Below are positions 1 through 64,000 of a stretch of DNA of 64,000 bases, piece by piece. Below the pieces are notes generated by a model, which did no database searches, was not told the DNA's origin, and was given only the letters and a program-made list of their open reading frames with translations. The stretch comes from Chloroflexota bacterium (GTDB lineage: Bacteria; Chloroflexota; Limnocylindria; Limnocylindrales; CSP1-4), in assembly GCA_034666965.1 (NCBI GenBank), contig JAXDKT010000161.1, positions 5,603 to 69,602 on the forward strand, written 5' to 3'. The position numbers and the translations under genes are program-made. The first letter of the stretch is position 1. Each line of letters starts with the position of its first letter.

Positions 1-61
1 GCCTTTCGGACGGCCCCGGGCGGCTTCCCGGCCAGCGGGCTGCGGGTCGGAGTCCGGCGGG

Positions 62-67
62 TATAAT
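62..67 (+). promoter_or_regulatory. TATAAT -10-like hexamer in leader of first CDS
   Basis: Exact TATAAT at 62-67 in an otherwise GC-rich leader about 115 nt upstream of the 181 start. No convincing -35 element. Confidence 0.2.
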
Positions 68-180
68 CCGGCCCACCTGCCAGCCGACCGAGGGTCGCCC
101 GTCGCCGGCCCCGAGACCTCGACCAGCCAGCCGGGGGCGCCCGGACCGCCAGCCCGCCAGATCCGAGACGAGGCCCGCAT

Positions 181-2463
181 TTGGCCGTACGGCTCCAGAT
201 GAAGCTCGGCTACGTGGCCGAGCAGGACCGCCTCCCCGACTCTCCGGACACGGTTGCGCCCTTCGAGCCGACGATCGGCGCGATCAGTCGCTCGAAGGGG
301 AGCCTGTACCTGCTCGTGACCGGTCGCACGCCCGGTTCGCGCTTCGGAGAGCTCACCCGGCAGGTCGCCGAAACGATCCACCGCGAGTACTACTACGACG
401 AATCGGCCGGCATCGCGGTGTGCCTGTCGAAGGCGATCAAGGCCGCCAACAAGAAGCTCGGCCACCAGCGCGATCGGGTTGCCGGCGACGAGGCCAACGG
501 CCCGATCGGCGTGGCGGCCGCAGTCGTGCGGGGCAACGAGCTGTACGTCGTCACGATCGGACCGGCGCAGGCGTACCTCATCCGCCAGGCGCGCCTGTCG
601 ACGTTGCCCGATCTCCATCGTGAGCGCGGTCTGCCCACGACCGAGATCGAGCCGGACGTCTGGCGTGGGGAGGTGTCGGTTGGCGACTCGGTGGTGCTCG
701 CCTCGCCCAACCTGATGGCTCGGCTCGGGCCCGACGAGCTCAAGGACGCGATGGTCACCCTCCATCCCCAGTCCGCAATGGAGCACCTCCATCACCGCTT
801 CATCGCTGCCGATGGCAGTGGCAGCGACGGGGCGATCGCCTTCGAGGCGACCGAGGTGTCGGCCACCACCAAGCAGCGCAAGCTCGTTCCGGTCAAACCG
901 GCCGAGCCCCTGGCCGGCTCGCCCGACCGGTCGCCGATCCCGCTGGCCGACAGCGTCACGGCCGGCGCAGCCGCGGTCAGCCAGTCGGCGCGCCAGGCCA
1001 CATCCGCCGCGGGTGGCGCCGCCGGACGGTTCCTGGGCGGGATGCAGGACCGCCTGCCCAGACGCTCGGATCCGACCGAACGCCGGGTGACGGGAACCTC
1101 CGCCCGGCGCGAGACTCAGCGCCGGGCGGCCGTCGCCGTTCTGGCCCTGGTCGTGGTCGTGGCAACCCTGGGCATCGGTGTGTGGTTGTTTGCCGGCAAG
1201 GAGGGGTCGCCCGGCACGCTCGGTTCGCAGAACGCCGGACAGAAGGCCCTGATGGCCGCTCAGACCGCGATCGGTCAGGTCTACGGTCCGGGCGTCGACC
1301 TGGTCAAGAACGACCCGCCCCGCGCGACCGATCTGCTGAGCGAGGCCTGGCGTCAGCTCGACGCGGCCGCCGCGGCCGGGGTCCCGGCTGCGGCCATCGA
1401 CCCGCTTCGGGCCAAGGCCCGGGGCGGGCTCGACGAGCTCTACCGGATGGAGCCCGTCGTAGCGACGGCCCTGCTCTCCCTGGTCGACGCCAAGCCGGCG
1501 GTCGACCTCCGGGGGCTGGCCCTCGGTCCCGACAATGCGCCCTACGTCCTCGACGCGGCGACCCACTCGGTGTACCGGATCGACGTCAAGGCCGGCAAGG
1601 CCGGGCTCATCGTCAAGGCCGGCCAGGCCGTCGACGGGACCAAGGTCGGCGAGCCCACGTTCATCGCCCGGGCCGGACCCGACCTGCTCATCCTCGACGC
1701 CAAGAACGTCCTGTGGCGCTGGCGTCCAGCCGACCGGACCGGCTCGGGCACCCTGCGCCGGGTCAAGGTGCTCGGCGCGGCGGGCTGGGGCGACGATGTC
1801 AGGGCGATGGGCGCGTTCGAGACCAACCACGAGGCGGGGCTGTACCGCCTGTACGTGGTCGATCCGTCCGCCAAGCAGATCCTGGCCTACTCGCCGGCGG
1901 CTGACGGTGGCGGCTTCCCAGGCGCGGCGAGCCCCTGGTTGGCCGCCCCTCAGGACGTCTCGGCGGTGGACTCGATGCTCATCGACGGCGACATCTACCT
2001 CTCGCGATCGGGCTCGATCGCGCGCTTCATCAAGGGCGGCAACGCGACCTGGAAACCGGCCGATCCGGGCGATTCACTCCTCCGTGCGGCCCCTGTCTAT
2101 TCGCTCCTGGCCACGGGCGCGATCGGGTCGGACAAGGACAAGGGGCCGGTCTACGGCTACGACCGCCCCAACGGCCGGGTGATCGCCCTGGCCAAGGACG
2201 GCGGCTCCATTGTCGGACAGTACCGCCTCAACGGCGACGACCCGGCCTGGGCCGACCTGCGCGGGATGTACGTGGTCGCCGGGCTGGGCGACGAGCCCGC
2301 GACCCTGGTGTGGATCGACAAGAATCGGGTGATGAGCTCGATCCTGGAGGCGGTCCAGACGCCCACGGCCTCGCCCGGGCCGGGGTCTGGGGCCAGCCCG
2401 TCGGTCAAGCCGTCAGCCACGCCGAAGGCCACCAAGAAGCCGACCAAGACCCCCAAGCCGTGA
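181..2463 (+). CDS. membrane protein: N-terminal degenerate PP2C-like domain, one TM helix, beta-rich extracytoplasmic domain, Pro/Thr/Lys-rich tail
   Basis: 760-aa ORF (TTG start; ATG at 199 is an alternative). The N-terminal 150 aa are laid out like a PPM phosphatase (GxxxR...GVAAAVVRGNELYVVTIGPAQAYLIRQ) but lack the metal-binding DGxGG motif. Hydrophobic segment AAVAVLALVVVVATLGIGVWLFAG, then a repeat-like beta-rich C-domain ending KPSATPKATKKPTKTPKP. Confidence 0.6.
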   Translation: MAVRLQMKLGYVAEQDRLPDSPDTVAPFEPTIGAISRSKGSLYLLVTGRTPGSRFGELTRQVAETIHREYYYDESAGIAVCLSKAIKAANKKLGHQRDRVAGDEANGPIGVAAAVVRGNELYVVTIGPAQAYLIRQARLSTLPDLHRERGLPTTEIEPDVWRGEVSVGDSVVLASPNLMARLGPDELKDAMVTLHPQSAMEHLHHRFIAADGSGSDGAIAFEATEVSATTKQRKLVPVKPAEPLAGSPDRSPIPLADSVTAGAAAVSQSARQATSAAGGAAGRFLGGMQDRLPRRSDPTERRVTGTSARRETQRRAAVAVLALVVVVATLGIGVWLFAGKEGSPGTLGSQNAGQKALMAAQTAIGQVYGPGVDLVKNDPPRATDLLSEAWRQLDAAAAAGVPAAAIDPLRAKARGGLDELYRMEPVVATALLSLVDAKPAVDLRGLALGPDNAPYVLDAATHSVYRIDVKAGKAGLIVKAGQAVDGTKVGEPTFIARAGPDLLILDAKNVLWRWRPADRTGSGTLRRVKVLGAAGWGDDVRAMGAFETNHEAGLYRLYVVDPSAKQILAYSPAADGGGFPGAASPWLAAPQDVSAVDSMLIDGDIYLSRSGSIARFIKGGNATWKPADPGDSLLRAAPVYSLLATGAIGSDKDKGPVYGYDRPNGRVIALAKDGGSIVGQYRLNGDDPAWADLRGMYVVAGLGDEPATLVWIDKNRVMSSILEAVQTPTASPGPGSGASPSVKPSATPKATKKPTKTPKP

Positions 2464-2476
2464 GCGGCGCCGTGCC

Positions 2477-3181
2477 GTGATCCCGCTCCGGGACGCCAAC
2501 CCCGTCCGCCGCCGACCGGTCGTCACCCTGGCGATCATGGCGGCCTGCTTCGCCGTTTTCGGACTCGAGCTCGGGGCCCAGGCGGCCGGTGGCGAGGCGG
2601 GCCTCGAGGCTTTCTTCCGGGCGTACGGCGTCGTGCCGGTCGACCTGCTCGACGCGGTCGACCACGGTCGATGGCTGAGCATGCCCGTCCTGACCCTGAT
2701 CAGCCATCAGTTCCTGCACGGCGGCTGGCTCCACATCGGGGGCAACATGCTCTACCTGTGGATCTTCGGCAACAACGTCGAGGACCGCCTGGGCCGGCTG
2801 GGCTTCCTGCTGTTCTATCTGGCCGGCGGAATGGTTGCCGCGTTGACCCAGGTCGCGATCGACCCGGCCTCGGACGTCCCGCTGGTGGGCGCGTCGGGAG
2901 CCATTGCGGCCGTGCTGGGGGCCTATTTCGTGCTGTTCCCGCGGGCACGGGTCCTGTCGATCGTGTACGTGGTCGTGTTCTTCCAGCTGATCGAGGTTCC
3001 CGCGGTCTTCGTCCTGGGGCTGTGGTTCCTGCTCCAGGTCATCGACGGGCTGGCCTCGCTGGGGGCCACCGACATCGTGGGCGGCGTGGCGATCTTCGCC
3101 CACATCGGCGGCTTTGTGGCGGGCATGCTGGCCGGGCTGCTGCTTCGCTCGCGCGGGCCACGACCGCTCGGTGCGGCTTGA
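2477..3181 (+). CDS. rhomboid-family intramembrane serine protease
   Basis: Six or more TM segments. Catalytic GASGAI (GxSG) motif and downstream FAHIGGFVAG His motif. HxxxN-like HGGWLHIGGNMLYLW segment. Confidence 0.85.
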   Translation: MIPLRDANPVRRRPVVTLAIMAACFAVFGLELGAQAAGGEAGLEAFFRAYGVVPVDLLDAVDHGRWLSMPVLTLISHQFLHGGWLHIGGNMLYLWIFGNNVEDRLGRLGFLLFYLAGGMVAALTQVAIDPASDVPLVGASGAIAAVLGAYFVLFPRARVLSIVYVVVFFQLIEVPAVFVLGLWFLLQVIDGLASLGATDIVGGVAIFAHIGGFVAGMLAGLLLRSRGPRPLGAA

Positions 3182-3229
3182 GCGGCCGCCCAGCGTGGCC
3201 CGCCGGATGACCGTGGGATAATCGCGGCC

Positions 3230-3784
3230 ATGACCGAGCTCGTGGAGATGGTCGTCGAGAGCGTCCGGGTGCACATGCCCTCGAGCCAGCACGTGGTCAT
3301 CCTCAAGGAGCTCGACCACGAGCGCTACCTGCCGATCTGGATCGGCCCCTGGGAGGCGAACGCGATCGCCATGAAGCTCCAGGGCGTCTCGTCGGAACGG
3401 CCGCTCACCCACGACCTGTTCTCGGCGACCCTGGACGAGTTGGGGGTCGCCGTCCGGCGAGTGGTCATCTCGTCGCTGGCCGAGGAGACCTTCCATGCCC
3501 GCCTGTTCCTCGAGTCCGGAGGGCGCGAGCTGGAGGTCGATTCGCGCCCGTCCGACGCGCTCGCCCTGGCCGTTCGGGTCGGCGTCCGGATCTTCGCCTC
3601 GGACGAGGTCCTCGACCGCGCCGGTGTTCGGCCTGACGATGCCGCCGGCTCGTTGGAGGGCCTCGAGTCGACCGACGACGCGGCCAACGTGGCCGACCCG
3701 CGCCTGGCGGTCTTCCGGGAGTTCATCAACTCGCTCGATCTGGGGGGCGATCTGGGAACCCGGGAGGGCCCCAACCGCGAGTAG
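3230..3784 (+). CDS. bifunctional nuclease (BFN/DUF151) domain protein
   Basis: VILKELDHERYLPIWIGPWEANAIAMKLQGVSSERPLTHDL ... RPSDALALAVRVGVRIFAS matches the BFN family signature. Confidence 0.7.
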   Translation: MTELVEMVVESVRVHMPSSQHVVILKELDHERYLPIWIGPWEANAIAMKLQGVSSERPLTHDLFSATLDELGVAVRRVVISSLAEETFHARLFLESGGRELEVDSRPSDALALAVRVGVRIFASDEVLDRAGVRPDDAAGSLEGLESTDDAANVADPRLAVFREFINSLDLGGDLGTREGPNRE

Positions 3785-3856
3785 CCACGCCTGAACCGCG
3801 AGCGGCGATGGGGGCTCAAGGCTCATCCGCGGCGAGCGCCGAGGCATGCGCCGCGC

Positions 3857-4690
3857 TCACTCGTCGAGGATGGACTCCCCCCGAGCCAGGGCCCGGTCGG
3901 GCGACGCCCACATCCGCACGCGCAGGAGCCAGAAGTCGCGCACGGCCCTGAGGATGACCTGCGGGTTGGCCCCCGTTGGCGACCCCGCCGTGCGTGGATA
4001 GTGGGGAACGCCGACCTCGACCACGGTTCGGCCCAGCGTTCGCAGGCGGATCAACAGCTCCGCCGACAGGAACGCGCCGCCCGATTCGACCCGGATCCCG
4101 TGCAAGGCTTCGCGGCGGTAGAGCTTGCAGGCGCAGTCGACGTCGGTCGCCCGCAGCCCGAAGAAGATCCGATTGGCCAGCCGGTAGCCCCGGGCGTAGA
4201 TCGTCCGGATGAGCGGGTCGGCCCGGCGAATCCGGTACCCGATCACGACCGCCGGCCGATCCCGGGCCGACATGCGCTCGGTCAGGCGACCCAGGTCGGC
4301 GATCCTGAACTGCCGATCCCCGTCGGTGAACGCCACGAAACCGAACCGGGCGGCGTGGAACCCGGACCGCAGCGCCGCGCCATAGCCCAGGTTGGTCGGG
4401 TGGTGGACGGCCCGGACGATTCCGGGATGGGCCGCGGCCAGCCGGTCGGCGATCTCCCCGGTCCGATCGCGTGACCCGTCGTCGACGACAACGATCTCGA
4501 ACCGATCGGCCAGCGTCGGCAGGGTGGCCAGCGCCTCGATCACGAGCGGCTCGAGGTTGTCTTCCTCGTTGTGGGCCGGAAAGAAATAGGACAGCTCCGG
4601 GACCCGCACGGGGTCACCGGTGGGCGCGCCTTCCTGTTGGCCAAGGTGTGCGTCGCTCACGGCGGGAATGTCTCCGGGGTGCTCATCCAA
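3857..4690 (-). CDS. GT2 polyprenol-phosphate mannose synthase-like glycosyltransferase (DPM1/Ppm1 catalytic-domain type, stand-alone)
   Basis: GT-A motifs: FPAHNEEDNLEPLV, VVVDDGSRDRTGEI, NLGYGAALRSGF, FTDGDRQF (DxD-like). No fused Lnt-like membrane domain. TTG start at 4690. Confidence 0.8.
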   Translation of the reverse strand: MDEHPGDIPAVSDAHLGQQEGAPTGDPVRVPELSYFFPAHNEEDNLEPLVIEALATLPTLADRFEIVVVDDGSRDRTGEIADRLAAAHPGIVRAVHHPTNLGYGAALRSGFHAARFGFVAFTDGDRQFRIADLGRLTERMSARDRPAVVIGYRIRRADPLIRTIYARGYRLANRIFFGLRATDVDCACKLYRREALHGIRVESGGAFLSAELLIRLRTLGRTVVEVGVPHYPRTAGSPTGANPQVILRAVRDFWLLRVRMWASPDRALARGESILDE

Positions 4691-4796
4691 GTCGACGGCC
4701 GGCCTCGAGCGTCCGACGAAGGACCCTGCGCTATACTCCGCTCCACCTCAGCGCTCGTGCAGGAGACGGACCTCTCTGGCAGTCGTTCATCCCGGT

Positions 4797-7700
4797 GTGC
4801 CCGACCGAGGCAGCGCAGCACCGAGGCGGTCGTTCGAGGCTGCCGGAGCGCTCCTCGCGATCCTGATCCTCGGTCTCGCCTTCCGCCTCATCATCGCATA
4901 CGTCCTGCTCCCGGGGTCCGGCTTCGGTGTGGACCGGAGCACCTTCCAATTCTGGGCCAGCGACCTCGCGGCGCACGGGCCGTTCGGCTTCTACGGACGC
5001 GGCTTCTTCGTCGACTACACCCCCGGGTATCTGTACGTCCTGTGGCTGGTCGGCATCGTCGGCAATGCCCTGGGCGTCATCGGCGACCTGATCAAGCTGC
5101 CCGCGATCGTTGGCGACGTGGCGCTCGCATGGCTGATCCACTCGTTCGTCCGGGAGCTCGGTGGCTCGCGGCGGGCGGCCCTGATCGGGGCCATCCTGTT
5201 CCTGGTCAACCCGGTGACCTGGTTCGACAGCGCCATCTGGGCGCAGGTCGATTCGGTCGGCGTGGTCTTCCTGCTCCTGGGCCTGCGCGATCTTTGGCGG
5301 CATCGCCCCGAGCGGGCCTCGCTCTTCGCGGTCGTCGCCGCGATCGTCAAGCCGCAGCTGGGCATCCTGGTCCCGATCATCGCCGTCGTCCTGCTCCGCC
5401 GCCACGTCTACGAGTGGCTCCGGCCGCCCGTTGCGGCGTCCGCCGGTGGAGGCCGGTCGACGGATCTGTCGCCGGCCCGCCCGCGCGGCGATCCCTGGTT
5501 CGACCGGCTCGGCACCGGTCCGATCCGCCTGCTCACCAGTGCCGGAATCGGCCTGCTCAGCGCGATCGGGCTGTGCCTGCCCTTCGGGTTGTCCCCGGTC
5601 GGGCTCCTCGACCTGGTGGCCCGGGCCGCGGGCGGATACCCGTACGTCACGGTCAACGCCTACAACCCCTGGGCGCTCCTGAGCCATGACGGCAACGGGC
5701 TGGCTCAGAACGGCCAATGGCTGCGCGATGTGGCGGGTGATCAGACCGGCCAGGCCGCAACCTTGCTCGCCGGAATCCCGGCCGTCTACATCGGGACGGC
5801 CCTGCTCCTGACGGCGATCGCTGTGGTGGTCATCGTCGTCGCCCGCTGGGCCCGGCCCACCCTGCTCACCCTGGACGGCGTCGGGCGGAGGATCGCGGTC
5901 GTGACCGACGAGCGCCGCCTGCTCGTGGTGGCGCTGACGGTCCTTGCCCTGGTCTTCTTCGTGCTACCGACCCGGGTCCACGAGCGCTATCTCTACCCAG
6001 CGTTTGCCCTCGGCGCGATCCTCGCGGCCAGCTCGCTCCGCTGGCGGATCGCCTATGTCGTCCTGGCCCTGGCCAGCTTCGCGAACCTGTACGCGATTCT
6101 GCTCACGCCCTTCTACGAAAACCCGGGGATCAAGGACTGGCTGGGGATCGGCGACGCGATCCGGTCGCCACTGGGGGTGACCCTGGTGGTCGCCGCCCAC
6201 GTGATGGTGCTCGTCTGGGCCGCGACTGAGCTCCGGCCGGCGGCCATCCGCCGACTCGACCTCGAGACGCTCCGCGACGCCCTGCGGGAGCGCGCCCGCG
6301 AGGACGGCAGCCCCGCCGACACTGAACCGGCGTCCAGGGGCCCGGAAGCCGGGGCCCGGCTGCGAGACCTCGAAGGCGCCCGGTCTGGCGACCCGGCTGC
6401 CATCGGCAGCGGCCCAGTCGTCATGGGCGCGCTCCGCCCCGACAGCCAACCCGCCGGCCAGTCGGGCGGGCTGCCCCTGCCCTTTGGCCTGGGCGCGGTT
6501 CGGGCCCGGTTGTCCGACCGATCGCGCAGTCTCCACGGTGAGGGCGGCGGGCGGCTCGACCGCCTCGACGTCTGGCTCGTCATCGTCATCGTGGTCGCCA
6601 GCCTGGTCCTGCGGACGTTTCGGTTGTCCGAGCCGTACCGGATGCACTTCGACGAGGTCTACCATGCCCGGACCGCGACCGAGTTCCTCCAGGACTGGCG
6701 CTACGGCCAGCCGCACGACATCTACGAGTTCACCCATCCTCACCTGGCGAAGTACGTCATCGCCCTGGGGTTGATCGTCGCCGGCGACGACCGGGTGACG
6801 GCCCAGCGCTCGCTGGGGACCGCGACCCGGGACGTCCTGGTCGAGCCGCGCTGGCTCGATCCGTCCCTGCCCGGGGGTCGGGCCGGGGAACGGTTCTATG
6901 CGGCCGGCGGGGACCGCCTCACCGCCTACGACCTGGTCGGTCGCCAGGAGATCGCGAGCTGGCCGGTCCCGGGGGCGAGCGCCCTGGCCCTCGATCCGGT
7001 CGCCCATCGGGTCCTGGTCGGGACGGACGGCGGCGCGCTGCTCGCACTCGATACGACCGCCGAGCTCGACCAGCTCCGGGCCGGCGGCTCCGGGAGCGGC
7101 TCGGGCAGCCCGGCGGCTGAGCTCGGCGGGCCGACGGCCCTGGCCGAGGTCGGAGCCCCGATCGTCCGAATGGCCATCACCGACGACGGGACCGGGTTGG
7201 CCCTGGTCACCGGCGGCGGCGAGGTCGTCTCGGTCGACCCCGGCAGCGGCGCCGTCCTCGCCCGGACGCCGATCGAAGGCGCCGCGGACGTGGTCGACGG
7301 CGGGCTCGGGAATGGCCTGACCGCAGACCCGACGAGCGTGACCGACCCGGCGGCCGCGGCCGGCGTGCTGGCCGGGATCACCGGCGGGGACCGGGCCGAC
7401 TACCAGGCCCGCCTGGCGAAGGCGGCCACCGGCGACGCCGGCGAGCTCGTCGTGCTGGCCGGCTTCCCGGATGACCAGCGTGCGCCAATCGATGCCGCGA
7501 TCGCCGATGGCCGGCTGACAGGCTTCACGGTCACGCCCCTGCCCCGGATCGCGGTTACCGGTTCGAATGGGCTGTCATTCGTGTCGCCGGCCACCGGCGA
7601 GGTTGTCGATACGATCGAGCTCGATGCCGCGGGTCGCGGCGTGGCCAAGGTGACCGGGATCGACAAGCCGACGGTGTACGTCGCCCTGGCCGACCGGCGG

Positions 7701-10208
7701 GTGGCCGTCGTCGAGATCGGCGAGTCCGACGGCAAGGTGCGGCCGCATCTCGACACGACGTTCTGGGTCCCGGGCGATGTCCGCCGCGTGCTGTTCGACG
7801 AGCCGACCGGGATGGTCCACGTGCTGGGCACGGCGCCGGATGGCTCGGGCGACACGATCTACGTCGTGGAGCCGCACGCCAACGCGGTCTATGCCGATGC
7901 CCGCCTGCCGTTCGCGGCTGGAGCCTGGGCCCTCGATGCCGACGCGATGAACCCGAGCGGCGACCGCGAGGCGATCTTGGTCTCGTCCTCGGACGGGACC
8001 CTGGCGTCGGTCGATGCCGGTCAGCACGCCTTCGCCTGGCGCCTGCCCGGAGTGATCGCCGGGGCCCTGATGGCGGGGCTGATCTTCCTCCTGGTCCGGA
8101 CCCTGTTCCGCCGCCGCGACGTGGCGGTCCTGGCCGGGATCCTGGTGCTGGTCGACGGGATGCTCTTCGTCCAGAGCCGCATCGCGATGAATGATGTCTA
8201 CGTCGGGTTGTTCATCGTCGCCGCATATGCCCTGTTCGCGCCGCTGTGGACCGGTCGCTGGCGCAGCCCCTGGGCGTTCTGGGTCGTCCTGCCAGTGGTC
8301 GGGGTGCTGCTCGGCCTGGCCCTCGCCTCCAAATGGGTGGCGCTGTACGCCGTCGCCGGGATCGCCGTCCTCATCCTGGGCCGCTCGGCGCTGGGGCGGA
8401 TCGTCCTGATCCTGGGGTTCATCCTGGGAACGACCGTGCTGGGCCTCATGGCCATGGCGGTCCCGGCCGGGGCCCTCACCAGCGGTGGCAACCTTCTGTT
8501 CGTCGGGCTGATGGTCGCGCTGACGCTGGTCGCGGTCGTCGTCACGGTGCTCCACCCGATCGCCTGGTCGCTCGAGGAGACCCGCCTGGCCATCGTCGGG
8601 CCGGCGGCGCTCGGGATCCTGGTCTTTCTTGTTGCGGTGCCCCTCGGCCTGGCGTCGAAGCCGTTGACGCTCGGTCCTCTGACCGTGAACCCGATCGAAG
8701 TCGCCCTGACCCTGATCCTGGCCTCGGGCGGCGTCTGGCTGCTCATGCGCTTCGCCGGGCTGTGGGGCATCGGTCCACTGGCGCCTCGACCCGATCCGGA
8801 CGATCCGGTCCTTCTGGCCGATCCGCCGGCCCAGCCTCCGGAGGGCTGGCTCCGTCCGGGGGCCATGCTCGGCCTGCCGATCGTCTGGGCGGCCATCTGT
8901 CTGGTGGCCATCCCGCTGGCGGTTTACGTCGTGTCATACGTGCCCTGGGTCGCCCTCGGCAACCGGATCACCGACGGCTGGCCGCCGGGCAACACCGGCC
9001 AGACCCTGCTGGATCTGACCCGCTCGATGTACGACTATCACAACGGCCTCCGAGCGACCCATGCCGCCTCGTCGCCGTACTGGGCCTGGCCGTTCGACCT
9101 CAAGCCGGTCTGGTTCTACCAGGACAGCTTCGATGCCGGGACCGCCGGGGCGATCTATGACGCAGGCAACCTTGTGGCCTGGTGGCTGGCGGTCCCGGCG
9201 ATGGCCTTCGTCGCCTGGCAGGCATTCAAGCGCCGAAGCCTGGGCCTGGGCCTGATCTTCGTGGCCTTCGCGTTCCAGTGGATGCCCTGGGCCCGGATCG
9301 ACCGGGCCACGTTCCAGTACCACTACTACGCGGCGTTGCCGTTCGTGCTCATCGCCCTGGCCTACTTCCTGGCCGAGCTGCGCCACGGACCGTCGGCGCG
9401 GACCTGGGCCCTGGCTCGGCTGTCGGCGGCCCTGGCCGTGCTGGGTCCGGCCCTGCTGTGGCTGTTCAAGGGACCACTGTGCGCCTTCGTCAGGGTCGAG
9501 GCGGTGAACCCCGGATCGCAGGCGTGCGTGGCCACCGCGCCGGGCCAGATCGTCCTCACCTGGCGGTCGGCCGGGCTGGCCGGGGTCCTCCTGGTCGCCG
9601 GGGCGCTGGTCGTGGTCCAGCTGCTCCGCCTCGGGGCGCCGGAATCGTCACCGGGAGAGACCGGCCGACGGCTGGTCCGCTTGGCCCTGACCGCCGCGGC
9701 CGGGGTGGTCGGGCTGCTGCTTGCCGGCAGTCAGCTCAGCGACACTCCGATCCTGACCCAGGACGGCTTCCGGATCGAGCCGATTGCCCTGGTGGTGCTG
9801 GTCGGTCTGGCGCCGGTCGCCTGGGTCGTGGCCACGGCCCGGGACGTGCGTCGGTTCGTGGCCGGCGCGGTGCTGGCCTGCCTGGCCTGGTTCGTGATCT
9901 GGTATCCGAACCTGTCCGGCCTGCCCCTTCCAGCGACGATCGTGAACGCCTACCAGGGCTTGCTCCCGACCTATCTCTATGCGTTCCAGTTCCCGGTGAA
10001 CACGGATCCGGTGGTGCCGTTCCACCTGTTCGCCCCGGTCAAGGTGCTGGGCCTGGCCGTGCCCGGCGCACTGCTGCTGTTCGTCGCGCTGTTGATCACC
10101 TGCCTGGTCGTCGGCTACAGCGCCTGGACGTGGCGGGTCTCGCTCGCCGAACGCAAGCTCGCCGACCGCGATCCTGGCTCGGTCAGCCGGACCGGCCAGG
10201 CGGGCTAG
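4797..10208 (+). CDS. giant (about 1800 aa) polytopic GT-C glycosyltransferase fusion: N-terminal GT-C module plus PMT(GT39)-like protein O-mannosyltransferase module with a beta-propeller-like insertion
   Basis: Track ORF 4620..10208. Start trimmed to in-frame GTG 4797 so it does not overlap the divergent GT2 start; this is uncertain. N-module: FGVDRSTFQFWASDLAAHGPFGFYGRGFFVDYTPGYLYVLW plus many TM helices (PMT_2/DUF2029-like). From about codon 620: RMHFDEVYHARTATEFL ... EFTHPHLAKYVIALGL (PMT loop-1 DE motif). A 350-aa beta-rich repeat region follows, then PMT core TMs (RIAMNDVYVGLF) and a C-terminal HNGLRATHAASSPYWAWPFDLKPVWFYQD block (PMT 4TMC-like). Confidence 0.75.
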   Translation: MPDRGSAAPRRSFEAAGALLAILILGLAFRLIIAYVLLPGSGFGVDRSTFQFWASDLAAHGPFGFYGRGFFVDYTPGYLYVLWLVGIVGNALGVIGDLIKLPAIVGDVALAWLIHSFVRELGGSRRAALIGAILFLVNPVTWFDSAIWAQVDSVGVVFLLLGLRDLWRHRPERASLFAVVAAIVKPQLGILVPIIAVVLLRRHVYEWLRPPVAASAGGGRSTDLSPARPRGDPWFDRLGTGPIRLLTSAGIGLLSAIGLCLPFGLSPVGLLDLVARAAGGYPYVTVNAYNPWALLSHDGNGLAQNGQWLRDVAGDQTGQAATLLAGIPAVYIGTALLLTAIAVVVIVVARWARPTLLTLDGVGRRIAVVTDERRLLVVALTVLALVFFVLPTRVHERYLYPAFALGAILAASSLRWRIAYVVLALASFANLYAILLTPFYENPGIKDWLGIGDAIRSPLGVTLVVAAHVMVLVWAATELRPAAIRRLDLETLRDALRERAREDGSPADTEPASRGPEAGARLRDLEGARSGDPAAIGSGPVVMGALRPDSQPAGQSGGLPLPFGLGAVRARLSDRSRSLHGEGGGRLDRLDVWLVIVIVVASLVLRTFRLSEPYRMHFDEVYHARTATEFLQDWRYGQPHDIYEFTHPHLAKYVIALGLIVAGDDRVTAQRSLGTATRDVLVEPRWLDPSLPGGRAGERFYAAGGDRLTAYDLVGRQEIASWPVPGASALALDPVAHRVLVGTDGGALLALDTTAELDQLRAGGSGSGSGSPAAELGGPTALAEVGAPIVRMAITDDGTGLALVTGGGEVVSVDPGSGAVLARTPIEGAADVVDGGLGNGLTADPTSVTDPAAAAGVLAGITGGDRADYQARLAKAATGDAGELVVLAGFPDDQRAPIDAAIADGRLTGFTVTPLPRIAVTGSNGLSFVSPATGEVVDTIELDAAGRGVAKVTGIDKPTVYVALADRRVAVVEIGESDGKVRPHLDTTFWVPGDVRRVLFDEPTGMVHVLGTAPDGSGDTIYVVEPHANAVYADARLPFAAGAWALDADAMNPSGDREAILVSSSDGTLASVDAGQHAFAWRLPGVIAGALMAGLIFLLVRTLFRRRDVAVLAGILVLVDGMLFVQSRIAMNDVYVGLFIVAAYALFAPLWTGRWRSPWAFWVVLPVVGVLLGLALASKWVALYAVAGIAVLILGRSALGRIVLILGFILGTTVLGLMAMAVPAGALTSGGNLLFVGLMVALTLVAVVVTVLHPIAWSLEETRLAIVGPAALGILVFLVAVPLGLASKPLTLGPLTVNPIEVALTLILASGGVWLLMRFAGLWGIGPLAPRPDPDDPVLLADPPAQPPEGWLRPGAMLGLPIVWAAICLVAIPLAVYVVSYVPWVALGNRITDGWPPGNTGQTLLDLTRSMYDYHNGLRATHAASSPYWAWPFDLKPVWFYQDSFDAGTAGAIYDAGNLVAWWLAVPAMAFVAWQAFKRRSLGLGLIFVAFAFQWMPWARIDRATFQYHYYAALPFVLIALAYFLAELRHGPSARTWALARLSAALAVLGPALLWLFKGPLCAFVRVEAVNPGSQACVATAPGQIVLTWRSAGLAGVLLVAGALVVVQLLRLGAPESSPGETGRRLVRLALTAAAGVVGLLLAGSQLSDTPILTQDGFRIEPIALVVLVGLAPVAWVVATARDVRRFVAGAVLACLAWFVIWYPNLSGLPLPATIVNAYQGLLPTYLYAFQFPVNTDPVVPFHLFAPVKVLGLAVPGALLLFVALLITCLVVGYSAWTWRVSLAERKLADRDPGSVSRTGQAG

Positions 10209-11422
10209 GCCGGCGCCAGGGGATCGGGCTCGACGGCCTCCGTCGTCGAGCTGACGACCCGCGGCGACGGCGGGACCTCGGCGCGGAAGTCCGGAGGGAG
10301 CGCGCCCTGGGCCGCGAGGCGACGGATGACGAAGCCGTAGTAGGTCTCGACCCGATCGGTGATCCGCTCCCAGCTGAATGCTTCGGCACGCTCCCGGCCG
10401 CTCTCGCTCATCTGCTCGCGGAGGGCGTCGTCGACGAGCAGCCGGCCGATGGCCGAGGCCAGCTCGCGCGGCTCGCCGGGCGGGACCAGGAGGCCCTGCT
10501 CTCCGCGCCGGACCACCCCCTTGTAGCCGTGGATATCCGAGGCCACGATCGGCGCGCCGGCCGCCATCGCCTCGAGCAGGACGATCCCGAACGACTCGCG
10601 CCCCGTGGCCGGCGCGACGAACACGTCCGCGGTGCGGAACAGCTGGGCCTTCTCGGCGTCGGTCACCCGACCCAGGAACTCGACCCCCGCCAGGCGGCGG
10701 GTCAGCACGTAGCGCCGTGCCTCGCGCTCCTGCGGACCCGAGCCGACGACCAACAGCCGGCAGGCGCAGCCGGTCTTGCGCAGGATCCGGTAGGCCTTGA
10801 GCAGGTCGAGCAGGCCCTTGCGCGGCTCATGGCGGCCGAGGAAGAGCAGGTTGCGGGTGCCGTCCTGCCAGCGCGCGATGGGCACCGCCTTGCGGTAGCG
10901 GTCCACATCGACCCCGTTGGGGATGACCTTGTAGTCGCCCGGGACGAAGCGATCGATGAAATGGCGGGCAGCCGCGCTGACCGCGATCCGGCCGTGAAGC
11001 AGGCGGGCATGGCCCTGCATCACCCGCGCCCCGAACTCGTACGACAGCGAGAACCCGGCGTAGGCGTGGAACGTGGCCACATTCACGCTCCGCGACCGGC
11101 GCAGGAGGATGAGCGACAGGAAGGGCACGAAGGGCTCGTGGAAGTGGAGCACGTCGAAGCGTTCGCGCTCGAGCATGTCGTCGACCAGGCTGACGTAGCG
11201 GGGCGAGACGGTGACCGTCCCGACGGACCCGTTCATGGGCACGCTGAAGCCCTTGCCCAGGCGGATCACGTCACCCTCCGAGGCGCGCTGCAGCCCGTGG
11301 CTGCTGCTGATGATGCGCACGTCATGGCCGTGCAGGCGGAGGTTCTCGTAGAGATATCGGACGTGCTCGTTGACGCCGCCCGGGACCGGGTAGACGTAGG
11401 GCGTGACGAGGCCGATCTTCAC
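10205..11422 (-). CDS. pimA: GT4 phosphatidylinositol alpha-mannosyltransferase PimA-like
   Basis: MKIGLVTPYVYPVPGGVNEHV, GRHEPRKGLLDLL, ESFGIVLLEAMAAGAPIVASDIHGY. These align closely with mycobacterial PimA N-terminal, EX7E-region and C-terminal motifs. It is the last gene of the PI/PIM operon. Confidence 0.85.
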   Translation of the reverse strand: MKIGLVTPYVYPVPGGVNEHVRYLYENLRLHGHDVRIISSSHGLQRASEGDVIRLGKGFSVPMNGSVGTVTVSPRYVSLVDDMLERERFDVLHFHEPFVPFLSLILLRRSRSVNVATFHAYAGFSLSYEFGARVMQGHARLLHGRIAVSAAARHFIDRFVPGDYKVIPNGVDVDRYRKAVPIARWQDGTRNLLFLGRHEPRKGLLDLLKAYRILRKTGCACRLLVVGSGPQEREARRYVLTRRLAGVEFLGRVTDAEKAQLFRTADVFVAPATGRESFGIVLLEAMAAGAPIVASDIHGYKGVVRRGEQGLLVPPGEPRELASAIGRLLVDDALREQMSESGRERAEAFSWERITDRVETYYGFVIRRLAAQGALPPDFRAEVPPSPRVVSSTTEAVEPDPLAPA

Positions 11423-12240
11423 GTCTCCACCTCGGGCTCGACCGGCCGATCGCTTCTCGGCGCGTAGCGTGGCGGACGGGACCGGCCGCCCGGATAGCCG
11501 TGGTCCCGACCGGTGCCATCCCCCCGGACGCGGCCGCCGAACTCGTCGCGGACGTCCCGGCCACGCTTCCGGAGCTGCCGGCCGAACACCGCCAGCTGGC
11601 TGCCGGTCGGATGGGCGACACCGTGCCAGCGGGTCTGCCCCGCGAGGATCGCAACCCGCAGATCGTCCGCGCTGCGGCCCGGGAAGGTGGTGTAGCCCTG
11701 CCCGATCGACTCCAGGGCATGAGCGTCACTGGAGCCGATGCCGGCCAGGCCGTTGGCCGCGATGAACTCGGCGACCCGCCGACCGGCACGCCCCAGGGCG
11801 GTCGGGTTGAACGCCTCCAGCCCATCGGGATGGACCGCGCGGTCGGGATCCGCCAGGAGTCGGCGGAGGACCGGCGCCTGGGCGCACAGCGGGTAGGGGA
11901 AGAGAGGATGGGCTGGGATCGCCAGCCCGCCCTGGTCATGGATTGCGGCGATCGTGTTGCGGAGCGACCGCCAGGGCCGGATCCGCTCGGTCAGGAACAG
12001 CCCGAGCAGGTGGCCGCCCAGGGTCGAGATCTCCTCGCCGACGATGACCTCCAGCTCCAAACCCCGATCCTGAGCCAGCTCGCGCGCCGCGAGCGCCGAG
12101 TCGATCCGCTCGTGATCGGTCAGGGCGATGACATCGAGGCCGGCCGGCCCGGCGGCGCGCTCGAGGATCTCGATCACGCTGGCCGTCCCGTCGGAGGCAA
12201 GCGAATGGATGTGCAGGTCGGCGCGTCCTTCGGAGGTCAC
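11419..12240 (-). CDS. PHP-domain metal-dependent phosphoesterase
   Basis: ADLHIHSLASDG ... DVIALTDHE ... AIPAHP ... SSDAH: the PHP His/Asp motif set. GTG start at 12240 overlaps the upstream acyltransferase stop by 4 nt (GTGA). The 3' end overlaps the pimA start by 4 nt. Low-complexity Arg/Gly C-tail. Confidence 0.7.
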   Translation of the reverse strand: MTSEGRADLHIHSLASDGTASVIEILERAAGPAGLDVIALTDHERIDSALAARELAQDRGLELEVIVGEEISTLGGHLLGLFLTERIRPWRSLRNTIAAIHDQGGLAIPAHPLFPYPLCAQAPVLRRLLADPDRAVHPDGLEAFNPTALGRAGRRVAEFIAANGLAGIGSSDAHALESIGQGYTTFPGRSADDLRVAILAGQTRWHGVAHPTGSQLAVFGRQLRKRGRDVRDEFGGRVRGDGTGRDHGYPGGRSRPPRYAPRSDRPVEPEVET

Positions 12241-13247
12241 CGCCCGGACCCCGTCTCGAGGTCGGGCCAGATCGGGAAGAACGCCCCGAACCACTGCTCC
12301 GGCGCCCGGGCGATCGCGAGCTCGAACAGGCGCGCCTCCTCGGCGACGAAGGCCGTGACCCGCTCGCGCCGCGAACCGGCCGTCGGCACCGCCAGCGGGT
12401 CCAGGCGACCCACGTAGCGGCCGCCCGGCAGCCGCCGGACCGAGGTGAGGTACGCCGGCGCGCCGGTCTCGATGGCGATTAGCGCGGGCCCCAGCGGGAT
12501 CGAGGCCGGTGCCCCGAACAGGGACGCGCCGATCCCGCCACCGGTCAGGTCCCGGTCGCCGACGAGCCCCACCGGCTCGCCCCGGGCCAGGGCCGCCATA
12601 AGCTCTCGGCGCGCCTCGCGCAGGCCGACGATGCGGATCCCGAGGCTGCCCCGGGTCCGCTCGAGGTAGTCCTGCAAGGCGGGGTCGCCGATCGTCTCCA
12701 TCGGCGTCGTGAGGGGCCGGTCGGCATGGACCGCCGCGACGTACGCCTGGAGCTCGATGGCCCCATAGTGGAGGCCGATGAAGATCCGCGGCCCCGCCTC
12801 GGCGAAGGCCGCTGCAAAGGCCTCCGGCGTCTCCACCGTGAGCCGCTCGGCAAGGTAGGCCGGCCGGAGCGCGGGTGCCCGGGCCACGTCCAGGTAATAG
12901 CGGGCGTACTGCCGGAAGGCCGCTCGGACGAGTCGTTCGAGGGCCCGTGGATCATCCGCCGCCGCCCGCGTCCGCGCGTCGGCCAGTCCCTCCGCGGTCA
13001 ACCAGCTGACGACTCGGCCGAGGTTGCGGCGGGCCTGGGCGGCGCGTCGTCGATCGGTTCGGTACCAGACCTCGCCGGCCAGCTCGGCCAGCTCGCGCAG
13101 CGGGGCCTCGGGCAGACGGCAGGCCAGTCCCGAGGCACGGGCCACGAGCCCGGCCACCAGGCGTTGGCGGAAGCTGCCCCGCGCCCGGATCGGGGCCATC
13201 GCCGCCGGCCGGGCGGTCTCGTCGGGCGCGGTCGCCATGCGGCTCAT
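12237..13247 (-). CDS. LPLAT (HtrB/LpxL/PatA family) lipid acyltransferase, second tandem copy
   Basis: The 710-aa track ORF was trimmed to ATG 13247, which overlaps the upstream stop as ATGA. The upstream 374 codons are Arg/Gly junk overlapping the neighbouring gene. Residual protein: WYRTDRRRAAQARRNLGRV ... IFIGLHYGAIELQA ... GDRDLTGGG ... FGAPASIPLGPALIAIETGAP: lauroyl/myristoyl-acyltransferase family signatures. Confidence 0.75.
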   Translation of the reverse strand: MSRMATAPDETARPAAMAPIRARGSFRQRLVAGLVARASGLACRLPEAPLRELAELAGEVWYRTDRRRAAQARRNLGRVVSWLTAEGLADARTRAAADDPRALERLVRAAFRQYARYYLDVARAPALRPAYLAERLTVETPEAFAAAFAEAGPRIFIGLHYGAIELQAYVAAVHADRPLTTPMETIGDPALQDYLERTRGSLGIRIVGLREARRELMAALARGEPVGLVGDRDLTGGGIGASLFGAPASIPLGPALIAIETGAPAYLTSVRRLPGGRYVGRLDPLAVPTAGSRRERVTAFVAEEARLFELAIARAPEQWFGAFFPIWPDLETGSGR

Positions 13248-14272
13248 CGGGCCGGCCGGCCGGCCGCCATCTGTGCCGCGCGCGCCTCGAGGGCCGTTCG
13301 CTCGGCCTCGGTCTCCGGCCACATCGGCTTGAAGCTGTACCACTGGTCCGGGGCTGCGGCGATCACCCGTCCCAGTGCGTCGGCGATCTCCTGGGTCGCG
13401 CGGAGCACCTCCGCCGGCTCGGTCGAGGCCACCCGGATGGGCGCGTCCGTGGTCGCATGGAAGCGCCCGTCGGGCAGGCGTCGGGCAACCACCGGCAGGA
13501 TGACGGCACCGGTCTTGCCGGCCAGGGTGGCGGGACCCGCGGGCAGGGTCGTCCAGGCCCCGAACAGGCGCACCGGGACGTCTCCGGGCCGGTATCCCCA
13601 GTCGACCAGGAGGGCCAGCATCTCGCGCCGCTTGAGCACGCCGTACACCTCGCGCAAATTGCGCCACGGGATGACGGTCGCGCCCCAACGGGCGCGCTCC
13701 TCGCGCAGCCGCTCGAACAGCCCGGGAAAGGTCGAGTCGTCGGCCACGCCCGACAGTGGCCAGCCGCGCCACCCGATCCCGGCGGCGATCGCCTCGTTGT
13801 TGCCGACGTGGCCGGCGGCGAAGATCACCCCGTCCGATTGGCGCCAGACCTCCTCGACGTGGTCGATCCCGGCCGGATCCAGCAGCGCCCCGGCCGCCTC
13901 GGCACTCAGCGACGGGAGACGCATCAGCTCGACCAGATAGCGGGCGTAGCTGCGATAGGCGCGGAGCGCCATCCGGCGCACCGCCGGATCGTCGGGCGGG
14001 AGCCCCAGGACGTGACCGAAGTTCTGGTTCGACCAGCGTCGCTTCGAGGGCCACAGCAGGTACGACGCCTGGACGAACCAGCCGACCACGGTTGCGGCCG
14101 GACCGGCCGGCAGGCGGGCGAAGATCCACTCCGCCGCCCGGTAGCCTGCGACGGCGGTCGTGTCGAGCACCCGCCCGGTACCGGCCACGCGGCGATGAGG
14201 GGCCTCGAGCGATCGCCTCCGGCTCGGGGGGATCGGCTCGCTCGTCGCGGGTCGATCCGGCGCAGACGTCAC
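13244..14272 (-). CDS. LPLAT (PatA-like) phosphatidylinositol-mannoside acyltransferase, first tandem copy
   Basis: [17 protein letters not shown] ... [17 protein letters not shown] ... [35 protein letters not shown]: HtrB-family motifs. Sits between ino1 and pimA as patA does in mycobacteria. Confidence 0.8.
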
Positions 14273-15513
14273 TGGGTCCCGGCCGCCACCTTCGCCTTGG
14301 TCCCCGCCAGGCGCTTGAGCGCCCGCCTGCCCGGTGCCTCGGTCCCGACCAGGGTCTCGTCGTCGTCACCCCGGATGAAGGCCTCGACCCGGTTGTACGC
14401 CACGTCGTCGTGGATCTGGATCGGTGGGCTCTTCATGAAGTAGCTCGACGGCGCGACGAGGGTCCCCTTGAGACCGCGGTCGAGTCCCAGCTTCAGGCAG
14501 CGGATCGCATCGGTGATGACCCCGGCGCTGTTGGGGCTGTCCCAGACCTCGAGCTTGAGCTCAGCGTTGAGGGGCACGTCGCCGAACGTCGTGCCCTCCA
14601 TCCGGATGTAGCACCACTTCCGGTCGAGCAGCCAGGGAACGTGGTCGCTCGGTCCGACGTGGACGTCGTCCGGATCCATCTCGTAGTCGAGCATGCTCGT
14701 GACGGCGTTGGTCTTGGAGATCTTCTTGGACTCGAGTCGTTCTCGCTCGAGCATGTTGAGAAAGTCGGTGTTGCCGCCGAAGTTGAGCTGGTAGGTCCGG
14801 TCGAGGCGGACCCCCCGGTCCATGAACAGGCGGGTGAGGACGCGGTGGCTGATCGTGGCACCGACCTGGCTCTTGATGTCGTCGCCGATGATCGGCAGAC
14901 CCTCGTCGGCGAAGCGGCGCTGCCAGTACGGCTCGCGGCCGATGAACACCGGGATGGCATTGACGAACGCGACGCCGGCCCGGAGGGCCTGCTCGACGTA
15001 CCACTTGGTGGCCTCTTCACTGCCGACCGGCAGGTACGAGACCATCACGTCGACCTCGCGCTCCTTGAGGATGCCGACCACGTCGGCGGTCGGGCCGGGC
15101 GCCTTCTCGATGATCTGGCTGAGGTACTTGCCCAGGCCGTCGTGGGTCATCCCCCGGTCGACCTTCACGCCCATGGGGGGCACGTGCTGGAAGACGTAGG
15201 TGTTGTTGGGCTTCTGGTAGATGGCCTCGGAGAGGTCCTTGCCCACCTTGTTCTTGTCGATGTCGAACGCGGCCACGTACTCGATGTCGCGGACGTGGTA
15301 GCCGCCCAGGTCGACGTGCATCAGACCCGGGACGAAGTCGTCCGTCCCGGCGTTCTCGTAGTAGTAGCGCCCCTGGATGAGGCTGCTGGCGCAGTTGCCG
15401 ACGCCCACGATCGCGACCCGGATCCTGCCGTCCTTGCGCGCCCCACCCGCGGTCGGCTTGGCGCCGTTCGCCGCCTGGGTCCCGTTCGTGCCGTTCTTCC
15501 CGGTCTTGGCCAC
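14269..15513 (-). CDS. ino1: myo-inositol-1-phosphate (inositol-3-phosphate) synthase
   Basis: [18 protein letters not shown] (NAD Rossmann), [47 protein letters not shown]. Full-length 414 aa, Ino1 family. Confidence 0.9.
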
Positions 15514-15523
15514 CTGCTGTCTC

Positions 15524-16234
15524 CTACTTCCCGTCGCTCGCGACGGCCTGCTGCCTGACGTGGAGGATGCGTTGGATGACGGTGATCGTGGCGCCCAGGG
15601 CGATGATCCCCAGGGCGAGCTGGAGGATCACGATGCCCACCGGTACCGCGCCGGCGCCGGCCCCCAGGCCGGCACCGCCGCCGGTCCCCGAGATCCCGGC
15701 GAGGATGAGTCCGAGCGAGAGGACGATCAGGCGGACTTCGCGGGGCATCAATCCGACGGCGGCCATGCCCGTCCCCGTGGTGAACCCGAGACCTTCCGAC
15801 CTGGCCCTCGTGTAGCTGACCATGAACGCCGATCCCATCGCGGCCGCCGCCAGCACCGGGCCAGCCGCGTTCCCGCCGGCTTGAGCCAGGCCGGCGGCGA
15901 CCCCGACGTACACGAGCGCCTCGCCCCAGCGATCGAAGACCGAGTCCATGAACGCGCCGAGGTTGGAGACCTTGCCCGTCGCCCGGGCGAGGGTACCGTC
16001 GAACATGTCGAAGACCCCGCCGAGGAAGACGACGATCCCGCCGATCAGCCACTGCTGCAGGCCCAGCAGGATCGCCCCGACGACGGTGATCGCGAAGCCG
16101 ATCAGGGTCAGGCCGTTGGGGGTCAGGCCCAGCCGGCCGAGGAACAGGGCGACGGGCTCGGCCAGCGTCCTGACCCGGGCCCGGGTGCCGGGACTGACCA
16201 GCGAACCGCGGCCGGACGGCCTCGTCGCGCTCAT
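15524..16234 (-). CDS. pgsA: CDP-alcohol phosphatidyltransferase, phosphatidylinositol(-phosphate) synthase PgsA1-like
   Basis: [12 protein letters not shown] ... [10 protein letters not shown] (D-x2-DG-x2-AR...G-x3-D-x3-D motif). Five or six TM helices. The ATG at 16234 overlaps the regulator stop by 4 nt. Confidence 0.85.
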
Positions 16235-16542
16235 CCAGCCGGCTCCTCCGTTGCCGGGCCAGGGGACCGCGGCAGGCCCAGCCCGAGCAGCGCCCGCTCT
16301 CTCGCAAGGGCCTCGTCGAATGCCTCGGGCCGGAGGCTGCAGAGCGTCTCCCGGCCGCTGCGCCGGGTGGTCACGATGCCCGCCGCCCGGAGCTTGCCCA
16401 GGTGCCAGCTGACCAGGGGCTGCGACAGCCCGACGTGCTCGATCAGTTCGGTCACGCTGGCAGCCCCGGTCGACAGGCGCCGGACGATCCGGAGCCGGTT
16501 GACGTCGGCCAGGGCGCGGTGGAACAGGCGGATCTCGCGCAG
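16231..16542 (-). CDS. ArsR/SmtB-family HTH transcriptional regulator (start uncertain)
   Basis: The track gives only 74 aa from an internal GTG. The upstream in-frame translation continues LREIRLFHRALADVNRLRIVRRLSTGAASVTELIEHVGLSQPLVSWHLGKL, a complete ArsR wHTH. The open frame reaches about 16650 with no canonical ATG/GTG, so the start may be non-canonical or leaderless near the TATA element. Confidence 0.55.
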   Translation of the reverse strand: MREIRLFHRALADVNRLRIVRRLSTGAASVTELIEHVGLSQPLVSWHLGKLRAAGIVTTRRSGRETLCSLRPEAFDEALARERALLGLGLPRSPGPATEEPAG

Positions 16543-16650
16543 CTGGTCGGGTTGGTCGACGACGGACGCGATGGTCGCGCGGATCCGGGCGGGGGATGGA
16601 CTCAGGAGGGTCTCCGGCGGCGAGGTCGAGCGCGACGGCTCAACACGGAT

Positions 16651-16660
16651 TTATATAAAT
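16651..16660 (-). promoter_or_regulatory. AT-rich TTATATAAAT element immediately upstream of the ArsR-type ORF
   Basis: The only strongly AT-rich 10-mer in a roughly 70% GC region. It lies at the 5' edge of the open frame of the regulator. Candidate -10 for the regulator-pgsA-ino1-acyltransferase-PHP-pimA transcript. Confidence 0.3.
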
Positions 16661-16895
16661 CGCGGTTGATGCTATTGCGCGTGCCGCCGCCCTGTCAAGT
16701 CCGGGACGGGCCTCGACGATCGCCGCAAATCGACTAAACGCTTACCCAGCCCGTAGCGCACGAGAGAGGCTACGCGCTCACCGAGTTCGTCGTGTCTCGT
16801 TGGCCGGGACCTGCCTCCGGGGCCGGGTTATCTGGCCGTGGGGCGTTTGCGAACGCAACGATGAGGCTCTTGCCTCCGCCCATGGCTGCGCAGCC

Positions 16896-17678
16896 TCACA
16901 TCCGGGATCTCAGCACGGCGACCTCGGGCATCTCCTCGAGCGGGCCGAAGCCGTGCTCGGCCAGCCAGCGAACCGCCACCAGGCTTCGCCACGACCACCA
17001 CGCGCGGATGAGGTCGCGGTCGACGTCGGTACCGTAGCCGGCGACGACGGCGCCAAGGTGCTCCTCGTGTGCGAGCGTAAGGGTGGCGAGGTCGTACAGG
17101 GCGTCGCCCTGGGACGCCTCGGACCAGTCGAGTACGCCGGTGACCTCATCACCGTCGACGAAGACGTGGGTGATCTGCAGGTCGCCGTGGATGAACACGG
17201 GTGTCCACGGCCGGAGCGCGGCCTCGGCGATACGGCGGTTGCGCGTGACCACGCCGGTGGGAAGGACGTCGTTGGCGACGAGCCAGTCGCATTCGCGGTC
17301 GAGACGCGATGCCAACTCGTCGAGGCTCCGACCGGGCCATGGCGGCAGCGGCGCGTCGTGCAGCAGCCGTGCGGCGGCACCCGCCGCGGCCCACGCCGCC
17401 GGGGACGCGGTGGACGGTTCCTGGAGGCGGCCGAGCGCCGTCCCCGGGAGGGCGGCGAGCGCGAGCACGGGCGGCTTCCGCCACAGGACCTGCGGGGTCG
17501 GGATCGGGGCCATCGCCATCGCCTCGACCTCGACGTCGGTGCGCGTCTGATCAGCGTCGATCTTCAGGAACACGTCGCCGACGCGCAGCGTCGCGCGCTC
17601 GCGATGGGCGACGACGACCTCGACCTCCTCCACGTCGGCCATTATCACGGGGTAATCGGTCGCGGTTCCATTCCCCAA
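16896..17678 (-). CDS. aminoglycoside-phosphotransferase (APH)/choline-kinase-fold small-molecule kinase
   Basis: Brenner motif HGDLQITHVFVD and DFG-like VLDWSEASQGDALYDLA. The substrate cannot be called from sequence. Confidence 0.65.
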   Translation of the reverse strand: MGNGTATDYPVIMADVEEVEVVVAHRERATLRVGDVFLKIDADQTRTDVEVEAMAMAPIPTPQVLWRKPPVLALAALPGTALGRLQEPSTASPAAWAAAGAAARLLHDAPLPPWPGRSLDELASRLDRECDWLVANDVLPTGVVTRNRRIAEAALRPWTPVFIHGDLQITHVFVDGDEVTGVLDWSEASQGDALYDLATLTLAHEEHLGAVVAGYGTDVDRDLIRAWWSWRSLVAVRWLAEHGFGPLEEMPEVAVLRSRM

Positions 17679-17818
17679 ACTCGGGGAACGAGGTGGCGGG
17701 TCGAGGGCCCCGGCAGCCGACCCGGGCGGGGGCTGAGCAAGTCACGCATGGCTCGGGGTGTGACGGCGGGTCGTCCGGGCGGACCGGGGACCGACCGGGA
17801 CCGGGCTACACTCGGGTC

Positions 17819-19522
17819 GTGAGTCGCGGGTCGTCGCTGGTGCTGCTCGCCGTGCTCGGGGCCGGGGTCTTCCTGGCCGGGCTCGAGCTGATGATCACCG
17901 CGGTCGCCCTGCCCTCGATCGTCGTCGACCTGGCGGACTGGACCCAGCTCCGGCGTGCGTCCTGGATCGTCAACGGCTACCTGCTGGTCTACGTCATGAC
18001 CATGCCCCTGGCTGGTCGACTGGCCGATCTCCTGGGCGGGCGCAGGGTGTTCATGGCCGCCCTCGTAGCGTTCACCCTCGGATCGGCCCTGGCCGGTGCC
18101 GCCCAGAGTCTCGATCAGCTCATCGCCGCGCGTCTCGTCCAGGCGCTCGGTGGCGGCACGCTGGTGCCGGTCGGGACGGCTGCCGCCGCCCATCTGTTCG
18201 GCGGTCGAGCCAGACCGCGGGCGCTGGGTGCGATCGGGGCCCTCACCTTCCTGGGCATGGCCGCCGGGCCGTTCCTCGGGGCCGCGTTGTTGGGCACGAT
18301 CCACGCCGAATCGGCGCTCGCCTCGGCCGGCATCACCGGCGGCGGCCCGCTCGCCTTCCTGGCGCCCGCCTGGCGCTGGGTGTTCTATGTCAACGTGCCG
18401 ATCGGCATCGTCGCCGTGGCGTTCGCCTGGGCCGCCAGCGCCGGTTGGGAGACGCCCCGCCGCGCGACCCGCCTGGACCTCCTCGGAGCGCTGGCATTCA
18501 CGGTGGGGCTGGGAGCCGCGCTGGTCGGACTGACCCTGGTGGGCAGCCGCTCGGACGCGACGATCCTCGGTCTCGGGCCGGCGACCGTGAGCGCGATCCT
18601 GCTGGCCGTGGCAGTCGGGGGCCTGACCCTGACGGTGATCGACGGTCTGCTGCGCGACGCGCCCTTCCTCGACGTCCGCCTGTTCCGCCGGCGGGAGTTC
18701 GCCTCGGCCGCGCTCGTCTCGCTGTTGACCGGCTACGGCTTTGCCACCGCGATCGTGGGGGCGGCCGTGTTCGTCGACCGGGTCCTGTACGGCGGGCCGC
18801 CCGAGCAGCAGGTCGTCCTCGGCTCGCTGGCCGCGGCCACCGCCGTCGGCGCCCTCGTGTCGGGTTTCGCGGTCCGCCGCCTGTCCCTCCGGCTGGTGAC
18901 CCTGCTCGGGTTGATCGCGAGCACGGCGGGGCTGGCCGCGATGGCCGGCTGGACGCCGTCGACGACGATCGCCACGGCCAGCGCGGCCGCTGCGCTCTTC
19001 GGGCTCGGCTTCGGCTTGACCGTGACACCGCGTTCGATCGCGGCCATCGAGACGGCCGGCGCGGCGGCCTTCGGGATGGCCTCGGCGACGGTCACGGTCG
19101 CGCGGATGATCGGGATGGCGATCGGGCTGGCCGTGCTGACGGCGTACGGCTCCACCACCATCGATCGCCTGACCGCCCAGATCTACGCCACGCCCGAGGC
19201 CTACCAGTCGGTCCTGCCACCCGAGCTCGTCGGCCGCCCCTTCCGGGACGGCCTGGTCGTAGCCGCGCTCGAGCGCTGGGCCTCGGGCGAGGCCGCCCGG
19301 ATCATGGTCGGTCTGTTTCTGTCCGCCGCCATCGTCACCGCCCTGGCGGCCATCCCGGCACTCGCCCTGGGGACCCGGCGGGCGCGTATGCTGGCGGGCG
19401 GTGCGGACGCCAGCGAGGCCGAAGACACCGTCGATCGCGGCAACCTTCGGCGAGACCCGCAGCGCGGAGGCGACCGATCCCCCGATGGTTCAGACGAGCC
19501 CGCGACCACCCTCGCGCTCTGA
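17819..19522 (+). CDS. MFS transporter, 14-TMS DHA2-type drug:H+ antiporter family
   Basis: GTG start at 17819; the upstream part of the track ORF overlaps the APH gene. Motif-A-like GRLADLLGGRRV. 14 hydrophobic segments. Confidence 0.8.
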   Translation: MSRGSSLVLLAVLGAGVFLAGLELMITAVALPSIVVDLADWTQLRRASWIVNGYLLVYVMTMPLAGRLADLLGGRRVFMAALVAFTLGSALAGAAQSLDQLIAARLVQALGGGTLVPVGTAAAAHLFGGRARPRALGAIGALTFLGMAAGPFLGAALLGTIHAESALASAGITGGGPLAFLAPAWRWVFYVNVPIGIVAVAFAWAASAGWETPRRATRLDLLGALAFTVGLGAALVGLTLVGSRSDATILGLGPATVSAILLAVAVGGLTLTVIDGLLRDAPFLDVRLFRRREFASAALVSLLTGYGFATAIVGAAVFVDRVLYGGPPEQQVVLGSLAAATAVGALVSGFAVRRLSLRLVTLLGLIASTAGLAAMAGWTPSTTIATASAAAALFGLGFGLTVTPRSIAAIETAGAAAFGMASATVTVARMIGMAIGLAVLTAYGSTTIDRLTAQIYATPEAYQSVLPPELVGRPFRDGLVVAALERWASGEAARIMVGLFLSAAIVTALAAIPALALGTRRARMLAGGADASEAEDTVDRGNLRRDPQRGGDRSPDGSDEPATTLAL

Positions 19523-19538
19523 GAAGTCCAGCCCAACC

Positions 19539-20516
19539 GTGACCGCGGCGGATAGCGCCATCCGGGTCGCCGTGCGGACGGCGGGGGGCCTGGTCGAGTC
19601 GACCGGGCTCGAGGCGGTCCCCAAGGTCCCGCTGCCGAAGGGCACGACGGCCTGGATCGACGTCAGCGAGCCGTCAGCCGATCAGGTCGCCGCGATCACG
19701 GGGCTGCTCGGGCTTCACGAGCTCATCGCCGAGGACATCCTCGAGGGCAACCAGCGGGCCAAGATCGAGGTCACCGCCGATCGCATTCACATCGTCATGT
19801 TCGCCCTGACCTACGGCGATCCGATCCAGCCGAGCGAGATCGACATGGTCCTCGGCGACGGCTTCCTGCTGACCGTCCACGGGGCCGCATGGGATCCTCG
19901 ATCGACCCACCACCTTCGCGGCGACGGCCTTGCCAACGTGATGGCGCGGGGCCCCGACCATCTCCTGTGGGCGATCTGCGACGACCTCGTCGACGGCTAC
20001 TTCCCGCTGATGGACAAGCTCGGGGACGAGATCGACCTGCTCCAGGACGCGGTCATCGCCAATGCCTCGCCGCAGACCCTCGAGCGGCTGTTCGAGCTCA
20101 AGCGCGAACTGGTCGCGATCCGCCGCGCCGCCGCGCCCGTGCGCGAGATCTTCAACCAGCTGACCAACCGCGATCTGGCCCTGGTCGACACCGAGGAGAT
20201 CATCTACTTCCGGGACGTCTACGACCATCTCATCCGCCTGACCGACGAGCTGGACACGTACCGGGAGTTGGTCAGCGGCACCCTCGACGTGTACCTCTCG
20301 ACGGTCAACAACAACCTGTCGCTGATCATGAAGCGGCTGACCGGTGTGACCGTGGTCCTGACCGGGATCGCCGCGATCGCCGGCATCTTCGGGATGAGCG
20401 AAGCCGGCGCCGCGTTCACTGGCGCCGAGGCGCTCGGATTCTGGGTCATCACCGCGGTGACAATCGGCCTGGCCTTCCTGATGGCCTTCGTCCTGCGCCG
20501 GATCGGCTGGATCTAG
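19539..20516 (+). CDS. corA: CorA-family divalent cation (Mg2+/Co2+) transporter
   Basis: Cytoplasmic N-domain (WIDVSEPSADQVAAITGLLGLHELIAEDIL) and two C-terminal TM helices with FGMSEAG in the GMN position. Start set to GTG 19539 just after the MFS stop; ATG 19482 is an alternative. Confidence 0.7.
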   Translation: MTAADSAIRVAVRTAGGLVESTGLEAVPKVPLPKGTTAWIDVSEPSADQVAAITGLLGLHELIAEDILEGNQRAKIEVTADRIHIVMFALTYGDPIQPSEIDMVLGDGFLLTVHGAAWDPRSTHHLRGDGLANVMARGPDHLLWAICDDLVDGYFPLMDKLGDEIDLLQDAVIANASPQTLERLFELKRELVAIRRAAAPVREIFNQLTNRDLALVDTEEIIYFRDVYDHLIRLTDELDTYRELVSGTLDVYLSTVNNNLSLIMKRLTGVTVVLTGIAAIAGIFGMSEAGAAFTGAEALGFWVITAVTIGLAFLMAFVLRRIGWI

Positions 20517-20558
20517 CCCGACCCTTCCGGGCTCAGCCGGGCGGATCGCCGGCGGCGG

Positions 20559-21266
20559 TCAATGGCAGGAGACGGGGCTCGCCTTGGGGTGGGCCGCCTT
20601 GTGGCTGGTCGGCCCGTGGCTGAGCGGCAGGGCCACGACCTGGGTCTTCTCCAGGGTGCCGACCGGCCCCTCGGAGGTCTGTAGCCAGAGCGACTCGCGC
20701 GTCTCGGCAAAGGCGCCGTCGAAGGTCGTGACGTGGCGGCGCACCTCGACGACCTCGTACAGGTAGAGCTGGTCGTCGGCGGTGTAGACCTGGATGATCA
20801 TGCCCACCATCCGCCGGCCGTTGTTGACCTTGGAGGCCTCGAGGATCGGCAGGAACATCCCCGTCCTGGCGTGGGCGTACAGGTAGGTCGGCCCGGCCTG
20901 CCCGGGCTGGTGGAAGAGCTGGTGGTACATGGCCACGTTGCACGGCGGGAACGTGTCCGCGCCGCCCGGCTGGCGGATGACCGGCAGGTCGATGCCGAGG
21001 GCCGGGACGACCACCCGCGTGGCGACGGCCGGGCTGGCTGGCGAGCCGCTCGAGCTGGCGCTCGGGCTGGCCAGTGGCGGGAAGGACAGCAGCGCGCTGG
21101 GCTCCGGGCTGTCCGAGGGCTCGATCGCGACGGGATCCGAGGCCGTCGCGACGGCGTCCGCGGGGATCGTGTAGGTCAGTAGTCCAGCCGCGATGAGTGA
21201 CACGCCGACGGCCGCCAGCAATGCGGGGAGGAGGCGGTCCCGGACATGATCGACGGCGGTGCGCAT
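20559..21266 (-). CDS. signal-anchored sortase-fold protein lacking the catalytic Cys (Ser in TLxTC position)
   Basis: N-terminal TM segment. VVPALGIDLPVIRQ resembles the sortase beta1 'IPxIGvdxPV' region. PGQAGPTYLYAHART resembles 'PGxxGNxVIAGHR' (catalytic His). SLWLQTSEGP sits where TLxTC is expected. Assignment is tentative. Confidence 0.4.
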   Translation of the reverse strand: MRTAVDHVRDRLLPALLAAVGVSLIAAGLLTYTIPADAVATASDPVAIEPSDSPEPSALLSFPPLASPSASSSGSPASPAVATRVVVPALGIDLPVIRQPGGADTFPPCNVAMYHQLFHQPGQAGPTYLYAHARTGMFLPILEASKVNNGRRMVGMIIQVYTADDQLYLYEVVEVRRHVTTFDGAFAETRESLWLQTSEGPVGTLEKTQVVALPLSHGPTSHKAAHPKASPVSCH

Positions 21267-21334
21267 GGGGGCGCCATGCTAGCCGGTCAAGGGTGCCCCC
21301 GCCCCCGGGAGCTTCGTACTGGTACCCTCCCGCC

Positions 21335-22000
21335 ATGTCGCCACGCGTCGCCGTCCTGCTCGGGTTGCTCGGCGGTGTCGCGGCGGCGGCACTGGTCCTG
21401 GGTGCCATCTTCGCCCTCGCGCCCGAGCCGGCCCGCCCGAGCTCGACAGCAGTCGCCAGCCAGTCGCCCTCGCCCGAGCCCTTGGCCTCCCCGGCGCCTC
21501 CGTCGCCGTCGCCCTCGCCCGAGCTCTCGCCCTCGCCCGTGCCGTCCGGGCCCGCCGCGGCGTTTGGCGTCGGTCTGCCGGCGCCGGACCTGCGGGTAAC
21601 CCGGGTCGGTGGCGGGACGATCGATCTCGCTGAGCTCCGCGGCAAGCCGGTCTGGGTCAACTTCATGCAGACGACCTGTCCGCCGTGCATCGACGAGTTC
21701 CCGCTGATGAACGGCTTCGCCGAGCGCTACGCCAGCACCGGGCTGATCGTCGTCGCGGTCGACGTCAAGGAAGACGAATCGGTGGTCCTGGCGTTTGCGG
21801 AAGGGCTGAACGCGACCTTCCCGGTGGGGCTCGACGGCGATGGCACGGCCCAGCGAGCGTGGGGCGCGATCGCCCTGCCAGTCCACTTCTGGGTCGATGC
21901 CGGCGGGGTCGTCCGGTCGGGCGCCCTGGGCGGAATCGGCCCCGATCTGATGGCCAGCAGCCTCCAGAAGATTCTGCCCGGGACCACCGTCAGGCCGTGA
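21335..22000 (+). CDS. TlpA/ResA-like membrane-anchored thiol-disulfide oxidoreductase (thioredoxin fold)
   Basis: ATG 21335. TM anchor, Pro/Ser-rich linker, WVNFMQTTCPPCIDEFP (CxxC active site). Confidence 0.75.
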   Translation: MSPRVAVLLGLLGGVAAAALVLGAIFALAPEPARPSSTAVASQSPSPEPLASPAPPSPSPSPELSPSPVPSGPAAAFGVGLPAPDLRVTRVGGGTIDLAELRGKPVWVNFMQTTCPPCIDEFPLMNGFAERYASTGLIVVAVDVKEDESVVLAFAEGLNATFPVGLDGDGTAQRAWGAIALPVHFWVDAGGVVRSGALGGIGPDLMASSLQKILPGTTVRP

Positions 22001-22941
22001 CCCTCCGGCCGGACCGGCCGCCGTCCCAGCTGCCGGCCATCGACGGGTGGCCCTTGGTCCGGCGCCGGCTGGTCGAGCTGGCGGCGGTCCCCGGACGGCT
22101 GCTCGTCGTGACCGACTTCGATGGGACGCTCGCGCCCATCGCCCTCGACCCGATGGCGGTCCGGATCGAGCCGCGCGGTCGGTTGGCCCTCCGTCATCTG
22201 GCCAGCCTCGCCGCGACGCAACCGGAGCGACTCAAGGTGGTCGTGCTCAGCGGCCGGACCGCGCACGACGTGGCGACGCGGGTCCGCGTGGGCGGGGTCG
22301 AATACCACGGGGATCATGGCATCCAGGCCGGCTACCTGCCCCGCGGGGTACCGGCCGAGCGGCTGGTGGCGAGCTCGGATCCGGCGCTCGCTCGACTGGT
22401 CGACGACGCCCGAGCGCTCGGCGTCGCGGTGGCGACCGCGCTCGGTCGGCCCGACTGGCTGTTCGTCGAGGACAAGGGCCCATCGGTCGCGTTCCACTTC
22501 CGGGCGGCCCGGGACCCGGCCGTCGCGGGGGGCCTGGTCGAGTCAGCGGTCGAGGCCGCCCTGGCCCGCCAGAAGGACCGCGATGGACAGTCGGTCTTTG
22601 CCCGGTTCGATGGCCGGCGGATCGTCGAGCTCCGTCCGGAGGGCGCGGGTGGCAAGGGCGCCACCCTGAGCCGCCTCCTCGCCGTGGGCGAATTCGACGC
22701 GGCCATCGTCCTGGGCGACGACCGCAGCGATGCCGAGGCGTTCGCCGTGCTCGCCGCCGCGCGCGCCGAGGGCCGCCTGGCGGCGAGCCTGGCGCTGGCG
22801 GTCCATGGCGCCGCCGAGACGCCGGCCGAGGTGGTGGCCGCCGCCGATCTGATGGTCGACGGGCCGCGTCAGGCGTCGCGTGCGCTGGCGACGCTGGCCC
22901 GGGCCATCGACGGCCCGTCACGGGCCAGGAGCCGGGACTAG
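21997..22941 (+). CDS. HAD-IIB trehalose-6-phosphate phosphatase-like hydrolase (OtsB family)
   Basis: GTG 21997 overlaps the TlpA stop (GTGA). LLVVTDFDGTLAPIA (motif I), VVVLSGRTA (motif II), LGDDRSDAEAF (motif IV). Confidence 0.7.
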   Translation: MTLRPDRPPSQLPAIDGWPLVRRRLVELAAVPGRLLVVTDFDGTLAPIALDPMAVRIEPRGRLALRHLASLAATQPERLKVVVLSGRTAHDVATRVRVGGVEYHGDHGIQAGYLPRGVPAERLVASSDPALARLVDDARALGVAVATALGRPDWLFVEDKGPSVAFHFRAARDPAVAGGLVESAVEAALARQKDRDGQSVFARFDGRRIVELRPEGAGGKGATLSRLLAVGEFDAAIVLGDDRSDAEAFAVLAAARAEGRLAASLALAVHGAAETPAEVVAAADLMVDGPRQASRALATLARAIDGPSRARSRD

Positions 22942-24407
22942 GAGACGAGTGCCCTGGCGGCGTCCTCGACCACGCGCACGAGGGGGCCGGGGTAGAGCCC
23001 CAGCAGGACGGTCAGGATCGCGGTCCCGGCCAGGCCCAGTCGGAGCAGGCCGCTCTTCTCGACCGCGGGCACGTCCTTGCCCTCGCGCATGTACATGTAG
23101 ACCACGACGCGCAGGTAGTAGAACGCAGCGACCGCGGCGTTGAGCACCAAGATGACCGCCAGGATCCCGGCCGGGCCGCCAGCCTCGACGGCGGCCAGGA
23201 CCACGTAGGCCTTGGCCAGGAACCCGGCCGTCGGCGGGATGCCCGTCAGCGACAGCAGGAAGAGGGTCATCAGGAGCGCCAGGGCCGGCTCGCGCCGGCC
23301 CAGACCCGCGAACGTCTCGATCGCGCTCGACACGCCCCGCCGGCGCTGGAGCGCGGCGACCACGGCGAACGCGCCCAGGTTCATGAAGCTGTAGGCGGCG
23401 CCGTAGTAGAGCAGGCCCTCGAGCCCGGCAATGCTCGAGTGGGGGCTGGCCCAGGCGGCCAGTCCCACGAGCATGTAGCCGGTATGCGCGATCGACGAGT
23501 AGGCCAGCATGCGCTTGACGTTGTCCTGGCTGATCGCGACGAGGTTGCCGAGCGTCATGGTGACCGTGGCCAGGACCACGATGACCATCAGCCAGTCCTC
23601 GCGAAGCGGCCCCAGGGCGCCAACGAACAGGCGCAGGATGAGCGCAAACGCACCGATCTTGGGCCCGACCGACAGATAGCCGGTCACCGGGGTGGGCGAG
23701 CCCTGGTACGCGTCCGGGGTCCAGTAATGGAACGGCACGGCGGCGATCTTGAAGGCCACGCCGGTTGTCAGGAAGGCCAGGCCCATGGCCAGCCCCGCCG
23801 ACAGCGGGGCGGTTCCGGCCACGATCTTGCCCAGCTCGGTCGCCACGACGTCAACCCGGGTCGAGCCGGTCAGGCCCCATATGAAGGCGAGGCCGAACAG
23901 GAAGATGGCTGAGCTGAACGAGCCCAACAGGAAGTACTTGATGGCACCCTCGGTCGACAACGCGTCGCGCTTGGCGAAGCCGGCCAGCAGATAGCCCGGC
24001 AGGACCATCAGCTCGAGACCCAGGAACAGCACCAGGAGGTCAGCCGCGGCCGAGATGAGGAGGGCCCCGCTCATGGCGAAGATGAGCACCGCCGCGAACT
24101 CGGCCAGGGGCAGGTCGCGCGCCGCGAGATAGTCCTTGGCGAAGACGATCGTCAACGCGACGACGGCCACGAAGAGCAGATCCAGGAATGTGGTCAGGGC
24201 GTCGAGCCGATAGGACCCTCCGAATGCCTCGCCCGGGGTCGCTCCGGTGATCAGGGTCACGATCGCCACCCCGGCCAGCCCGGCGAGGCTGATCGCAAGC
24301 GTCGCCCGGCGCGACCCCGGCACGATCAGGTCGACCACGATCAGCGCACCGGCGACGAGGACCGCCGCTACGAACGGCGCGATCGTGGTCAGGTCCTGGA
24401 CGGTCAT
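22938..24407 (-). CDS. nuoN: NADH-quinone oxidoreductase subunit N
   Basis: 14-TM antiporter-like subunit. Last gene of the nuo operon. Confidence 0.9.
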   Translation of the reverse strand: MTVQDLTTIAPFVAAVLVAGALIVVDLIVPGSRRATLAISLAGLAGVAIVTLITGATPGEAFGGSYRLDALTTFLDLLFVAVVALTIVFAKDYLAARDLPLAEFAAVLIFAMSGALLISAAADLLVLFLGLELMVLPGYLLAGFAKRDALSTEGAIKYFLLGSFSSAIFLFGLAFIWGLTGSTRVDVVATELGKIVAGTAPLSAGLAMGLAFLTTGVAFKIAAVPFHYWTPDAYQGSPTPVTGYLSVGPKIGAFALILRLFVGALGPLREDWLMVIVVLATVTMTLGNLVAISQDNVKRMLAYSSIAHTGYMLVGLAAWASPHSSIAGLEGLLYYGAAYSFMNLGAFAVVAALQRRRGVSSAIETFAGLGRREPALALLMTLFLLSLTGIPPTAGFLAKAYVVLAAVEAGGPAGILAVILVLNAAVAAFYYLRVVVYMYMREGKDVPAVEKSGLLRLGLAGTAILTVLLGLYPGPLVRVVEDAARALVS

Positions 24408-24422
24408 GGTCGGTGGGCTCCC

Positions 24423-25979
24423 TTACCGGACCAGCACGTGGAATGCGGCCACGGTGCCGCCCTGGACGCTCTCGAGGACGGTCGTCACCGACGTCTGGAC
24501 CAGGTTCAGGATGAGACCGGGGAACAGTCCGAAGACGACGATCAGGGCCCCCAGCGGGGCGAGGGTGAGCAGCTCGACCGGACGGATGTCGGTCAGGTGG
24601 CCGCCCAGCCCCGTCAGGAACTCCGACAGCTCGCCGGTGAACAGCCGCTGGAACATCCACAGCAGGTACGCGGCGGCCAGGATCATGCACGAGGTCGCGA
24701 CCGCGGCCACGTAGGGGTTGGCCGTGAAGGCGCCGACCAGGACGAGGAACTCGCCGACGAAGCCGGACAGGCCGGGCAGGCCCACGCTCGCGAACACGAA
24801 GAAGCCGAACGCCGCGGCATAGACCGGGGTCCGGCCCGCCAGGCCGCCGAGCTTGGCGATCGTCCGGTCGTGGGTTCGCTCGTAGATCACCCCGACCAGC
24901 AGGAACAGGGCCCCGGTGATCAGTCCGTGGTTGACCATCTGCAGGATCGCGCCCTGCATGCCCTGCTCCTGAAACACGAAGATCCCCAGGGTCACGAAGC
25001 CCATGTGGCTGACCGACGAATAGGCGATGAGCTTCTTGAGGTCCGGCTGGACCAGGGCCACGATCGCGCCGTAGATGATCGCGATGAGGCTGAGCACGAT
25101 GATCCACGGCGCAAAGGTCCGGGCCGCATCCGGGAACAGCGGCAGCGCGAACCGGATGAAGCCGTAGGCGCCGAGCTTGAGCATGATCGCGGCGAGGATC
25201 ACCGAGCCCGCCGTGGGAGCCTCGACGTGGGCATCCGGCAGCCAGGTGTGGAACGGGAACATCGGGACCTTGATGGCGAAGGCCAGGAAGAAGGCCAGGA
25301 AGGCGAACAGCTGGAGGCCGTTGGCGAAGCCGACGGTCCCGGCGAACGTCCGCAGCGACTCGAAGTCAAAGGCATTGGTCCACGAGCCAGTCGCGGCCTG
25401 GTAGGTGTAGGCGGTGGCCAGGATGGCGACCAGCATCAGGAGCGAGCCGACCAGCGTGTAGAGCACGAACTTGATGGTCGCGTAGATCCGGTTCGATCCG
25501 CCCCAGATCCCGATGATCAGGTACATCGGGACGAGGACGACCTCCCAGAACACGTAGAACAGGAACAGATCGAGGGCCACGAACACGCCGATCAGCCCGA
25601 CCTCGAGGATGAGGAACGAGATCATGTATTCCTTGAGGCGCTCCTTGATCGGGCCGAACGAAGCCAGGATGCTGATCCACGACAGGGTCGTGGTCAGGAC
25701 CACCAGGACCGCGCCCAGCCCGTCGACCCCGACCTTGTACTGGACTCCGAAGACGGGGATCCAGTCAACCCGCTCGACATACGAGAAGCCGCTCGCCAGG
25801 GGGTCGAACCCGATCAGCATCAGCAGCGACAGCCCGAACGACACGAAGGCCGCGCCCAGGGCGGTCCAGCGCACGGCGCGTTCGTTGCCCTTGGGGATGA
25901 ACGCGATGATCAGCGCCCCCACGAGGGGGACGAACGTGACCAGGCTGAGCAGCGGCAGGCTCGACCCCTCGACGATCAT
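24423..25979 (-). CDS. nuoM: NADH-quinone oxidoreductase subunit M
   Basis: Track ORF trimmed to ATG 25979 (MIVEGSSLPLLSL...). The ATGA overlap matches the nuoL stop. Confidence 0.9.
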   Translation of the reverse strand: MIVEGSSLPLLSLVTFVPLVGALIIAFIPKGNERAVRWTALGAAFVSFGLSLLMLIGFDPLASGFSYVERVDWIPVFGVQYKVGVDGLGAVLVVLTTTLSWISILASFGPIKERLKEYMISFLILEVGLIGVFVALDLFLFYVFWEVVLVPMYLIIGIWGGSNRIYATIKFVLYTLVGSLLMLVAILATAYTYQAATGSWTNAFDFESLRTFAGTVGFANGLQLFAFLAFFLAFAIKVPMFPFHTWLPDAHVEAPTAGSVILAAIMLKLGAYGFIRFALPLFPDAARTFAPWIIVLSLIAIIYGAIVALVQPDLKKLIAYSSVSHMGFVTLGIFVFQEQGMQGAILQMVNHGLITGALFLLVGVIYERTHDRTIAKLGGLAGRTPVYAAAFGFFVFASVGLPGLSGFVGEFLVLVGAFTANPYVAAVATSCMILAAAYLLWMFQRLFTGELSEFLTGLGGHLTDIRPVELLTLAPLGALIVVFGLFPGLILNLVQTSVTTVLESVQGGTVAAFHVLVR

Positions 25980-27955
25980 CGGCCGCTCACGATCACGAGG
26001 TACGAGCCGGCCATCACGATGAGCCCGATGGCGATCCCCAGGGCGTAGTTCTGGACCCGTCCCGTCTGGACCCGGCGCAGACCCGTGCCGAGCCCGCGGG
26101 CGAGCGCCCCCAGCCCGTTGACGGTGCCGTCCACGATCGTTCGGTCGAACCACCAGCAGGCCGTCGCGATCCGCCCGCCGACCCGGATGAAGAGCAGGTC
26201 GTTGAGCTCGTCGAACCACCACTTGTTGAGGGACGCGCGGTACAGGAAGCGGGTCGCGGCGTTCGCCTCGGCGATGGCGGTGACCTGCTCCGGACGCGGC
26301 GCCCGACGCAGGCCGAGCAGCTCGACTCCGAAGAAGTGCCAGGCGACCAGGATGCCGACGGTGGCGATGCCGACGCTGGCCAGGATCAGCGCCCCGTCGA
26401 TCCCGAACAGGCTGAACGCCGCCTCCGGATGGCCCGAGGCCGCGAGCGTCTCGGCAAAGACCGGCTCGAGCCAGGTGTGGATGAGGCTGTTCCCGAAGGG
26501 CAGACCCAGGACCAAGCCCAGGAAGATCGTGGGGATGGCCAGGATCACCAGGGGCACCGTCATCGACGGCGGCGACTCGTGGACCAGGGGCTCGATCTCG
26601 GGCGCGACATGGCTCGGGCCCCAGAAGGTCATGCCCATCAGCCGGAACATGTAGAAGGCGGTCATCCCGGCGACCACGAAACCGATCGCCCACACGACCA
26701 GGAAGCCGTTCTTGAACGCCTCGGCCAGGATCTCGTCCTTGCTGAAGAAGCCCGCCAGGGGTGGGATGCCCGCGATCGCCAGCGAGCCGATGAGCGTCGT
26801 CCAGTACGTGATCGGGATCCTTCGCCACAGGCCGCCCATCCGGCGCATGTCCTGCTCTTCGTGGACGGCGTGGATGACCGAGCCCGAATCGAGGAAGAGG
26901 AGGCCCTTGAAGAAGCCATGGGCCATCAGGTGGAAGATTGCGGCGGTCCACGCCCCGACTCCCAGCGCCGCGAACATGTAGCCGAGCTGGGACAGGGTCG
27001 AGTAGGCCAGCACGCGCTTGATGTCGGTCTGGGTGAAGGCGATCGAGGCGGCCAGGATCGCGGTGAAGATGCCGATCGCGGCGACCACGACCATCGCGCT
27101 CTGGGCGTGGCCGAAGATCGGGTTGGCCCGAGCCACCAGGTAGACCCCGGCGTTGACCATCGTCGCGGCGTGGATCAGGGCCGAGACCGGGGTGGGCCCC
27201 TCCATCGCGTCGGGCAGCCAGACGTGGAGCGGGAACTGGGCGCTCTTGCCGGCCGCCCCGCAGAACACCAGCAGGGCGATGGCCGTGATCGTGGGCTGGT
27301 CGAGCTCGCCGATCCGGGCCAGGACCTCCTGGACATTGAGCGTCCCGAGGCTGACGAAGATGAGCATGATCCCGAGGGCGAAGCCGACGTCACCCACCCG
27401 GTTGACGATGAATGCCTTCTTGCTGGCCAGCGCGGCGCTGCGTTTGCGGTACCAGAAGCCGATGAGCAGGTAGCTCGACAGACCGACCAGCTCCCAGGCC
27501 ACGAAGATCACCAGGAAGTTGTCGGCAAGGACGAGCAGGAGCATCGAGAACATGAACAGGTTGAGGTAGGCAAAGAAGCGCCACGTGCCCGGGTCGTGGC
27601 TCATGTACCCGATCGAATAGATGTGGACGAGCATCCCGATCGTGGTCACCACGATGAGCAGGCAAGCCGTCAGCGCGTCGACGTGGAAGCCGGCCTCCAC
27701 CACGAACTTGCCGGCCGGGATCCACTGCCACAGGCCGATCGAGTGGCCGTGCTCCCCGAACGGCTCGGCCCGGCCAAGGGCCGCGGCCGCGACGACCATC
27801 GCGGCCACCCAGCTGACGACCACGGCGCCGATCGGCAGCGCGCTCGCAGCATTGCGGCCGGAGCGGGCCTGCAGCCGCCGCCCGAACAGGGCGGTGAAGG
27901 CGAAACCGGCGAGGGGCAGCGTCGGAACGATCAGGATGAGGAGGTCGTAGGGCAT
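25976..27955 (-). CDS. nuoL: NADH-quinone oxidoreductase subunit L
   Basis: 659 aa. Antiporter-like core plus long C-terminal helix region. Confidence 0.9.
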   Translation of the reverse strand: MPYDLLILIVPTLPLAGFAFTALFGRRLQARSGRNAASALPIGAVVVSWVAAMVVAAAALGRAEPFGEHGHSIGLWQWIPAGKFVVEAGFHVDALTACLLIVVTTIGMLVHIYSIGYMSHDPGTWRFFAYLNLFMFSMLLLVLADNFLVIFVAWELVGLSSYLLIGFWYRKRSAALASKKAFIVNRVGDVGFALGIMLIFVSLGTLNVQEVLARIGELDQPTITAIALLVFCGAAGKSAQFPLHVWLPDAMEGPTPVSALIHAATMVNAGVYLVARANPIFGHAQSAMVVVAAIGIFTAILAASIAFTQTDIKRVLAYSTLSQLGYMFAALGVGAWTAAIFHLMAHGFFKGLLFLDSGSVIHAVHEEQDMRRMGGLWRRIPITYWTTLIGSLAIAGIPPLAGFFSKDEILAEAFKNGFLVVWAIGFVVAGMTAFYMFRLMGMTFWGPSHVAPEIEPLVHESPPSMTVPLVILAIPTIFLGLVLGLPFGNSLIHTWLEPVFAETLAASGHPEAAFSLFGIDGALILASVGIATVGILVAWHFFGVELLGLRRAPRPEQVTAIAEANAATRFLYRASLNKWWFDELNDLLFIRVGGRIATACWWFDRTIVDGTVNGLGALARGLGTGLRRVQTGRVQNYALGIAIGLIVMAGSYLVIVSGR

Positions 27956-27958
27956 CGG

Positions 27959-28270
27959 CTACTGCCGCATCGCGTCGTACTCGTCGACCAGCGGCGTCCG
28001 CCGGTTGCGGAAGATGGCGATCACGATGGCCAGCCCGACGGTCGCCTCGCCGGCCGCCACGGCGATCACGATCAGGGCAATGATCGATCCCTGCTCGCGC
28101 AGGAGCGGGTTGAACGCCCCGAAGGCGACGATCGCCAGGTTGACGGCGTTGAGCATCAGCTCGATTGACATGAGCATGCTGATCGCGTTGCGGCGGGCCA
28201 GGAAGCCGAACGTGCCGATGCAGAACAGCAGCGCCGACAGGATCAGGTAGGCGTCCAGCGAGTTGATCAT
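27959..28270 (-). CDS. nuoK: NADH-quinone oxidoreductase subunit K
   Basis: 103-aa three-TM protein MINSLDAYLILSALLF... with a conserved Glu in the TM. ATG 28270 overlaps the nuoJ stop. Confidence 0.9.
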   Translation of the reverse strand: MINSLDAYLILSALLFCIGTFGFLARRNAISMLMSIELMLNAVNLAIVAFGAFNPLLREQGSIIALIVIAVAAGEATVGLAIVIAIFRNRRTPLVDEYDAMRQ

Positions 28271-28818
28271 CCGCGGTCGGTCGCTTCCCCCTGGTCGAGC
28301 TCGCGCTTGGCCAGGTAGATGCCACCGATCACGGCGGCCAGGAGCAGGACGCTGACGACCTCGAACGGCAGCACGAAATCCCGGAACAGGATCCGGGCCA
28401 GCTCCGCGGTCCCCACCTGGAGCCGTTCCGCCGCCGCCCCCCAGTCGGTGGCACCGATGACCAGGACCAGGATCAGCGCCAGGATCACGGCCAGGATCGC
28501 CGCCGGGACGGCCTGGGTCTGGAACACCAGCCGGACCGGGGCGGCCTTGGTCTGGGTGAGCATGATCGCGAACAGGACCAGGACGCTGATGGCGCCGATG
28601 TAGATGAGCACCTGAGCGCCGGCGATGAGCGGCGCGCCGAGGATCACGTAGATCCCGGCCAGCGCCCCGAAGCACACGATCATCGCCAGGCCGCAGCGGA
28701 TGATGTCGCGCATCACCACGACCAGCAGGCCCGAGCCCAGGAGCAGCGCGGCGAAGGCCAGGAACAGGAGGTCGTTCCAGCTCAGCCCGATGAACGGGAT
28801 CGTGTCCGGGATCGCCAC
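28267..28818 (-). CDS. nuoJ: NADH-quinone oxidoreductase subunit J
   Basis: 183-aa five-TM protein. Position and composition typical of NuoJ. Confidence 0.85.
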   Translation of the reverse strand: MAIPDTIPFIGLSWNDLLFLAFAALLLGSGLLVVVMRDIIRCGLAMIVCFGALAGIYVILGAPLIAGAQVLIYIGAISVLVLFAIMLTQTKAAPVRLVFQTQAVPAAILAVILALILVLVIGATDWGAAAERLQVGTAELARILFRDFVLPFEVVSVLLLAAVIGGIYLAKRELDQGEATDRG

Positions 28819-28836
28819 CGCGCCCTCCTTCCTCGG

Positions 28837-31446
28837 CTACTCGTGGTGGGCGTGGCGGCCGCCCGCGCCACCGTGCCCATTCCCGCCATGGGCGCCGCCG
28901 TGCCCGTTGGGGCCGTTGGGACCGGCGGCGATCGACGGTGGCAGGACCGGCAGCAGCCGGCTCGGGTCGGGCAGGCGACCGGCGACCCGGGCTCGCTCCA
29001 TCCAGTCCGCCTCGCGCCGGATGTAGGTCGCCTCGGTCTCCATGTCGACCGCGGCCAGGGCGATGAGGTCGATCATCGGCTCTTCCCGGCTGGTATGCGA
29101 CAGCTCGAACTGATCGCTGTGGCGCAGGGCGTCATAGGGGCAGGCGTCGACGCAGATGCCGCACAGGATGCAGCGGCTCTCGTCGACCTCGTACTTCTCC
29201 AGGACCCGCGGCTTGGGCATCAGCGCCCCGGTCGGACAGGTCTCCGCGCAGCGCCCGCACGACACGCACGGCGTGTCGTTGAGGCTCATGTCGAGGGGTG
29301 TCGTCACCAGCGTGTCGAAGCCGATTCTCATGAAGTCGTAGCAGGCCGCGCCGACGACCTCGGAGCAGACCTGGGCGCAGCGGCCGCAGTCGATGCAGCG
29401 CGACGGCTCGCGCAGGATGAACGCGTGGCTGTCGTCCCGGATGTAGTCGTGGTTGACCCCGGTGAACCGGTTCTCGGTGACGCTCCGGTAGCCGGCGCCC
29501 TGGTGATACGCGGGCTCGAGCGTCTTGAGGGTGGTCCCGTACTCGATCCCGAGCCGGCGCAGGTCGCAGAAGCCGATCGCCTCGCAGGTGCACTGGAGAC
29601 AGCGGGTCGACTCGGCCACGGCCTCGGCCGGCGTGTAGGGGATCTCGTACTCGACGTAGCTCTTGTTCCGGATCTCGGCGTCCATCGCCTTCATCCGGTA
29701 GCGAGGCTCCTTGACCTCGCTGGTGAAGGGCACGATCGACAGGAACTCGGGCTGCGGCTCGGCCAGGGTCTGGCGGGTCTTGATCGTCGACAGGTCGAGA
29801 CCCTTGAGATAGGCGTCGGCGGCGTATGACGCCCGGCGGCCCTCCGCGATGGCCTGCACGACCGTCGCCGCGCCGATCCGGACGTCGCCCGTCCCGAACA
29901 CGCCCGCTCGGTCGGTCTCGAAGGTGACCGCGTCGGCCTTCAGCCGGCGCTGCTTGGTGGGCTGGGGCCCCTCGGAGCCGGGCCCGATCCAGGACAGGTC
30001 GGGGCCCTGGCCGATGGCCAGCAGGACCCGATCGCAGTCGATCGTGAACTCGGTCCCGGGCATCGGCTCCGGCCGACGCCTTCCGGAGGCGTCCGCTTCG
30101 CCCAGCTTGTTGCGGATGAACTCGACCCCGGTCACCTTGCCGGCCTCATCGACGATGACCCGGGTGGGAGCGGCCTGGAAGATGGCCTGGACGCCTTCTT
30201 CGATGGCCTCGTGGACCTCGTTCGCGGCCGGCATGTCCTTCATGTCCCGGCGGTAGACCAAGGTCACCTCGCCGGCCCCCTGGCGGATCGACGTCCGCGA
30301 GCAGTCCATCGAGGTGAAGCCACCGCCGATGACCACGACCCGCTTGCCGGCGTGACCCGGGTAGGGCAGGCCGAGGGTCGCGGTCTGGAGGTACTCCAGC
30401 CCGTCGATCACGCCATCGGCATCCTCGTTGGGAACCCCCAGCTTGTTGGTGTCGTAGCAGCCGATCGCGACCAGGACCGCATCGAAGCCTTGGCCCTGCA
30501 GGTCGTCGAGGGTGAAGTCGCGCCCGAGACCCTGACCGCACACGATCTTGCCGCCGAGCCGCGTCACCGACTCGTACTCGGCCTCGAGGACCTCGACCTT
30601 GGGCAGACGATACTGGGGGATCCCGTAGCGGAGCATCCCGCCGGGCGCCGCGTCGCGCTCGAAGACGGTCACCTCGTGGCCGGCCAGGAGGAGGTAGTAG
30701 GCGGCGCTCATGCCGGCCGGACCGGAGCCGATGACGGCGGCCCGTCGGCCACTCCTGGCCTGGGGCTCGAAGGGCAGCGGCGGATCCAGTCCGTCATCGA
30801 GCATCGCCTTGAGGACCTGGTCGCCGGCGTAGCGGTGGCTGTCCCGGATGGCGATCGCCTCGTCGACCTCGTCGCGCCGGCAGTGCTCCTCGCAGGGCGC
30901 CGGGCAGACCCGGCCGAGCACGCTCGGGAAGGGGATCGTCCGCTTGAAGATCCGGGTCGACTCGCGCCAGTCGCCCTCGGCGTTCTGCTTGAGGAAGCCC
31001 GGGATGTCGATGTGGCTGGGGCACTTGTTCTGGCACGGCGGCAGGCAGTAGGCGTTGTGGTCGCTGAAGATCAGCTCGAGGTTGGTCGCCCGCAACCGGC
31101 GCAGCTCCTCGGTCTGGGTCTGGACCTTCATGTCCGGCTCGCACGCTCGCGAGCAGCTGATCGGCGGACACTCCTCCCCCTCGACCTCGACCACGCACAT
31201 CCGGCACGCGCCAAAGCCGGGCAGCTTGGGTTCGTAGCACAGGGTCGGGATCTCGATCCCGTTGTCGCGACAGACCTCCAGGATGGTCTGCCCCGCGTGA
31301 CCATCGACGACCCGGCCGTCGACCTCGATTCGGAAGCCGGGACTGGCCTGCGGCCGCTGCGGCGCCGGGGTCGTCAGGAGCCGTTCGGCAAGCGAATCCG
31401 GCTGGTCCTGGGGCTGGGCGTCGGGTCTGATGATCAGGTCGGTCAT
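28837..31446 (-). CDS. 869-aa fusion: NuoG/HydA-type N-terminal Fe-S domain ([2Fe-2S] plus His-Cys3 [4Fe-4S]), GltD/NfnB-type FAD/NAD(P)H oxidoreductase, and NuoI-type 2x[4Fe-4S] ferredoxin C-domain. It occupies the nuoG/nuoI slot.
   Basis: ATG 31446 (MTDLIIRPD), 11 nt after the nuoF stop. [2Fe-2S]: PTLCYEPKLPGFGACRMCVVEV...ISCSRAC. H-x3-C-x2-C-x5-C: HNAYCLPPCQNKCPSH. GltD-like: RAAVIGSGPAGMSAAYYL, GKRVVVIGGGFTSMDCSRTSIRQGA, VFGTGDV. Ferredoxin: CIDCGRCAQVC, CVSCGRCAETCP, CILCGICVDACPYDAL...FELSH (NuoI C-terminal-like). Gly/His-rich tail. Confidence 0.8.
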   Translation of the reverse strand: MTDLIIRPDAQPQDQPDSLAERLLTTPAPQRPQASPGFRIEVDGRVVDGHAGQTILEVCRDNGIEIPTLCYEPKLPGFGACRMCVVEVEGEECPPISCSRACEPDMKVQTQTEELRRLRATNLELIFSDHNAYCLPPCQNKCPSHIDIPGFLKQNAEGDWRESTRIFKRTIPFPSVLGRVCPAPCEEHCRRDEVDEAIAIRDSHRYAGDQVLKAMLDDGLDPPLPFEPQARSGRRAAVIGSGPAGMSAAYYLLLAGHEVTVFERDAAPGGMLRYGIPQYRLPKVEVLEAEYESVTRLGGKIVCGQGLGRDFTLDDLQGQGFDAVLVAIGCYDTNKLGVPNEDADGVIDGLEYLQTATLGLPYPGHAGKRVVVIGGGFTSMDCSRTSIRQGAGEVTLVYRRDMKDMPAANEVHEAIEEGVQAIFQAAPTRVIVDEAGKVTGVEFIRNKLGEADASGRRRPEPMPGTEFTIDCDRVLLAIGQGPDLSWIGPGSEGPQPTKQRRLKADAVTFETDRAGVFGTGDVRIGAATVVQAIAEGRRASYAADAYLKGLDLSTIKTRQTLAEPQPEFLSIVPFTSEVKEPRYRMKAMDAEIRNKSYVEYEIPYTPAEAVAESTRCLQCTCEAIGFCDLRRLGIEYGTTLKTLEPAYHQGAGYRSVTENRFTGVNHDYIRDDSHAFILREPSRCIDCGRCAQVCSEVVGAACYDFMRIGFDTLVTTPLDMSLNDTPCVSCGRCAETCPTGALMPKPRVLEKYEVDESRCILCGICVDACPYDALRHSDQFELSHTSREEPMIDLIALAAVDMETEATYIRREADWMERARVAGRLPDPSRLLPVLPPSIAAGPNGPNGHGGAHGGNGHGGAGGRHAHHE

Positions 31447-31457
31447 CGGGCGCCTCG

Positions 31458-32795
31458 TCAGGCCCGTCCGGCGAGGGCCACCGCGATCGGGTGACACACG
31501 CCCGCGGGGCAGGTGCTGCGGAGGAGGTGATCGTCCAGCTCGGGCCGGAAGTATCGCATCGCGCTGGTTGTCGGAAGCGTCGCGAGCCGCTCGTGGTCGC
31601 ACAGGGCCGAGCCCACGATGTCGCTGGCCAGGTCGAGCGCCAGAGCGGCATCGCCCGGCCGGGGGGTCCCCGCGGCCATCCGATCGACGATCTCCGACAG
31701 GCGCCGCGTGCCGATCCGGCAGGGGATCGTCTTGCCGCAGGCCTGGTCGGCGCAGAACCGGGTCAACAGTCGGGCCAGATCGACGATGCAGGCTTGGTCG
31801 TCGGCGACCACGATGGAGCCCGAACCAATGTGGGCGTCGACGGCCCGAAGGGCGTCGTATTCGTAGGGCGTGTCGAGGAGGTCGGGTGGCAGGAAGCCCC
31901 CCGAAGGGCCGCCAACGAGAACGGCCTTGATCGGACGCTCGGGCTCGCTTCCGCGCCCACGAGCGTGGACGAGATCGACCAGGTCCCGCAGCTTCGTTCC
32001 GATTGGCACCTCGGCGATGCCCGCGCCGCCCGGTCCCCGGAGCTGGACCAGGATCGTCCCGGGGCTCGCCTTCGAGCCGATCGCGGCATACGCCTCAGCC
32101 CCGTGGTTCACGATCCAGGGGACCGCGGCCAGGGTCTGCACGTTGTGGACCAGCGTGGGGCGCCCGAAAAGTCCCTGCTCGGCTGGGTGCGGTGGACGTT
32201 GCTCGGGCTGCCCGCGCTTGCCCTCCAGCGCCTTGAGCAGGACGGTCTCCTCGCCCAACATGTAGGCGCCCTGAACGGGTCGGATCTCGATCCGCACCGG
32301 CCAGCCCGTCTCGACCGCGTCGGGGCCGATCAGGCCGGTCTCCTCGGCCGCGGAGATTGCTGCCTCGAGCGTCCGGATTGCCGCTTCGGCATCGGATCGA
32401 ACTGCGATGAAGCCTTGGCGGGCGTCGATCGCATAGGCCGCCAGGGCCATCCCCTCGATCACCGCGAACGGGGCCCGCTCGAGGAGCGTGCGGTCGGTCT
32501 GGACGGCGGGATCCGCGCCATAGCCGTTGGCCACGACGTAGCGACGGGCCTCGGGAGCGCTGGCTGCGGCACGCCACTTGGTCCCGCTCGGGAAGCCCGC
32601 CCCGCCGCGACCGCGCAGGCCCGAGCCGGCCACGGCGGTCACGACCTGGCTCGGGGTCATCGCTCGGACTGCGGTCTTGAGCGCCTCGAAGGCCCCGGTC
32701 CGGATCGCGCTGTCGAGATCGGTGGGATCGCCGCCGTCAGTCGCGGGCAGGAGCACCCGCGGCCAGCTCGAAGGAGTCGCGAGCAGGTTTGTCAC
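31458..32795 (-). CDS. nuoF: NADH-quinone oxidoreductase subunit F (FMN, N3 cluster), divergent
   Basis: GLRGRGGAGFPSGTKW (FMN/phosphate loop), YVVANGYGADP (NADH site, diverged), CGKTIPCRIG ... ALCDHE (N3 Cys ligands). Confidence 0.85.
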   Translation of the reverse strand: MTNLLATPSSWPRVLLPATDGGDPTDLDSAIRTGAFEALKTAVRAMTPSQVVTAVAGSGLRGRGGAGFPSGTKWRAAASAPEARRYVVANGYGADPAVQTDRTLLERAPFAVIEGMALAAYAIDARQGFIAVRSDAEAAIRTLEAAISAAEETGLIGPDAVETGWPVRIEIRPVQGAYMLGEETVLLKALEGKRGQPEQRPPHPAEQGLFGRPTLVHNVQTLAAVPWIVNHGAEAYAAIGSKASPGTILVQLRGPGGAGIAEVPIGTKLRDLVDLVHARGRGSEPERPIKAVLVGGPSGGFLPPDLLDTPYEYDALRAVDAHIGSGSIVVADDQACIVDLARLLTRFCADQACGKTIPCRIGTRRLSEIVDRMAAGTPRPGDAALALDLASDIVGSALCDHERLATLPTTSAMRYFRPELDDHLLRSTCPAGVCHPIAVALAGRA

Positions 32796-33463
32796 CGTTC
32801 GCCCGCCGGTGCGTCGTCGGCCGCGTCCGGTCGGGCGCCTCGCCCGCTGAGAGCGCCGTCGAGCGCGCCCAGGTAGGCCTCGTCCGCGCGCCCCGGCGCC
32901 GCCGCGGGAGCGCCGACCGCCAGGTGGTCGTAGTAGGTGGCCGTGCCGTAGAGCATGGCGTACCAGGCACCGGTCGACTGGCTCACCCGCTTGAGCGCCG
33001 CGACGGGAACGTAGCCGTACTCGGCCTGGATCGCGGCGAGGATCCCGAGGAGCTCCTTGGGATCGTGGTCGAAGCCCTCGAGGATTTCGTCGACGGCGTG
33101 CAGATCGATCCCGTGGAAGTGCTCATAAACCGGGTCGGGAACGGTCCGTCCGGCGCGCCGGAGGGCCGACTCCTCGCGCCGTTCGCCATAGGTCTCGGGC
33201 GGGCCCCAGTGGATCGCATAGCGGCCCTTGGTGTCGACGCCACCCATGTCGATGCACTCGACCGGGCAGGCCTGGGCGCATTGGAAGCAGGTCTCGCATT
33301 TGAGCGTCCCGTACTCGTCGTAGAGCAGCTGCAGACGCCCCCGGAACTTGGGCGGGATGCTGGCCGGGACCTCGGGATAGAGGTTGGTGACCTTGGGCTC
33401 GAAGAAGCGGCGCAGGGTCAGGGCCATGCCCCGAACCAGACCGAGTCCGGGCACGAAGCTCAT
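32792..33463 (-). CDS. chimeric 223-aa protein: NuoI N-terminal half (one CxxCxxCxxxCP motif) fused to a cysteine-less NuoE-like thioredoxin-fold N-domain
   Basis: LRRFFEPKVTNLYPEVPASIPPKFRGRLQL ... CETCFQCAQACPVECIDM is the NuoI N-terminus plus its first Fe-S motif. The second motif is absent. The C-terminal half, HAVDEILEGFDHDPKELLGILAAIQAEYGYVPVAALKRVSQSTGAWYAMLYGTATYYDHL, resembles the NuoE N-domain but carries no Cys for N1a. Confidence 0.7.
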   Translation of the reverse strand: MSFVPGLGLVRGMALTLRRFFEPKVTNLYPEVPASIPPKFRGRLQLLYDEYGTLKCETCFQCAQACPVECIDMGGVDTKGRYAIHWGPPETYGERREESALRRAGRTVPDPVYEHFHGIDLHAVDEILEGFDHDPKELLGILAAIQAEYGYVPVAALKRVSQSTGAWYAMLYGTATYYDHLAVGAPAAAPGRADEAYLGALDGALSGRGARPDAADDAPAGER

Positions 33464-33473
33464 CGGGTGGTCC

Positions 33474-34820
33474 TCATCGGATGCCGTCCACGACCAGGAT
33501 GGCCAGGGCGGTCACGAACAGGTTGAGCAGCGAAGCGGGCAACAGCCACTTCCAGGCGAAGCCCATGAGCTGATCGATCCGGACCCGCGGCAACGTTCCG
33601 CGCATCCACACGAAGAGGAATACGAAGCCATACGTCTTGGTCAGGAACCAGAGCAGGCCCACGACCCAGTCGAAGCTGAGGAATGCGAACCCGACGAGCG
33701 CCGCCACGGCCACCAGGTTGAACAGGACGAAGCCGATGACCAGCGCCTGCCACAGCTTGACCTGGCTGTTGACGAGGTAGAAGGGCAGGCCCAGGACCAA
33801 GATTCCCAGCGGCGGGATGAGCGCCAGGGCGAACAGCAGGCCGATGCCCATGCCGCTCAGATCGGGCTGGGCCACGATCGGCCAGGGCCAGTCGAAGGGC
33901 GCGTTCCAGCCGCCCATGAAGAGGGCCACCGTCAGGCCCGAGACGATGAACACGTTGACGTACTCGGCGAAGAAGAAGAACCCGAAGCGCATACCCGAGT
34001 ACTCGGTGGCGAACCCGGCCACGATCTCGGAGTCCGCCTCGGTCAGGTCGAACGGGGTCCGGTTCGCCTCAGCGGTCGCGGCGATGAAGAAGATCACGAA
34101 GGCCAGTGGCTGCCGGAAGACGTACCAGTCGAACAGGCTGCCGGACTGGTTGAGGGTGATCTGGTTGACGCTCAGGGTTCCCGACAGCAGGACGATCCCG
34201 ACCACCGACAGGGTCAGCGGGATCTCGTAGCTCACGATCTGGGCCGCCGCCCGAAGCCCGCCCAGCAGCGAGTACTTGTTGAAGCTGGACCAGCCGGCCA
34301 TCAGCAACCCGACCACGCCCAGCCCGCCCATGGCGAAGAAGTAGAGCAGCCCGATGTTGAGGTCCAGGCCGAACAGGCCGGGAGCGAACGGGACCACGAC
34401 CAGGGTCATGACGCTGGCGACATAGACCACGATCGGGGCCCAGGTGAACACCAGCGGGTCGGCCCCGGTCGGGGTGAAGTCCTCTTTCATCAGGACCTTG
34501 AGCCCGTGGACCACCGACAGCAGCGAGCCATACGGCCCGACCCGGTCGGGACCGTAGCGCAGGTTCATCAGGGCGATGACCTTCATCTCCATGTAGATGA
34601 TCAGGAAGGCCGTCGGGACGGTCATCAGCAGGATGATGGTTGCGGCCACGACGAAGCGGACGAGCGGCACGTTGTCGCCCAGGAAGGTCAGGACCACCGG
34701 TCCGACGATGACCACGGCTGCGGTCAGGCCGGCGGCCAGGACGAGCAGCAGGGGCACGGCCGTGAACACGATCTTGCCCGGCAGGGTCAGGCGGCCGAAC
34801 GTCCGACTGAGCATCGCCAT
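33474..34820 (-). CDS. nuoH: NADH-quinone oxidoreductase subunit H
   Basis: 448-aa polytopic protein with the conserved NuoH loop AGWSSFNKYSLLGGLRAAAQIVSYEI and the quinone-site EYxxxxF-like segment TEYSGMRFGFFFFAEY. Confidence 0.9.
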   Translation of the reverse strand: MAMLSRTFGRLTLPGKIVFTAVPLLLVLAAGLTAAVVIVGPVVLTFLGDNVPLVRFVVAATIILLMTVPTAFLIIYMEMKVIALMNLRYGPDRVGPYGSLLSVVHGLKVLMKEDFTPTGADPLVFTWAPIVVYVASVMTLVVVPFAPGLFGLDLNIGLLYFFAMGGLGVVGLLMAGWSSFNKYSLLGGLRAAAQIVSYEIPLTLSVVGIVLLSGTLSVNQITLNQSGSLFDWYVFRQPLAFVIFFIAATAEANRTPFDLTEADSEIVAGFATEYSGMRFGFFFFAEYVNVFIVSGLTVALFMGGWNAPFDWPWPIVAQPDLSGMGIGLLFALALIPPLGILVLGLPFYLVNSQVKLWQALVIGFVLFNLVAVAALVGFAFLSFDWVVGLLWFLTKTYGFVFLFVWMRGTLPRVRIDQLMGFAWKWLLPASLLNLFVTALAILVVDGIR

Positions 34821-35996
34821 CTACTTGTCGACGCCCCCCATGATCGGATCGAGCGAGGCCATGATCGCCATCGTGTCGGCGATGAGATTGCCCGGGGTCA
34901 GCAGCCCGACCGCCTGGAGGTGGACGAAGCTGGGGTCATGGATCCGCATCCTGAAGGGCTGGTCGGTTCCGTCACTGATGGCGTACGTGGCGTACTGCCC
35001 GCGAGGACCCTCGACCGCGGCGTAGGCCCGGCCGGGCCGGGGCCGCATCAGCCGGGGCAGCTTGGCCATGATCGGCCCGTCGGGCATCTCGTTGAGGCAC
35101 TGGTCGATGATCCGCAGGCTCTGCTTGATCTCATCGAGACGAACCAGGTAGCGCGCGAGGCAATCGCCTTCCTGGCGGGTCGGGACATCGAAGTCGAGCT
35201 CGGGATAGATGCTGTAGGGGTGCGACCGGCGCATGTCCAGGGGAACCCCGGAGGCCCGGATGTTGGGTCCGGTCATGCACATCCGGAAGGCGGTTTCGCG
35301 ATCGAGCGTGCCCAGGCCGCGCATGCGCCGGACGAAGATCTCGTTCTGATTGAGTAGGGTCTGGTTGGCCTCGATCTGCTCGGTGGCCTTGCTCATCCAG
35401 GTCCCCAGCCGGCTCATGAACTCGTGATTGAGATCGCCGTTGACGCCGCCGATCCGGAAGTAATTGAAGAGCATCCGTTGACCGGTGAGCGCGGCCAGCA
35501 GCTCGACGATGTCGTCGCGCTCGATGAAGCTCCACAGGATCGGCGTCAGCCCGCCGAGGTCGAGCGCCATCCAGCCCATGAACAGGGCGTGACTGGCGAC
35601 CCGGTTGAGCTCACCCGACAGGACCCGGATGTATTCGGCGCGGCGCGGGACCTCGACGTCCATGAGCTTCTCGAAGGCCATCACCGGGGCCCATTCGTTG
35701 AACAGCGCGCTGACGTACTCGAGCGGATCGGTGTAGGCGATGGTGTGGTGGTAGTCGGCGTTCTCGCACAGCTTCTCCACGCCGCGATGGAGGTAGCCCA
35801 GGACCGGGTCAAGGTCGACCACGCGCTCGCCCTCGAGCTTGAGCACGACCCGCAGGACGCCGTGGGTGGAGGGATGCTGCGGCCCCATGTTGACGAACAG
35901 CTCGCCGTCGCCGAGGGTGTAGAACTCGGCCTCGCGCTCGGTCCGAGGCGGATATGGCGGGATCGGCTCGAAGACGCCGATCTGCTCCTCGAGCAT
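34821..35996 (-). CDS. nuoD: NADH-quinone oxidoreductase subunit D (49 kDa)
   Basis: ATG 35996 (MLEEQIG...); GTG 36038 is an alternative. MGPQHPSTHGVLRVVLKLEGE, YLHRGVEKL, C-terminal IMASLDPIMGGVDK. Confidence 0.9.
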   Translation of the reverse strand: MLEEQIGVFEPIPPYPPRTEREAEFYTLGDGELFVNMGPQHPSTHGVLRVVLKLEGERVVDLDPVLGYLHRGVEKLCENADYHHTIAYTDPLEYVSALFNEWAPVMAFEKLMDVEVPRRAEYIRVLSGELNRVASHALFMGWMALDLGGLTPILWSFIERDDIVELLAALTGQRMLFNYFRIGGVNGDLNHEFMSRLGTWMSKATEQIEANQTLLNQNEIFVRRMRGLGTLDRETAFRMCMTGPNIRASGVPLDMRRSHPYSIYPELDFDVPTRQEGDCLARYLVRLDEIKQSLRIIDQCLNEMPDGPIMAKLPRLMRPRPGRAYAAVEGPRGQYATYAISDGTDQPFRMRIHDPSFVHLQAVGLLTPGNLIADTMAIMASLDPIMGGVDK

Positions 35997-36048
35997 GACC
36001 CGCGGATCGTCCGTGGACGGGACCCGGATGGTCGTCACCGCCGCTGCC

Positions 36049-36600
36049 TCAGCTCGACCTGGTCCGCCGGACACGATCGTCCGGGGTCGCGTCGACCGGC
36101 TCGTGGGTGCGTTCCATGTGGCGGACGCCGCCGCCCGGGGAGCGGGCCGCATCGTCGGGCAGGTAGAAGTCCTTGCGCAACGGGAAGCTGGTGTAGTCGG
36201 CCGGCATATAGATCCGGCGCAGGTCGCGGTTGCCTTCGAACGCGATTCCGAACATGTCGTAGGCCTCGCGCTCCTGCCACTCGGCGCCCTTCCACAGGAA
36301 GGTGACCGAGGGGACCCGCGGATCGTCGCGGGACAGGCCGTCCGCGACCACTCGCAGCCAGTCCGGGCTGGTCGGGCTCCACAGGTGATAGACCGCCTGC
36401 ATCGTGGTCCCGGTGTCGACGCCGCACAGGTCCATCAGGGCCTCGAACCCGAAGTCGGGCTCGTCATGAAGCGCCCGCATGACCTCGGGCAGGTCGCCCG
36501 GCGCGACCCGGATCTCGGTCTCGTCGTGGCGCTGGCGAACGGGCCCCAGCAGCCACTGTCCGAAGCGGGCTTCGAGGCGGCGCCGGAGGGATCGGTCCAC
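36049..36600 (-). CDS. nuoC: NADH-quinone oxidoreductase subunit C (30 kDa)
   Basis: Trimmed to GTG 36600, 5 nt after the nuoB stop. The upstream part of the track ORF is Arg/Gly junk. DLCGVDTG ... EREAYDMFGIAFEGNRDLRRIY ... FPLRKDF. Confidence 0.75.
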   Translation of the reverse strand: MDRSLRRRLEARFGQWLLGPVRQRHDETEIRVAPGDLPEVMRALHDEPDFGFEALMDLCGVDTGTTMQAVYHLWSPTSPDWLRVVADGLSRDDPRVPSVTFLWKGAEWQEREAYDMFGIAFEGNRDLRRIYMPADYTSFPLRKDFYLPDDAARSPGGGVRHMERTHEPVDATPDDRVRRTRSS

Positions 36601-36605
36601 CGGGC

Positions 36606-37340
36606 TCAGACTCCGTCCGGGACGGTCGGCCCGATGGCGCGCTCCGGCCAGTGGCCGCGGCGCTCGAGCACGAGCTGCTGGAGCTTCATCATCCCGTAGA
36701 TGAGGCCCTCCGGCCGGGGCGGACAGCCCGGCACGTAGACGTCCACGGGCATCACCCGGTCGATCCCCTGGATCGTCGAGTAGCTCCGCTTGTAGCGTCC
36801 GCCCGAGCAGGTGCAGTCCCCCATCGCGACGCACCACTTGGGTTCGGGCATCTGTTCCCACAGGCGGACGAGCGGGCCGGCCATCTTGGTCGTCAGCGTG
36901 CCGGCCACGATCAGGACGTCGGCCTGGCGCGGGCTGGCCCGGAACGGGAACATGCCCCAGCGATCCATGTCGTTCTTGGACGTCGCCGCCGACATCATCT
37001 CGATGGCACAGCAGGCCAGGCCCGACAGGAGCGGCCAGAGGCTGTTCGCCCGGATCAGGTCGAGCACGACGTCGGCCTTGGTCGGGATGACCTCGAGGGC
37101 ACCCCAGCGAGCGTCGTCGTGACGGCCGGCGTCGCTGGCTGCGTACTCGCGCAGATGAGCGGCGTCGGACGTGCCCGCGGCGCTGTACGCGGCCGGCTCG
37201 GCCGATTGCCAGAGCGTGTTCGGGACCACGATCGGGGCCATCGGGTCGCGATCGCCGGCGACCGTGAGCGAGCGCTCGTCGGTCGGCTCGGCGGCTTCCA
37301 CGCCGGCCGGCCCGGTCGCGCCCTCGGGCGTCAGCGCCAT
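36606..37340 (-). CDS. nuoB: NADH-quinone oxidoreductase subunit B (N2 cluster) with an approx. 70-80-aa acidic/Ala-rich N-terminal extension
   Basis: SLWPLLSGLACCAIEMM, CTCSGG, GCPPRPE (N2 ligands). Core preceded by MALTPEGATGPAGVEAAEPTDERS...; internal ATG (MAPIVV) at 37241 is an alternative start. Confidence 0.85.
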   Translation of the reverse strand: MALTPEGATGPAGVEAAEPTDERSLTVAGDRDPMAPIVVPNTLWQSAEPAAYSAAGTSDAAHLREYAASDAGRHDDARWGALEVIPTKADVVLDLIRANSLWPLLSGLACCAIEMMSAATSKNDMDRWGMFPFRASPRQADVLIVAGTLTTKMAGPLVRLWEQMPEPKWCVAMGDCTCSGGRYKRSYSTIQGIDRVMPVDVYVPGCPPRPEGLIYGMMKLQQLVLERRGHWPERAIGPTVPDGV

Positions 37341-37687
37341 GTCAGGACACCCTTGCGCCAGGCGTAGGCCAACCCCAGCAGGAGGATCCCGACGAACACG
37401 AGCATGCTCACCAGGCCGCCCAGGAGCAGGTCCCGGAAGACGATCGCCCAGAGGTAGATGAAGATCACCTCGATGTCGAACGCCACGAACAGCAGGGCGT
37501 AGATGTAGAACGACAGGCCGAATCGACCGTGGGTATCGCCGTACGTGTCAATGCCCGACTCGTAGGGCAGGCCCTTGTGGCCGTCGCCACGGTTTCGATG
37601 GGAGATGAGCCAGGCCGCGCCGATGGTCACGATGACGAACGAGACGCCGGCGAAGGCGAACCCGACGACGTACCAGATCCCGGTCAA
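37331..37687 (-). CDS. nuoA: NADH-quinone oxidoreductase subunit A
   Basis: 118-aa three-TM protein; first gene of the nuo operon. Confidence 0.85.
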   Translation of the reverse strand: MTGIWYVVGFAFAGVSFVIVTIGAAWLISHRNRGDGHKGLPYESGIDTYGDTHGRFGLSFYIYALLFVAFDIEVIFIYLWAIVFRDLLLGGLVSMLVFVGILLLGLAYAWRKGVLTWR

Positions 37688-38009
37688 TCCAACCTCACAG
37701 CGGACCCACCCCGGATGCTCTCGCGCCAGGGCGGCGGTTCCATCGTGGCGAGTGGCGTCCGTGCGGCACGGACCGTTCGCGGGAGCGCATGCTCCGCCTC
37801 GACATTCTATCAGCGGACGACCGGGTCAGGCGTCGGCGGGAACGGCGGCGGGCGTGCTGCGACGCGGCGTCAGCAGGGTCGGAAGTGCCGGGGCGGCAGC
37901 TCGCGCCGAGCGCGCGTAGCAGGATGCGAGTTTACCACCCCGGCGCGCGCCAGACTGCGCTTCGACCTGAGCCCGGGCAATAGGGCGAATGCCGTACCGT
38001 GGCCACGAT

Positions 38010-39221
38010 CTAGGCGGGCAGCCGGAAGCGCAACCCGATGAGCGGCGGATCGGGGGCGAGGCCACGACCGAGCAGGCTCACCCGGAAGCCACCCATGGCC
38101 CGCGGGTCGAGCAGCCGGGCAACGCTCGAGCGGACCGCCAGCCACTCCTCGAGGGTGGTGTCCGGATCGGAGCGGATCGCCTCGAGCAGCTCGTCCATGC
38201 CGGCCCCGACCAGGAACTCGGCCTGGGTGGTCAGCCCGAGGGGCGTCAGCCCGGCCGCTCGGGCCGCCCGCTCGAGGGCGCTGAAGTCCACGTGCGCGGT
38301 CAGGTCCTGGCGGCCGACGGCGACGGTCCAGTCGTCGTGGGCCCGATGGGCGCTGTACGCCAGGAGCGTGCCCGCGCCCCGCGCGGGCCCATACAGCTCG
38401 CCCGCGAGGTGGCCGTAGTCGACGATCAGAACCGCGCCGCGGGCCAGCCCCTGGGCCACCTCGCCCAGCCACCCGTCGAGCTCGAGGCAGACCTCCGCCC
38501 GGGCGCCGTCGGCCAGGACGATCCCGTCCGCCGCAAACCGCGCCGCGAGGGCCGGGCTGGACGGCTCACCGGCCCGCTCGACGAAACCACTCTCGTCCCA
38601 GTCGACGAAGAGCTCCTCCAGCTGACCGCCGCGTCGACCCACGACGCGATGGACCGGCAGCGCGTCGACGAACTCGTTCGCCAGGACCGCGCCAACCTCC
38701 TCGGCGCCGGCCTCGAGCTCGAGGACCGAACCGGACCCGGCGGCCTCGATCCGCCTGACGAGCTCCTCGCGCCGGAACGCGTTGAGCTCGACCGGCGCGT
38801 AACGCAGAGCCGCCGCCAGCCCTGGCGACCCGGCGACCCGGCCAAGCTGGCCGCGACCGGCGAGGGCGTCGAGAATCGCCGCCGCGAGCGCCCCCGACCC
38901 GGCGCCGTACTCGCGCAGCACGAAGCGCGCCGGCCGATCCAGCCGCCGCCAGATCTCGTCGAGCTGGCGGGCGATCGCGGCGCCAAAGATCGGATGGGTC
39001 TCCGGCGCCGTCAGGAAGTCGCCGGCCCGGCCGGGACGCTCGGTCGCGCCGCGGTAGTAGCCCAGCCCGGGTTCGTACAGGGCCAGCTCCATGAACCGGG
39101 CAAAGGTGATCGGGCCGTCGGCCTCGATCTCGGCCCGGATCCGCTCGACGAGCGCGGGTTCGCCGGCCGTCGGCAGCGGCGCCGGTGCCGGCCCGCGCCC
39201 GAAGGCCGCCTCGAGGTCCAT
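38010..39221 (-). CDS. MidA/NDUFAF7-family class I SAM-dependent methyltransferase (COG1565, Methyltransf_28)
   Basis: ITFARFMELALYEPGLGYY, GDFLTAPETHPIFGAAIA, LREYGAGSGALAAAIL (SAM motif I). Same strand as and directly upstream of nuoA. Confidence 0.75.
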   Translation of the reverse strand: MDLEAAFGRGPAPAPLPTAGEPALVERIRAEIEADGPITFARFMELALYEPGLGYYRGATERPGRAGDFLTAPETHPIFGAAIARQLDEIWRRLDRPARFVLREYGAGSGALAAAILDALAGRGQLGRVAGSPGLAAALRYAPVELNAFRREELVRRIEAAGSGSVLELEAGAEEVGAVLANEFVDALPVHRVVGRRGGQLEELFVDWDESGFVERAGEPSSPALAARFAADGIVLADGARAEVCLELDGWLGEVAQGLARGAVLIVDYGHLAGELYGPARGAGTLLAYSAHRAHDDWTVAVGRQDLTAHVDFSALERAARAAGLTPLGLTTQAEFLVGAGMDELLEAIRSDPDTTLEEWLAVRSSVARLLDPRAMGGFRVSLLGRGLAPDPPLIGLRFRLPA

Positions 39222-39227
39222 CGAAGC

Positions 39228-40373
39228 TCAGCGACCGCCGGCGATCAGCCGGACGCCGGGCCCGACCAGGGTGTGGCCGCCGAGCACGATCGGGATCGGG
39301 CCATCGGCCGCCGCCGCCGTCAGCTCGGCCAGCCACGGATCGGCAACCGCATTCGCCCCGAGCAGGTCGGACGCGTAGCGCGACTCGGCCGCGGGCCAGC
39401 CGGCTTCGTCGCCCCCGAGCCGGTGAGCGAGCAGGACCCGGCTGTCGACGAGGGCCGCATCGCCGAGCTCGGCCAGGCGCTCGCCCAGGGCGGCCGGGCC
39501 GTCCCGATCGAGGAGGGCGCCGAGCACGGACCGGGGCGGCCGGGGCGGCCGGGCGGGGTCGGCCGCGCCGCGGGTCGGTGGCCCAACGGCCAGCTCCGAC
39601 GCGGCCCGGAGTCCGCGCTCCTCGACCAGCCCACGCACCCGGCAGCGGGCGTGGCGCTCGAGCCAGCCGAGCGTCGCCGCCGACGTTCGCCCGGCGATGA
39701 CCAGCTCACGGCGCGGGTCGGCCATGACCCCACGGACGCCGTCGAGGGCGGCCCGAATACGATTCGTGACGGCATCGACCAGGTCGGCCCGGGGCGGCCG
39801 AGCGTCGGCTCGACGTGCCCGGCGGGCCCGGTTGGTCGTCGCCCGGTACTCGTCGACCAGGACGACGTCGAGCGGCGAATCGAGGTCGACCGCGAGCCGC
39901 CAGCGAGAACGGAGGTCGGCCACCGCGACCCCGGCGACCTCGGCCAGCCAACGCGGCAGGGCGTTGTCGCCCGGCAGCTCGGCCGGCACACGATTCAGGG
40001 TTGTCCCCGCGGCTGCCGAGACGGCCACGATGTCCGCCGAGAAGCGGTTGTTGGCGAGGGCGACGAGTCCCGGTCCGGCGGCCGCCGCGACGAACGCGCG
40101 CCGGTCTGCGCCGGTGGCCAGGGCCAGTGCCCCAGATCCGAGCAGGACCAGTCCCCGATTCGGCGCGAGACGCGCCCGGATCGTTGCCAACCTGGCTCCG
40201 AAGGGCTGAGCGTCGCGCGATCCGGAGATCCGTGCCGTGGCTGCCCCCGCGGCCAGGAAGCCGGTCACGTGGCCCTCGGCCACGGCCAGGCGCGCGGCCG
40301 CGAGCCGGCGCTCGAGCGGTCCCGAATCCGGACCGGCCAGGCGGTGGAGGATGATGACGTCGACGGTGGCCAC
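39228..40373 (-). CDS. hypothetical protein (Ala/Leu/Arg-rich, no confident domain call)
   Basis: 381-aa ORF with GC3-biased codon usage. Possibly a nucleotidyltransferase-like alpha/beta protein (VIILHRLAGPDSGPLERRL). Start and function uncertain. Confidence 0.4.
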   Translation of the reverse strand: MATVDVIILHRLAGPDSGPLERRLAAARLAVAEGHVTGFLAAGAATARISGSRDAQPFGARLATIRARLAPNRGLVLLGSGALALATGADRRAFVAAAAGPGLVALANNRFSADIVAVSAAAGTTLNRVPAELPGDNALPRWLAEVAGVAVADLRSRWRLAVDLDSPLDVVLVDEYRATTNRARRARRADARPPRADLVDAVTNRIRAALDGVRGVMADPRRELVIAGRTSAATLGWLERHARCRVRGLVEERGLRAASELAVGPPTRGAADPARPPRPPRSVLGALLDRDGPAALGERLAELGDAALVDSRVLLAHRLGGDEAGWPAAESRYASDLLGANAVADPWLAELTAAAADGPIPIVLGGHTLVGPGVRLIAGGR

Positions 40374-40426
40374 CGAGCGAGTCTAGCGACGGCGACCGGC
40401 GAGCACGGCGGGAGGGCCGGCCTTCG

Positions 40427-41044
40427 ATGACGAGCGCACGGCGGGCCCGGGCCTATGTCGGCCTGGGATCCAACCTGGGCGATGCCGCGGCCACGCTCGC
40501 CGCCGCGGTCCACGCCCTGGCGGCGCTGCCGGGAGTTCGGGTTCGCGGCGTGTCGCGGCTGTACGCCACCGCGCCGGTGGGCGTCACCGACCAACCCGAG
40601 TTCCGCAACGCGGCGGTCGCCCTCGACGCGCCGTCCGGGCCCGACCCGGCAGTCGGCGCGACCGCGCTGCTGATCGCCCTCAAGAGCCTCGAAGCGGCCT
40701 TCGGACGCAGAGCCCGCGGCCATTGGGGCCCACGCGAGCTCGACCTCGACCTGCTCATCTTCGGGCGGGCCGAGCTGGCGATCGATCGACCGCCGGGCGG
40801 CCGCTCGATCGACGCCCCGACCGACCCGGCCAAGGCCGGCCGACTCCTCGTGGTGCCCCATCCGGAGGCCCGGACCCGGCTGTTCGTGCTGGCGCCGCTG
40901 GCCGACCTGGCGCCCGGCCTGGTGCCGCCGGGTTGGGGCGAGAGCGTGGCCTCGGCTCGTCGCCGACGGGAGCAGGCCGAGGGCTCCGCCGCGGCTCGGC
41001 CGATCGGCGAATGGAATCCCGCCGCCGGAAGGTGGGCCCCCTAG
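40427..41044 (+). CDS. folK: 2-amino-4-hydroxy-6-hydroxymethyldihydropteridine pyrophosphokinase (HPPK)
   Basis: [66 protein letters not shown]. Confidence 0.85.
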
Positions 41045-42030
41045 AGTCGGACGGCCGGCGGCCGGCTCCGGTCGAACATCGCCACGGTATCCACAAAGCG
41101 CACCTGCTTCGACTGGTAGCCCATGACCAGCGAGTGCGTCCGTGCCCCGCCACCGAAGAAGCGCAGCCCATGGAGGAGGTCGCCGCTGGTCACGCCGGTC
41201 GCGGCGAAGACCAGGTTCTCGCCGGAGGCCAGGTCCTCGGTCCGGTAGACCCGGCCCTCGTCGTCGTCATTGCCCATCTGGCGCGCCCGCTGCCGCTCCT
41301 CGTCGTTGCGGAACCGGAAGCGCGCCTGGATCTCGCCGCCGAGGCAGCGCAGCGCCGCCGCCGTGATGACGCCCTCGGGCGCCCCGCCGATGCCCATCAC
41401 GGCGTGCACGCCGGTGCCCGAGACGGCGCACGAGATCGCCGCCGACAGGTCGCCGTCCGTGATCAGCTTGATCCGCGCGCCTGCCGCCCGGACCTCCGCG
41501 ATCAGCGCCTCATGGCGGGGTCGCTCGAGGATCACCACGGTGATGTCGCCGACGTTGCGGCCAAGCGCCTCGGCGATCCGGTGAAGGTTGTCGGTCGGGG
41601 TCGACGCGATGTCGACATGGCCGGCCGCGACCGGCCCGACGCACAGCTTCTCGAGATAGGTGTCCGGCGCGTGGAGCAGCCCGCCCCGCTCGGACGCGGC
41701 GAGGACCGTGATCGCGCCGGCCTGGCCGTGGGCGACCAGGTTGGTGCCTTCGAGCGGATCGACCGCGATGTCGATCTCCGGGATCGCGCGCCGGTCGTGG
41801 TCGGCTTGGCGGCCGACCTGCTCGCCGATGTACAGCATCGGCGCCTTGTCGCGCTCGCCCTCGCCGATGACGATCGTGCCGGCCATGTCGATCTCGTCCA
41901 TCGTCCGACGCATCGCCTCGACCGCGGCACGGTCGGCGCCGTGCCCGTCGCCCCGACCCATGTAGCGGGCCGAGGCGATCGCGGCCGCCTCGGTGACTCG
42001 AACCATCTCCAGCGCGAGAAGCTGTTCCAC
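41041..42030 (-). CDS. glpX: fructose-1,6-bisphosphatase class II
   Basis: Full-length GlpX family: [51 protein letters not shown]. Confidence 0.9.
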
Positions 42031-42071
42031 GGGGCCCTCCTGGTCGGCGGCGCTGTCGTTCGAGCTCGGGA

Positions 42072-43619
42072 TCAGTGGCGAAAGTGACGCTGGCCGGTGA
42101 AGACCATGGCCAGGTGGTGGCGGTTGGCGACCTCGATCGCCATCTCGTCGCGGATCGAGCCGCCAGGCTGGATGATCGCCGTCACCCCGGCGTTGGCAGC
42201 CATGGCGATCCCATCCGGAAAGGGGAAGTAGGCGTCGCTGGCCATGACGCTCATCCGGGCGCGATCGCCGGCGCGGCGAACGGCGATCTCGACCGAAACC
42301 TGGCGGCTCGCCTGACCGGCTCCGATCCCGACCGTGGCGGCGCTCTTGGCCAGCACGATCGCGTTCGAGCGGACGTGCCGGACGGTCCGCCAGCCGAAGA
42401 GCAGATCGGTCAGCTCCTCGAGGGTCGGGCGCCGTTTGGTCACGACCTGGAGCTGGCCGGCCTCGTGCCCCAGCGCGTCCTGGGTCTCGACCAGCAGTCC
42501 GCCACCAACCCGCTTGAAGTCGAGGTTGGCGATTCCGTAGTCGCGCATGCCCTCCGACGGGTCGGCCGGCACGGCCAGGATCTCGAGGCCGGTCTTGGCC
42601 CGCAGGATGCCCAGCGCGGACTCGCTGTATCCCGGCGCCACGACGGCCTCGTAGGAGTTGGCGGCAATCTCCCGGGCGGTGGCCCCGTCGAGCTCGCGGT
42701 TCACCCCGACGATGCCGCCGAAGGCTGCCACCGAGTCCGTCTCGAGGGCCTTGCGATAGGCCTCCACGAGCTCGTCGTTGGAGGCCATCCCGACCGGATC
42801 GGTGTGCTTGACGATGGCCACGGTGGGCGCGGTGAAGTCCTTGGCCATCCGGTAGGCGGCATCAAGATCGAGCAGGTTGTTGAAGCTGGGCAGCGAGCCC
42901 TGGAGCTGCTCGGCATCGGCCAGCGTGCCCGAGCGGTGGGTCGTCTCGCGATAGAACGCCGCCCGCTGATGGGGGTTCTCGCCGTAACGCAGGTCCTCGA
43001 CCTTCTCGAGAACCATCGCCAGGCGGCTCGGGAAGGTCGTCCCCGAGACCTGGTTGATGTAGGCCGCGATCTCGGCGTGATAGGCGGCCACGATCCCGAA
43101 GGCCTCGGCGGCGAGCTGCTGGCGGAGCTCAGCCGAGATCGAGCCGAGCTCCTTGAGCTCGCGCACGAGCCGGCCGTAGTGACGCGGGTCGGCCACCGCC
43201 GCAACGCCGGCGTAGTTGCGCGCGGCGGCGCCGAGCAGGGCCGCTCCGCCGACGTCGATCATCTCGATGGCCTCGTGCAGGGCGACCGATCTCGGGCCGA
43301 CCTGGGGCGAGAACGGCTTGACGTTGACCACGACGATGTCGATCAGGACGAGGCCGTGCTCGGTCAGCTCCGCGAGCTGGGCGGGGACGTCCCGGCGGGC
43401 GAGGATCCCGGCGTAGACGGCTGGGTGGAAGGTCTTGACCTGGCCGCCGGCGAGGGCCGGCACCGCAGTCAGCTCGGAGACAGAGCCGACCTGGATCCCG
43501 TCCGAGGCGAGGTGCTCGCGGGTTCCGTCGGTGGCGTACATCTCGACATCGAGCGTCGCCAGGTCACGCGCGAGCGCGGACACGCCGTCGCGGTTCGCGA
43601 CCGAGAGCAGGGCACGCAC
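42072..43619 (-). CDS. purH: bifunctional AICAR transformylase / IMP cyclohydrolase
   Basis: MGS-like N-domain [20 protein letters not shown]; AICARFT domain; C-terminal FTGQRHFRH. Confidence 0.9.
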
Positions 43620-43692
43620 CCGAGGTCCACCTCCTGATCCGGTCGACGACGCGCCTCACCTGACGCCCCGGGCCGAGGGCGCCCGTCATCGG

Positions 43693-43723
43693 CCCGAGTA
43701 TACCGCCCGTCATGCCATACTCG
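43693..43723. promoter_or_regulatory. inverted repeat CCGAGTAT-N15-ATACTCGG in the divergent purH / membrane-protein intergenic region
   Basis: 8-bp perfect arms (43693-43700 and 43716-43723). Candidate operator or transcript hairpin. Confidence 0.25.
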
Positions 43724-43767
43724 GCCTCCCAAAGCGCCCCACGACCCTCTGAATCTGGAGCCCGTCG

Positions 43768-44235
43768 GTGACCAAGCCGCCCTGGGAATACCTCTTCGAG
43801 CAGTTCTCGCGGGTCAAGTTCCCGGACCTGTTTCCGGCGACCTGGATCGCCTCGTTGGCCCTGCTGGTCGTCCTCGTCGTGCTCTACAACCTACGGACCC
43901 GGGCCTTCCGCCGGCACCAGCCCTATCTCGAGATGTGGGAATGGCTGCTGTGGACGGGGCTGATCCTGTTCAGCCTGCTGCTGGTGTTCAGCCTGTTCGT
44001 GTGGGACTTCCTGTTCGTGCTGGTCACGATGATCGGCGGGGCGGCGATTCTCATCTGGATCCGCTTCGTCAGGTTCCCACCGATCTTCGAGATGTACGAG
44101 CGCAAGCTGGCTCGCGAGCGTTACTTCACCCGGACCAAGTTCGCCCATCCGGAGTCGACCATCCGCACCAAGACGGCGCGGGGTGCCCGGACGGGTCGCC
44201 CGGCCAAGTCCACCAAGCGTCGTCGGCGACGCTGA
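43768..44235 (+). CDS. small membrane protein with basic C-terminal tail (hypothetical)
   Basis: GTG start. Three hydrophobic segments. KSTKRRRRR tail. GC3-biased codons. Confidence 0.5.
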   Translation: MTKPPWEYLFEQFSRVKFPDLFPATWIASLALLVVLVVLYNLRTRAFRRHQPYLEMWEWLLWTGLILFSLLLVFSLFVWDFLFVLVTMIGGAAILIWIRFVRFPPIFEMYERKLARERYFTRTKFAHPESTIRTKTARGARTGRPAKSTKRRRRR

Positions 44236-44255
44236 TCCCGCGCGAAGTCGCGAGC

Positions 44256-44714
44256 ATGGACATCCGGCGCTTCGGCTACGGGCACCGGCGGCCGGCCGGT
44301 CCGGACGGCACGAGCGGTGTCCAGGCGGCGGTCATCCATTCCGACGCCCGCGCGACCGTGTCGGAGCTAGCGTTCACGCGCAAGGCGATCCTCGAGCCCC
44401 ACTCCAGTCCCAACACGACCTGGTTCCTGGTCATCGAGGGTGGTGGCTTCGTCCTGGTCGGCGACGAGACCGCCCGGGTATTTGCCGGCCAGGCCGTGCA
44501 CTGGCCGGCCGGGGTCGTTCATGGTGCGTCGACGGACGTATCCGAGATGCGGGCGATCGTGGTCGAGCTGGCGGGTCCCGACGACCACGCCTTGCGGGGC
44601 GTGCTCGAGGGCGTCGCCCTGCCGCTCCCTGCCGGTCCGGTGGCCAAGGCTGAGGGCGCCCTGGCCGACGACCGGTCCGTGGTCTACGACCCCGCGCATG
44701 GCGAGCCACTCTAG
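44256..44714 (+). CDS. cupin-domain protein
   Basis: ATG 44256 in frame with track ORF 43935..44714. WFLVIEGGGFVLVGDETARVFAGQAVHWPAGVVHGA is a two-motif cupin signature. Confidence 0.55.
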   Translation: MDIRRFGYGHRRPAGPDGTSGVQAAVIHSDARATVSELAFTRKAILEPHSSPNTTWFLVIEGGGFVLVGDETARVFAGQAVHWPAGVVHGASTDVSEMRAIVVELAGPDDHALRGVLEGVALPLPAGPVAKAEGALADDRSVVYDPAHGEPL

Positions 44715-44748
44715 GCCCGACCTCACGCGGGCGGTCGGCGGGCTCCCG

Positions 44749-45423
44749 TCAGCTCCGCCCGCGTTCCGCCGCCGGCTCACCGGCGAGCACCGCCCCGAGC
44801 TGGCCCAGGATCCTTGCGGTCGCGCCCCAGACCAGCAGCTCGGTGCCATCCGCGGCCCTGACCGGATAGGCCCCGTAGCGCAGCGGCCAATCGCGGACGG
44901 TTCGCTCGACGATCCGGATCGGGGCGTCCGGCAGAAAGCCGGACAGGGGCGCCTCGATGATCCGGGCGACCTCGACCGGGGAGGGCTCCAGGACGGGCGG
45001 CCGCTCGGCGATCGCCAGGATCGGCACCAGCGCGAAGAGACTGACCGGGATCCACACCTCGTCGAGCCGGCCGACGATCGTCAGCCCGGCCGCCACAGGG
45101 TCGAGGCCCACCTCCTCGGTCGCCTCGCGCAGGGCGGTGGCGACGATGTCCGCGTCACCGGGCTCGACCTTGCCGCCGGGAAAGCTGACCTCGCCCGAGT
45201 GGAGCCCGTCATAGGTCGGGCGTTCGGTCAGGATCACCCGGGCGGACCCGTCGGCGCCGGGCACGATCAGGACGAGGACGGCCGCCGGTCGGTCGGTGGC
45301 CGGCACCCGCGCGGCGAAGGAGCGGGCCCGGCCGTCGGTCAGCAGCGGGGTCAGCTCGGACGGACCGCCGGGCAGCGGGTCGGGCAACGAGCCCAGCCGC
45401 TCGCGCGCCGTCTCGATCCGCAT
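44749..45423 (-). CDS. NUDIX hydrolase, CoA-pyrophosphatase (NudL)-like
   Basis: Nudix box GEVSFPGGKVEPGDADIVATALREATEEVGL. Confidence 0.8.
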   Translation of the reverse strand: MRIETARERLGSLPDPLPGGPSELTPLLTDGRARSFAARVPATDRPAAVLVLIVPGADGSARVILTERPTYDGLHSGEVSFPGGKVEPGDADIVATALREATEEVGLDPVAAGLTIVGRLDEVWIPVSLFALVPILAIAERPPVLEPSPVEVARIIEAPLSGFLPDAPIRIVERTVRDWPLRYGAYPVRAADGTELLVWGATARILGQLGAVLAGEPAAERGRS

Positions 45424-45461
45424 CGCTGGCGGTCGGAAGGTCGAGCGGACCCGCGGGCGGG

Positions 45462-48215
<2,754 letters not shown>

Positions 48216-48266
48216 GGCGTGCCTCGGGATGCGTCGACGGAGTGCCTAGCCGATGGTAGACCCCTG

Positions 48267-48276
48267 ACAATATTGT
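48267..48276. promoter_or_regulatory. 10-bp palindrome ACAATATTGT in clpB upstream region
   Basis: Perfect palindrome inside the 83-bp dnaJ-clpB intergenic spacer. Flanks (cTGACAAT...ATTGTtg) partly resemble the HspR half-site TGTCAAG. Confidence 0.25.
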
Positions 48277-48298
48277 TGGTAGGTGGGCTGAGCCCGGG

Positions 48299-49396
48299 TC
48301 AATCGAGGCCCTGGCGCGGATCGGGCTGATCCACCAGCTCCACCAGTCGCTGGGCCGCCGCGCGGGCCTCCTTGGACAGGTTTGTGGGCAGGATCACCTT
48401 GACCCTGACCAGCAGGTCGCCGGTCGCGGGCTCGCCCGGCTTGGGCTTGAGCCGGGGCATGCCCTGGCCCTTGAGCCGGAAGGTCCGGCCGGGCTGGGTG
48501 CCCTCCGGGATCTTCAGACGCACCCGGCCCTTGAGGGTCTTGACCGTCACCTCGGCGCCGAGGAGCGCCTCGCCCAGGGTGATCGGCACCTCGCGAGTGA
48601 GGTCGGCCCCGATCCGGGTGTAGACCGGATGGGGTTTGACCCGGATCACCAGGTACAGGTCGGCCGGGTGGTCCGGATCGCCACCGCCCCGGCCCTTCAG
48701 CCGGATGCGGCTGCCCGTCTCGACTCCCCGCGGGACCGTCACCTCGAGACGCTTGCCGTCGACGGAGATCAGCCGCTTGGTGCCGTGAAAGGCCTCCTCG
48801 AGGGTGACCTCGACCTCGGCCTCGACACTCGGGGTCCGGGCCGGGCTCCGAGTCTGCCTCCGCCCGCCCGGGCTCGAGCCGAACCCGTCGGCCGTCCCGG
48901 TCGTCCCGCCCAGGCCCATGCCCGCCAGGATGTCGTCGAACGACGCCCCGCCCGCGGCCGTCCGCGATCCTCGCCCTCCGGTCCGCGGGCGAGTCCCGGT
49001 CGCGGCGCCCTCGAAGAACGTCCGGAAGAAGTCGCTGAACTCGCCGGAGTCGGCACTGGTCCGGTACTCGTAGCGGACGTTGCCGCCGTCCGACCTGCCG
49101 AAGCCGGCATAGGGGCTGTCCGGCCCGAACGGGTCGGCCCCGGCCGCGCCGCCGCTGGCCTGGTAGGCCTCCCAGTTGGCCCCGAGCTCGTCGTAGAGCT
49201 TGCGCTTCTCAGGATCGGACAGGACCGCGTTGGCCTCGTTGATCTCCTTGAACCGGCGCTCGGCCGAGGCGTCGCCCGGCTTCAGGTCGGGGTGGTGCTG
49301 CCGGGCGAGCTTCCGGAAGGCTCGCTTGACGTCGGCTTGGGACGCTCCCCGGTCGACGCCCAGGACCTTGTAGTAGTCGCGGTAGTCAACCGCCAC
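48299..49396 (-). CDS. J-domain co-chaperone (DnaJ/CbpA type, no zinc-finger domain)
   Basis: DYYKVLGV...HPDL J-domain with HPD. Gly-rich linker. DnaJ C-terminal domains. No CxxCxGxG repeats. Confidence 0.85.
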   Translation of the reverse strand: MAVDYRDYYKVLGVDRGASQADVKRAFRKLARQHHPDLKPGDASAERRFKEINEANAVLSDPEKRKLYDELGANWEAYQASGGAAGADPFGPDSPYAGFGRSDGGNVRYEYRTSADSGEFSDFFRTFFEGAATGTRPRTGGRGSRTAAGGASFDDILAGMGLGGTTGTADGFGSSPGGRRQTRSPARTPSVEAEVEVTLEEAFHGTKRLISVDGKRLEVTVPRGVETGSRIRLKGRGGGDPDHPADLYLVIRVKPHPVYTRIGADLTREVPITLGEALLGAEVTVKTLKGRVRLKIPEGTQPGRTFRLKGQGMPRLKPKPGEPATGDLLVRVKVILPTNLSKEARAAAQRLVELVDQPDPRQGLD

Positions 49397-49406
49397 CGCG
49401 ACCTCG

Positions 49407-51899
49407 TCAGTCTCCGGCGGCCGGCCGGGCCACGACCGACGGCTGGTCGCTCGTCGGGAATGTCGGCGGCCGAACGCTGGTCGTGGGGCGTTCCACCCCG
49501 CCGCCCGGCGCGCCGCTGGGACGCGGTGCCAGCGGCTTCGGCCGACGACGCAGGGCCGCTTCGAGGACGCTGTCCATCGAGTCGACCAGGACGAGCTTGG
49601 TCTGCTTGCGGATCTCCTCCGGGATGTCGCGCAGGTCCTTCTCGTTCTTCTTGGGCAGGATCACCATCTTCGCCCCGGACAGGTGGGCCGCCAGGATCTT
49701 GCTCTTGAGCCCACCGATCGGAAGCACGCGGCCCCGGAGGGTGATCTCGCCCGTCATCGCCACGTCCTTGCGGACGGGAATGCCGGTGAAGGCACTGACC
49801 ATCGCCGTGGCCATCGTGACTCCGGCTGACGGGCCGTCCTTGGGGATCCCGCCGGCGGGCACGTGGATGTGGAGGGTGTTCTTCTCGAACACCTCGCGCT
49901 CGATCCCGAGGCGGCCCGCGTTGGCCCGGATCCAGGACAGCGCGGCACGAGCCGACTCACGCATGACCTCGCCCAGCTGGCCGGTCAAGATGAAGTCCTC
50001 CTTGCCCTCCATGCGGGTCACCTCGACCGCGACGATGTCGCCGCCGACCTCGGTCACGACGAGTCCGGTCGCCGCCCCGATCTGGTCTTCGGCCTCCAGC
50101 TCGCCGTACTCGAAGCGCGGGGGCCCAAGATACTCGTCGAGCTTCTTGACGTCGACCACCGTCTTGCGCTTGCGGCCTTCGGCGACCGAGCGAGCCACCT
50201 TGCGCATGATGTTGGCGATCTCGCGCTCGAGGTTTCGAACGCCGGCTTCGTGGGTGTAGGCCTGCACGAGCTCGGTCATGGCCTCGTCCGTGATCTCGAT
50301 GTGCTTGGGCTTCAGTCCGTGATTCGTCATCTGCTTCGGGATCAGGAAGCGGCGCCCGATCTCGGCCTTTTCCTGCTGCGTGTAGCCGGGCAGCTGGATG
50401 ACCTCCATCCGGTCGCGCAGAGGCGCCGGGATCGGGTCGATCAGGTTGCCCGTTGCGATGAACAGGACCTTGCTCAGGTCGAACGGCACCTCGAGGTAGT
50501 TGTCCTGGAAGCTGTTGTTCTGCTCCGGATCGAGGACCTCGAGCAGGGCCGAGCTCGGATCGCCGCGGAAGTCCATGCCGATCTTGTCGACCTCGTCGAG
50601 CATGAACACCGGGTTGTTCGTGCCGGCCGTCTTGATGTTCTGAATGACCCGGCCCGGGAGGGCACCGATGTAGGTCCGGCGGTGGCCCCGGATCTCGGCC
50701 TCGTCGTGGATGCCGCCGAGGCTCATCCGCACGAACTTGCGGCCCATGGCTCGGGCGACGCTCTTGCCCAACGAGGTCTTGCCCACTCCGGGCGGGCCGA
50801 CCAGGGCCAGGATCGGGCTGCGAATCGTGTCGGCCAGAGAGCGGACCGCGAGGTATTCGAGGATCCGCTCCTTGATCTTCTCCAGGCCGTAGTGGTCCTC
50901 GTCGAGGATCTTGGCGGCCTCCTTGATGTCGAGCCGGTCGTCGGTGGACGTGTTCCAGGGCAAGCCGACCAGCCAGTCGACGTACGTCCGGATGACGCCG
51001 ACCTCAGGTGAGGCTGACGGGATCCGGCTCATCCGGTCGATCTCCTTGATCGCGCGGGCCTTGATCTCCTCGGGCATCCCGGCGGCCTCGACCTTGTCGC
51101 GCAGCTCGTTGATCTCGGCCTGCTGGGGATCGTCCTCACCCAGCTCGCGCTGGATCGCCTTGAGCTGCTCGCGCAGGATGTATTCGCGCTGGGTCTTGTC
51201 CATCTCGGACTTGACCTCGGACTGGATCTTGCCCTTCAACTCGAGGATCTCGACCTGCTGGGCGAGGAACGCCTGGACGAGCTTGAGTCGCTCGACCACG
51301 TCGATCGTCTCGAGCAGCTCCTGGCGCTGCTCGGTGGACATGTCGGGGCTGTAGGCGACCATGTCTGCCAGGAGGCCCGGCTCGGTGATGTTCCGGGCGG
51401 CCACGGCGGCCTCGGGCGGGACGGGTGCGCCGTTGGCGACGTACTGCTCGATGCCGGCCTGGACCGTACGCATCAGCGCCTGGACCTCCACCCCGCCGGG
51501 CGAGGCGTCCGCGATCTCCTCGACCGAGGCCACGATGTAGGGGCTGGTCTGCGAGAACTTGCGCACCCGCAGCCGGCCCTGGCCCTGGACGATGGCCCGG
51601 ACGGTGCCGTCCTGGAGCTGAACCACCTGGGCGATCTTGGCCAGGGTCCCGATCTCGTAGAGCTCGGACGGGTTCTCGATCTCCTCCTGCTCCGGTCGGC
51701 GCTGGGTCACCAGCGCGATCGGCCCGCCGCTCTCGACGGCCGCATTGAGGGCATTCACGCTCTTCTCGCGCCCGACCTGGAGGGGCACGATCATCTCCGG
51801 AAAGATGACCGTCTCCCGGAGTGCCACGAGGGGCAGCTCGCGCGTGGTCGATCCGGATCCAGCCTTTGGCTTGTCCGGGGTCTTGGGTCGATCAGACAT
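49407..51899 (-). CDS. lon: ATP-dependent Lon protease
   Basis: LON N-domain, AAA+ ([15 protein letters not shown]), and protease domain with Ser ([12 protein letters not shown]) and Lys ([19 protein letters not shown]). The ATG at 51899 overlaps the hspR stop; TTG 51902 is an alternative. Confidence 0.9.
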
Positions 51900-52276
51900 C
51901 AACGGGTCTCCTGTGGAGCGGCGCTCCGGTTGTGCTGGCCGCCGTAGTCAGCGTGCGTCTCGGCGTCGGTTTTTCTGGCATTGGCTTCATCGAAGAGGGT
52001 CTCCAGGATCCGGGTCCCGAGGCGCTCCTCGAGCTCGAACAAGATCCGGATGCCGGCGAGATTCACCCCACGGTCCTGGGTCAGGTGGCGGATCCACAGC
52101 ACCCGGCGGATATCGTCCTCGCTGTAGAGCCGGATGTTGGACGGAGTCCGGGCCGGACAGAGCAGGCCCTCGTCCTCATAGATCCGCAGCGTGCGGGGGT
52201 GGACCCGGACCAGACCCGCGGCCACGCTGATGACGTAGACGGGACGAGCTGGGTCCTGTTCGAGCCGGTTTCTCAT
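51899..52276 (-). CDS. hspR: MerR-family heat-shock repressor HspR
   Basis: PVYVISVAAGLVRVHPRTLRIYEDEGLL...RLYSEDDIRRVLWIRHLTQDRGVNLAGI. Trimmed to ATG 52276; the upstream part of the track ORF is a TTG-initiated extension. Confidence 0.8.
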   Translation of the reverse strand: MRNRLEQDPARPVYVISVAAGLVRVHPRTLRIYEDEGLLCPARTPSNIRLYSEDDIRRVLWIRHLTQDRGVNLAGIRILFELEERLGTRILETLFDEANARKTDAETHADYGGQHNRSAAPQETR

Positions 52277-52295
52277 GTGAACGACAGAGTAAAAC

Positions 52296-52316
52296 CTTGA
52301 CAATGGTGTTGTCAAG
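52296..52316. promoter_or_regulatory. HAIR-like HspR operator: perfect inverted repeat CTTGACA-N7-TGTCAAG
   Basis: 21-bp perfect IR 19 nt upstream of the hspR ATG. Resembles HAIR consensus CTTGAGT-N7-ACTCAAG. The left arm also supplies a TTGACA -35-like hexamer on the coding strand. Confidence 0.6.
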
Positions 52317-52486
52317 AGATTGGGCAAGGACGCCTCCCAACCGATGAGTGTCCAGCACTGAACCGCCGGCCTCCGGCGCGTTCGACCCCGAGGCGCCCGC
52401 GCTTCCCCGAGGCGCCCGCGCTTCAGCTGGGCTGCCGGTGGCGCCGGTGCTGCCCGATGGATCCGGCCGGGCGGCTACCCGACGGA

Positions 52487-53173
52487 TCAGGCCTTGGCTG
52501 GCTCGAGCGTCTCGCCGTCGCCGATGAGCTCGCCATGAAGGGCCGCCTCGCATTCGGCCCGGCCGATGGCGATGACCTTGTCACCTGAGGCGAGGATCGT
52601 GTCCGGCCGGATGGGGATGGCGCTCCCACCGCGGATAACCGCGAAGAGGGCACAGCCCTCGGGCATCGGCACCTCACGGGCGGCCCGGCCGATCGCCGGA
52701 GAGCCCTCGCGCAGCTGAGCCTCGATGATCTCGAGCTCGCCGCCACCCAGACCGGCCAGGTGGAGCAGCTCGTGGACCGGAATGTCCTGCTCGATCGAGC
52801 CCAGGATCATCCGGGTGGGACTGATCAGCTCGTCGACGCCCAGGTGCCGGAAGAGCGCCTCGTTCTTGGGGTTGTTGACCCGGGCGATCGTCCGCGGGAC
52901 GTCGAAATGATGCTTGGCCATCTGACAGATGACGAGGTTGTCCTCGTCGTCGCCGGTCACGGCGGCGACCACGTCCGCCCGCTCGCAGCCCGCCTCGGCC
53001 AGATGGTTCCCCTCGCAACCGTCCCGGGTCACCACGATGGAGCCGAGGTCGTCGGCGATCTGCGCCGCTCGCGCGGCGTCCTTCTCCATCAGCACGACTT
53101 CGTGGCCGGACCCGATCAGCTCCTTGGCCAGGTAGTAGCCGACCTTGCCACCCCCGACAACCAGCACGAACAT
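52487..53173 (-). CDS. trkA: RCK-domain K+ transport regulator (TrkA-N plus TrkA-C), ceoC-like
   Basis: MFVLVVGGGKVGYYLAKEL (Rossmann GxGxxG) plus C-terminal TrkA-C segment. Confidence 0.8.
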   Translation of the reverse strand: MFVLVVGGGKVGYYLAKELIGSGHEVVLMEKDAARAAQIADDLGSIVVTRDGCEGNHLAEAGCERADVVAAVTGDDEDNLVICQMAKHHFDVPRTIARVNNPKNEALFRHLGVDELISPTRMILGSIEQDIPVHELLHLAGLGGGELEIIEAQLREGSPAIGRAAREVPMPEGCALFAVIRGGSAIPIRPDTILASGDKVIAIGRAECEAALHGELIGDGETLEPAKA

Positions 53174-53176
53174 GGC

Positions 53177-53698
53177 TCAGGCCTCCCCGGCCGGCCGGGC
53201 GCCGACCGCCGCCATGGCCGGGTCCGCTCGGTCGGGCCCAATCGGATCGTCATGGTGAGGGTGGGGGGCCGCATCGCGCACACCCGGCGCCGGCCCGACG
53301 GGCAGGCCCAGGTGAGCGAGCAGGGCGTGGGCCATCAGGTCCGTCCGACAGATCGTGGCGATGCCCAGGTCGGCGTAGGCCTCGGCGCGGACCGTGTCGT
53401 TGATCTTGGCCACCACCCGCCCGATCCCGAGGACCTCGGTGGCCAGCTGGGCGGCCATCACGTTGCGGTTGTCGCCTTCGGTCAGGGCTAGGAACACGTC
53501 GGCTCCGGCGGCACCCGCCCGGCGGAGGGTGTCCTCATCGGTCCCGTCACCGCGAATGGCCTCGCCCGCGAAGGTCGACGGCAGCCGTTCGAAGGCCGCC
53601 GTCGAGAGATCCACGATCGTGACCTGATGGCCGCGGGTGTCGAGATCGGCGGCGAGGTTGGCCCCGACCCGGCCGCACCCGACGATGACGATGTTCAT
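53177..53698 (-). CDS. RCK-domain protein (TrkA-N), ceoB-like
   Basis: MNIVIVGCGRVGANLAADL ... ADVFLALTEGDNRNVMAAQLA. Confidence 0.75.
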   Translation of the reverse strand: MNIVIVGCGRVGANLAADLDTRGHQVTIVDLSTAAFERLPSTFAGEAIRGDGTDEDTLRRAGAAGADVFLALTEGDNRNVMAAQLATEVLGIGRVVAKINDTVRAEAYADLGIATICRTDLMAHALLAHLGLPVGPAPGVRDAAPHPHHDDPIGPDRADPAMAAVGARPAGEA

Positions 53699-54156
53699 TT
53701 GCTCAGCTCCTCGGTCATCGGCTCACGGATGACCATCACGGCACAGGGCGCGTTCTTGAGCGCGTAGGGGACCGTTCGCCCGATGGCGAAGTCACCCCCG
53801 AATCGCTTCCGGTAGGGCAGGCCCAGGATGAGCATGTCCGCGTCGCGCTCGGTCGCCTCGTCCACGATCGCGGCGCCCACGTCGCGGGCCTGGAACAGGA
53901 CCGTCTCGATGGGCATCTTCTCGGCTTCGGCCGTTCCTTCGACCATGTCGAGCACGCGTTGCGCCTCCTCGGATCGCCCGGCGACGTCGGCGTCGAGGGG
54001 CAGGCTCCAGCCGATCTCCACGACGTGGACCGCGATGAGCTCGGCCTTGTTGGGTCGAGCCAGGGCGCACGCGATTCGGACGATGCGCTGGTCGCTCGAG
54101 CCACCACTCACCGCGAGGACGACGCGCTTGACGATCTCGTGGCTGGGCTCGGGCAT
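53695..54156 (-). CDS. universal stress protein (UspA family)
   Basis: VVLAVSGGSSDQRIV ... DMLILGLPYRKRFGG ... PCAVMVI (ATP-binding Usp motif). Confidence 0.8.
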   Translation of the reverse strand: MPEPSHEIVKRVVLAVSGGSSDQRIVRIACALARPNKAELIAVHVVEIGWSLPLDADVAGRSEEAQRVLDMVEGTAEAEKMPIETVLFQARDVGAAIVDEATERDADMLILGLPYRKRFGGDFAIGRTVPYALKNAPCAVMVIREPMTEELSK

Positions 54157-54262
54157 CGGCGGTCACGATACCACCGGACCGGCAGCCGGTCCCGGCCGCA
54201 CCGGGATGGTGGTGCCCCGCCGCGCCGGGCTTCGGCCGCGGTCCGCCGGGCTTCGGCCGCGG

Positions 54263-56323
54263 TCAGCCGCCCGTCGGCTTTTCGTTGCCGTCGGTCGGCG
54301 TCGACTGGCCGAAACCGCCGGGGTCCTCGCGCCGGTAGGGGGCGTTCACGACGACCGTCTGCGGGCGACCGAGGAGGACCGTCCGGAGGCGTTTGGCCGA
54401 TTGGTTGTAGAGCAGTCGCTCCCACCAGTGACGGGCGACGTACTCGGGGATCACCACGAACGTGATCGGCTCCTCCTTGTCGGGCGGCCAGGCCCGGTCG
54501 AGGACGTCGAGATAGGCCAGCAGCGGTCCGATCAGGGCCCGATAGGGCGACTCGACCACGACCAGCGGTACGCCCGGCATCTGACGCTCCCAGCGCTCGC
54601 GCATCTCGGCGGTCTGGTCCGGGTCGTCCGAGATGTACACCGCCCGGATGTCGTCGCTGATCGACCGGCCGACGTTGATCGCCTGGACGACCGCCCGGTT
54701 CAGTCCGGGGACGGGAACCACGACCCGTTCCTCGCGTCGCGGCTCGCCGCCGACGTAGTTCGGTCGGATCGCCAGCTGCGCCCCCGACGCGGCGTACTGG
54801 CGGCTGATGAACAGCATCATCCCGACCAGGAGCGGAGTGAGGATGACCACCAGGTAGGCGCCGTCGAAGAACTTGACCGAGACGACGACGAGGAAGACGA
54901 CGAATGTCAGCAGCGCACCGAATGCATTGACCGCGGCGCGCCAGGTCCAGCCCGGCTCGCGCGCGCTGAGCCAGTGCTTGACCATCCCGATCTGCGACAG
55001 CGTGAAGCACACGAACACGCCGACCGAGTAGAGCGGGATCAGGGCGTGCGTGTCGCCCCGGAAGGCCCACAGCAGGCCGAACGCGACCGCGGCCAGCAGA
55101 ACGATCCCCCACGAGTACGCCAGGCGATCGCCGCGGAACGAGAACTGGCGGGGCATGTAGCCGTCCTGGGCCAGGATCGCGGCCAGCCGCGGGAACGCGT
55201 TGAAGCTGGTGTTGGCGGCCAGGAACAGGATCAGGGCGGTGCTGATCGCGAAGGCCGGCAGCAGCGGAGAGCCGGAGCCGAAGACCGCCGTGGCGACGAC
55301 GGCCACGACCGATGGCCCGCCGGGTGCCGACGGGAGGACCTGGTAGGCCCGGGCGATGACGGTGATCCCGATGAACAGCACGCCCAGCAGCACGGCCATG
55401 ATCGTCAGCGTGTTGGCGGCGTTCTTGGCCTCCGGGGGTTTGAACGCGGGTACCCCGTTGGCGATGGCCTCGACCCCGGTCAGGGCGACCGAGCCGCCGG
55501 CGAAGGCCTTGAGCAGGAGGAAGACCGTGAGGGCCTCGGGATGGGCCACGAAGACGTCGGTCTGGCGGACCGGGACGACGCTGCCGGTCAGTACGTGGAA
55601 CAAGCCGATGCCGACCATCAGCAGGGCCAGGCCAACGAACAGGTAGGTCGGGATCGCAAAGATGTTGCCCGACTCCCGGAGCCCGCGCAGGTTGCCGATG
55701 GTGATCAGCATGATCGACGCGAAGGCCACCTCGATCCGGATGTCGTAGACCGCCGGCATGATCGACTGGATCTGCTCGATCGCCGACGCGGTCGAGACCG
55801 CCACGGTCATCACGTAGTCGATGAGCAACGCCGCGGCGGCGACCAGCCCGAGCAGCGGCGACAGATTCTGGCGGGCGACGACGTAGGCGCCGCCGCCGTT
55901 GGGGTAGGCCCGGCAGACCTGCCGGTATGACACCGACACCACGGCCAGCAGCACGGCGATCGCGATCGATACCCCCACCGAGTAGGCCAGTGCGCCCACG
56001 GCCGCGGCGGCGATCAGGACCTTGAGGATCTCCTCGGTGGCGTACGCCGACGAGGAGATCGCGTCCGAGCTGAAGATCGCCAGGGCCTTCTTCTTGGACA
56101 GCCGTTCGCCGATCTCCTCCTCGTTCGCCAGGGGCCGGCCGATGACCAACCTGCGCAGCCGCGACAGGGCCCGACCGGCCGGCGTCGCGGGGCGACTGGC
56201 GGCCTCCTTGGCCACGAGCTGACCGGGCCCGGTGTACCGGAAATATGGGCTGTGCGGGCGATCCACCCGAACCCGGCGATCTGCGGGTTTACGCCCCGGG
56301 AGGGGGCGCCGTCCTCCGATCAT
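54263..56323 (-). CDS. kimA: KimA-family (APC-superfamily) K+/H+ symporter with cytoplasmic C-terminal domain, copy 1
   Basis: RLVIGRPLANEEEIGERLSKKKALAIFSSDAISSSAYATEEIL...SYRQVCRAYPNGGGAYVVARQNL...LIDYVMTVAVS aligns near-colinearly with B. subtilis KimA (RFLIGKPLKS...LKALAMLSSDALSSVAYGTEQIL...SYRQIIYAYPQGGGAYIVSKENL). 12 TMs plus an approx. 190-aa C-domain. Confidence 0.8.
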   Translation of the reverse strand: MIGGRRPLPGRKPADRRVRVDRPHSPYFRYTGPGQLVAKEAASRPATPAGRALSRLRRLVIGRPLANEEEIGERLSKKKALAIFSSDAISSSAYATEEILKVLIAAAAVGALAYSVGVSIAIAVLLAVVSVSYRQVCRAYPNGGGAYVVARQNLSPLLGLVAAAALLIDYVMTVAVSTASAIEQIQSIMPAVYDIRIEVAFASIMLITIGNLRGLRESGNIFAIPTYLFVGLALLMVGIGLFHVLTGSVVPVRQTDVFVAHPEALTVFLLLKAFAGGSVALTGVEAIANGVPAFKPPEAKNAANTLTIMAVLLGVLFIGITVIARAYQVLPSAPGGPSVVAVVATAVFGSGSPLLPAFAISTALILFLAANTSFNAFPRLAAILAQDGYMPRQFSFRGDRLAYSWGIVLLAAVAFGLLWAFRGDTHALIPLYSVGVFVCFTLSQIGMVKHWLSAREPGWTWRAAVNAFGALLTFVVFLVVVSVKFFDGAYLVVILTPLLVGMMLFISRQYAASGAQLAIRPNYVGGEPRREERVVVPVPGLNRAVVQAINVGRSISDDIRAVYISDDPDQTAEMRERWERQMPGVPLVVVESPYRALIGPLLAYLDVLDRAWPPDKEEPITFVVIPEYVARHWWERLLYNQSAKRLRTVLLGRPQTVVVNAPYRREDPGGFGQSTPTDGNEKPTGG

Positions 56324-58367
56324 CGCTCTCCGTGGGCTCCGCGTTCAGGCTCGACCGGCCGCCGCGGCGATATGGGACGTCGGCGACGACAGTGTGCTCG
56401 CGGTCGATGAGCGCCGCCTTGAGACGTTTGGCGGTCTGGTTATACAGCAGACGCTCCCACCAGTGGCGGGCGACGTACTCGGGCAGGACCACCACGGTGA
56501 CGGGCGCCGGCTTGTCCGGGGGCCAGGCCAGGTCGAGGACGTCCAGATACGCCGAGATCGGCGCGATGAAGGCGCGGTAGGGCGACTCGACGATGACCAG
56601 GGGCACCCCCGGCAGCTGGTGTTCCCAGCGGCGCCGGAGCTCCTGGCCGTCGTCCTCGTCGTCGGTCACGTAGACCGCCCGGACGTCGCGGGCGATGGTC
56701 CGGCCGAAGTTGACCGCCTGCACGACCGCTCGGTTGATGCCGTTGACCGGAATCACCACCCGCTGCTCCCGATGCGGTCCGGCGAAGACCACGTCATCGC
56801 GGACGTGCAGCTCGGCCGCCTGGTCGCTGTACTCCCGATGGATGAGGCGCATGACCGTGACCAGGATCGGGATGAGCAGGATGACCAACCAGGCGCCGTC
56901 GCGGAACTTGACCGCGGTCACGATGATCGCCACCAGGCCCGTCAGACAGGCCCCGAACGCGTTGATCGCCAGCCGCCGCCGCCAGCCCGGGACCCGCTCG
57001 CGGAGCCAGTGCCGGATCATGCCGCTCTGGCTGATCGTGAAGTCGATGAACACCCCGACCGAGTAGAGCGGGATGAGCAGGTGCGTCTCGCCGCGAAAGA
57101 CGATGACCAGGCTGGCGGCCACGATGGCCAGGACGACGATCCCGTAGCTGAAGGCCAGGCGGTCGCCGCGGAAGGCGAATTGGCGGGGCATGAACCCGTC
57201 GCTGGCCAGGATCGCCAGCAACCGGGGAAACGCGTTGAAGCTCGTGTTCGCGGCCAGGAACAGCAGCAGCGCCGTGAAGGCCTGGAACAGGTAGAAGCCG
57301 ATCGAGCCAGCCCCATACACCCGGGCGGCGACCTGCGAGATCACCGTCTGCTTGGTGGGCTCGTCGATGTGGGTGATCCCGAAGTTCACCGCCAGGAAGG
57401 TGATCCCCAGGAAGAGCACCCCCAGGAGACCGGCCATGACCGTCAGGGTGGTCGCGGCATTCTTGGCCTCGGGCGGCTTGAAGGCCGGCACGCCGGTGGC
57501 GATCGCCTCGGTCCCGGTCAGCGCCACCGAACCCGCGGCGAAGGCGCGCAGGAAGAGGAGCACGGTGACCCCCTGGGCCGTCTCCGCGGTCCGGGCGACC
57601 TCCGCCTCGGAGAACTGGCCGTGCTCGCCGAGGACGATGATCCGGAATGAGCCCATTGCGATCATCAGCAGGGCCGAGCCCACGAACAGGTAGGTCGGCA
57701 CGGCAAAGATGTTGCCGGCCTCGCGCAGCCCGCGCAGGTTGCCCAGGGTGATCAGGCCGATGGCCACCACCCCGATGATCACCCGCTCGTCGGCAAGAGC
57801 CGGGATGGCCGAGGTGATCTGCTCCACGGCCGAGGAGGTCGACACCGCCACGGTCAGGGTGTAGTCGATGAGCAGTGCCGAGGCGGCGATCAGCGAGGCG
57901 TTCCGCCCGAAGTTGCGCTTCGAGACGGAGTACGAGCCGCCCCCGGTCGGATAGGCGATGCAGATCTGGCGATAGCTGAACGCGACGGCACCGAGCAGGA
58001 TGACGATCGCCAGGCTGACGTACAGGCCGTAGCTCAGGGCGACGGCCCCACCCAGAACCAGCACGCGCAGGATCTCCTCGGTCGCGTACGCGCTCGACGA
58101 GATCGCGTCGGAGCTGAAGATGGCCAGCGCCTTGACCTTCGACAGGCGCTCGCCGATTTCCGCCTCCGACGCCAAGGGACGACCGATCAGCCAGGCCTTG
58201 GTCCGGGCATAGGCTCGTCCGGCCGCGGTCTTGGGCCGGCTGGCGGCTTCCCTGGCGGTCAGCTGTCCCGGGCCGGCCCAGCGGAAGAAGGGAGCGTGGG
58301 GTCGCTCGACCCGGACGCGCTTGTCGCCGGGCTTGCGTCCCTGGACCGGCCGCCGTCCGCCGATCAT
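56289..58367 (-). CDS. kimA: KimA-family K+/H+ symporter, tandem paralog copy 2
   Basis: Same architecture. The N-terminus (MIGGRRPVQGRKPGDKRVRVERPHAPFFRWAGPGQL) is conserved with copy 1, which supports both starts. The 3' end overlaps the copy-1 start by 35 nt. Confidence 0.8.
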   Translation of the reverse strand: MIGGRRPVQGRKPGDKRVRVERPHAPFFRWAGPGQLTAREAASRPKTAAGRAYARTKAWLIGRPLASEAEIGERLSKVKALAIFSSDAISSSAYATEEILRVLVLGGAVALSYGLYVSLAIVILLGAVAFSYRQICIAYPTGGGSYSVSKRNFGRNASLIAASALLIDYTLTVAVSTSSAVEQITSAIPALADERVIIGVVAIGLITLGNLRGLREAGNIFAVPTYLFVGSALLMIAMGSFRIIVLGEHGQFSEAEVARTAETAQGVTVLLFLRAFAAGSVALTGTEAIATGVPAFKPPEAKNAATTLTVMAGLLGVLFLGITFLAVNFGITHIDEPTKQTVISQVAARVYGAGSIGFYLFQAFTALLLFLAANTSFNAFPRLLAILASDGFMPRQFAFRGDRLAFSYGIVVLAIVAASLVIVFRGETHLLIPLYSVGVFIDFTISQSGMIRHWLRERVPGWRRRLAINAFGACLTGLVAIIVTAVKFRDGAWLVILLIPILVTVMRLIHREYSDQAAELHVRDDVVFAGPHREQRVVIPVNGINRAVVQAVNFGRTIARDVRAVYVTDDEDDGQELRRRWEHQLPGVPLVIVESPYRAFIAPISAYLDVLDLAWPPDKPAPVTVVVLPEYVARHWWERLLYNQTAKRLKAALIDREHTVVADVPYRRGGRSSLNAEPTESDDRRTAPPPGA

Positions 58368-58391
58368 CGGCGGAGCGCGCCGGCGAGCGGG

Positions 58392-59150
58392 TCAGACGCC
58401 ATGGTCGAGGCGTCCGATGTGCCGGTCCGGAAGCTTGAGCCGGCGCATGGCGGCCTGCGTCGCCGCGATGTCGTAGGGCACGCGATGCCAGCTGAGCTCG
58501 GCACGCTCGAGGTCCAGGACGAGACAGCTTGCCCGTGGATCGCCGTCGCGTGGCTGGCCGACGCTGCCCGGATTGGCCAGCAGCCGACGCCCGTCGAGGC
58601 CGAGGATCGAGCCGGCCGCTGGACGGAGCGTCTCGACGCCCATGCCAGCCGAGCCGCCATCGGCTTCCTCGCGGAAGACCGACGGCAGGTGCGTGTGGCC
58701 ATGGAGCCCGTACGTCGTTTGGAGCGCCTCGATGTTGGGGCGCGCGACGGCCGCACTGGTGACGTACTCCCAGGTCGGATCGCGCGGGCTGCCATGGACG
58801 AGGCTGAAGTCGCCCTCGGCCCAGCGCTCGGGAAGGGCCGCCAGCCAGGTCCGGGTGTCGCCGCCGATGGCCTTGCGGGTCCACTCCATGGCTCGCCTGG
58901 CGTCGACGTTGAAGTAGTCGATCTCCGGGCCGCCCACGGCGGCGGCGTCATGGTTGCCGCGGACGCCGACCGCTTGCCGTTCCCGCAGTCGGGCGACCAC
59001 GCCATCGGGTTCCGGACCGTAGCCCACAACATCGCCGAGGTGCCACACGGCATCGGTCGAGCCGACCGCGGCGAGGACGCTGTCCAGGGCGACGAGGTTG
59101 GCGTGGATATCCGACAAGACCGCGATCCGCACCGACAGAGTTTCCGACAC
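58392..59150 (-). CDS. calcineurin-like metallophosphoesterase (YfcE/MJ0936-type)
   Basis: IAVLSDIHAN (motif I), HLGDVVGYGPEP (GDxxD/G), VRGNHD (GNHD/E), LVHGSP, GHTHLP. Confidence 0.8.
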   Translation of the reverse strand: MSETLSVRIAVLSDIHANLVALDSVLAAVGSTDAVWHLGDVVGYGPEPDGVVARLRERQAVGVRGNHDAAAVGGPEIDYFNVDARRAMEWTRKAIGGDTRTWLAALPERWAEGDFSLVHGSPRDPTWEYVTSAAVARPNIEALQTTYGLHGHTHLPSVFREEADGGSAGMGVETLRPAAGSILGLDGRRLLANPGSVGQPRDGDPRASCLVLDLERAELSWHRVPYDIAATQAAMRRLKLPDRHIGRLDHGV

Positions 59151-59213
59151 TTCGGCGTCAGGCGGGGGCCGACTGCGTCGCCCGGGCCCGAAGGCCCCAA
59201 CGGCCGATCCGGG

Positions 59214-60059
59214 TCAGGGCGGACGGCGCTTGCGCTCCCGGGGATCCCTGGGGTATCGGGCGGGTGTCGGGCGGGACTTGGTGACGACCACCAGGACGTG
59301 CTCGTCGAGGCCCAGCCGCGGATCGACGTCGACGATCGTCGGCGGATCGCCACCCAGGCTCTCGATCGCATCCTTGGCGGCAGCCAGCTCGGGGGTCACG
59401 TCGCGCCGTTTCCAGGCGACGAGCACGCCATTCGGCGCGAGGAGGGGCAGGCTCAGCTCGGCCAGCTCGGTCAGATCGCCGACCGCCCGGGCGACGACCG
59501 CCGGCCAGCGCTCCCGATGACGTCGGTCGGCGGCGAGCTCCTCGGCCCGGCCGGCGAACGCCTCGACCACGGCGGTCGAGCCCAGCGCCGCGCCGGCAAC
59601 CTCGAGGAAGCGCGCCTTCTTGGCCACGCTTTCGACAAGGAGCGCCCGACGCGCGGGCAGGACGATCGCCAGGGGCAGTCCCGGGAAGCCGCCGCCGCTG
59701 CCCAGATCGACCAGGGTGTCAATGCGCCGCTCGCGCAGAAGCGCCACGGCGGTCAGGCTGTCGAGGATGTGGCGGCGCACGGCCTCGAGCGGATCGCGGA
59801 TCGCGGTCAGGTTGATCGCCGCGTTCCAGGCGAGGAGCAGTCGGAGATGGTCGATGAGGGCCGTCCTGGCCGGCTCGCCTAGTTCCCGAAGCCCGAGCGT
59901 GACCAGGCCAGTGTCCAGGACGGCCTGAGCGGCGGGGGCGAGCTCGGGAAGGTCCTCGACGCGCGACGGGAGCGGTTCGCGAAGGCGATCCACAGGCCTC
60001 CTCGATGGTGGGCGTGGACCGAGCGCGAGCCGCCCCCGGCGTCGTTGCTGGCTCGGCAT
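59214..60059 (-). CDS. rsmG: 16S rRNA (guanine527-N7)-methyltransferase RsmG (GidB)
   Basis: LLLAWNAAINLTAIRDPLEAVRRHILDS, VDLGSGGGFPGLPLAIV (SAM motif), VESVAKKARFLE. The true start is probably an internal GTG near 59994; the N-terminal 20 aa are Arg/Pro-rich. Confidence 0.8.
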   Translation of the reverse strand: MPSQQRRRGRLALGPRPPSRRPVDRLREPLPSRVEDLPELAPAAQAVLDTGLVTLGLRELGEPARTALIDHLRLLLAWNAAINLTAIRDPLEAVRRHILDSLTAVALLRERRIDTLVDLGSGGGFPGLPLAIVLPARRALLVESVAKKARFLEVAGAALGSTAVVEAFAGRAEELAADRRHRERWPAVVARAVGDLTELAELSLPLLAPNGVLVAWKRRDVTPELAAAKDAIESLGGDPPTIVDVDPRLGLDEHVLVVVTKSRPTPARYPRDPRERKRRPP

Positions 60060-60200
60060 GGTGGATCGTTCGGTTTGCCGCGCCTCATCCGGTTCTGGCC
60101 CCGGTTTCCCGGTCGCCCCTCGCGAGTCACGGTCCCCTGCGTTGCCGCCATGTCGTGCGGAAGCCGGACGCTACGGGACGGCCCCGCCGAAGTCAACGCG

Positions 60201-60243
60201 GTTATCCACGAACCGTCGGCAGCCGTCCACGTTGGTGGATAAC
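60201..60243. promoter_or_regulatory. inverted pair of DnaA-box-like 9-mers GTTATCCAC-N25-GTGGATAAC
   Basis: TTATCCAC matches 8/9 of the DnaA box TTATCCACA on each arm. A third weaker CGTCCACG lies in the spacer. Located in the histidine-kinase / rsmG intergenic region. Confidence 0.35.
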
Positions 60244-60289
60244 CGAGCGCTGACGGTGGATGGGGACCGGCTCAGGCCGATTCGTCGGC

Positions 60290-61933
60290 CTACGCCGGTC
60301 CGGGCGGATCCGTCCGGGACAGGGCGCCCTGGATCGAGCGAAGCCTGACCGGAACGCTGCCTGGCTCGGCTCCCCGTGGCGCCGGCTTGCCCGGCTCGCG
60401 GGGCGGCGCGGACAGGGCCACGGGCCGCCCGGCCGCCCGCATCGCACGCAGGACGGCGGCCTCCTCGAGCAGGATCTCCTCCTCGGCCAGGGCCCGCTCG
60501 AGGACCGCGCCAAGGGGCTCCTCGCCGATCTGGGTAGCGCCCGGCAGGACCAGGACGAAGCTCGAGCCGGACTCCGGGACGGAGGCAACGGCCAAGTCGC
60601 CGTCCATCGCCCGGGCGAGATCCTGGGCGATGGCCAGCCCGAGACCCGTGCCGCTGATCGACGCCTGGGCGTCGGCCCGGTAGAACCGCTCGAAGATCCG
60701 GTCCCGGTCTTCGCTGGCGATCCCGGGGCCGTCGTCGCGGACCGCCAGAATGGCGCTCGAGCCGTCGAACGACCCGACCAGCTCGACATGGCCACCCTCC
60801 GGGGTGAACTTGAGGGCGTTGCCCAGAAGGTTGGTCAGGATCCGCTGGACCTCGCGCCGGTCGCCTGTCGCGGCGCGCATCCGGGGTGGGAGATTCGAGC
60901 TCAGCTCGATCCGCCGTTCGAGGGCCAGCGGGGTCAGCGCCGCCAGCGCCCGATTGCCGACCTCGGCCACGGAGAACGGCCGCAGGTCGAGATGGACGTT
61001 GCCGGCGTCGAGTCGCGAGATCTCGAGCAAGTCTCCGACCAGGTCGCCCATCGAGTCCACGATCAGCCGGCTGCGCTCGATGAAGTCGCGCTCGACCGCG
61101 GCATCCTGGACCTTGCCCTCGGCGATCAGGTCGAGGTATCCACTCAACCCGGTCAGCGGGGTACGCAAGTCGTGGGCGACGGTCGACACGAACCGCTCAC
61201 GCTGCCCTTCTCGGGCCCGGAGCGCCTCGAGCTCGCTGGCCGCGATCATCTGCGTGGTCACGAGGGCGAGGGCTACGGCAGCATGGCGCGCCAGGGTCGG
61301 GGGCAGGCGATTCGTCAGCGACAGGACGCCGTCCACGTCGGTCATCTCGAACCCCAGGACCACCTGCCCGGAACTCGGGATCTCGATCAGGGCGAAGCGT
61401 GCGTCGGGTGGGAGGCGATGGATGCGGCCGTTCGATTCATCGGCTGTCTCGACCTCGTCGTCGCCGATCCCCGGGACCGTGTCGCTGGCCTCGAGCTCGG
61501 GGATGGCGACCCCCTGCCCGTCGGGGTCGGGCAAGCGCGCCAGCATGACCGCGGCGCGACCCGCGGCGGCGCGCTCCGCGCGGCTGCGGTGGGCTTCGCT
61601 GTCGAGCCAGGCCGCCAACAGCTGGGCGTCGCCTTCGTCCTCGGCCGCTCCGAGGGAGACCGCGACGCGGCGCTCTGGGGCCTCGGACAGGACCGCCGCC
61701 CGGCGGGCGCCCACGGTCCGGGCAAGGAGGTCGAGCAGGCCGGCCAGGCAGGCATCGGCTGGTTGGCCCGAGGCGAGGATGTCGAGGGCGCGCGCGAGCA
61801 GGGCCGCCTCCTCGTGGGCGAGGCGGTCCTGCCTGCGCCGGGACGTCTGGCGACGCTCGACGTACGGTCCCGGCGGACCGACGCTCGGCGGGCGGGTCGG
61901 CAACCGGACGACCTGCGAATAACGATCGGCCAT
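60290..61933 (-). CDS. cytoplasmic sensor histidine kinase (N-terminal GAF-like sensory region, HisKA, HATPase_c) with C-terminal extension
   Basis: ATG 61933 (MADRYSQ). H-box STVAHDLRTPLTGLSGYLDL; N, G1, G2 boxes (LLGNALKFT, DDGPGI, GTGLGLAIA). No TM segments. No response regulator adjacent. Confidence 0.8.
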   Translation of the reverse strand: MADRYSQVVRLPTRPPSVGPPGPYVERRQTSRRRQDRLAHEEAALLARALDILASGQPADACLAGLLDLLARTVGARRAAVLSEAPERRVAVSLGAAEDEGDAQLLAAWLDSEAHRSRAERAAAGRAAVMLARLPDPDGQGVAIPELEASDTVPGIGDDEVETADESNGRIHRLPPDARFALIEIPSSGQVVLGFEMTDVDGVLSLTNRLPPTLARHAAVALALVTTQMIAASELEALRAREGQRERFVSTVAHDLRTPLTGLSGYLDLIAEGKVQDAAVERDFIERSRLIVDSMGDLVGDLLEISRLDAGNVHLDLRPFSVAEVGNRALAALTPLALERRIELSSNLPPRMRAATGDRREVQRILTNLLGNALKFTPEGGHVELVGSFDGSSAILAVRDDGPGIASEDRDRIFERFYRADAQASISGTGLGLAIAQDLARAMDGDLAVASVPESGSSFVLVLPGATQIGEEPLGAVLERALAEEEILLEEAAVLRAMRAAGRPVALSAPPREPGKPAPRGAEPGSVPVRLRSIQGALSRTDPPGPA

Positions 61934-62012
61934 TCGCCCATCGTCGTCCGGCCGGTGCCTGGCGGAAATCCCCCGTCCGCCGGACCGTCCGGCCCGGAAG
62001 TACCGCGTCCGG

Positions 62013-62372
62013 CTACGCCCCGCGTACCGGTCGGACCGGTCGTCCGATCGTCCGGCGCACGACGTCGATGACCTCGTCGACATACTCGTCGGCCTGACCG
62101 CGATCGGCGGCTGTCCGGACGCAGCCGCGGACATGGTCCTCGAGAACCAGGATCGAGACCGCGTCGACGGCCGCGCGCAACGCGGCGGTCTGCTGGAGGA
62201 TGTCGACGCAGTACTCCTCGCGCTCGATCATCCGGGCGATGCCGCGGACCTGACCCTCGATCCGGCTCAGCCGGCGGACCAGCGTGCCCTTGTCCTTTGA
62301 GTAGCTGTGACGAAAGTCGTCGGAGCCGCCCGCTGCCTGGGTCGGCCGGCCCTGCGCTGCGCTCCTGGCCAT
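62013..62372 (-). CDS. csoR: CsoR/RcnR-family metal-sensing transcriptional repressor
   Basis: LVRRLSRIEGQVRGIARMIEREEYCVDILQQTAALRAAVDAVSILVLEDHVRGC: C-H-C metal-ligand pattern of CsoR. Start set at MARSAAQG. Confidence 0.75.
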   Translation of the reverse strand: MARSAAQGRPTQAAGGSDDFRHSYSKDKGTLVRRLSRIEGQVRGIARMIEREEYCVDILQQTAALRAAVDAVSILVLEDHVRGCVRTAADRGQADEYVDEVIDVVRRTIGRPVRPVRGA

Positions 62373-62418
62373 CGGTCTCCTTCCGCGCCGCGGGCAGTTC
62401 TCACCCGCCGTCGGGATC

Positions 62419-62456
62419 ATACTCCCTGGCAGTATTGGCGATGGAGGGCAGGGTAT
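62419..62456. promoter_or_regulatory. candidate CsoR operator: pseudo-palindrome ATACTCCCTGGCAGTAT followed by GGGCAGGGTAT
   Basis: GC-core, AT-flanked inverted repeat of the CsoR operator type (ATACCC...GGGTAT-like). It lies 45-85 bp upstream of the csoR start. Confidence 0.35.
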
Positions 62457-62568
62457 TCGTCGTCGGTCGGGTCCATGCGGTCGACTGGCCGATCGTCGGT
62501 CGGCTAGACTGCGCTTCGATGGATCTCCGCGATCGTCCGTCTGCGCGACCGGCCGCCGAGGCCCCCGC

Positions 62569-63183
62569 GTGAGCGACTCGCGGCCGGCCCAGCCCGAGCC
62601 CGACGTCGCGGATAGCGGCCCCCGAAGAGCCGAGACTGGCCCGGCCTTTGCCCACGCCAGCGAGGCTGAGCTCTCCCGGATCCTCGACTTCTACGCGGTC
62701 CGCTGGGAGTACGAGCCGCGCGTCTTTCCGATCCTGTGGAACACCGACGGCGACGTCCTGGAGAGCTTTGCACCCGACTTCTACCTGCCCGACCTCGACC
62801 TCTACGTCGAGATGACGACGCTTCGCCAGAAGCTCGTGCGCAAGAAGAACCGCAAGCTGCGCCGGCTCCGCGAGCTCTATCCGGACGTCCGGATCAAGCT
62901 GTTCTACGCGCGCGACTTCCGGGCCCTGATGCTCAAGTACGGCCGTCTCGCGCTGGCCGACGAGCTGTCCGGGACCTCCGGCCAGGTGACCCCCGGACGA
63001 CCGTACGCCGAGCTCCTGGCCGGGCCGTTCGGGGTCGCTGTCGGGGTCGACTCAGGCAGTGCTGCGGCCGTCCCCGCCGACTCCCTGGCGGTCGGGCTTG
63101 GGCCGACCCGCCGTCGCCGGCGCCGACCCGCGCCGGTCGAGGGCCAGCCCACCCGCGCTGAGGTCGGGACGGCCGACCGGTGA
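62569..63183 (+). CDS. hypothetical protein (possible nuclease-like core), Arg-rich low-complexity tail
   Basis: Conserved-looking core YAVRWEYEPRVFPILWNTDGDVLESFAPDFYLPDLDLYVEMTTLRQKLVRKKNRK. No confident family assignment. Confidence 0.45.
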   Translation: MSDSRPAQPEPDVADSGPRRAETGPAFAHASEAELSRILDFYAVRWEYEPRVFPILWNTDGDVLESFAPDFYLPDLDLYVEMTTLRQKLVRKKNRKLRRLRELYPDVRIKLFYARDFRALMLKYGRLALADELSGTSGQVTPGRPYAELLAGPFGVAVGVDSGSAAAVPADSLAVGLGPTRRRRRRPAPVEGQPTRAEVGTADR

Positions 63184-63746
63184 CGACCACGGTCGATCTC
63201 CACGCCGACGTCGCGGAGGTCCTCGTGTCCGAGGAGGCGATCCAGAACCGGGTCCGCGAGCTGGGTCAGCAGATCAGCGACGACTATCGCGGCCGCGACC
63301 TGACCCTGGTCAGCGTGCTCAAGGGTTCGCTCCCGTTCATGGCCGATCTGATGCGCGCGATCGACGTGCCGGTCCGGATCGACCTGATGGAGGTTTCTTC
63401 GTACGGGGGCACGGCGACCGAGTCGTCCGGCCTGGTGCGCATCCTCAAGGATCTCTCCTCGAGCATCGCCGGCAACGATGTCCTCCTCGTCGAGGACATC
63501 ATCGACACCGGGCTGACCCTCAATTACCTCATCCGCTACCTTCGGGGCAAGAACCCCGCGTCGCTGCGCATCTGCACCCTGCTCGACAAGCCGGCCCGCC
63601 GGCTGGTCGACATTCCGGTCGACTACACCGGGTTCACCATCGAAGACCGCTTCGTGGTCGGCTACGGGCTGGACTACGGGGAGCTGTACCGCAACCTGCG
63701 CTTCGTGGGCGTGCTCCGCCCCGAGGTCTATTCGGGCGGCGGCTGA
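63180..63746 (+). CDS. hpt: hypoxanthine-guanine phosphoribosyltransferase
   Basis: LTLVSVLKGSLPFMADL, PRPP motif VLLVEDIIDTGLTL, FVVGYGLDY. Confidence 0.9.
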   Translation: MTTTVDLHADVAEVLVSEEAIQNRVRELGQQISDDYRGRDLTLVSVLKGSLPFMADLMRAIDVPVRIDLMEVSSYGGTATESSGLVRILKDLSSSIAGNDVLLVEDIIDTGLTLNYLIRYLRGKNPASLRICTLLDKPARRLVDIPVDYTGFTIEDRFVVGYGLDYGELYRNLRFVGVLRPEVYSGGG

Positions 63747-63762
63747 GGCGGCCGTGCATCGT

Positions 63763-64000
63763 CGACCGCTCGGCCGGGGTCGTCTGCTGGCCACGATCGG
63801 GGCGCTGATCGTGCTCGTCGGCTGCGTCCTGCCGTGGTATTCGATCGGCGGCGCACTGGGAACCGGTCTCCCGGCCGAGACCCTCAACGCCTTCTCCGAC
63901 AAGGGCATCGGGGTGTTCATCTGCGCCCTGGTCGTGCTCGCCCTGGTGAGCCTGCCCTACGCAGCCGGCGACAAGCCGTTGGCGGTCGACCGTGCCCTGT
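63763..64000 (+). CDS. membrane protein, 5' fragment (runs off window end)
   Basis: GTG-initiated; two hydrophobic segments (LLATIGALIVLVGCVLPWY; VFICALVVLALVSLPY). Confidence 0.35.

Follow-up and report, generated by a model that had tools for sequence, protein, structure and literature searches.

NuoI is the 2x[4Fe-4S] subunit of complex I and carries clusters N6a and N6b between NuoG and NuoB. The window analysed here, a stretch of DNA of 64 kb, encodes nuoA, B, C, D, H, J, K, L, M and N in one operon on the minus strand, as do related loci, and contains no intact NuoI. Two of its products, a 223-aa protein and an 869-aa fusion protein, each carry part of a NuoI sequence. The question raised by this locus is whether the two parts make up one NuoI, and what they would connect. 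The gene order is nuoABCDH-[I'::E']-F-[G::I'']-JKLMN, and the coordinates of the genes and their domains are given in Table 1. Both the tandem-Cys N2 motif of NuoB and the absence of NiFe-site cysteines from NuoD, as read from the translations, are marks of a quinone-reducing Nuo. The stop codon of the 223-aa gene overlaps the GTG start codon of the NuoF-like gene (GTGA), which suggests translational coupling.

Table 1 Genes of the nuo operon and domains of the two proteins carrying NuoI sequence (window positions)
Feature	Position	Strand	Evidence or remark
nuoA	37331..37687	-	ORF; PF00507 on syntenic genes
nuoB, with tandem-Cys 'ACCAIEM' N2-type motif	36606..37340	-	translation; PF01058 on syntenic genes
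nuoC, 183 aa by homologous gene calls	36049..36600	-	
nuoD, 391 aa; C-terminus 'DPIMGGVDK' without NiFe-site cysteines	34821..35996	-	translation
nuoH	33474..34820	-	PF00146, E 4.6e-103
223-aa protein (NuoI N-half, linker, NuoE-like domain, tail)	32792-33463	-	ORF
NuoI N-half, residues 1-97	33173..33463	-	N-terminal helix, YPE...RGR segment, C56-C59-C62-C66-P67; end loop '...ETYGERRE'
Linker 'ESALRRxGRxVPD...', residues 98-117	33113..33172	-	76% mean identity, 67 species
NuoE/BfuC-like N-terminal four-helix domain, residues 118-181	32921..33112	-	PF01257; pLDDT 91-96
Variable tail, residues 182-223, and stop codon	32792..32920	-	27% mean identity
NuoF/BfuB-like subunit, 445 aa	31458..32795	-	
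869-aa fusion protein	28837-31446	-	longest ORF 921 aa, start further upstream
Variable N-tail, then NuoG/HoxU-type [2Fe-2S] domain	31111..31446	-	PF13510, E 5.8e-18
GltD/NfnB-like insertion: Fer4_20 (2x[4Fe-4S]), FAD fold, NADPH Rossmann fold 'GGGFTSMDC...VYRR'	29767..31110	-	PF14691, PF07992; 87% mean identity
CxxCxCx5C cluster site, then NuoG-type 2x[4Fe-4S] ferredoxin domain	29221..29766	-	PF22117
NuoI C-half, residues 743-800 of the 869-aa protein, with '...FELSH.SREE'	29047..29220	-	TIGR01971
Tail after NuoI C-half: helix (65% identity), Gly/His-rich end, stop codon	28837..29046	-	
nuoJ	28267..28818	-	PF00499, E 6.5e-31
nuoK	27959..28270	-	translation; PF00420 on syntenic genes
nuoL	25976..27955	-	PF00662 and PF00361 on syntenic genes
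nuoM	24423..25979	-	ORF/translation
nuoN	22938..24407	-	PF00361, E 3.4e-69

The 223-aa protein is the N-terminal half of NuoI, joined through a conserved linker to a four-helix NuoE N-domain. In profile searches, residues 9-80 matched positions 13-85 of 180 in NF004536 (E 7.6e-16), and the N-half matched positions 1-66 of 121 in TIGR01971 (E 1.7e-13; 50.2 bits). Among solved NuoI chains it aligned with residues 15-86 of E. coli 7awt_I (E 4.9e-12), and a NuoI-like N-terminus is what the original prediction had proposed. A single CxxCxxCxxxCP motif (C56-P67) is present on this chain, the second being located on the 869-aa protein; just three such motifs occur in the whole window. PF01257/NuoE covers residues 125-181, corresponding to profile positions 2-58 of 145 only (E 5.7e-07; 29.9 bits vs a gathering threshold of 24.8), and this domain superposes on the N-domains of NfnC, HydC and StnA at 1.1-1.3 A over 63-66 residues. 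No thioredoxin-like domain with the four N1a cysteines follows residue 181, where the model contains helices only: residues 190-206 were modelled as a helix (pLDDT 67-72), and in the tail the pLDDT falls below 50 only at residues 213-223. The segment had been predicted to be helical and devoid of [2Fe-2S] ligands, which it is, and to have a thioredoxin fold, which it has not; that domain is absent rather than cysteine-less. The NuoE-like domain has clearly become a cofactor-less anchor; in solved Bfu and NuoEF structures, the four-helix domain of NuoE/BfuC packs on the NuoF/BfuB subunit.

No protein of the operon is more conserved than the 869-aa fusion (median identity 84%), which follows the domain order of StnC/NfnA: [2Fe-2S], a GltD-like FAD/NADPH insertion, and NuoG-type [4Fe-4S] (Pfam Fer2_4, Fer4_20, Pyr_redox_2 and Fer4_Nqo3). 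Residues 91-821 matched 9bov_A (E 5.9e-157), and matches to StnC (2.6e-137) and NfnA (8.5e-136) were also obtained. The GltD/NfnB-like insertion matched NF009454 (E 6.6e-160) and, in the PDB, 9bov_A, 8oh5_C and 9n5u_A. Across species the GltD FAD/NADPH motifs and all Fe-S cysteines are kept, and the NuoG-type 2x[4Fe-4S] domain is the most conserved segment, with 98% identity; its counterpart in StnC, the last pair of clusters, is reported to be a branch that is not used (PMC10482914). NADPH is probably the substrate of the GltD-like FAD site, the one indication being the 'YRR' motif, which in GltD/NfnB goes with NADPH preference.

The match to 9bov_A (1178 aa) stops at residue 699 of that chain, and the FdhF-like (molybdopterin-fold) C-terminal domain is not present in the 869-aa protein. 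The second CxxCxxCxxxCP motif of NuoI had been predicted to lie at the C-terminus of the fusion, and its C-terminal part indeed aligns with positions 71-117 of 121 in TIGR01971 (E 4.8e-12; 45.5 bits); the best nine NCBIfam matches of this C-half are all NuoI or NdhI. An origin of the third Cys motif from the FdhF-like domain of Stn/Nfn was considered and rejected: the C-terminal 127 aa rank NuoI/NdhI profiles first, and StnC and NfnA are absent among the 60 listed of 89 PDB matches of this segment.

We consider it moderately probable that a Stn/NfnABC-type (Bfu-family) NAD(P)H-oxidising module has come to lie inside the former nuoI of an 11-subunit complex I, the halves of which rebuild N6a/N6b in trans. 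The three-gene module would have been fused in frame at both ends to nuoI halves, so that the upstream half carries the NuoE/BfuC four-helix anchor and the downstream half forms the C-terminal part of the [2Fe-2S]/GltD-like/polyferredoxin subunit. Association of the NuoI halves would then rebuild the 2x[4Fe-4S] ferredoxin fold. If the cluster-ligand pattern of T. thermophilus Nqo9 is assumed to apply to the eight cysteines of the window, N6a would be ligated by C56, C59 and C62 of the 223-aa protein together with C769 of the 869-aa protein, and N6b by C759, C762 and C765 of the 869-aa protein together with C66 of the 223-aa protein. Such shared clusters would connect the module to NuoB/C/D/H electrically as well as mechanically, and would stand in for the absent C-terminal domain of NuoG in docking. 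Hydride is predicted to enter at the FAD of the GltD-like domain, with NADPH as its probable donor; a remodelled NuoF-like flavin site is a possible second point of entry. Electrons would pass along the Fe-S chain of the module to the 98%-conserved 2x[4Fe-4S] domain, and from there through N6a, N6b and N2 to quinone, whose reduction would drive the NuoLMN/H/A/J/K proton pump.

The same architecture could serve another purpose, in which the NuoF-like flavin is the main entry site for NADH, like that of ordinary complex I, and GltD is accessory, for example as a transhydrogenase branch, or in which the enzyme runs in reverse and makes NADPH from pmf and quinol. The NuoF-like protein comprises Complex1_51K and NADH_4Fe-4S domains only, lacks both the N-terminal [2Fe-2S] and the C-terminal 2x[4Fe-4S] regions of Bfu enzymes, and has NfnB, HydB and StnB as its best matches. 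Its FMN loop 'GLRGRGGAGF', the 'GEET' motif and three of the four N3 cysteines are kept, in favour of an NADH entry site, but Thr stands in place of the second N3 Cys and YGADPAVQ in place of DEGDPGAF; conservation of the new 'NGYGADP' segment speaks for a NuoF-like site that has been remodelled and is not dead. In Stn, electrons move between the FAD and FMN sites along one and the same chain (PMC10482914), and a heterotroph requires an outlet for NADH; on the other hand, no protein of the operon is less conserved than the NuoF-like subunit (median identity 64%, vs 84% for the GltD fusion), and this subunit scores well below the cut-off of the NuoF equivalog TIGR01959 (341.9 vs 558.65 bits). 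Because of this lowest conservation, the lost N3 ligand and the altered flavin/nucleotide-site segment, the NuoF-like subunit can be credited with no more than a possible contribution, and we regard a main role for its flavin, or a reversed enzyme, as unlikely.

When spliced together, the two NuoI halves are exactly complementary. They align as a single stretch to positions 1-117 of 121 in TIGR01971 with 95.4 bits (below the curated NuoI cut-off of 113.05 bits), compared with 50.2 and 45.5 bits for the halves alone, and they also align to residues 15-130 of E. coli NuoI and to TYKY. The central claim of the original prediction, a NuoI divided between the 223-aa protein and the end region of the fusion, was thus upheld. 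Two structures were folded singly, each as one chain: the 223-aa protein and a minimal spliced NuoI. In the ferredoxin region of the N-half, pLDDT values were 37-47 when it was modelled alone and 53-83 with the C-half spliced in. The 48 best PDB fold matches of the spliced model were all NuoI, TYKY or NdhI, a result that is partly circular; the model was built from an alignment of canonical NuoI sequences and is of low quality (mean pLDDT 62, TM 0.33-0.43). Chimeras of the 223-aa protein with residues 640-869 of the fusion or with the C-half, as well as a permuted order, were left out of folding, as MAFFT had aligned fragments of the fusion protein, or C-halves of canonical NuoI, with the wrong Cys motif or with the linker.

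The N-half could instead be an adaptor and nothing else, anchoring the membrane-proximal module through contacts with NuoH/NuoB and sharing no clusters, with electrons travelling by another route or not reaching NuoB. Good conservation (82-83%) and confident modelling of the N-terminal helix and YPE...RGR segment fit such an adaptor, as does the fact that the NuoE-like domain is already a cofactor-less anchor. However, an adaptor would be free to lose its cysteines, as the [2Fe-2S] domain of NuoE and one N3 ligand were lost, whereas no lineage examined departs from the four Cys and the Pro of the N-half or from the four Cys of the C-half (all eight Cys at 100% in 59-68 species, and in four divergent lineages). 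The operon, moreover, offers no other candidate for N6a/N6b, and a pure adaptor appears improbable. Given the eight invariant Cys, the equal mean identity of the N-half and C-half (83% each) and the pLDDT below 50 of the ferredoxin region of the N-half when alone, it seems more probable that the clusters are completed in trans than that the N-half is a pure adaptor.

Relatives were found in at least 513 species genomes, almost all of them Ca. Limnocylindria, in a genome scan based on an alignment of four close sequences; distant lineages were reached one protein at a time. An assembly artefact, a frameshift or a decaying pseudogene of an intact nuoI is next to impossible. Four contigs, each assembled independently from a different sample, carry the identical 223-aa protein with the same neighbours, and collinearity of H-[I'E']-F-[G..I'']-J extends to 64 of 64 long loci from other species, among them long-read contigs of Mb scale and a closed chromosome of 3.1 Mb. 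Two conserved genes fill the 3.6 kb that separate the halves, and both halves are under purifying selection. The original prediction had not noted that this arrangement is fixed throughout a bacterial class, nor that the genes between the halves make up a Stn/Nfn-type module.

The same NuoI split is present in four divergent lineages with GC contents of 49-67%, among them forms with a complete NuoE, with a complete BfuB, or with GltD joined to NuoF in its place. The thioredoxin-like domain of NuoE is present in the distant relatives P0246, P0263 and L083, and the BfuB/BfuC clusters of bifurcating enzymes are found in the related loci L083 (GCA_040769125.1) and L085. The module of the window lacks this bifurcating BfuBC core, both extra Fe-S regions of BfuB and the [2Fe-2S] of BfuC being absent. 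Because divergent lineages with the same split hold a complete bifurcating-type module, that of the window is read as a reduced derivative; as it lacks every cluster that defines bifurcating Bfu enzymes, it is predicted to be non-bifurcating.

Complex I probably arose when an 11-subunit core recruited a soluble NADH-dehydrogenase module, and the docking and wiring of such a module is an evolutionary question. The operon of the window appears to be a second, different docking solution, in which the connecting ferredoxin subunit itself has taken up a transhydrogenase-type module, and the surviving forms grade from a full bifurcating-type module to a stripped-down one. We tentatively suggest, as a possibility short of an even chance, a new class of complex I in which NuoI consists of two cluster-sharing polypeptides and which acts as an Nfn/Stn-type NADPH (or NADPH/NADH):quinone proton pump, with the L083/L085 sister as a membrane-bound, quinone-linked bifurcating or confurcating form. 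If so, Ca. Limnocylindria, an abundant class of soil and freshwater, would use it as their main complex I, and its forms would together record that the 11-subunit core recruited an N-module independently. NADPH would then feed a proton-pumping complex I in a soil and lake class, and redox-balance models of such genomes would change. If the halves do share N6a/N6b, they would constitute a natural split-ferredoxin junction in a respiratory enzyme, useful for work on cluster insertion and assembly and for engineering. Automated pipelines may score Limnocylindria-type genomes as nuoI-less; current annotation labels the 223-aa protein 'NuoE', 'ferredoxin' or 'hypothetical'.

Neither a split NuoI nor an Nfn-type module within a nuo operon was found described in the literature searched, and bioRxiv work on Asgard complex I proved irrelevant to the split NuoI. 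Compared with NuoI/Nqo9/TYKY (NDUFS8), the spliced halves are collinear in the N-terminal segment, both CxxCxxCxxxCP motifs, the beta-strand before the second motif and 'FE...SREE', and the position of the locus between nuoH and nuoJ is kept. In contrast to these subunits, the sequence is divided between two polypeptides encoded about 3.6 kb apart, each half with a different fusion partner; the break point is the loop that joins the two ferredoxin half-folds, and neither the halves nor the splice reach the curated score.

StnABC/NfnABC (8oh5, 9bov/9bp5, 9n5u; PMC10482914, PMC11829005, PMC12018979) share the three-subunit set and the domain order of the large subunit, are the best PDB matches of both large proteins of the window, and have a NuoE-like N-domain that superposes at 1.2-1.3 A. 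They are, however, soluble and carry a terminal FdhF-like domain, whereas in the window the NuoI C-half stands in its place, inside a nuo operon. Unlike them, the module of the window lacks the BfuC [2Fe-2S], the BfuB N-terminal [2Fe-2S] and the BfuB C-terminal 2x[4Fe-4S], the clusters that bifurcation requires (PMC9304861, PMC11829005).

Nuo-Bfu is a predicted 14-subunit complex I with Bfu-type NuoEFG, found in Geobacter and others by Schut et al. 2022 (PMC9304861). As in the operon of the window, its module belongs to the Bfu family, is encoded in mid-operon and would feed a Nuo core that reduces quinone and pumps protons (PMC9304861). Unlike the window, it consists of 14 separate subunits A-N, with no mention of a GltD domain, and the hosts reported for it are Deferribacteres, Proteobacteria, Planctomycetes and Nitrospirae, with neither Chloroflexota nor Actinomycetota among them (PMC9304861); NuoI, split or not, has no occurrence in that paper. 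The Mbh-Bfu of Dehalococcoides is similar in that Chloroflexi Bfu genes lie among those of a complex-I-like membrane enzyme, one subunit having an extra flavin site (PMC9304861), and Mbx-like operons have a GltD-type flavoprotein at the NuoI position (PMC4758237). Both are relatives of the hydrogenase or sulfur type, whereas the enzyme of the window, with its N2-motif NuoB and a NuoD free of NiFe cysteines, is a quinone-type Nuo.

The 223-aa protein matched only the N-terminal half of the NuoI profiles: residues 9-80 aligned with positions 13-85 of 180 in NF004536 (E 7.6e-16), and the match to TIGR01971 covered positions 1-66 of 121. The same half matched residues 15-86 of E. coli NuoI (7awt_I, E 4.9e-12) and other solved NuoI chains. 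Positions 71-117 of TIGR01971 were matched near the C-terminus of the 869-aa protein. In a motif scan of the whole window, CxxCxxCxxxCP occurred just three times, twice in the 869-aa protein and once in the 223-aa protein, and there was no intact NuoI. The original prediction, that NuoI is split between a NuoI-like N-terminus on the 223-aa protein and a second motif at the C-terminus of the 869-aa fusion, was borne out by these alignments.

When residues 1-97 of the 223-aa protein were joined to the C-terminal segment of the 869-aa protein, the spliced NuoI gave one continuous alignment to E. coli NuoI residues 15-130 and to mitochondrial TYKY, with an E-value of ~2e-19 compared with 5e-12 for the N-half alone. 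Against TIGR01971 it matched in a single stretch (positions 1-117 of 121) with 95.4 bits, essentially the sum of the N-half (50.2 bits) and the C-half (45.5 bits). Canonical NuoI was collinear with it at 30-41% identity, and the split point is in the loop that joins the two ferredoxin half-folds, after '...ETYGERRE'. A single-chain model of the spliced protein had low confidence, with a mean pLDDT of 62; the 48 top PDB fold matches were all NuoI, TYKY or NdhI, which is partly circular since the alignment consisted of NuoI sequences. The pLDDT of the N-half core rose from 37-47 alone to 53-83 when spliced, a change that is no more than suggestive.

Assignment of the third motif to an FdhF-like domain belonging to the module itself was ruled out by profile ranking. 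The C-terminal 127 residues of the 869-aa protein, searched alone, returned NuoI/NdhI families as all of the top nine NCBIfam matches, and StnC and NfnA were not among the best 60 of 89 PDB matches; the third motif is therefore NuoI-derived. The NuoI C-half is followed by a Gly/His-rich tail (…GPNGPNGHGGAHGGNGHGGAGGRHAHHE) that is variable in sequence, yet a His/Gly-rich tail recurs among orthologues; it may be metal-binding or disordered.

The genes lie in the order nuoA, B, C, D, H, the 223-aa ORF, the NuoF-like gene, the 869-aa gene, nuoJ, K, L, M, N. The 223-aa gene and the NuoF-like gene share bases, the stop of the first overlapping the GTG start of the second, which suggests translational coupling. 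On the same strand, ~320 bp upstream of nuoA, is a gene for a protein of PF02636, the family to which NDUFAF7/MidA, an assembly factor of mitochondrial complex I, belongs. A member of this family is likewise upstream of nuoA at L001, a relative's locus, and the protein may be a conserved partner in the maturation of complex I in bacteria.

Features of the nuo operon and other genes in the window
Feature	Position	Strand	Basis or remark
nuo operon	22.9-37.7 kb	minus	ORFs and profile matches
223-aa ORF (I'::E')	32792-33463	-	ORF
445-aa NuoF-like gene	31458-32795	-	ORF
869-aa gene	28837-31446	-	ORF; longest ORF 921 aa, start further upstream
Gly/His-rich tail of 869-aa protein	28840-28938	-	
GTGA stop/start overlap	32792-32798		
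PF02636 (Methyltransf_28) protein, 403 aa	38010-39221	-	E 1.4e-50
1862-aa ORF	4620-10208	+	Pfam matches limited to PMT (protein O-mannosyltransferase) domains in residues 1136-1588

The split-NuoI arrangement is real and fixed. The 223-aa protein, identical in sequence and flanked by the same genes, was found on four contigs, each assembled independently from a different metagenome, so the split is not an assembly artefact. The order was collinear in 64/64 loci, comprising every locus whose sequence takes in NuoH, the two fusion genes, the NuoF-like gene and NuoJ. When each species was represented by one genome, at least 513 genomes encoded a relative; nearly all were Chloroflexota/Ca. Limnocylindria, and among them were Mb-scale contigs and one closed chromosome of 3.1 Mb. 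The four cysteines of each NuoI half were 100% conserved across 59-68 species. Mean identity was 83% for both the N-half core and the C-half, 98% for the adjoining 2x[4Fe-4S] domain of the 869-aa protein, and 27% for the tail of the 223-aa protein. The 869-aa protein was the most conserved of the operon (median 84%) and the NuoF-like protein the least (64%). Six cluster representatives of 570-750 aa (P0132, P0155, P0162, P0172, P0196 and P0200) match the 223-aa protein at one end; these may be real I'E'-F fusions in some lineages or read-through from frameshift errors in long-read assemblies, and errors of this kind are seen in L002.

Residues 125-181 of the 223-aa protein matched positions 2-58 of 145 of the NuoE family PF01257, above the gathering score. 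The AlphaFold model of this part has four helices (pLDDT 91-96) followed by the poorly conserved tail; over 63-66 residues the helical part can be superposed on the NfnC, HydC and StnA N-domains at 1.1-1.3 A. The fusion of a NuoE-like part to the NuoI N-half thus stands, but the thioredoxin fold also proposed for it is absent from both the model and the PF01257 coverage; only the helical N-domain is present. In databases, the protein is named 'NuoE', 'ferredoxin' or 'hypothetical'.

The best solved relatives of the 869-aa protein were the NfnABC/StnABC large subunits (9bov_A, 5.9e-157; 8oh5_C, 2.6e-137; 9n5u_A, 8.5e-136), whose matches cover residues 91-821 of the 921-aa ORF. The domains of the 869-aa protein follow one another as [2Fe-2S], a GltD-like insertion (2x[4Fe-4S], FAD, NADPH fold), a further cluster site and a NuoG-type 2x[4Fe-4S] domain. 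StnC has the identical order (PMC10482914) up to its C-terminal part, an FdhF-like domain in whose place the window's protein has the NuoI C-half. The NuoF-like protein matched NfnB, HydB and StnB better than respiratory NuoF and scored far under the NuoF equivalog cut-off. Changes were noted at its residues 353-399 and about 92-105: the second N3 cysteine is replaced by threonine (ACGKTIPCR) clade-wide, and in the nucleotide/flavin site DEGDPGAF has become YGADPAVQ and NNVET HNVQT, with the replacement residues conserved; judging from these substitutions, the site is remodelled. At locus L090 the third N3 cysteine is lost instead (Gly). Because the NuoF-like subunit is without the clusters needed for bifurcation by Bfu criteria (PMC9304861, PMC11829005), the window's enzyme is predicted to be non-bifurcating; the form at the relatives' loci L083 and L085 might be able to bifurcate.

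Distant relatives (26-39% identity) retain the NuoI-N::NuoE fusion, with a NuoE part that is complete with four cysteines in P0246 and P0263, degenerate in P0235, P0248, P0128 and P0147, and truncated in P0210, P0213 and P0232. The P0246 family (1201 clusters, one labelled Thermoleophilia) has the locus nuoABCDH-[I'::full NuoE]-[636-643-aa BfuB]-[824-aa GltD fusion]-nuoJKLMN, and in its BfuB a [2Fe-2S] domain at the N-terminus and a 2x[4Fe-4S] domain at the C-terminus accompany a canonical N3 site. At locus L087 (2076-6023) the GltD-like domain is at the C-terminus of a 1048-aa Bfu-type NuoF and the NuoI C-half is on a 265-aa HoxU-like protein; the NuoI split is therefore independent of GltD domain placement. 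At L088, in a Chloroflexi MAG (6481-14281), nuoABCDH-[I'E']-F-[G..I''] is followed not by nuoJ-N but by flavin reductase, GYD and pyruvate:ferredoxin oxidoreductase genes; its membrane-arm genes (nuoJKLMN) are elsewhere or absent. The NuoI C-half is the end of a G-like protein in all four divergent lineages. From this graded series, the window's version is a reduced derivative of a complex I with a complete Bfu-type module.

A cluster of a 2x[4Fe-4S] ferredoxin is bound by three cysteines of one motif plus a fourth of the other, so both clusters would form only if the 223-aa and 869-aa proteins pair. Dispensable ligands have been lost in this lineage (the NuoE [2Fe-2S] domain; the second N3 cysteine, now Thr) while the eight cysteines of the NuoI halves are invariant, which speaks for N6a and N6b still being formed and favours the completion of clusters in trans that had been envisaged. 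From the architecture, complementarity and conservation we infer a mechanism in which pairing of the NuoI halves would tie the 869-aa subunit to the Q-module and, through the E-like anchor domain, the NuoF-like subunit as well, substituting for the absent NuoG C-terminal domain. The input would most likely be hydride from NADPH at the GltD-like FAD, since the FAD/NADPH motifs are conserved and NADPH binders typically carry 'VYRR'. In soluble Stn the pair of terminal clusters forms a branch that is not used (PMC10482914); in the 869-aa protein this pair would feed N6a, and it is the most conserved segment here, as expected of such a role.

A full-text literature search found no published account of NuoI being split, or of a module of Nfn type within a nuo operon. 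Nearest in concept among published systems are Nuo-Bfu, with 14 subunits, from Geobacter and other phyla, and Mbh-Bfu, from Dehalococcoides (Schut et al. 2022, PMC9304861), a paper that makes no mention of a GltD domain for Nuo-Bfu or of NuoI anywhere. Mbx-like operons have a GltD-type protein in place of NuoI (PMC4758237). The split-NuoI complex I is widespread and testable, and the window's system is a variant of two kinds already known, namely complex I and the Bfu/Stn family.

Follow-up and report, generated by a model that had tools for sequence, protein, structure and literature searches.

A MidA/NDUFAF7-family methyltransferase gene adjoins genes of complex I in three bacterial phyla, with NuoD as its candidate substrate

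During complex I assembly in mitochondria, NDUFAF7 symmetrically dimethylates Arg-85 of the NDUFS2 subunit (PMC3829151). Does a bacterium that carries a gene of the same family next to its nuo operon modify NuoD, the homologue of NDUFS2, in the same way? We addressed this question for a stretch of 64,000 nucleotides of a Chloroflexota genome (the window), which has a G+C content of ~70% and whose nearest public relatives belong to the Chloroflexota class Limnocylindria and come from soil and freshwater. A first-pass annotation had reported a full-length MidA-family methyltransferase gene on the same strand as nuoA and 322 bp upstream of it, and had read the pair as a bacterial counterpart of the assembly-linked modification. 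NDUFAF7 and MidA, their bacterial homologues and a dimethyl-arginine in Paracoccus complex I are already known, and the locus is an incremental extension of that work. The genes concerned are as follows.

39228..40373, minus strand: unk381, a conserved hypothetical protein of 381 aa with an N-terminal nucleotidyltransferase-like fold, the probable operon partner of midA
38010..39221, minus strand: midA, a predicted SAM-dependent methyltransferase of the MidA/NDUFAF7 family (PF02636, COG1565), 403 aa, ATG start (ORF list, Pfam, PDB, profile and fold)
37331..37687, minus strand: nuoA, 118 aa, TTG start (PF00507, E 2.8e-31)
36606..37340, minus strand: nuoB, 244 aa, with an N-terminal extension of ~100 aa (PF01058 at residues 110-220)
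36049..36600, minus strand: nuoC, start approximate (PF00329, E 3.6e-38)
34821..36038, minus strand: nuoD, the proposed substrate, start uncertain (GTG at 36038 gives 405 aa, GTG at 36074 gives 417 aa; PF00346, E 2.6e-86, and NCBIfam NuoD models)
35784..35786, minus strand: CGC codon of the Arg in LHRGVEK of NuoD, homologous to the dimethylated Arg-85 of NDUFS2 (motif placement from PMC8042128)
22938..34820, minus strand: the remaining nuo operon, with nuoH, an E-like gene, F, a G/GltD-like/I-like fusion, J, K, L, M and N (Pfam)

By these coordinates the gap between midA and nuoA is exactly 322 bp, as first reported, and nuoB, nuoC and nuoD then follow on the same strand. Relatives encode a NuoA of likewise 118 aa, a NuoC of ~183 aa and a NuoD of 405-411 aa, and the gene order of their remaining nuo operon is identical. 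The G-like fusion in this operon is unusual.

Membership of the midA product in the MidA/NDUFAF7 family can be regarded as secure because the sequence, profile, predicted fold and motif evidence agree. The sole Pfam match is PF02636 (Methyltransf_28; COG1565; formerly DUF185), which aligns over profile positions 1-248 of 249 with E 1.4e-50 and a score of 172.6 bits (cut-off 23.3), and which thereby confirms by HMM the family named in the first-pass annotation. The family is large, with 11,408 cluster representatives at 50% identity and E <= 1e-3. As a single sequence the protein matched two structures in the PDB, those of Burkholderia (4f3n, E 6.7e-46) and R. palustris (1zkd, E 2.3e-27), while the match to Dictyostelium MidA (5ztz) was confined to N-terminal residues 33-117. 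With profile A1, built from 27 diverse MidA homologues at 36-53% identity, all three matches became full-length (E 1.4e-83, 3.1e-60 and 3e-52, respectively), and profile positions 12-371 aligned with residues 19-396 of the 5ztz chain, which extends the homology to a characterised member over the whole length. An AlphaFold2 model (pLDDT 84, pTM 0.86) gave the same picture, the top six Foldseek matches being 4f3n/4g67, 1zkd and 5zu0/5ztz at TM 0.69-0.85, all of MidA-specific architecture, and the next being other class I methyltransferases at TM about 0.3-0.5. Neither Pfam nor Foldseek found a better match to an unrelated methyltransferase family.

The residues expected of an active enzyme are in place. 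Motif I is intact (EYGAGSGAL, residues 104-112, in which E104-x-G106-x-G108-x-G110 fits E/D-x-G-x-G-x-G), and the protein keeps D68, T71, G106, G110, N182, E183, D186, H191, D268, G270, D306 and V311, which are invariant across the 27 members of A1. Alignment with A1 and 4f3n also located the family motifs GDF-T, NE--DA-P-H, DYG and QD-TAHV. Canonical arginine methyltransferases of the PRMT1/5/7/9 type gave no Pfam match to the protein and contributed no structure to its best 50 fold matches; NDUFAF7 itself has been described as 'unrelated to other PRMTs' (PMC9006661). NCBIfam held no model matching either MidA or the ORF upstream of midA, and literature matches for 'DUF185' in Price et al. 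turned out to concern DUF1854 and are irrelevant to MidA.

Among proteins of solved structure, the closest relative is the Burkholderia thailandensis COG1565 protein (4F3N/4G67), an uncharacterised 'likely methyl transferase' with 34-35% identity and TM 0.79-0.85, all of whose motifs align with those of the midA product. It was solved with a bound ligand, which we take to be SAH. The alphaproteobacterial homologue from R. palustris (1ZKD) has the same fold at 27% identity and TM 0.69-0.80. Ordered by identity to the midA product, the structures thus run from the betaproteobacterial 4f3n (34%) through 1zkd (27%) to 5ztz (20%); this is an order of identities, the neighbour-joining (NJ) tree having been built without proteobacterial or eukaryotic references. 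As a counterpoint to a transfer of function from Dictyostelium, the nearer relative of the window protein is the Burkholderia protein, which is uncharacterised, and not the characterised MidA.

The candidate substrate residue is present in the NuoD encoded in the window, elsewhere than the first-pass annotation had placed it. That annotation located the methylated Arg in HGVLR, a motif that NuoD does retain (35864-35850), but published work assigns the methylated Arg to the HRGxE motif, where mature Arg-85 of the bovine and human protein corresponds to Yarrowia R121 (PMC8042128; PMC3750175; PMC3829151), and this rules out HGVLR as the methylation site. The HRGxE motif lies ~22 residues downstream of HGVLR; in the window it reads LHRGVEK (35792-35772), within the context ...LGYLHRGVEKLCEN. 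By our residue count, Arg-85 of NDUFS2 is R118 in the numbering of the human precursor. LHRG(V/M)EK was kept in all 42 of the MidA-linked NuoD/NdhH sequences examined. T. thermophilus has Thr64 in place of the dimethylated Arg (PMC8042128; PMC3750175; PMC3829151), and E. coli has the HRGxE Arg yet leaves it unmethylated (PMC8042128); the HRGxE Arg is therefore necessary for methylation and not diagnostic of it, and conservation of HGVLR is no more diagnostic.

Gene linkage offers evidence of another kind. One genome per GTDB species was scanned with alignment A1, and nuo genes were located by tblastn with the window proteins; each scan took the loci of the 80 closest relatives, so that the counts below describe these neighbours rather than an unbiased or random survey. 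Four relatives at 58-73% identity share the entire 20-kb block dnaJ-clpB-nudix-purH-glpX-folK-unk-midA-nuo. Since the whole block is syntenic, Limnocylindria alone are weak evidence for functional linkage; close relatives being uninformative in this respect, the survey was moved to distant ones. Of 28 informative loci in Limnocylindria, 26 have nuoA downstream of midA on the same strand, 72-1521 bp away; the exceptions are L026 and L019, and in L019 MidA is encoded 8 kb away. The purH and glpX flanks shift within the class and the midA-nuoA pair persists.

The arrangement recurs in two other phyla. In Nitrospirota, 14/16 informative loci have midA ahead of nuoA, in the order secA-midA-nuoA-nuoB-nuoCD and at an operon-like spacing of 5-130 bp (L051 has 15 bp). 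In Cyanobacteria midA adjoins ndhH alone, the NuoD homologue, in four of nine genomes and in both gene orders: ndhH precedes midA in L046 (56 bp), L082 (224 bp) and L078 (one ORF between), and follows it in L072 (36 bp). A scan of cyanobacterial metagenomes placed ndhH directly upstream of midA on the same strand in 26 of the 62 loci with enough upstream flank (~42%), with a gap of at most 500 bp in 19 of these 26 and a minimum of 18 bp. Pairs of ndhH and midA are thus common in cyanobacteria, and more than half of the cyanobacterial loci are without the linkage. Synechocystis slr0262 was considered as a possible MidA homologue beside ndhH; the literature gives no identity for it, and we dropped the suggestion.

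Ten other taxa, among them Acidobacteriota, Dehalococcoidia, Thermomicrobiales, Bacillota, Geobacter and relatives, Methanoperedens, Scalindua and Chitinophagaceae, had a nuo gene beside midA in none of 30 loci, with flanks searched up to 10 kb per side. A rough NJ tree of the MidA proteins tracks taxonomy, and unlinked clades stand between the three linked ones. Where a genome holds a few thousand genes, the odds that a given gene abuts a complex I gene are well below 1%, a rough estimate that we did not compute. With odds of this size for each of three lineage-level cases, one of which involves the NuoD homologue itself and two orientations, the recurrent pairing of midA with complex I genes is, in our informal judgement, hard to ascribe to chance. 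Linkage to nuo, on which the first-pass proposal depended, is conserved in Limnocylindria and reaches beyond them.

How midA and nuo are expressed may differ among these lineages. Four further features of the window, all on the minus strand, bear on this:

37978..37996, minus strand: conserved box TACGGCATTCGCCCTATTG, 14 nt past the MidA stop, nearly unchanged across 8 aligned spacers and present once in the window
37890..37940, minus strand: conserved hairpin with a stem of ~15 bp, covariation and the invariant apex ACGCGCGCTCGGCG (RNAalifold, covariance model)
37804..37809, minus strand: TAGAAT, identical in 8/8 aligned spacers; a -10-like hexamer and putative nuo promoter, ~117 nt ahead of the nuoA start
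upstream of the nuoA TTG, minus strand: a 5'-UTR hairpin and a GAGG Shine-Dalgarno sequence (alignment with seven relatives)

For the hairpin within the spacer, RNAalifold found compensatory changes in 10 of 17 pairs across 15 sequences. The hairpin occurs once in the window. Its covariance model placed a single copy behind the MidA stop at the locus of each of 16 relatives, apart from L024 with two, and found none in the L019 lineage, where MidA is detached from nuo. Rfam gave no match at E <= 1 over 37000-41000. A scan of 37300-40700 for consensus promoters and terminators found nothing, and it missed TAGAAT because the hexamer lacks a good -35; this box is visible only through the alignment of the window spacer with those of seven relatives, and we regard it as a putative element of the nuo promoter. 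Since the spacer holds both a conserved hairpin and a -10-like box, midA and nuo appear to form separate transcription units in the Limnocylindria lineage, in which midA probably lies outside the nuo transcript and is co-transcribed with unk381, nuo being an adjacent unit. The gap between unk381 and midA is 6 bp in the window and becomes a 4-bp overlap in two relatives (L002 and L004). The unk381 product had no match in Pfam; its homologues among the matches listed are hypothetical proteins without a Pfam domain, the few named ones being from Chloroflexota/Limnocylindrales, and by tblastn over the sampled loci the gene is restricted to loci of the Limnocylindria type. In Nitrospirota midA is, as read from gene order and spacing, the first gene of the nuo operon.

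Taken with the precedent of NDUFAF7, these observations suggest that the midA product is, on balance probably, a catalytically competent SAM-dependent methyltransferase that methylates an Arg of NuoD. MidA would bind SAM through Rossmann motif I (E104-x-G106-x-G108-x-G110), recognise NuoD either free or partly assembled, and methylate the LHRGVEK Arg, a residue of the β3-α1 loop of NuoD, on its guanidino group. The step would precede the docking of NuoD onto NuoB, whose cluster N2 adjoins that Arg; put more broadly, it would come ahead of Q-module assembly or in the course of it, as with NDUFAF7 acting on NDUFS2. The modification may tune or stabilise the N2/quinone site and aid assembly of the Q module. 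The product at the homologous Arg of mitochondria and Paracoccus is symmetric dimethylarginine (PMC3829151; PMC3750175), and by analogy we infer the same product here, together with the activity of the enzyme, its choice of NuoD and the timing of the reaction. For prokaryotic MidA, function has so far been inferred in silico only (PMC12455994).

The analogy can be followed system by system. Human NDUFAF7 and Dictyostelium discoideum MidA (5ZTZ/5ZU0) belong to the same Pfam family as the midA product and share its SAM motif, and the likeness to the Dictyostelium protein extends from the full-length profile match to the fold (TM 0.72). The substrate Arg has its homologue in the NuoD of the window, and the bacterial gene is tied to complex I by its genomic position. 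Identity to Dictyostelium MidA is only ~20%, however, with TAHVDF here against SVWVDF there, and the midA product, a predicted enzyme, is without a targeting sequence, unlike NDUFAF7 and Dictyostelium MidA. The window gene also adjoins the operon of its presumed substrate, an arrangement that is impossible in eukaryotes. Complex I of Paracoccus denitrificans carries a dimethyl-Arg in Nqo4/NDUFS2 (PMC3750175), modelled at R65 in a structure at 2.3 Å (PMC11522691). This bacterial precedent, from a phylum other than the Chloroflexota of the window, means that the counterpart proposed in the first-pass annotation is not new in kind, although family and linkage hold. We know of no report of midA-nuo linkage in alphaproteobacteria, whose loci lay outside our sample. 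Other methyltransferases have been tied to bacterial complex I, namely an URF7-type SAM methyltransferase of the R. capsulatus nuo cluster and the CI-PIMT subunit of Paracoccus (PMC9036352; PMC11522691). The URF7-type protein, at 257 aa, is far shorter than members of the MidA family and its role is an in-silico prediction only (PMC9036352), and CI-PIMT is an L-isoaspartyl-O-methyltransferase, a different class of enzyme from MidA (PMC11522691).

Position beside nuo might instead be inherited synteny without functional meaning, the enzyme having other or broader substrates among proteins or small molecules. The 20-kb neighbourhood kept in Limnocylindria fits this explanation, as do the apparent operon of midA with an unrelated NTP-transferase-like gene, the hairpin and putative promoter that separate midA from nuoA, and the ten taxa that lack the linkage. 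It would have to accommodate, however, a Nitrospirota adjacency that occurs in a different context, secA-midA-nuoA with short gaps, a cyanobacterial partner that is specifically ndhH in both gene orders, and Limnocylindria loci in which purH and glpX move while midA stays with nuoA; we consider it unlikely. Less probable again is that MidA serves complex I by targeting a different subunit or, without catalysis, as an assembly chaperone. It is true that midA adjoins nuoA and not nuoD in Limnocylindria and Nitrospirota, but in cyanobacteria the pairing is with ndhH alone. The window protein keeps its SAM-binding and family-invariant residues intact, and a methyltransferase-deficient mutant of Dictyostelium MidA failed to rescue the knockout (PMC9006661); the sole characterised members of the family, moreover, methylate NDUFS2 (PMC3829151).

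A third proposal comes from Wolbachia, for whose MidA a role as a nucleic-acid (DNA) methyltransferase altering gene expression has tentatively been put forward: E. coli expressing the protein had 166 methylated bases, a result that the authors call preliminary, and the same study reported no conserved target motif (PMC12455994). For the window protein this seems very improbable. PF02636 is the sole Pfam domain, so that Pfam gives no sign of a separate target-recognition domain; the predicted fold places the protein with MidA-family entries only, and DNA methylation would not account for the pairing of midA with genes of complex I in three phyla. Methylation of NuoD by MidA is the reading that we retain.

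It is a serious possibility, if somewhat short of a probable one, that arginine methylation of NuoD/NdhH by MidA-family enzymes is widespread and perhaps ancient, reaching beyond proteobacteria and mitochondria to Chloroflexota, Nitrospirota and the ferredoxin-dependent photosynthetic NDH-1 of cyanobacteria. No paper retrieved by full-text search tied NdhH to arginine methylation or to any other post-translational modification. In a search for NDUFAF7 in connection with a nuoA operon or gene neighbourhood, Nitrospira and cyanobacteria, none of the best 15 of 783 matches contained NDUFAF7. The papers examined on cyanobacterial NDH-1 structures contained no word beginning with 'methyl'.

What the comparison adds is an enzyme-substrate prediction drawn from gene neighbourhood in three non-proteobacterial phyla, photosynthetic NDH-1 included. 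The midA-nuoA and ndhH-midA pairs are independent genomic evidence for the relationship between enzyme and substrate, and they indicate where the modification is to be expected, namely in Nitrospira proteomes, in maps of cyanobacterial NDH-1 and in Limnocylindria. Pairing of midA with complex I genes in three phyla thus predicts, without proving, widespread arginine methylation of bacterial complex I. In mitochondria the modification is hard to disentangle from assembly defects. Dimethyl-Arg beside N2 may have a part in assembly or may tune N2 and the quinone site, and if the prediction is true, these bacteria would provide genetically tractable models for studying the modification apart from the residue that carries it.

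In the window the nuo operon has an unusual gene order, A-B-C-D-H-E-F-fusion-J-K-L-M-N, which recurs in four related loci with the same neighbourhood (L001-L004). Three of its genes encode products of atypical size or domain composition:

28837-31602, minus strand: fusion gene in the NuoG position, identified by domain matches
33474-34820, minus strand: nuoH, long product of 448 aa
36606-37340, minus strand: nuoB, long product of 244 aa

The conserved domain of NuoB begins only at residue 110 of 244, and the relatives repeat the long sizes of both NuoB and NuoH. The protein in the NuoG position, 872-921 aa long in the window and L001-L004, carries an N-terminal NuoG-type 2Fe-2S domain (Fer2_4), a central GltD/NfnB-like flavoprotein module (Fer4_20 and Pyr_redox_2) and a C-terminal NuoI-like 2x[4Fe-4S] domain. 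The domain arrangement is the same in all four relatives. Across this set, the domain search gave no match to a molybdopterin-like domain in the fusion, and no separate nuoI was found.

Same-strand ndhH-midA pairs, ndhH being the nuoD homologue, are frequent in Cyanobacteria (genome loci L046, L072, L078 and L082, and 26 of the metagenome loci L086-L165), with gaps as small as 18 bp; in Aphanocapsa (L072) the order of the two genes is reversed. Literature searches found no report of NdhH arginine methylation. In Nitrospira, midA heads a nuo operon in which NuoC and NuoD are fused, an arrangement repeated in other Nitrospirota loci, and secA lies on the same strand as midA a few kb upstream:

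L051 12275-14029, plus strand: fused NuoCD gene, 584 aa

The spacer between MidA and nuoA in the window contains the following elements:

37890-37996, minus strand: conserved box TACGGCATTCGCCCTATTG and covarying hairpin
37804-37809, minus strand: -10-like TAGAAT, invariant, ~117 nt upstream of nuoA
about 37754-37776, minus strand: 5'-UTR hairpin GGTCCGTGC...GCACGGAC, downstream of TAGAAT
37684-37743, minus strand: putative upstream ORF of 19 codons (start codon ATG 37743) within the nuoA leader

A consensus promoter scan of the spacer region did not pick up TAGAAT. The 5'-UTR hairpin shows compensatory changes in L002. The TGA stop of the upstream ORF overlaps the TTG start codon of nuoA, and the spacer alignment contains in-frame counterparts in relatives L001, L006 and L002; this ORF may be a chance product of GC-rich sequence. 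The hairpin listed with the conserved box has a covarying stem of ~15 bp with an invariant apex, ACGCGCGCTCGGCG, is without an Rfam match and occurs once in the window. A covariance model search placed it 3' of the MidA stop codon in 16 related loci; it may act as a terminator or have a regulatory function.
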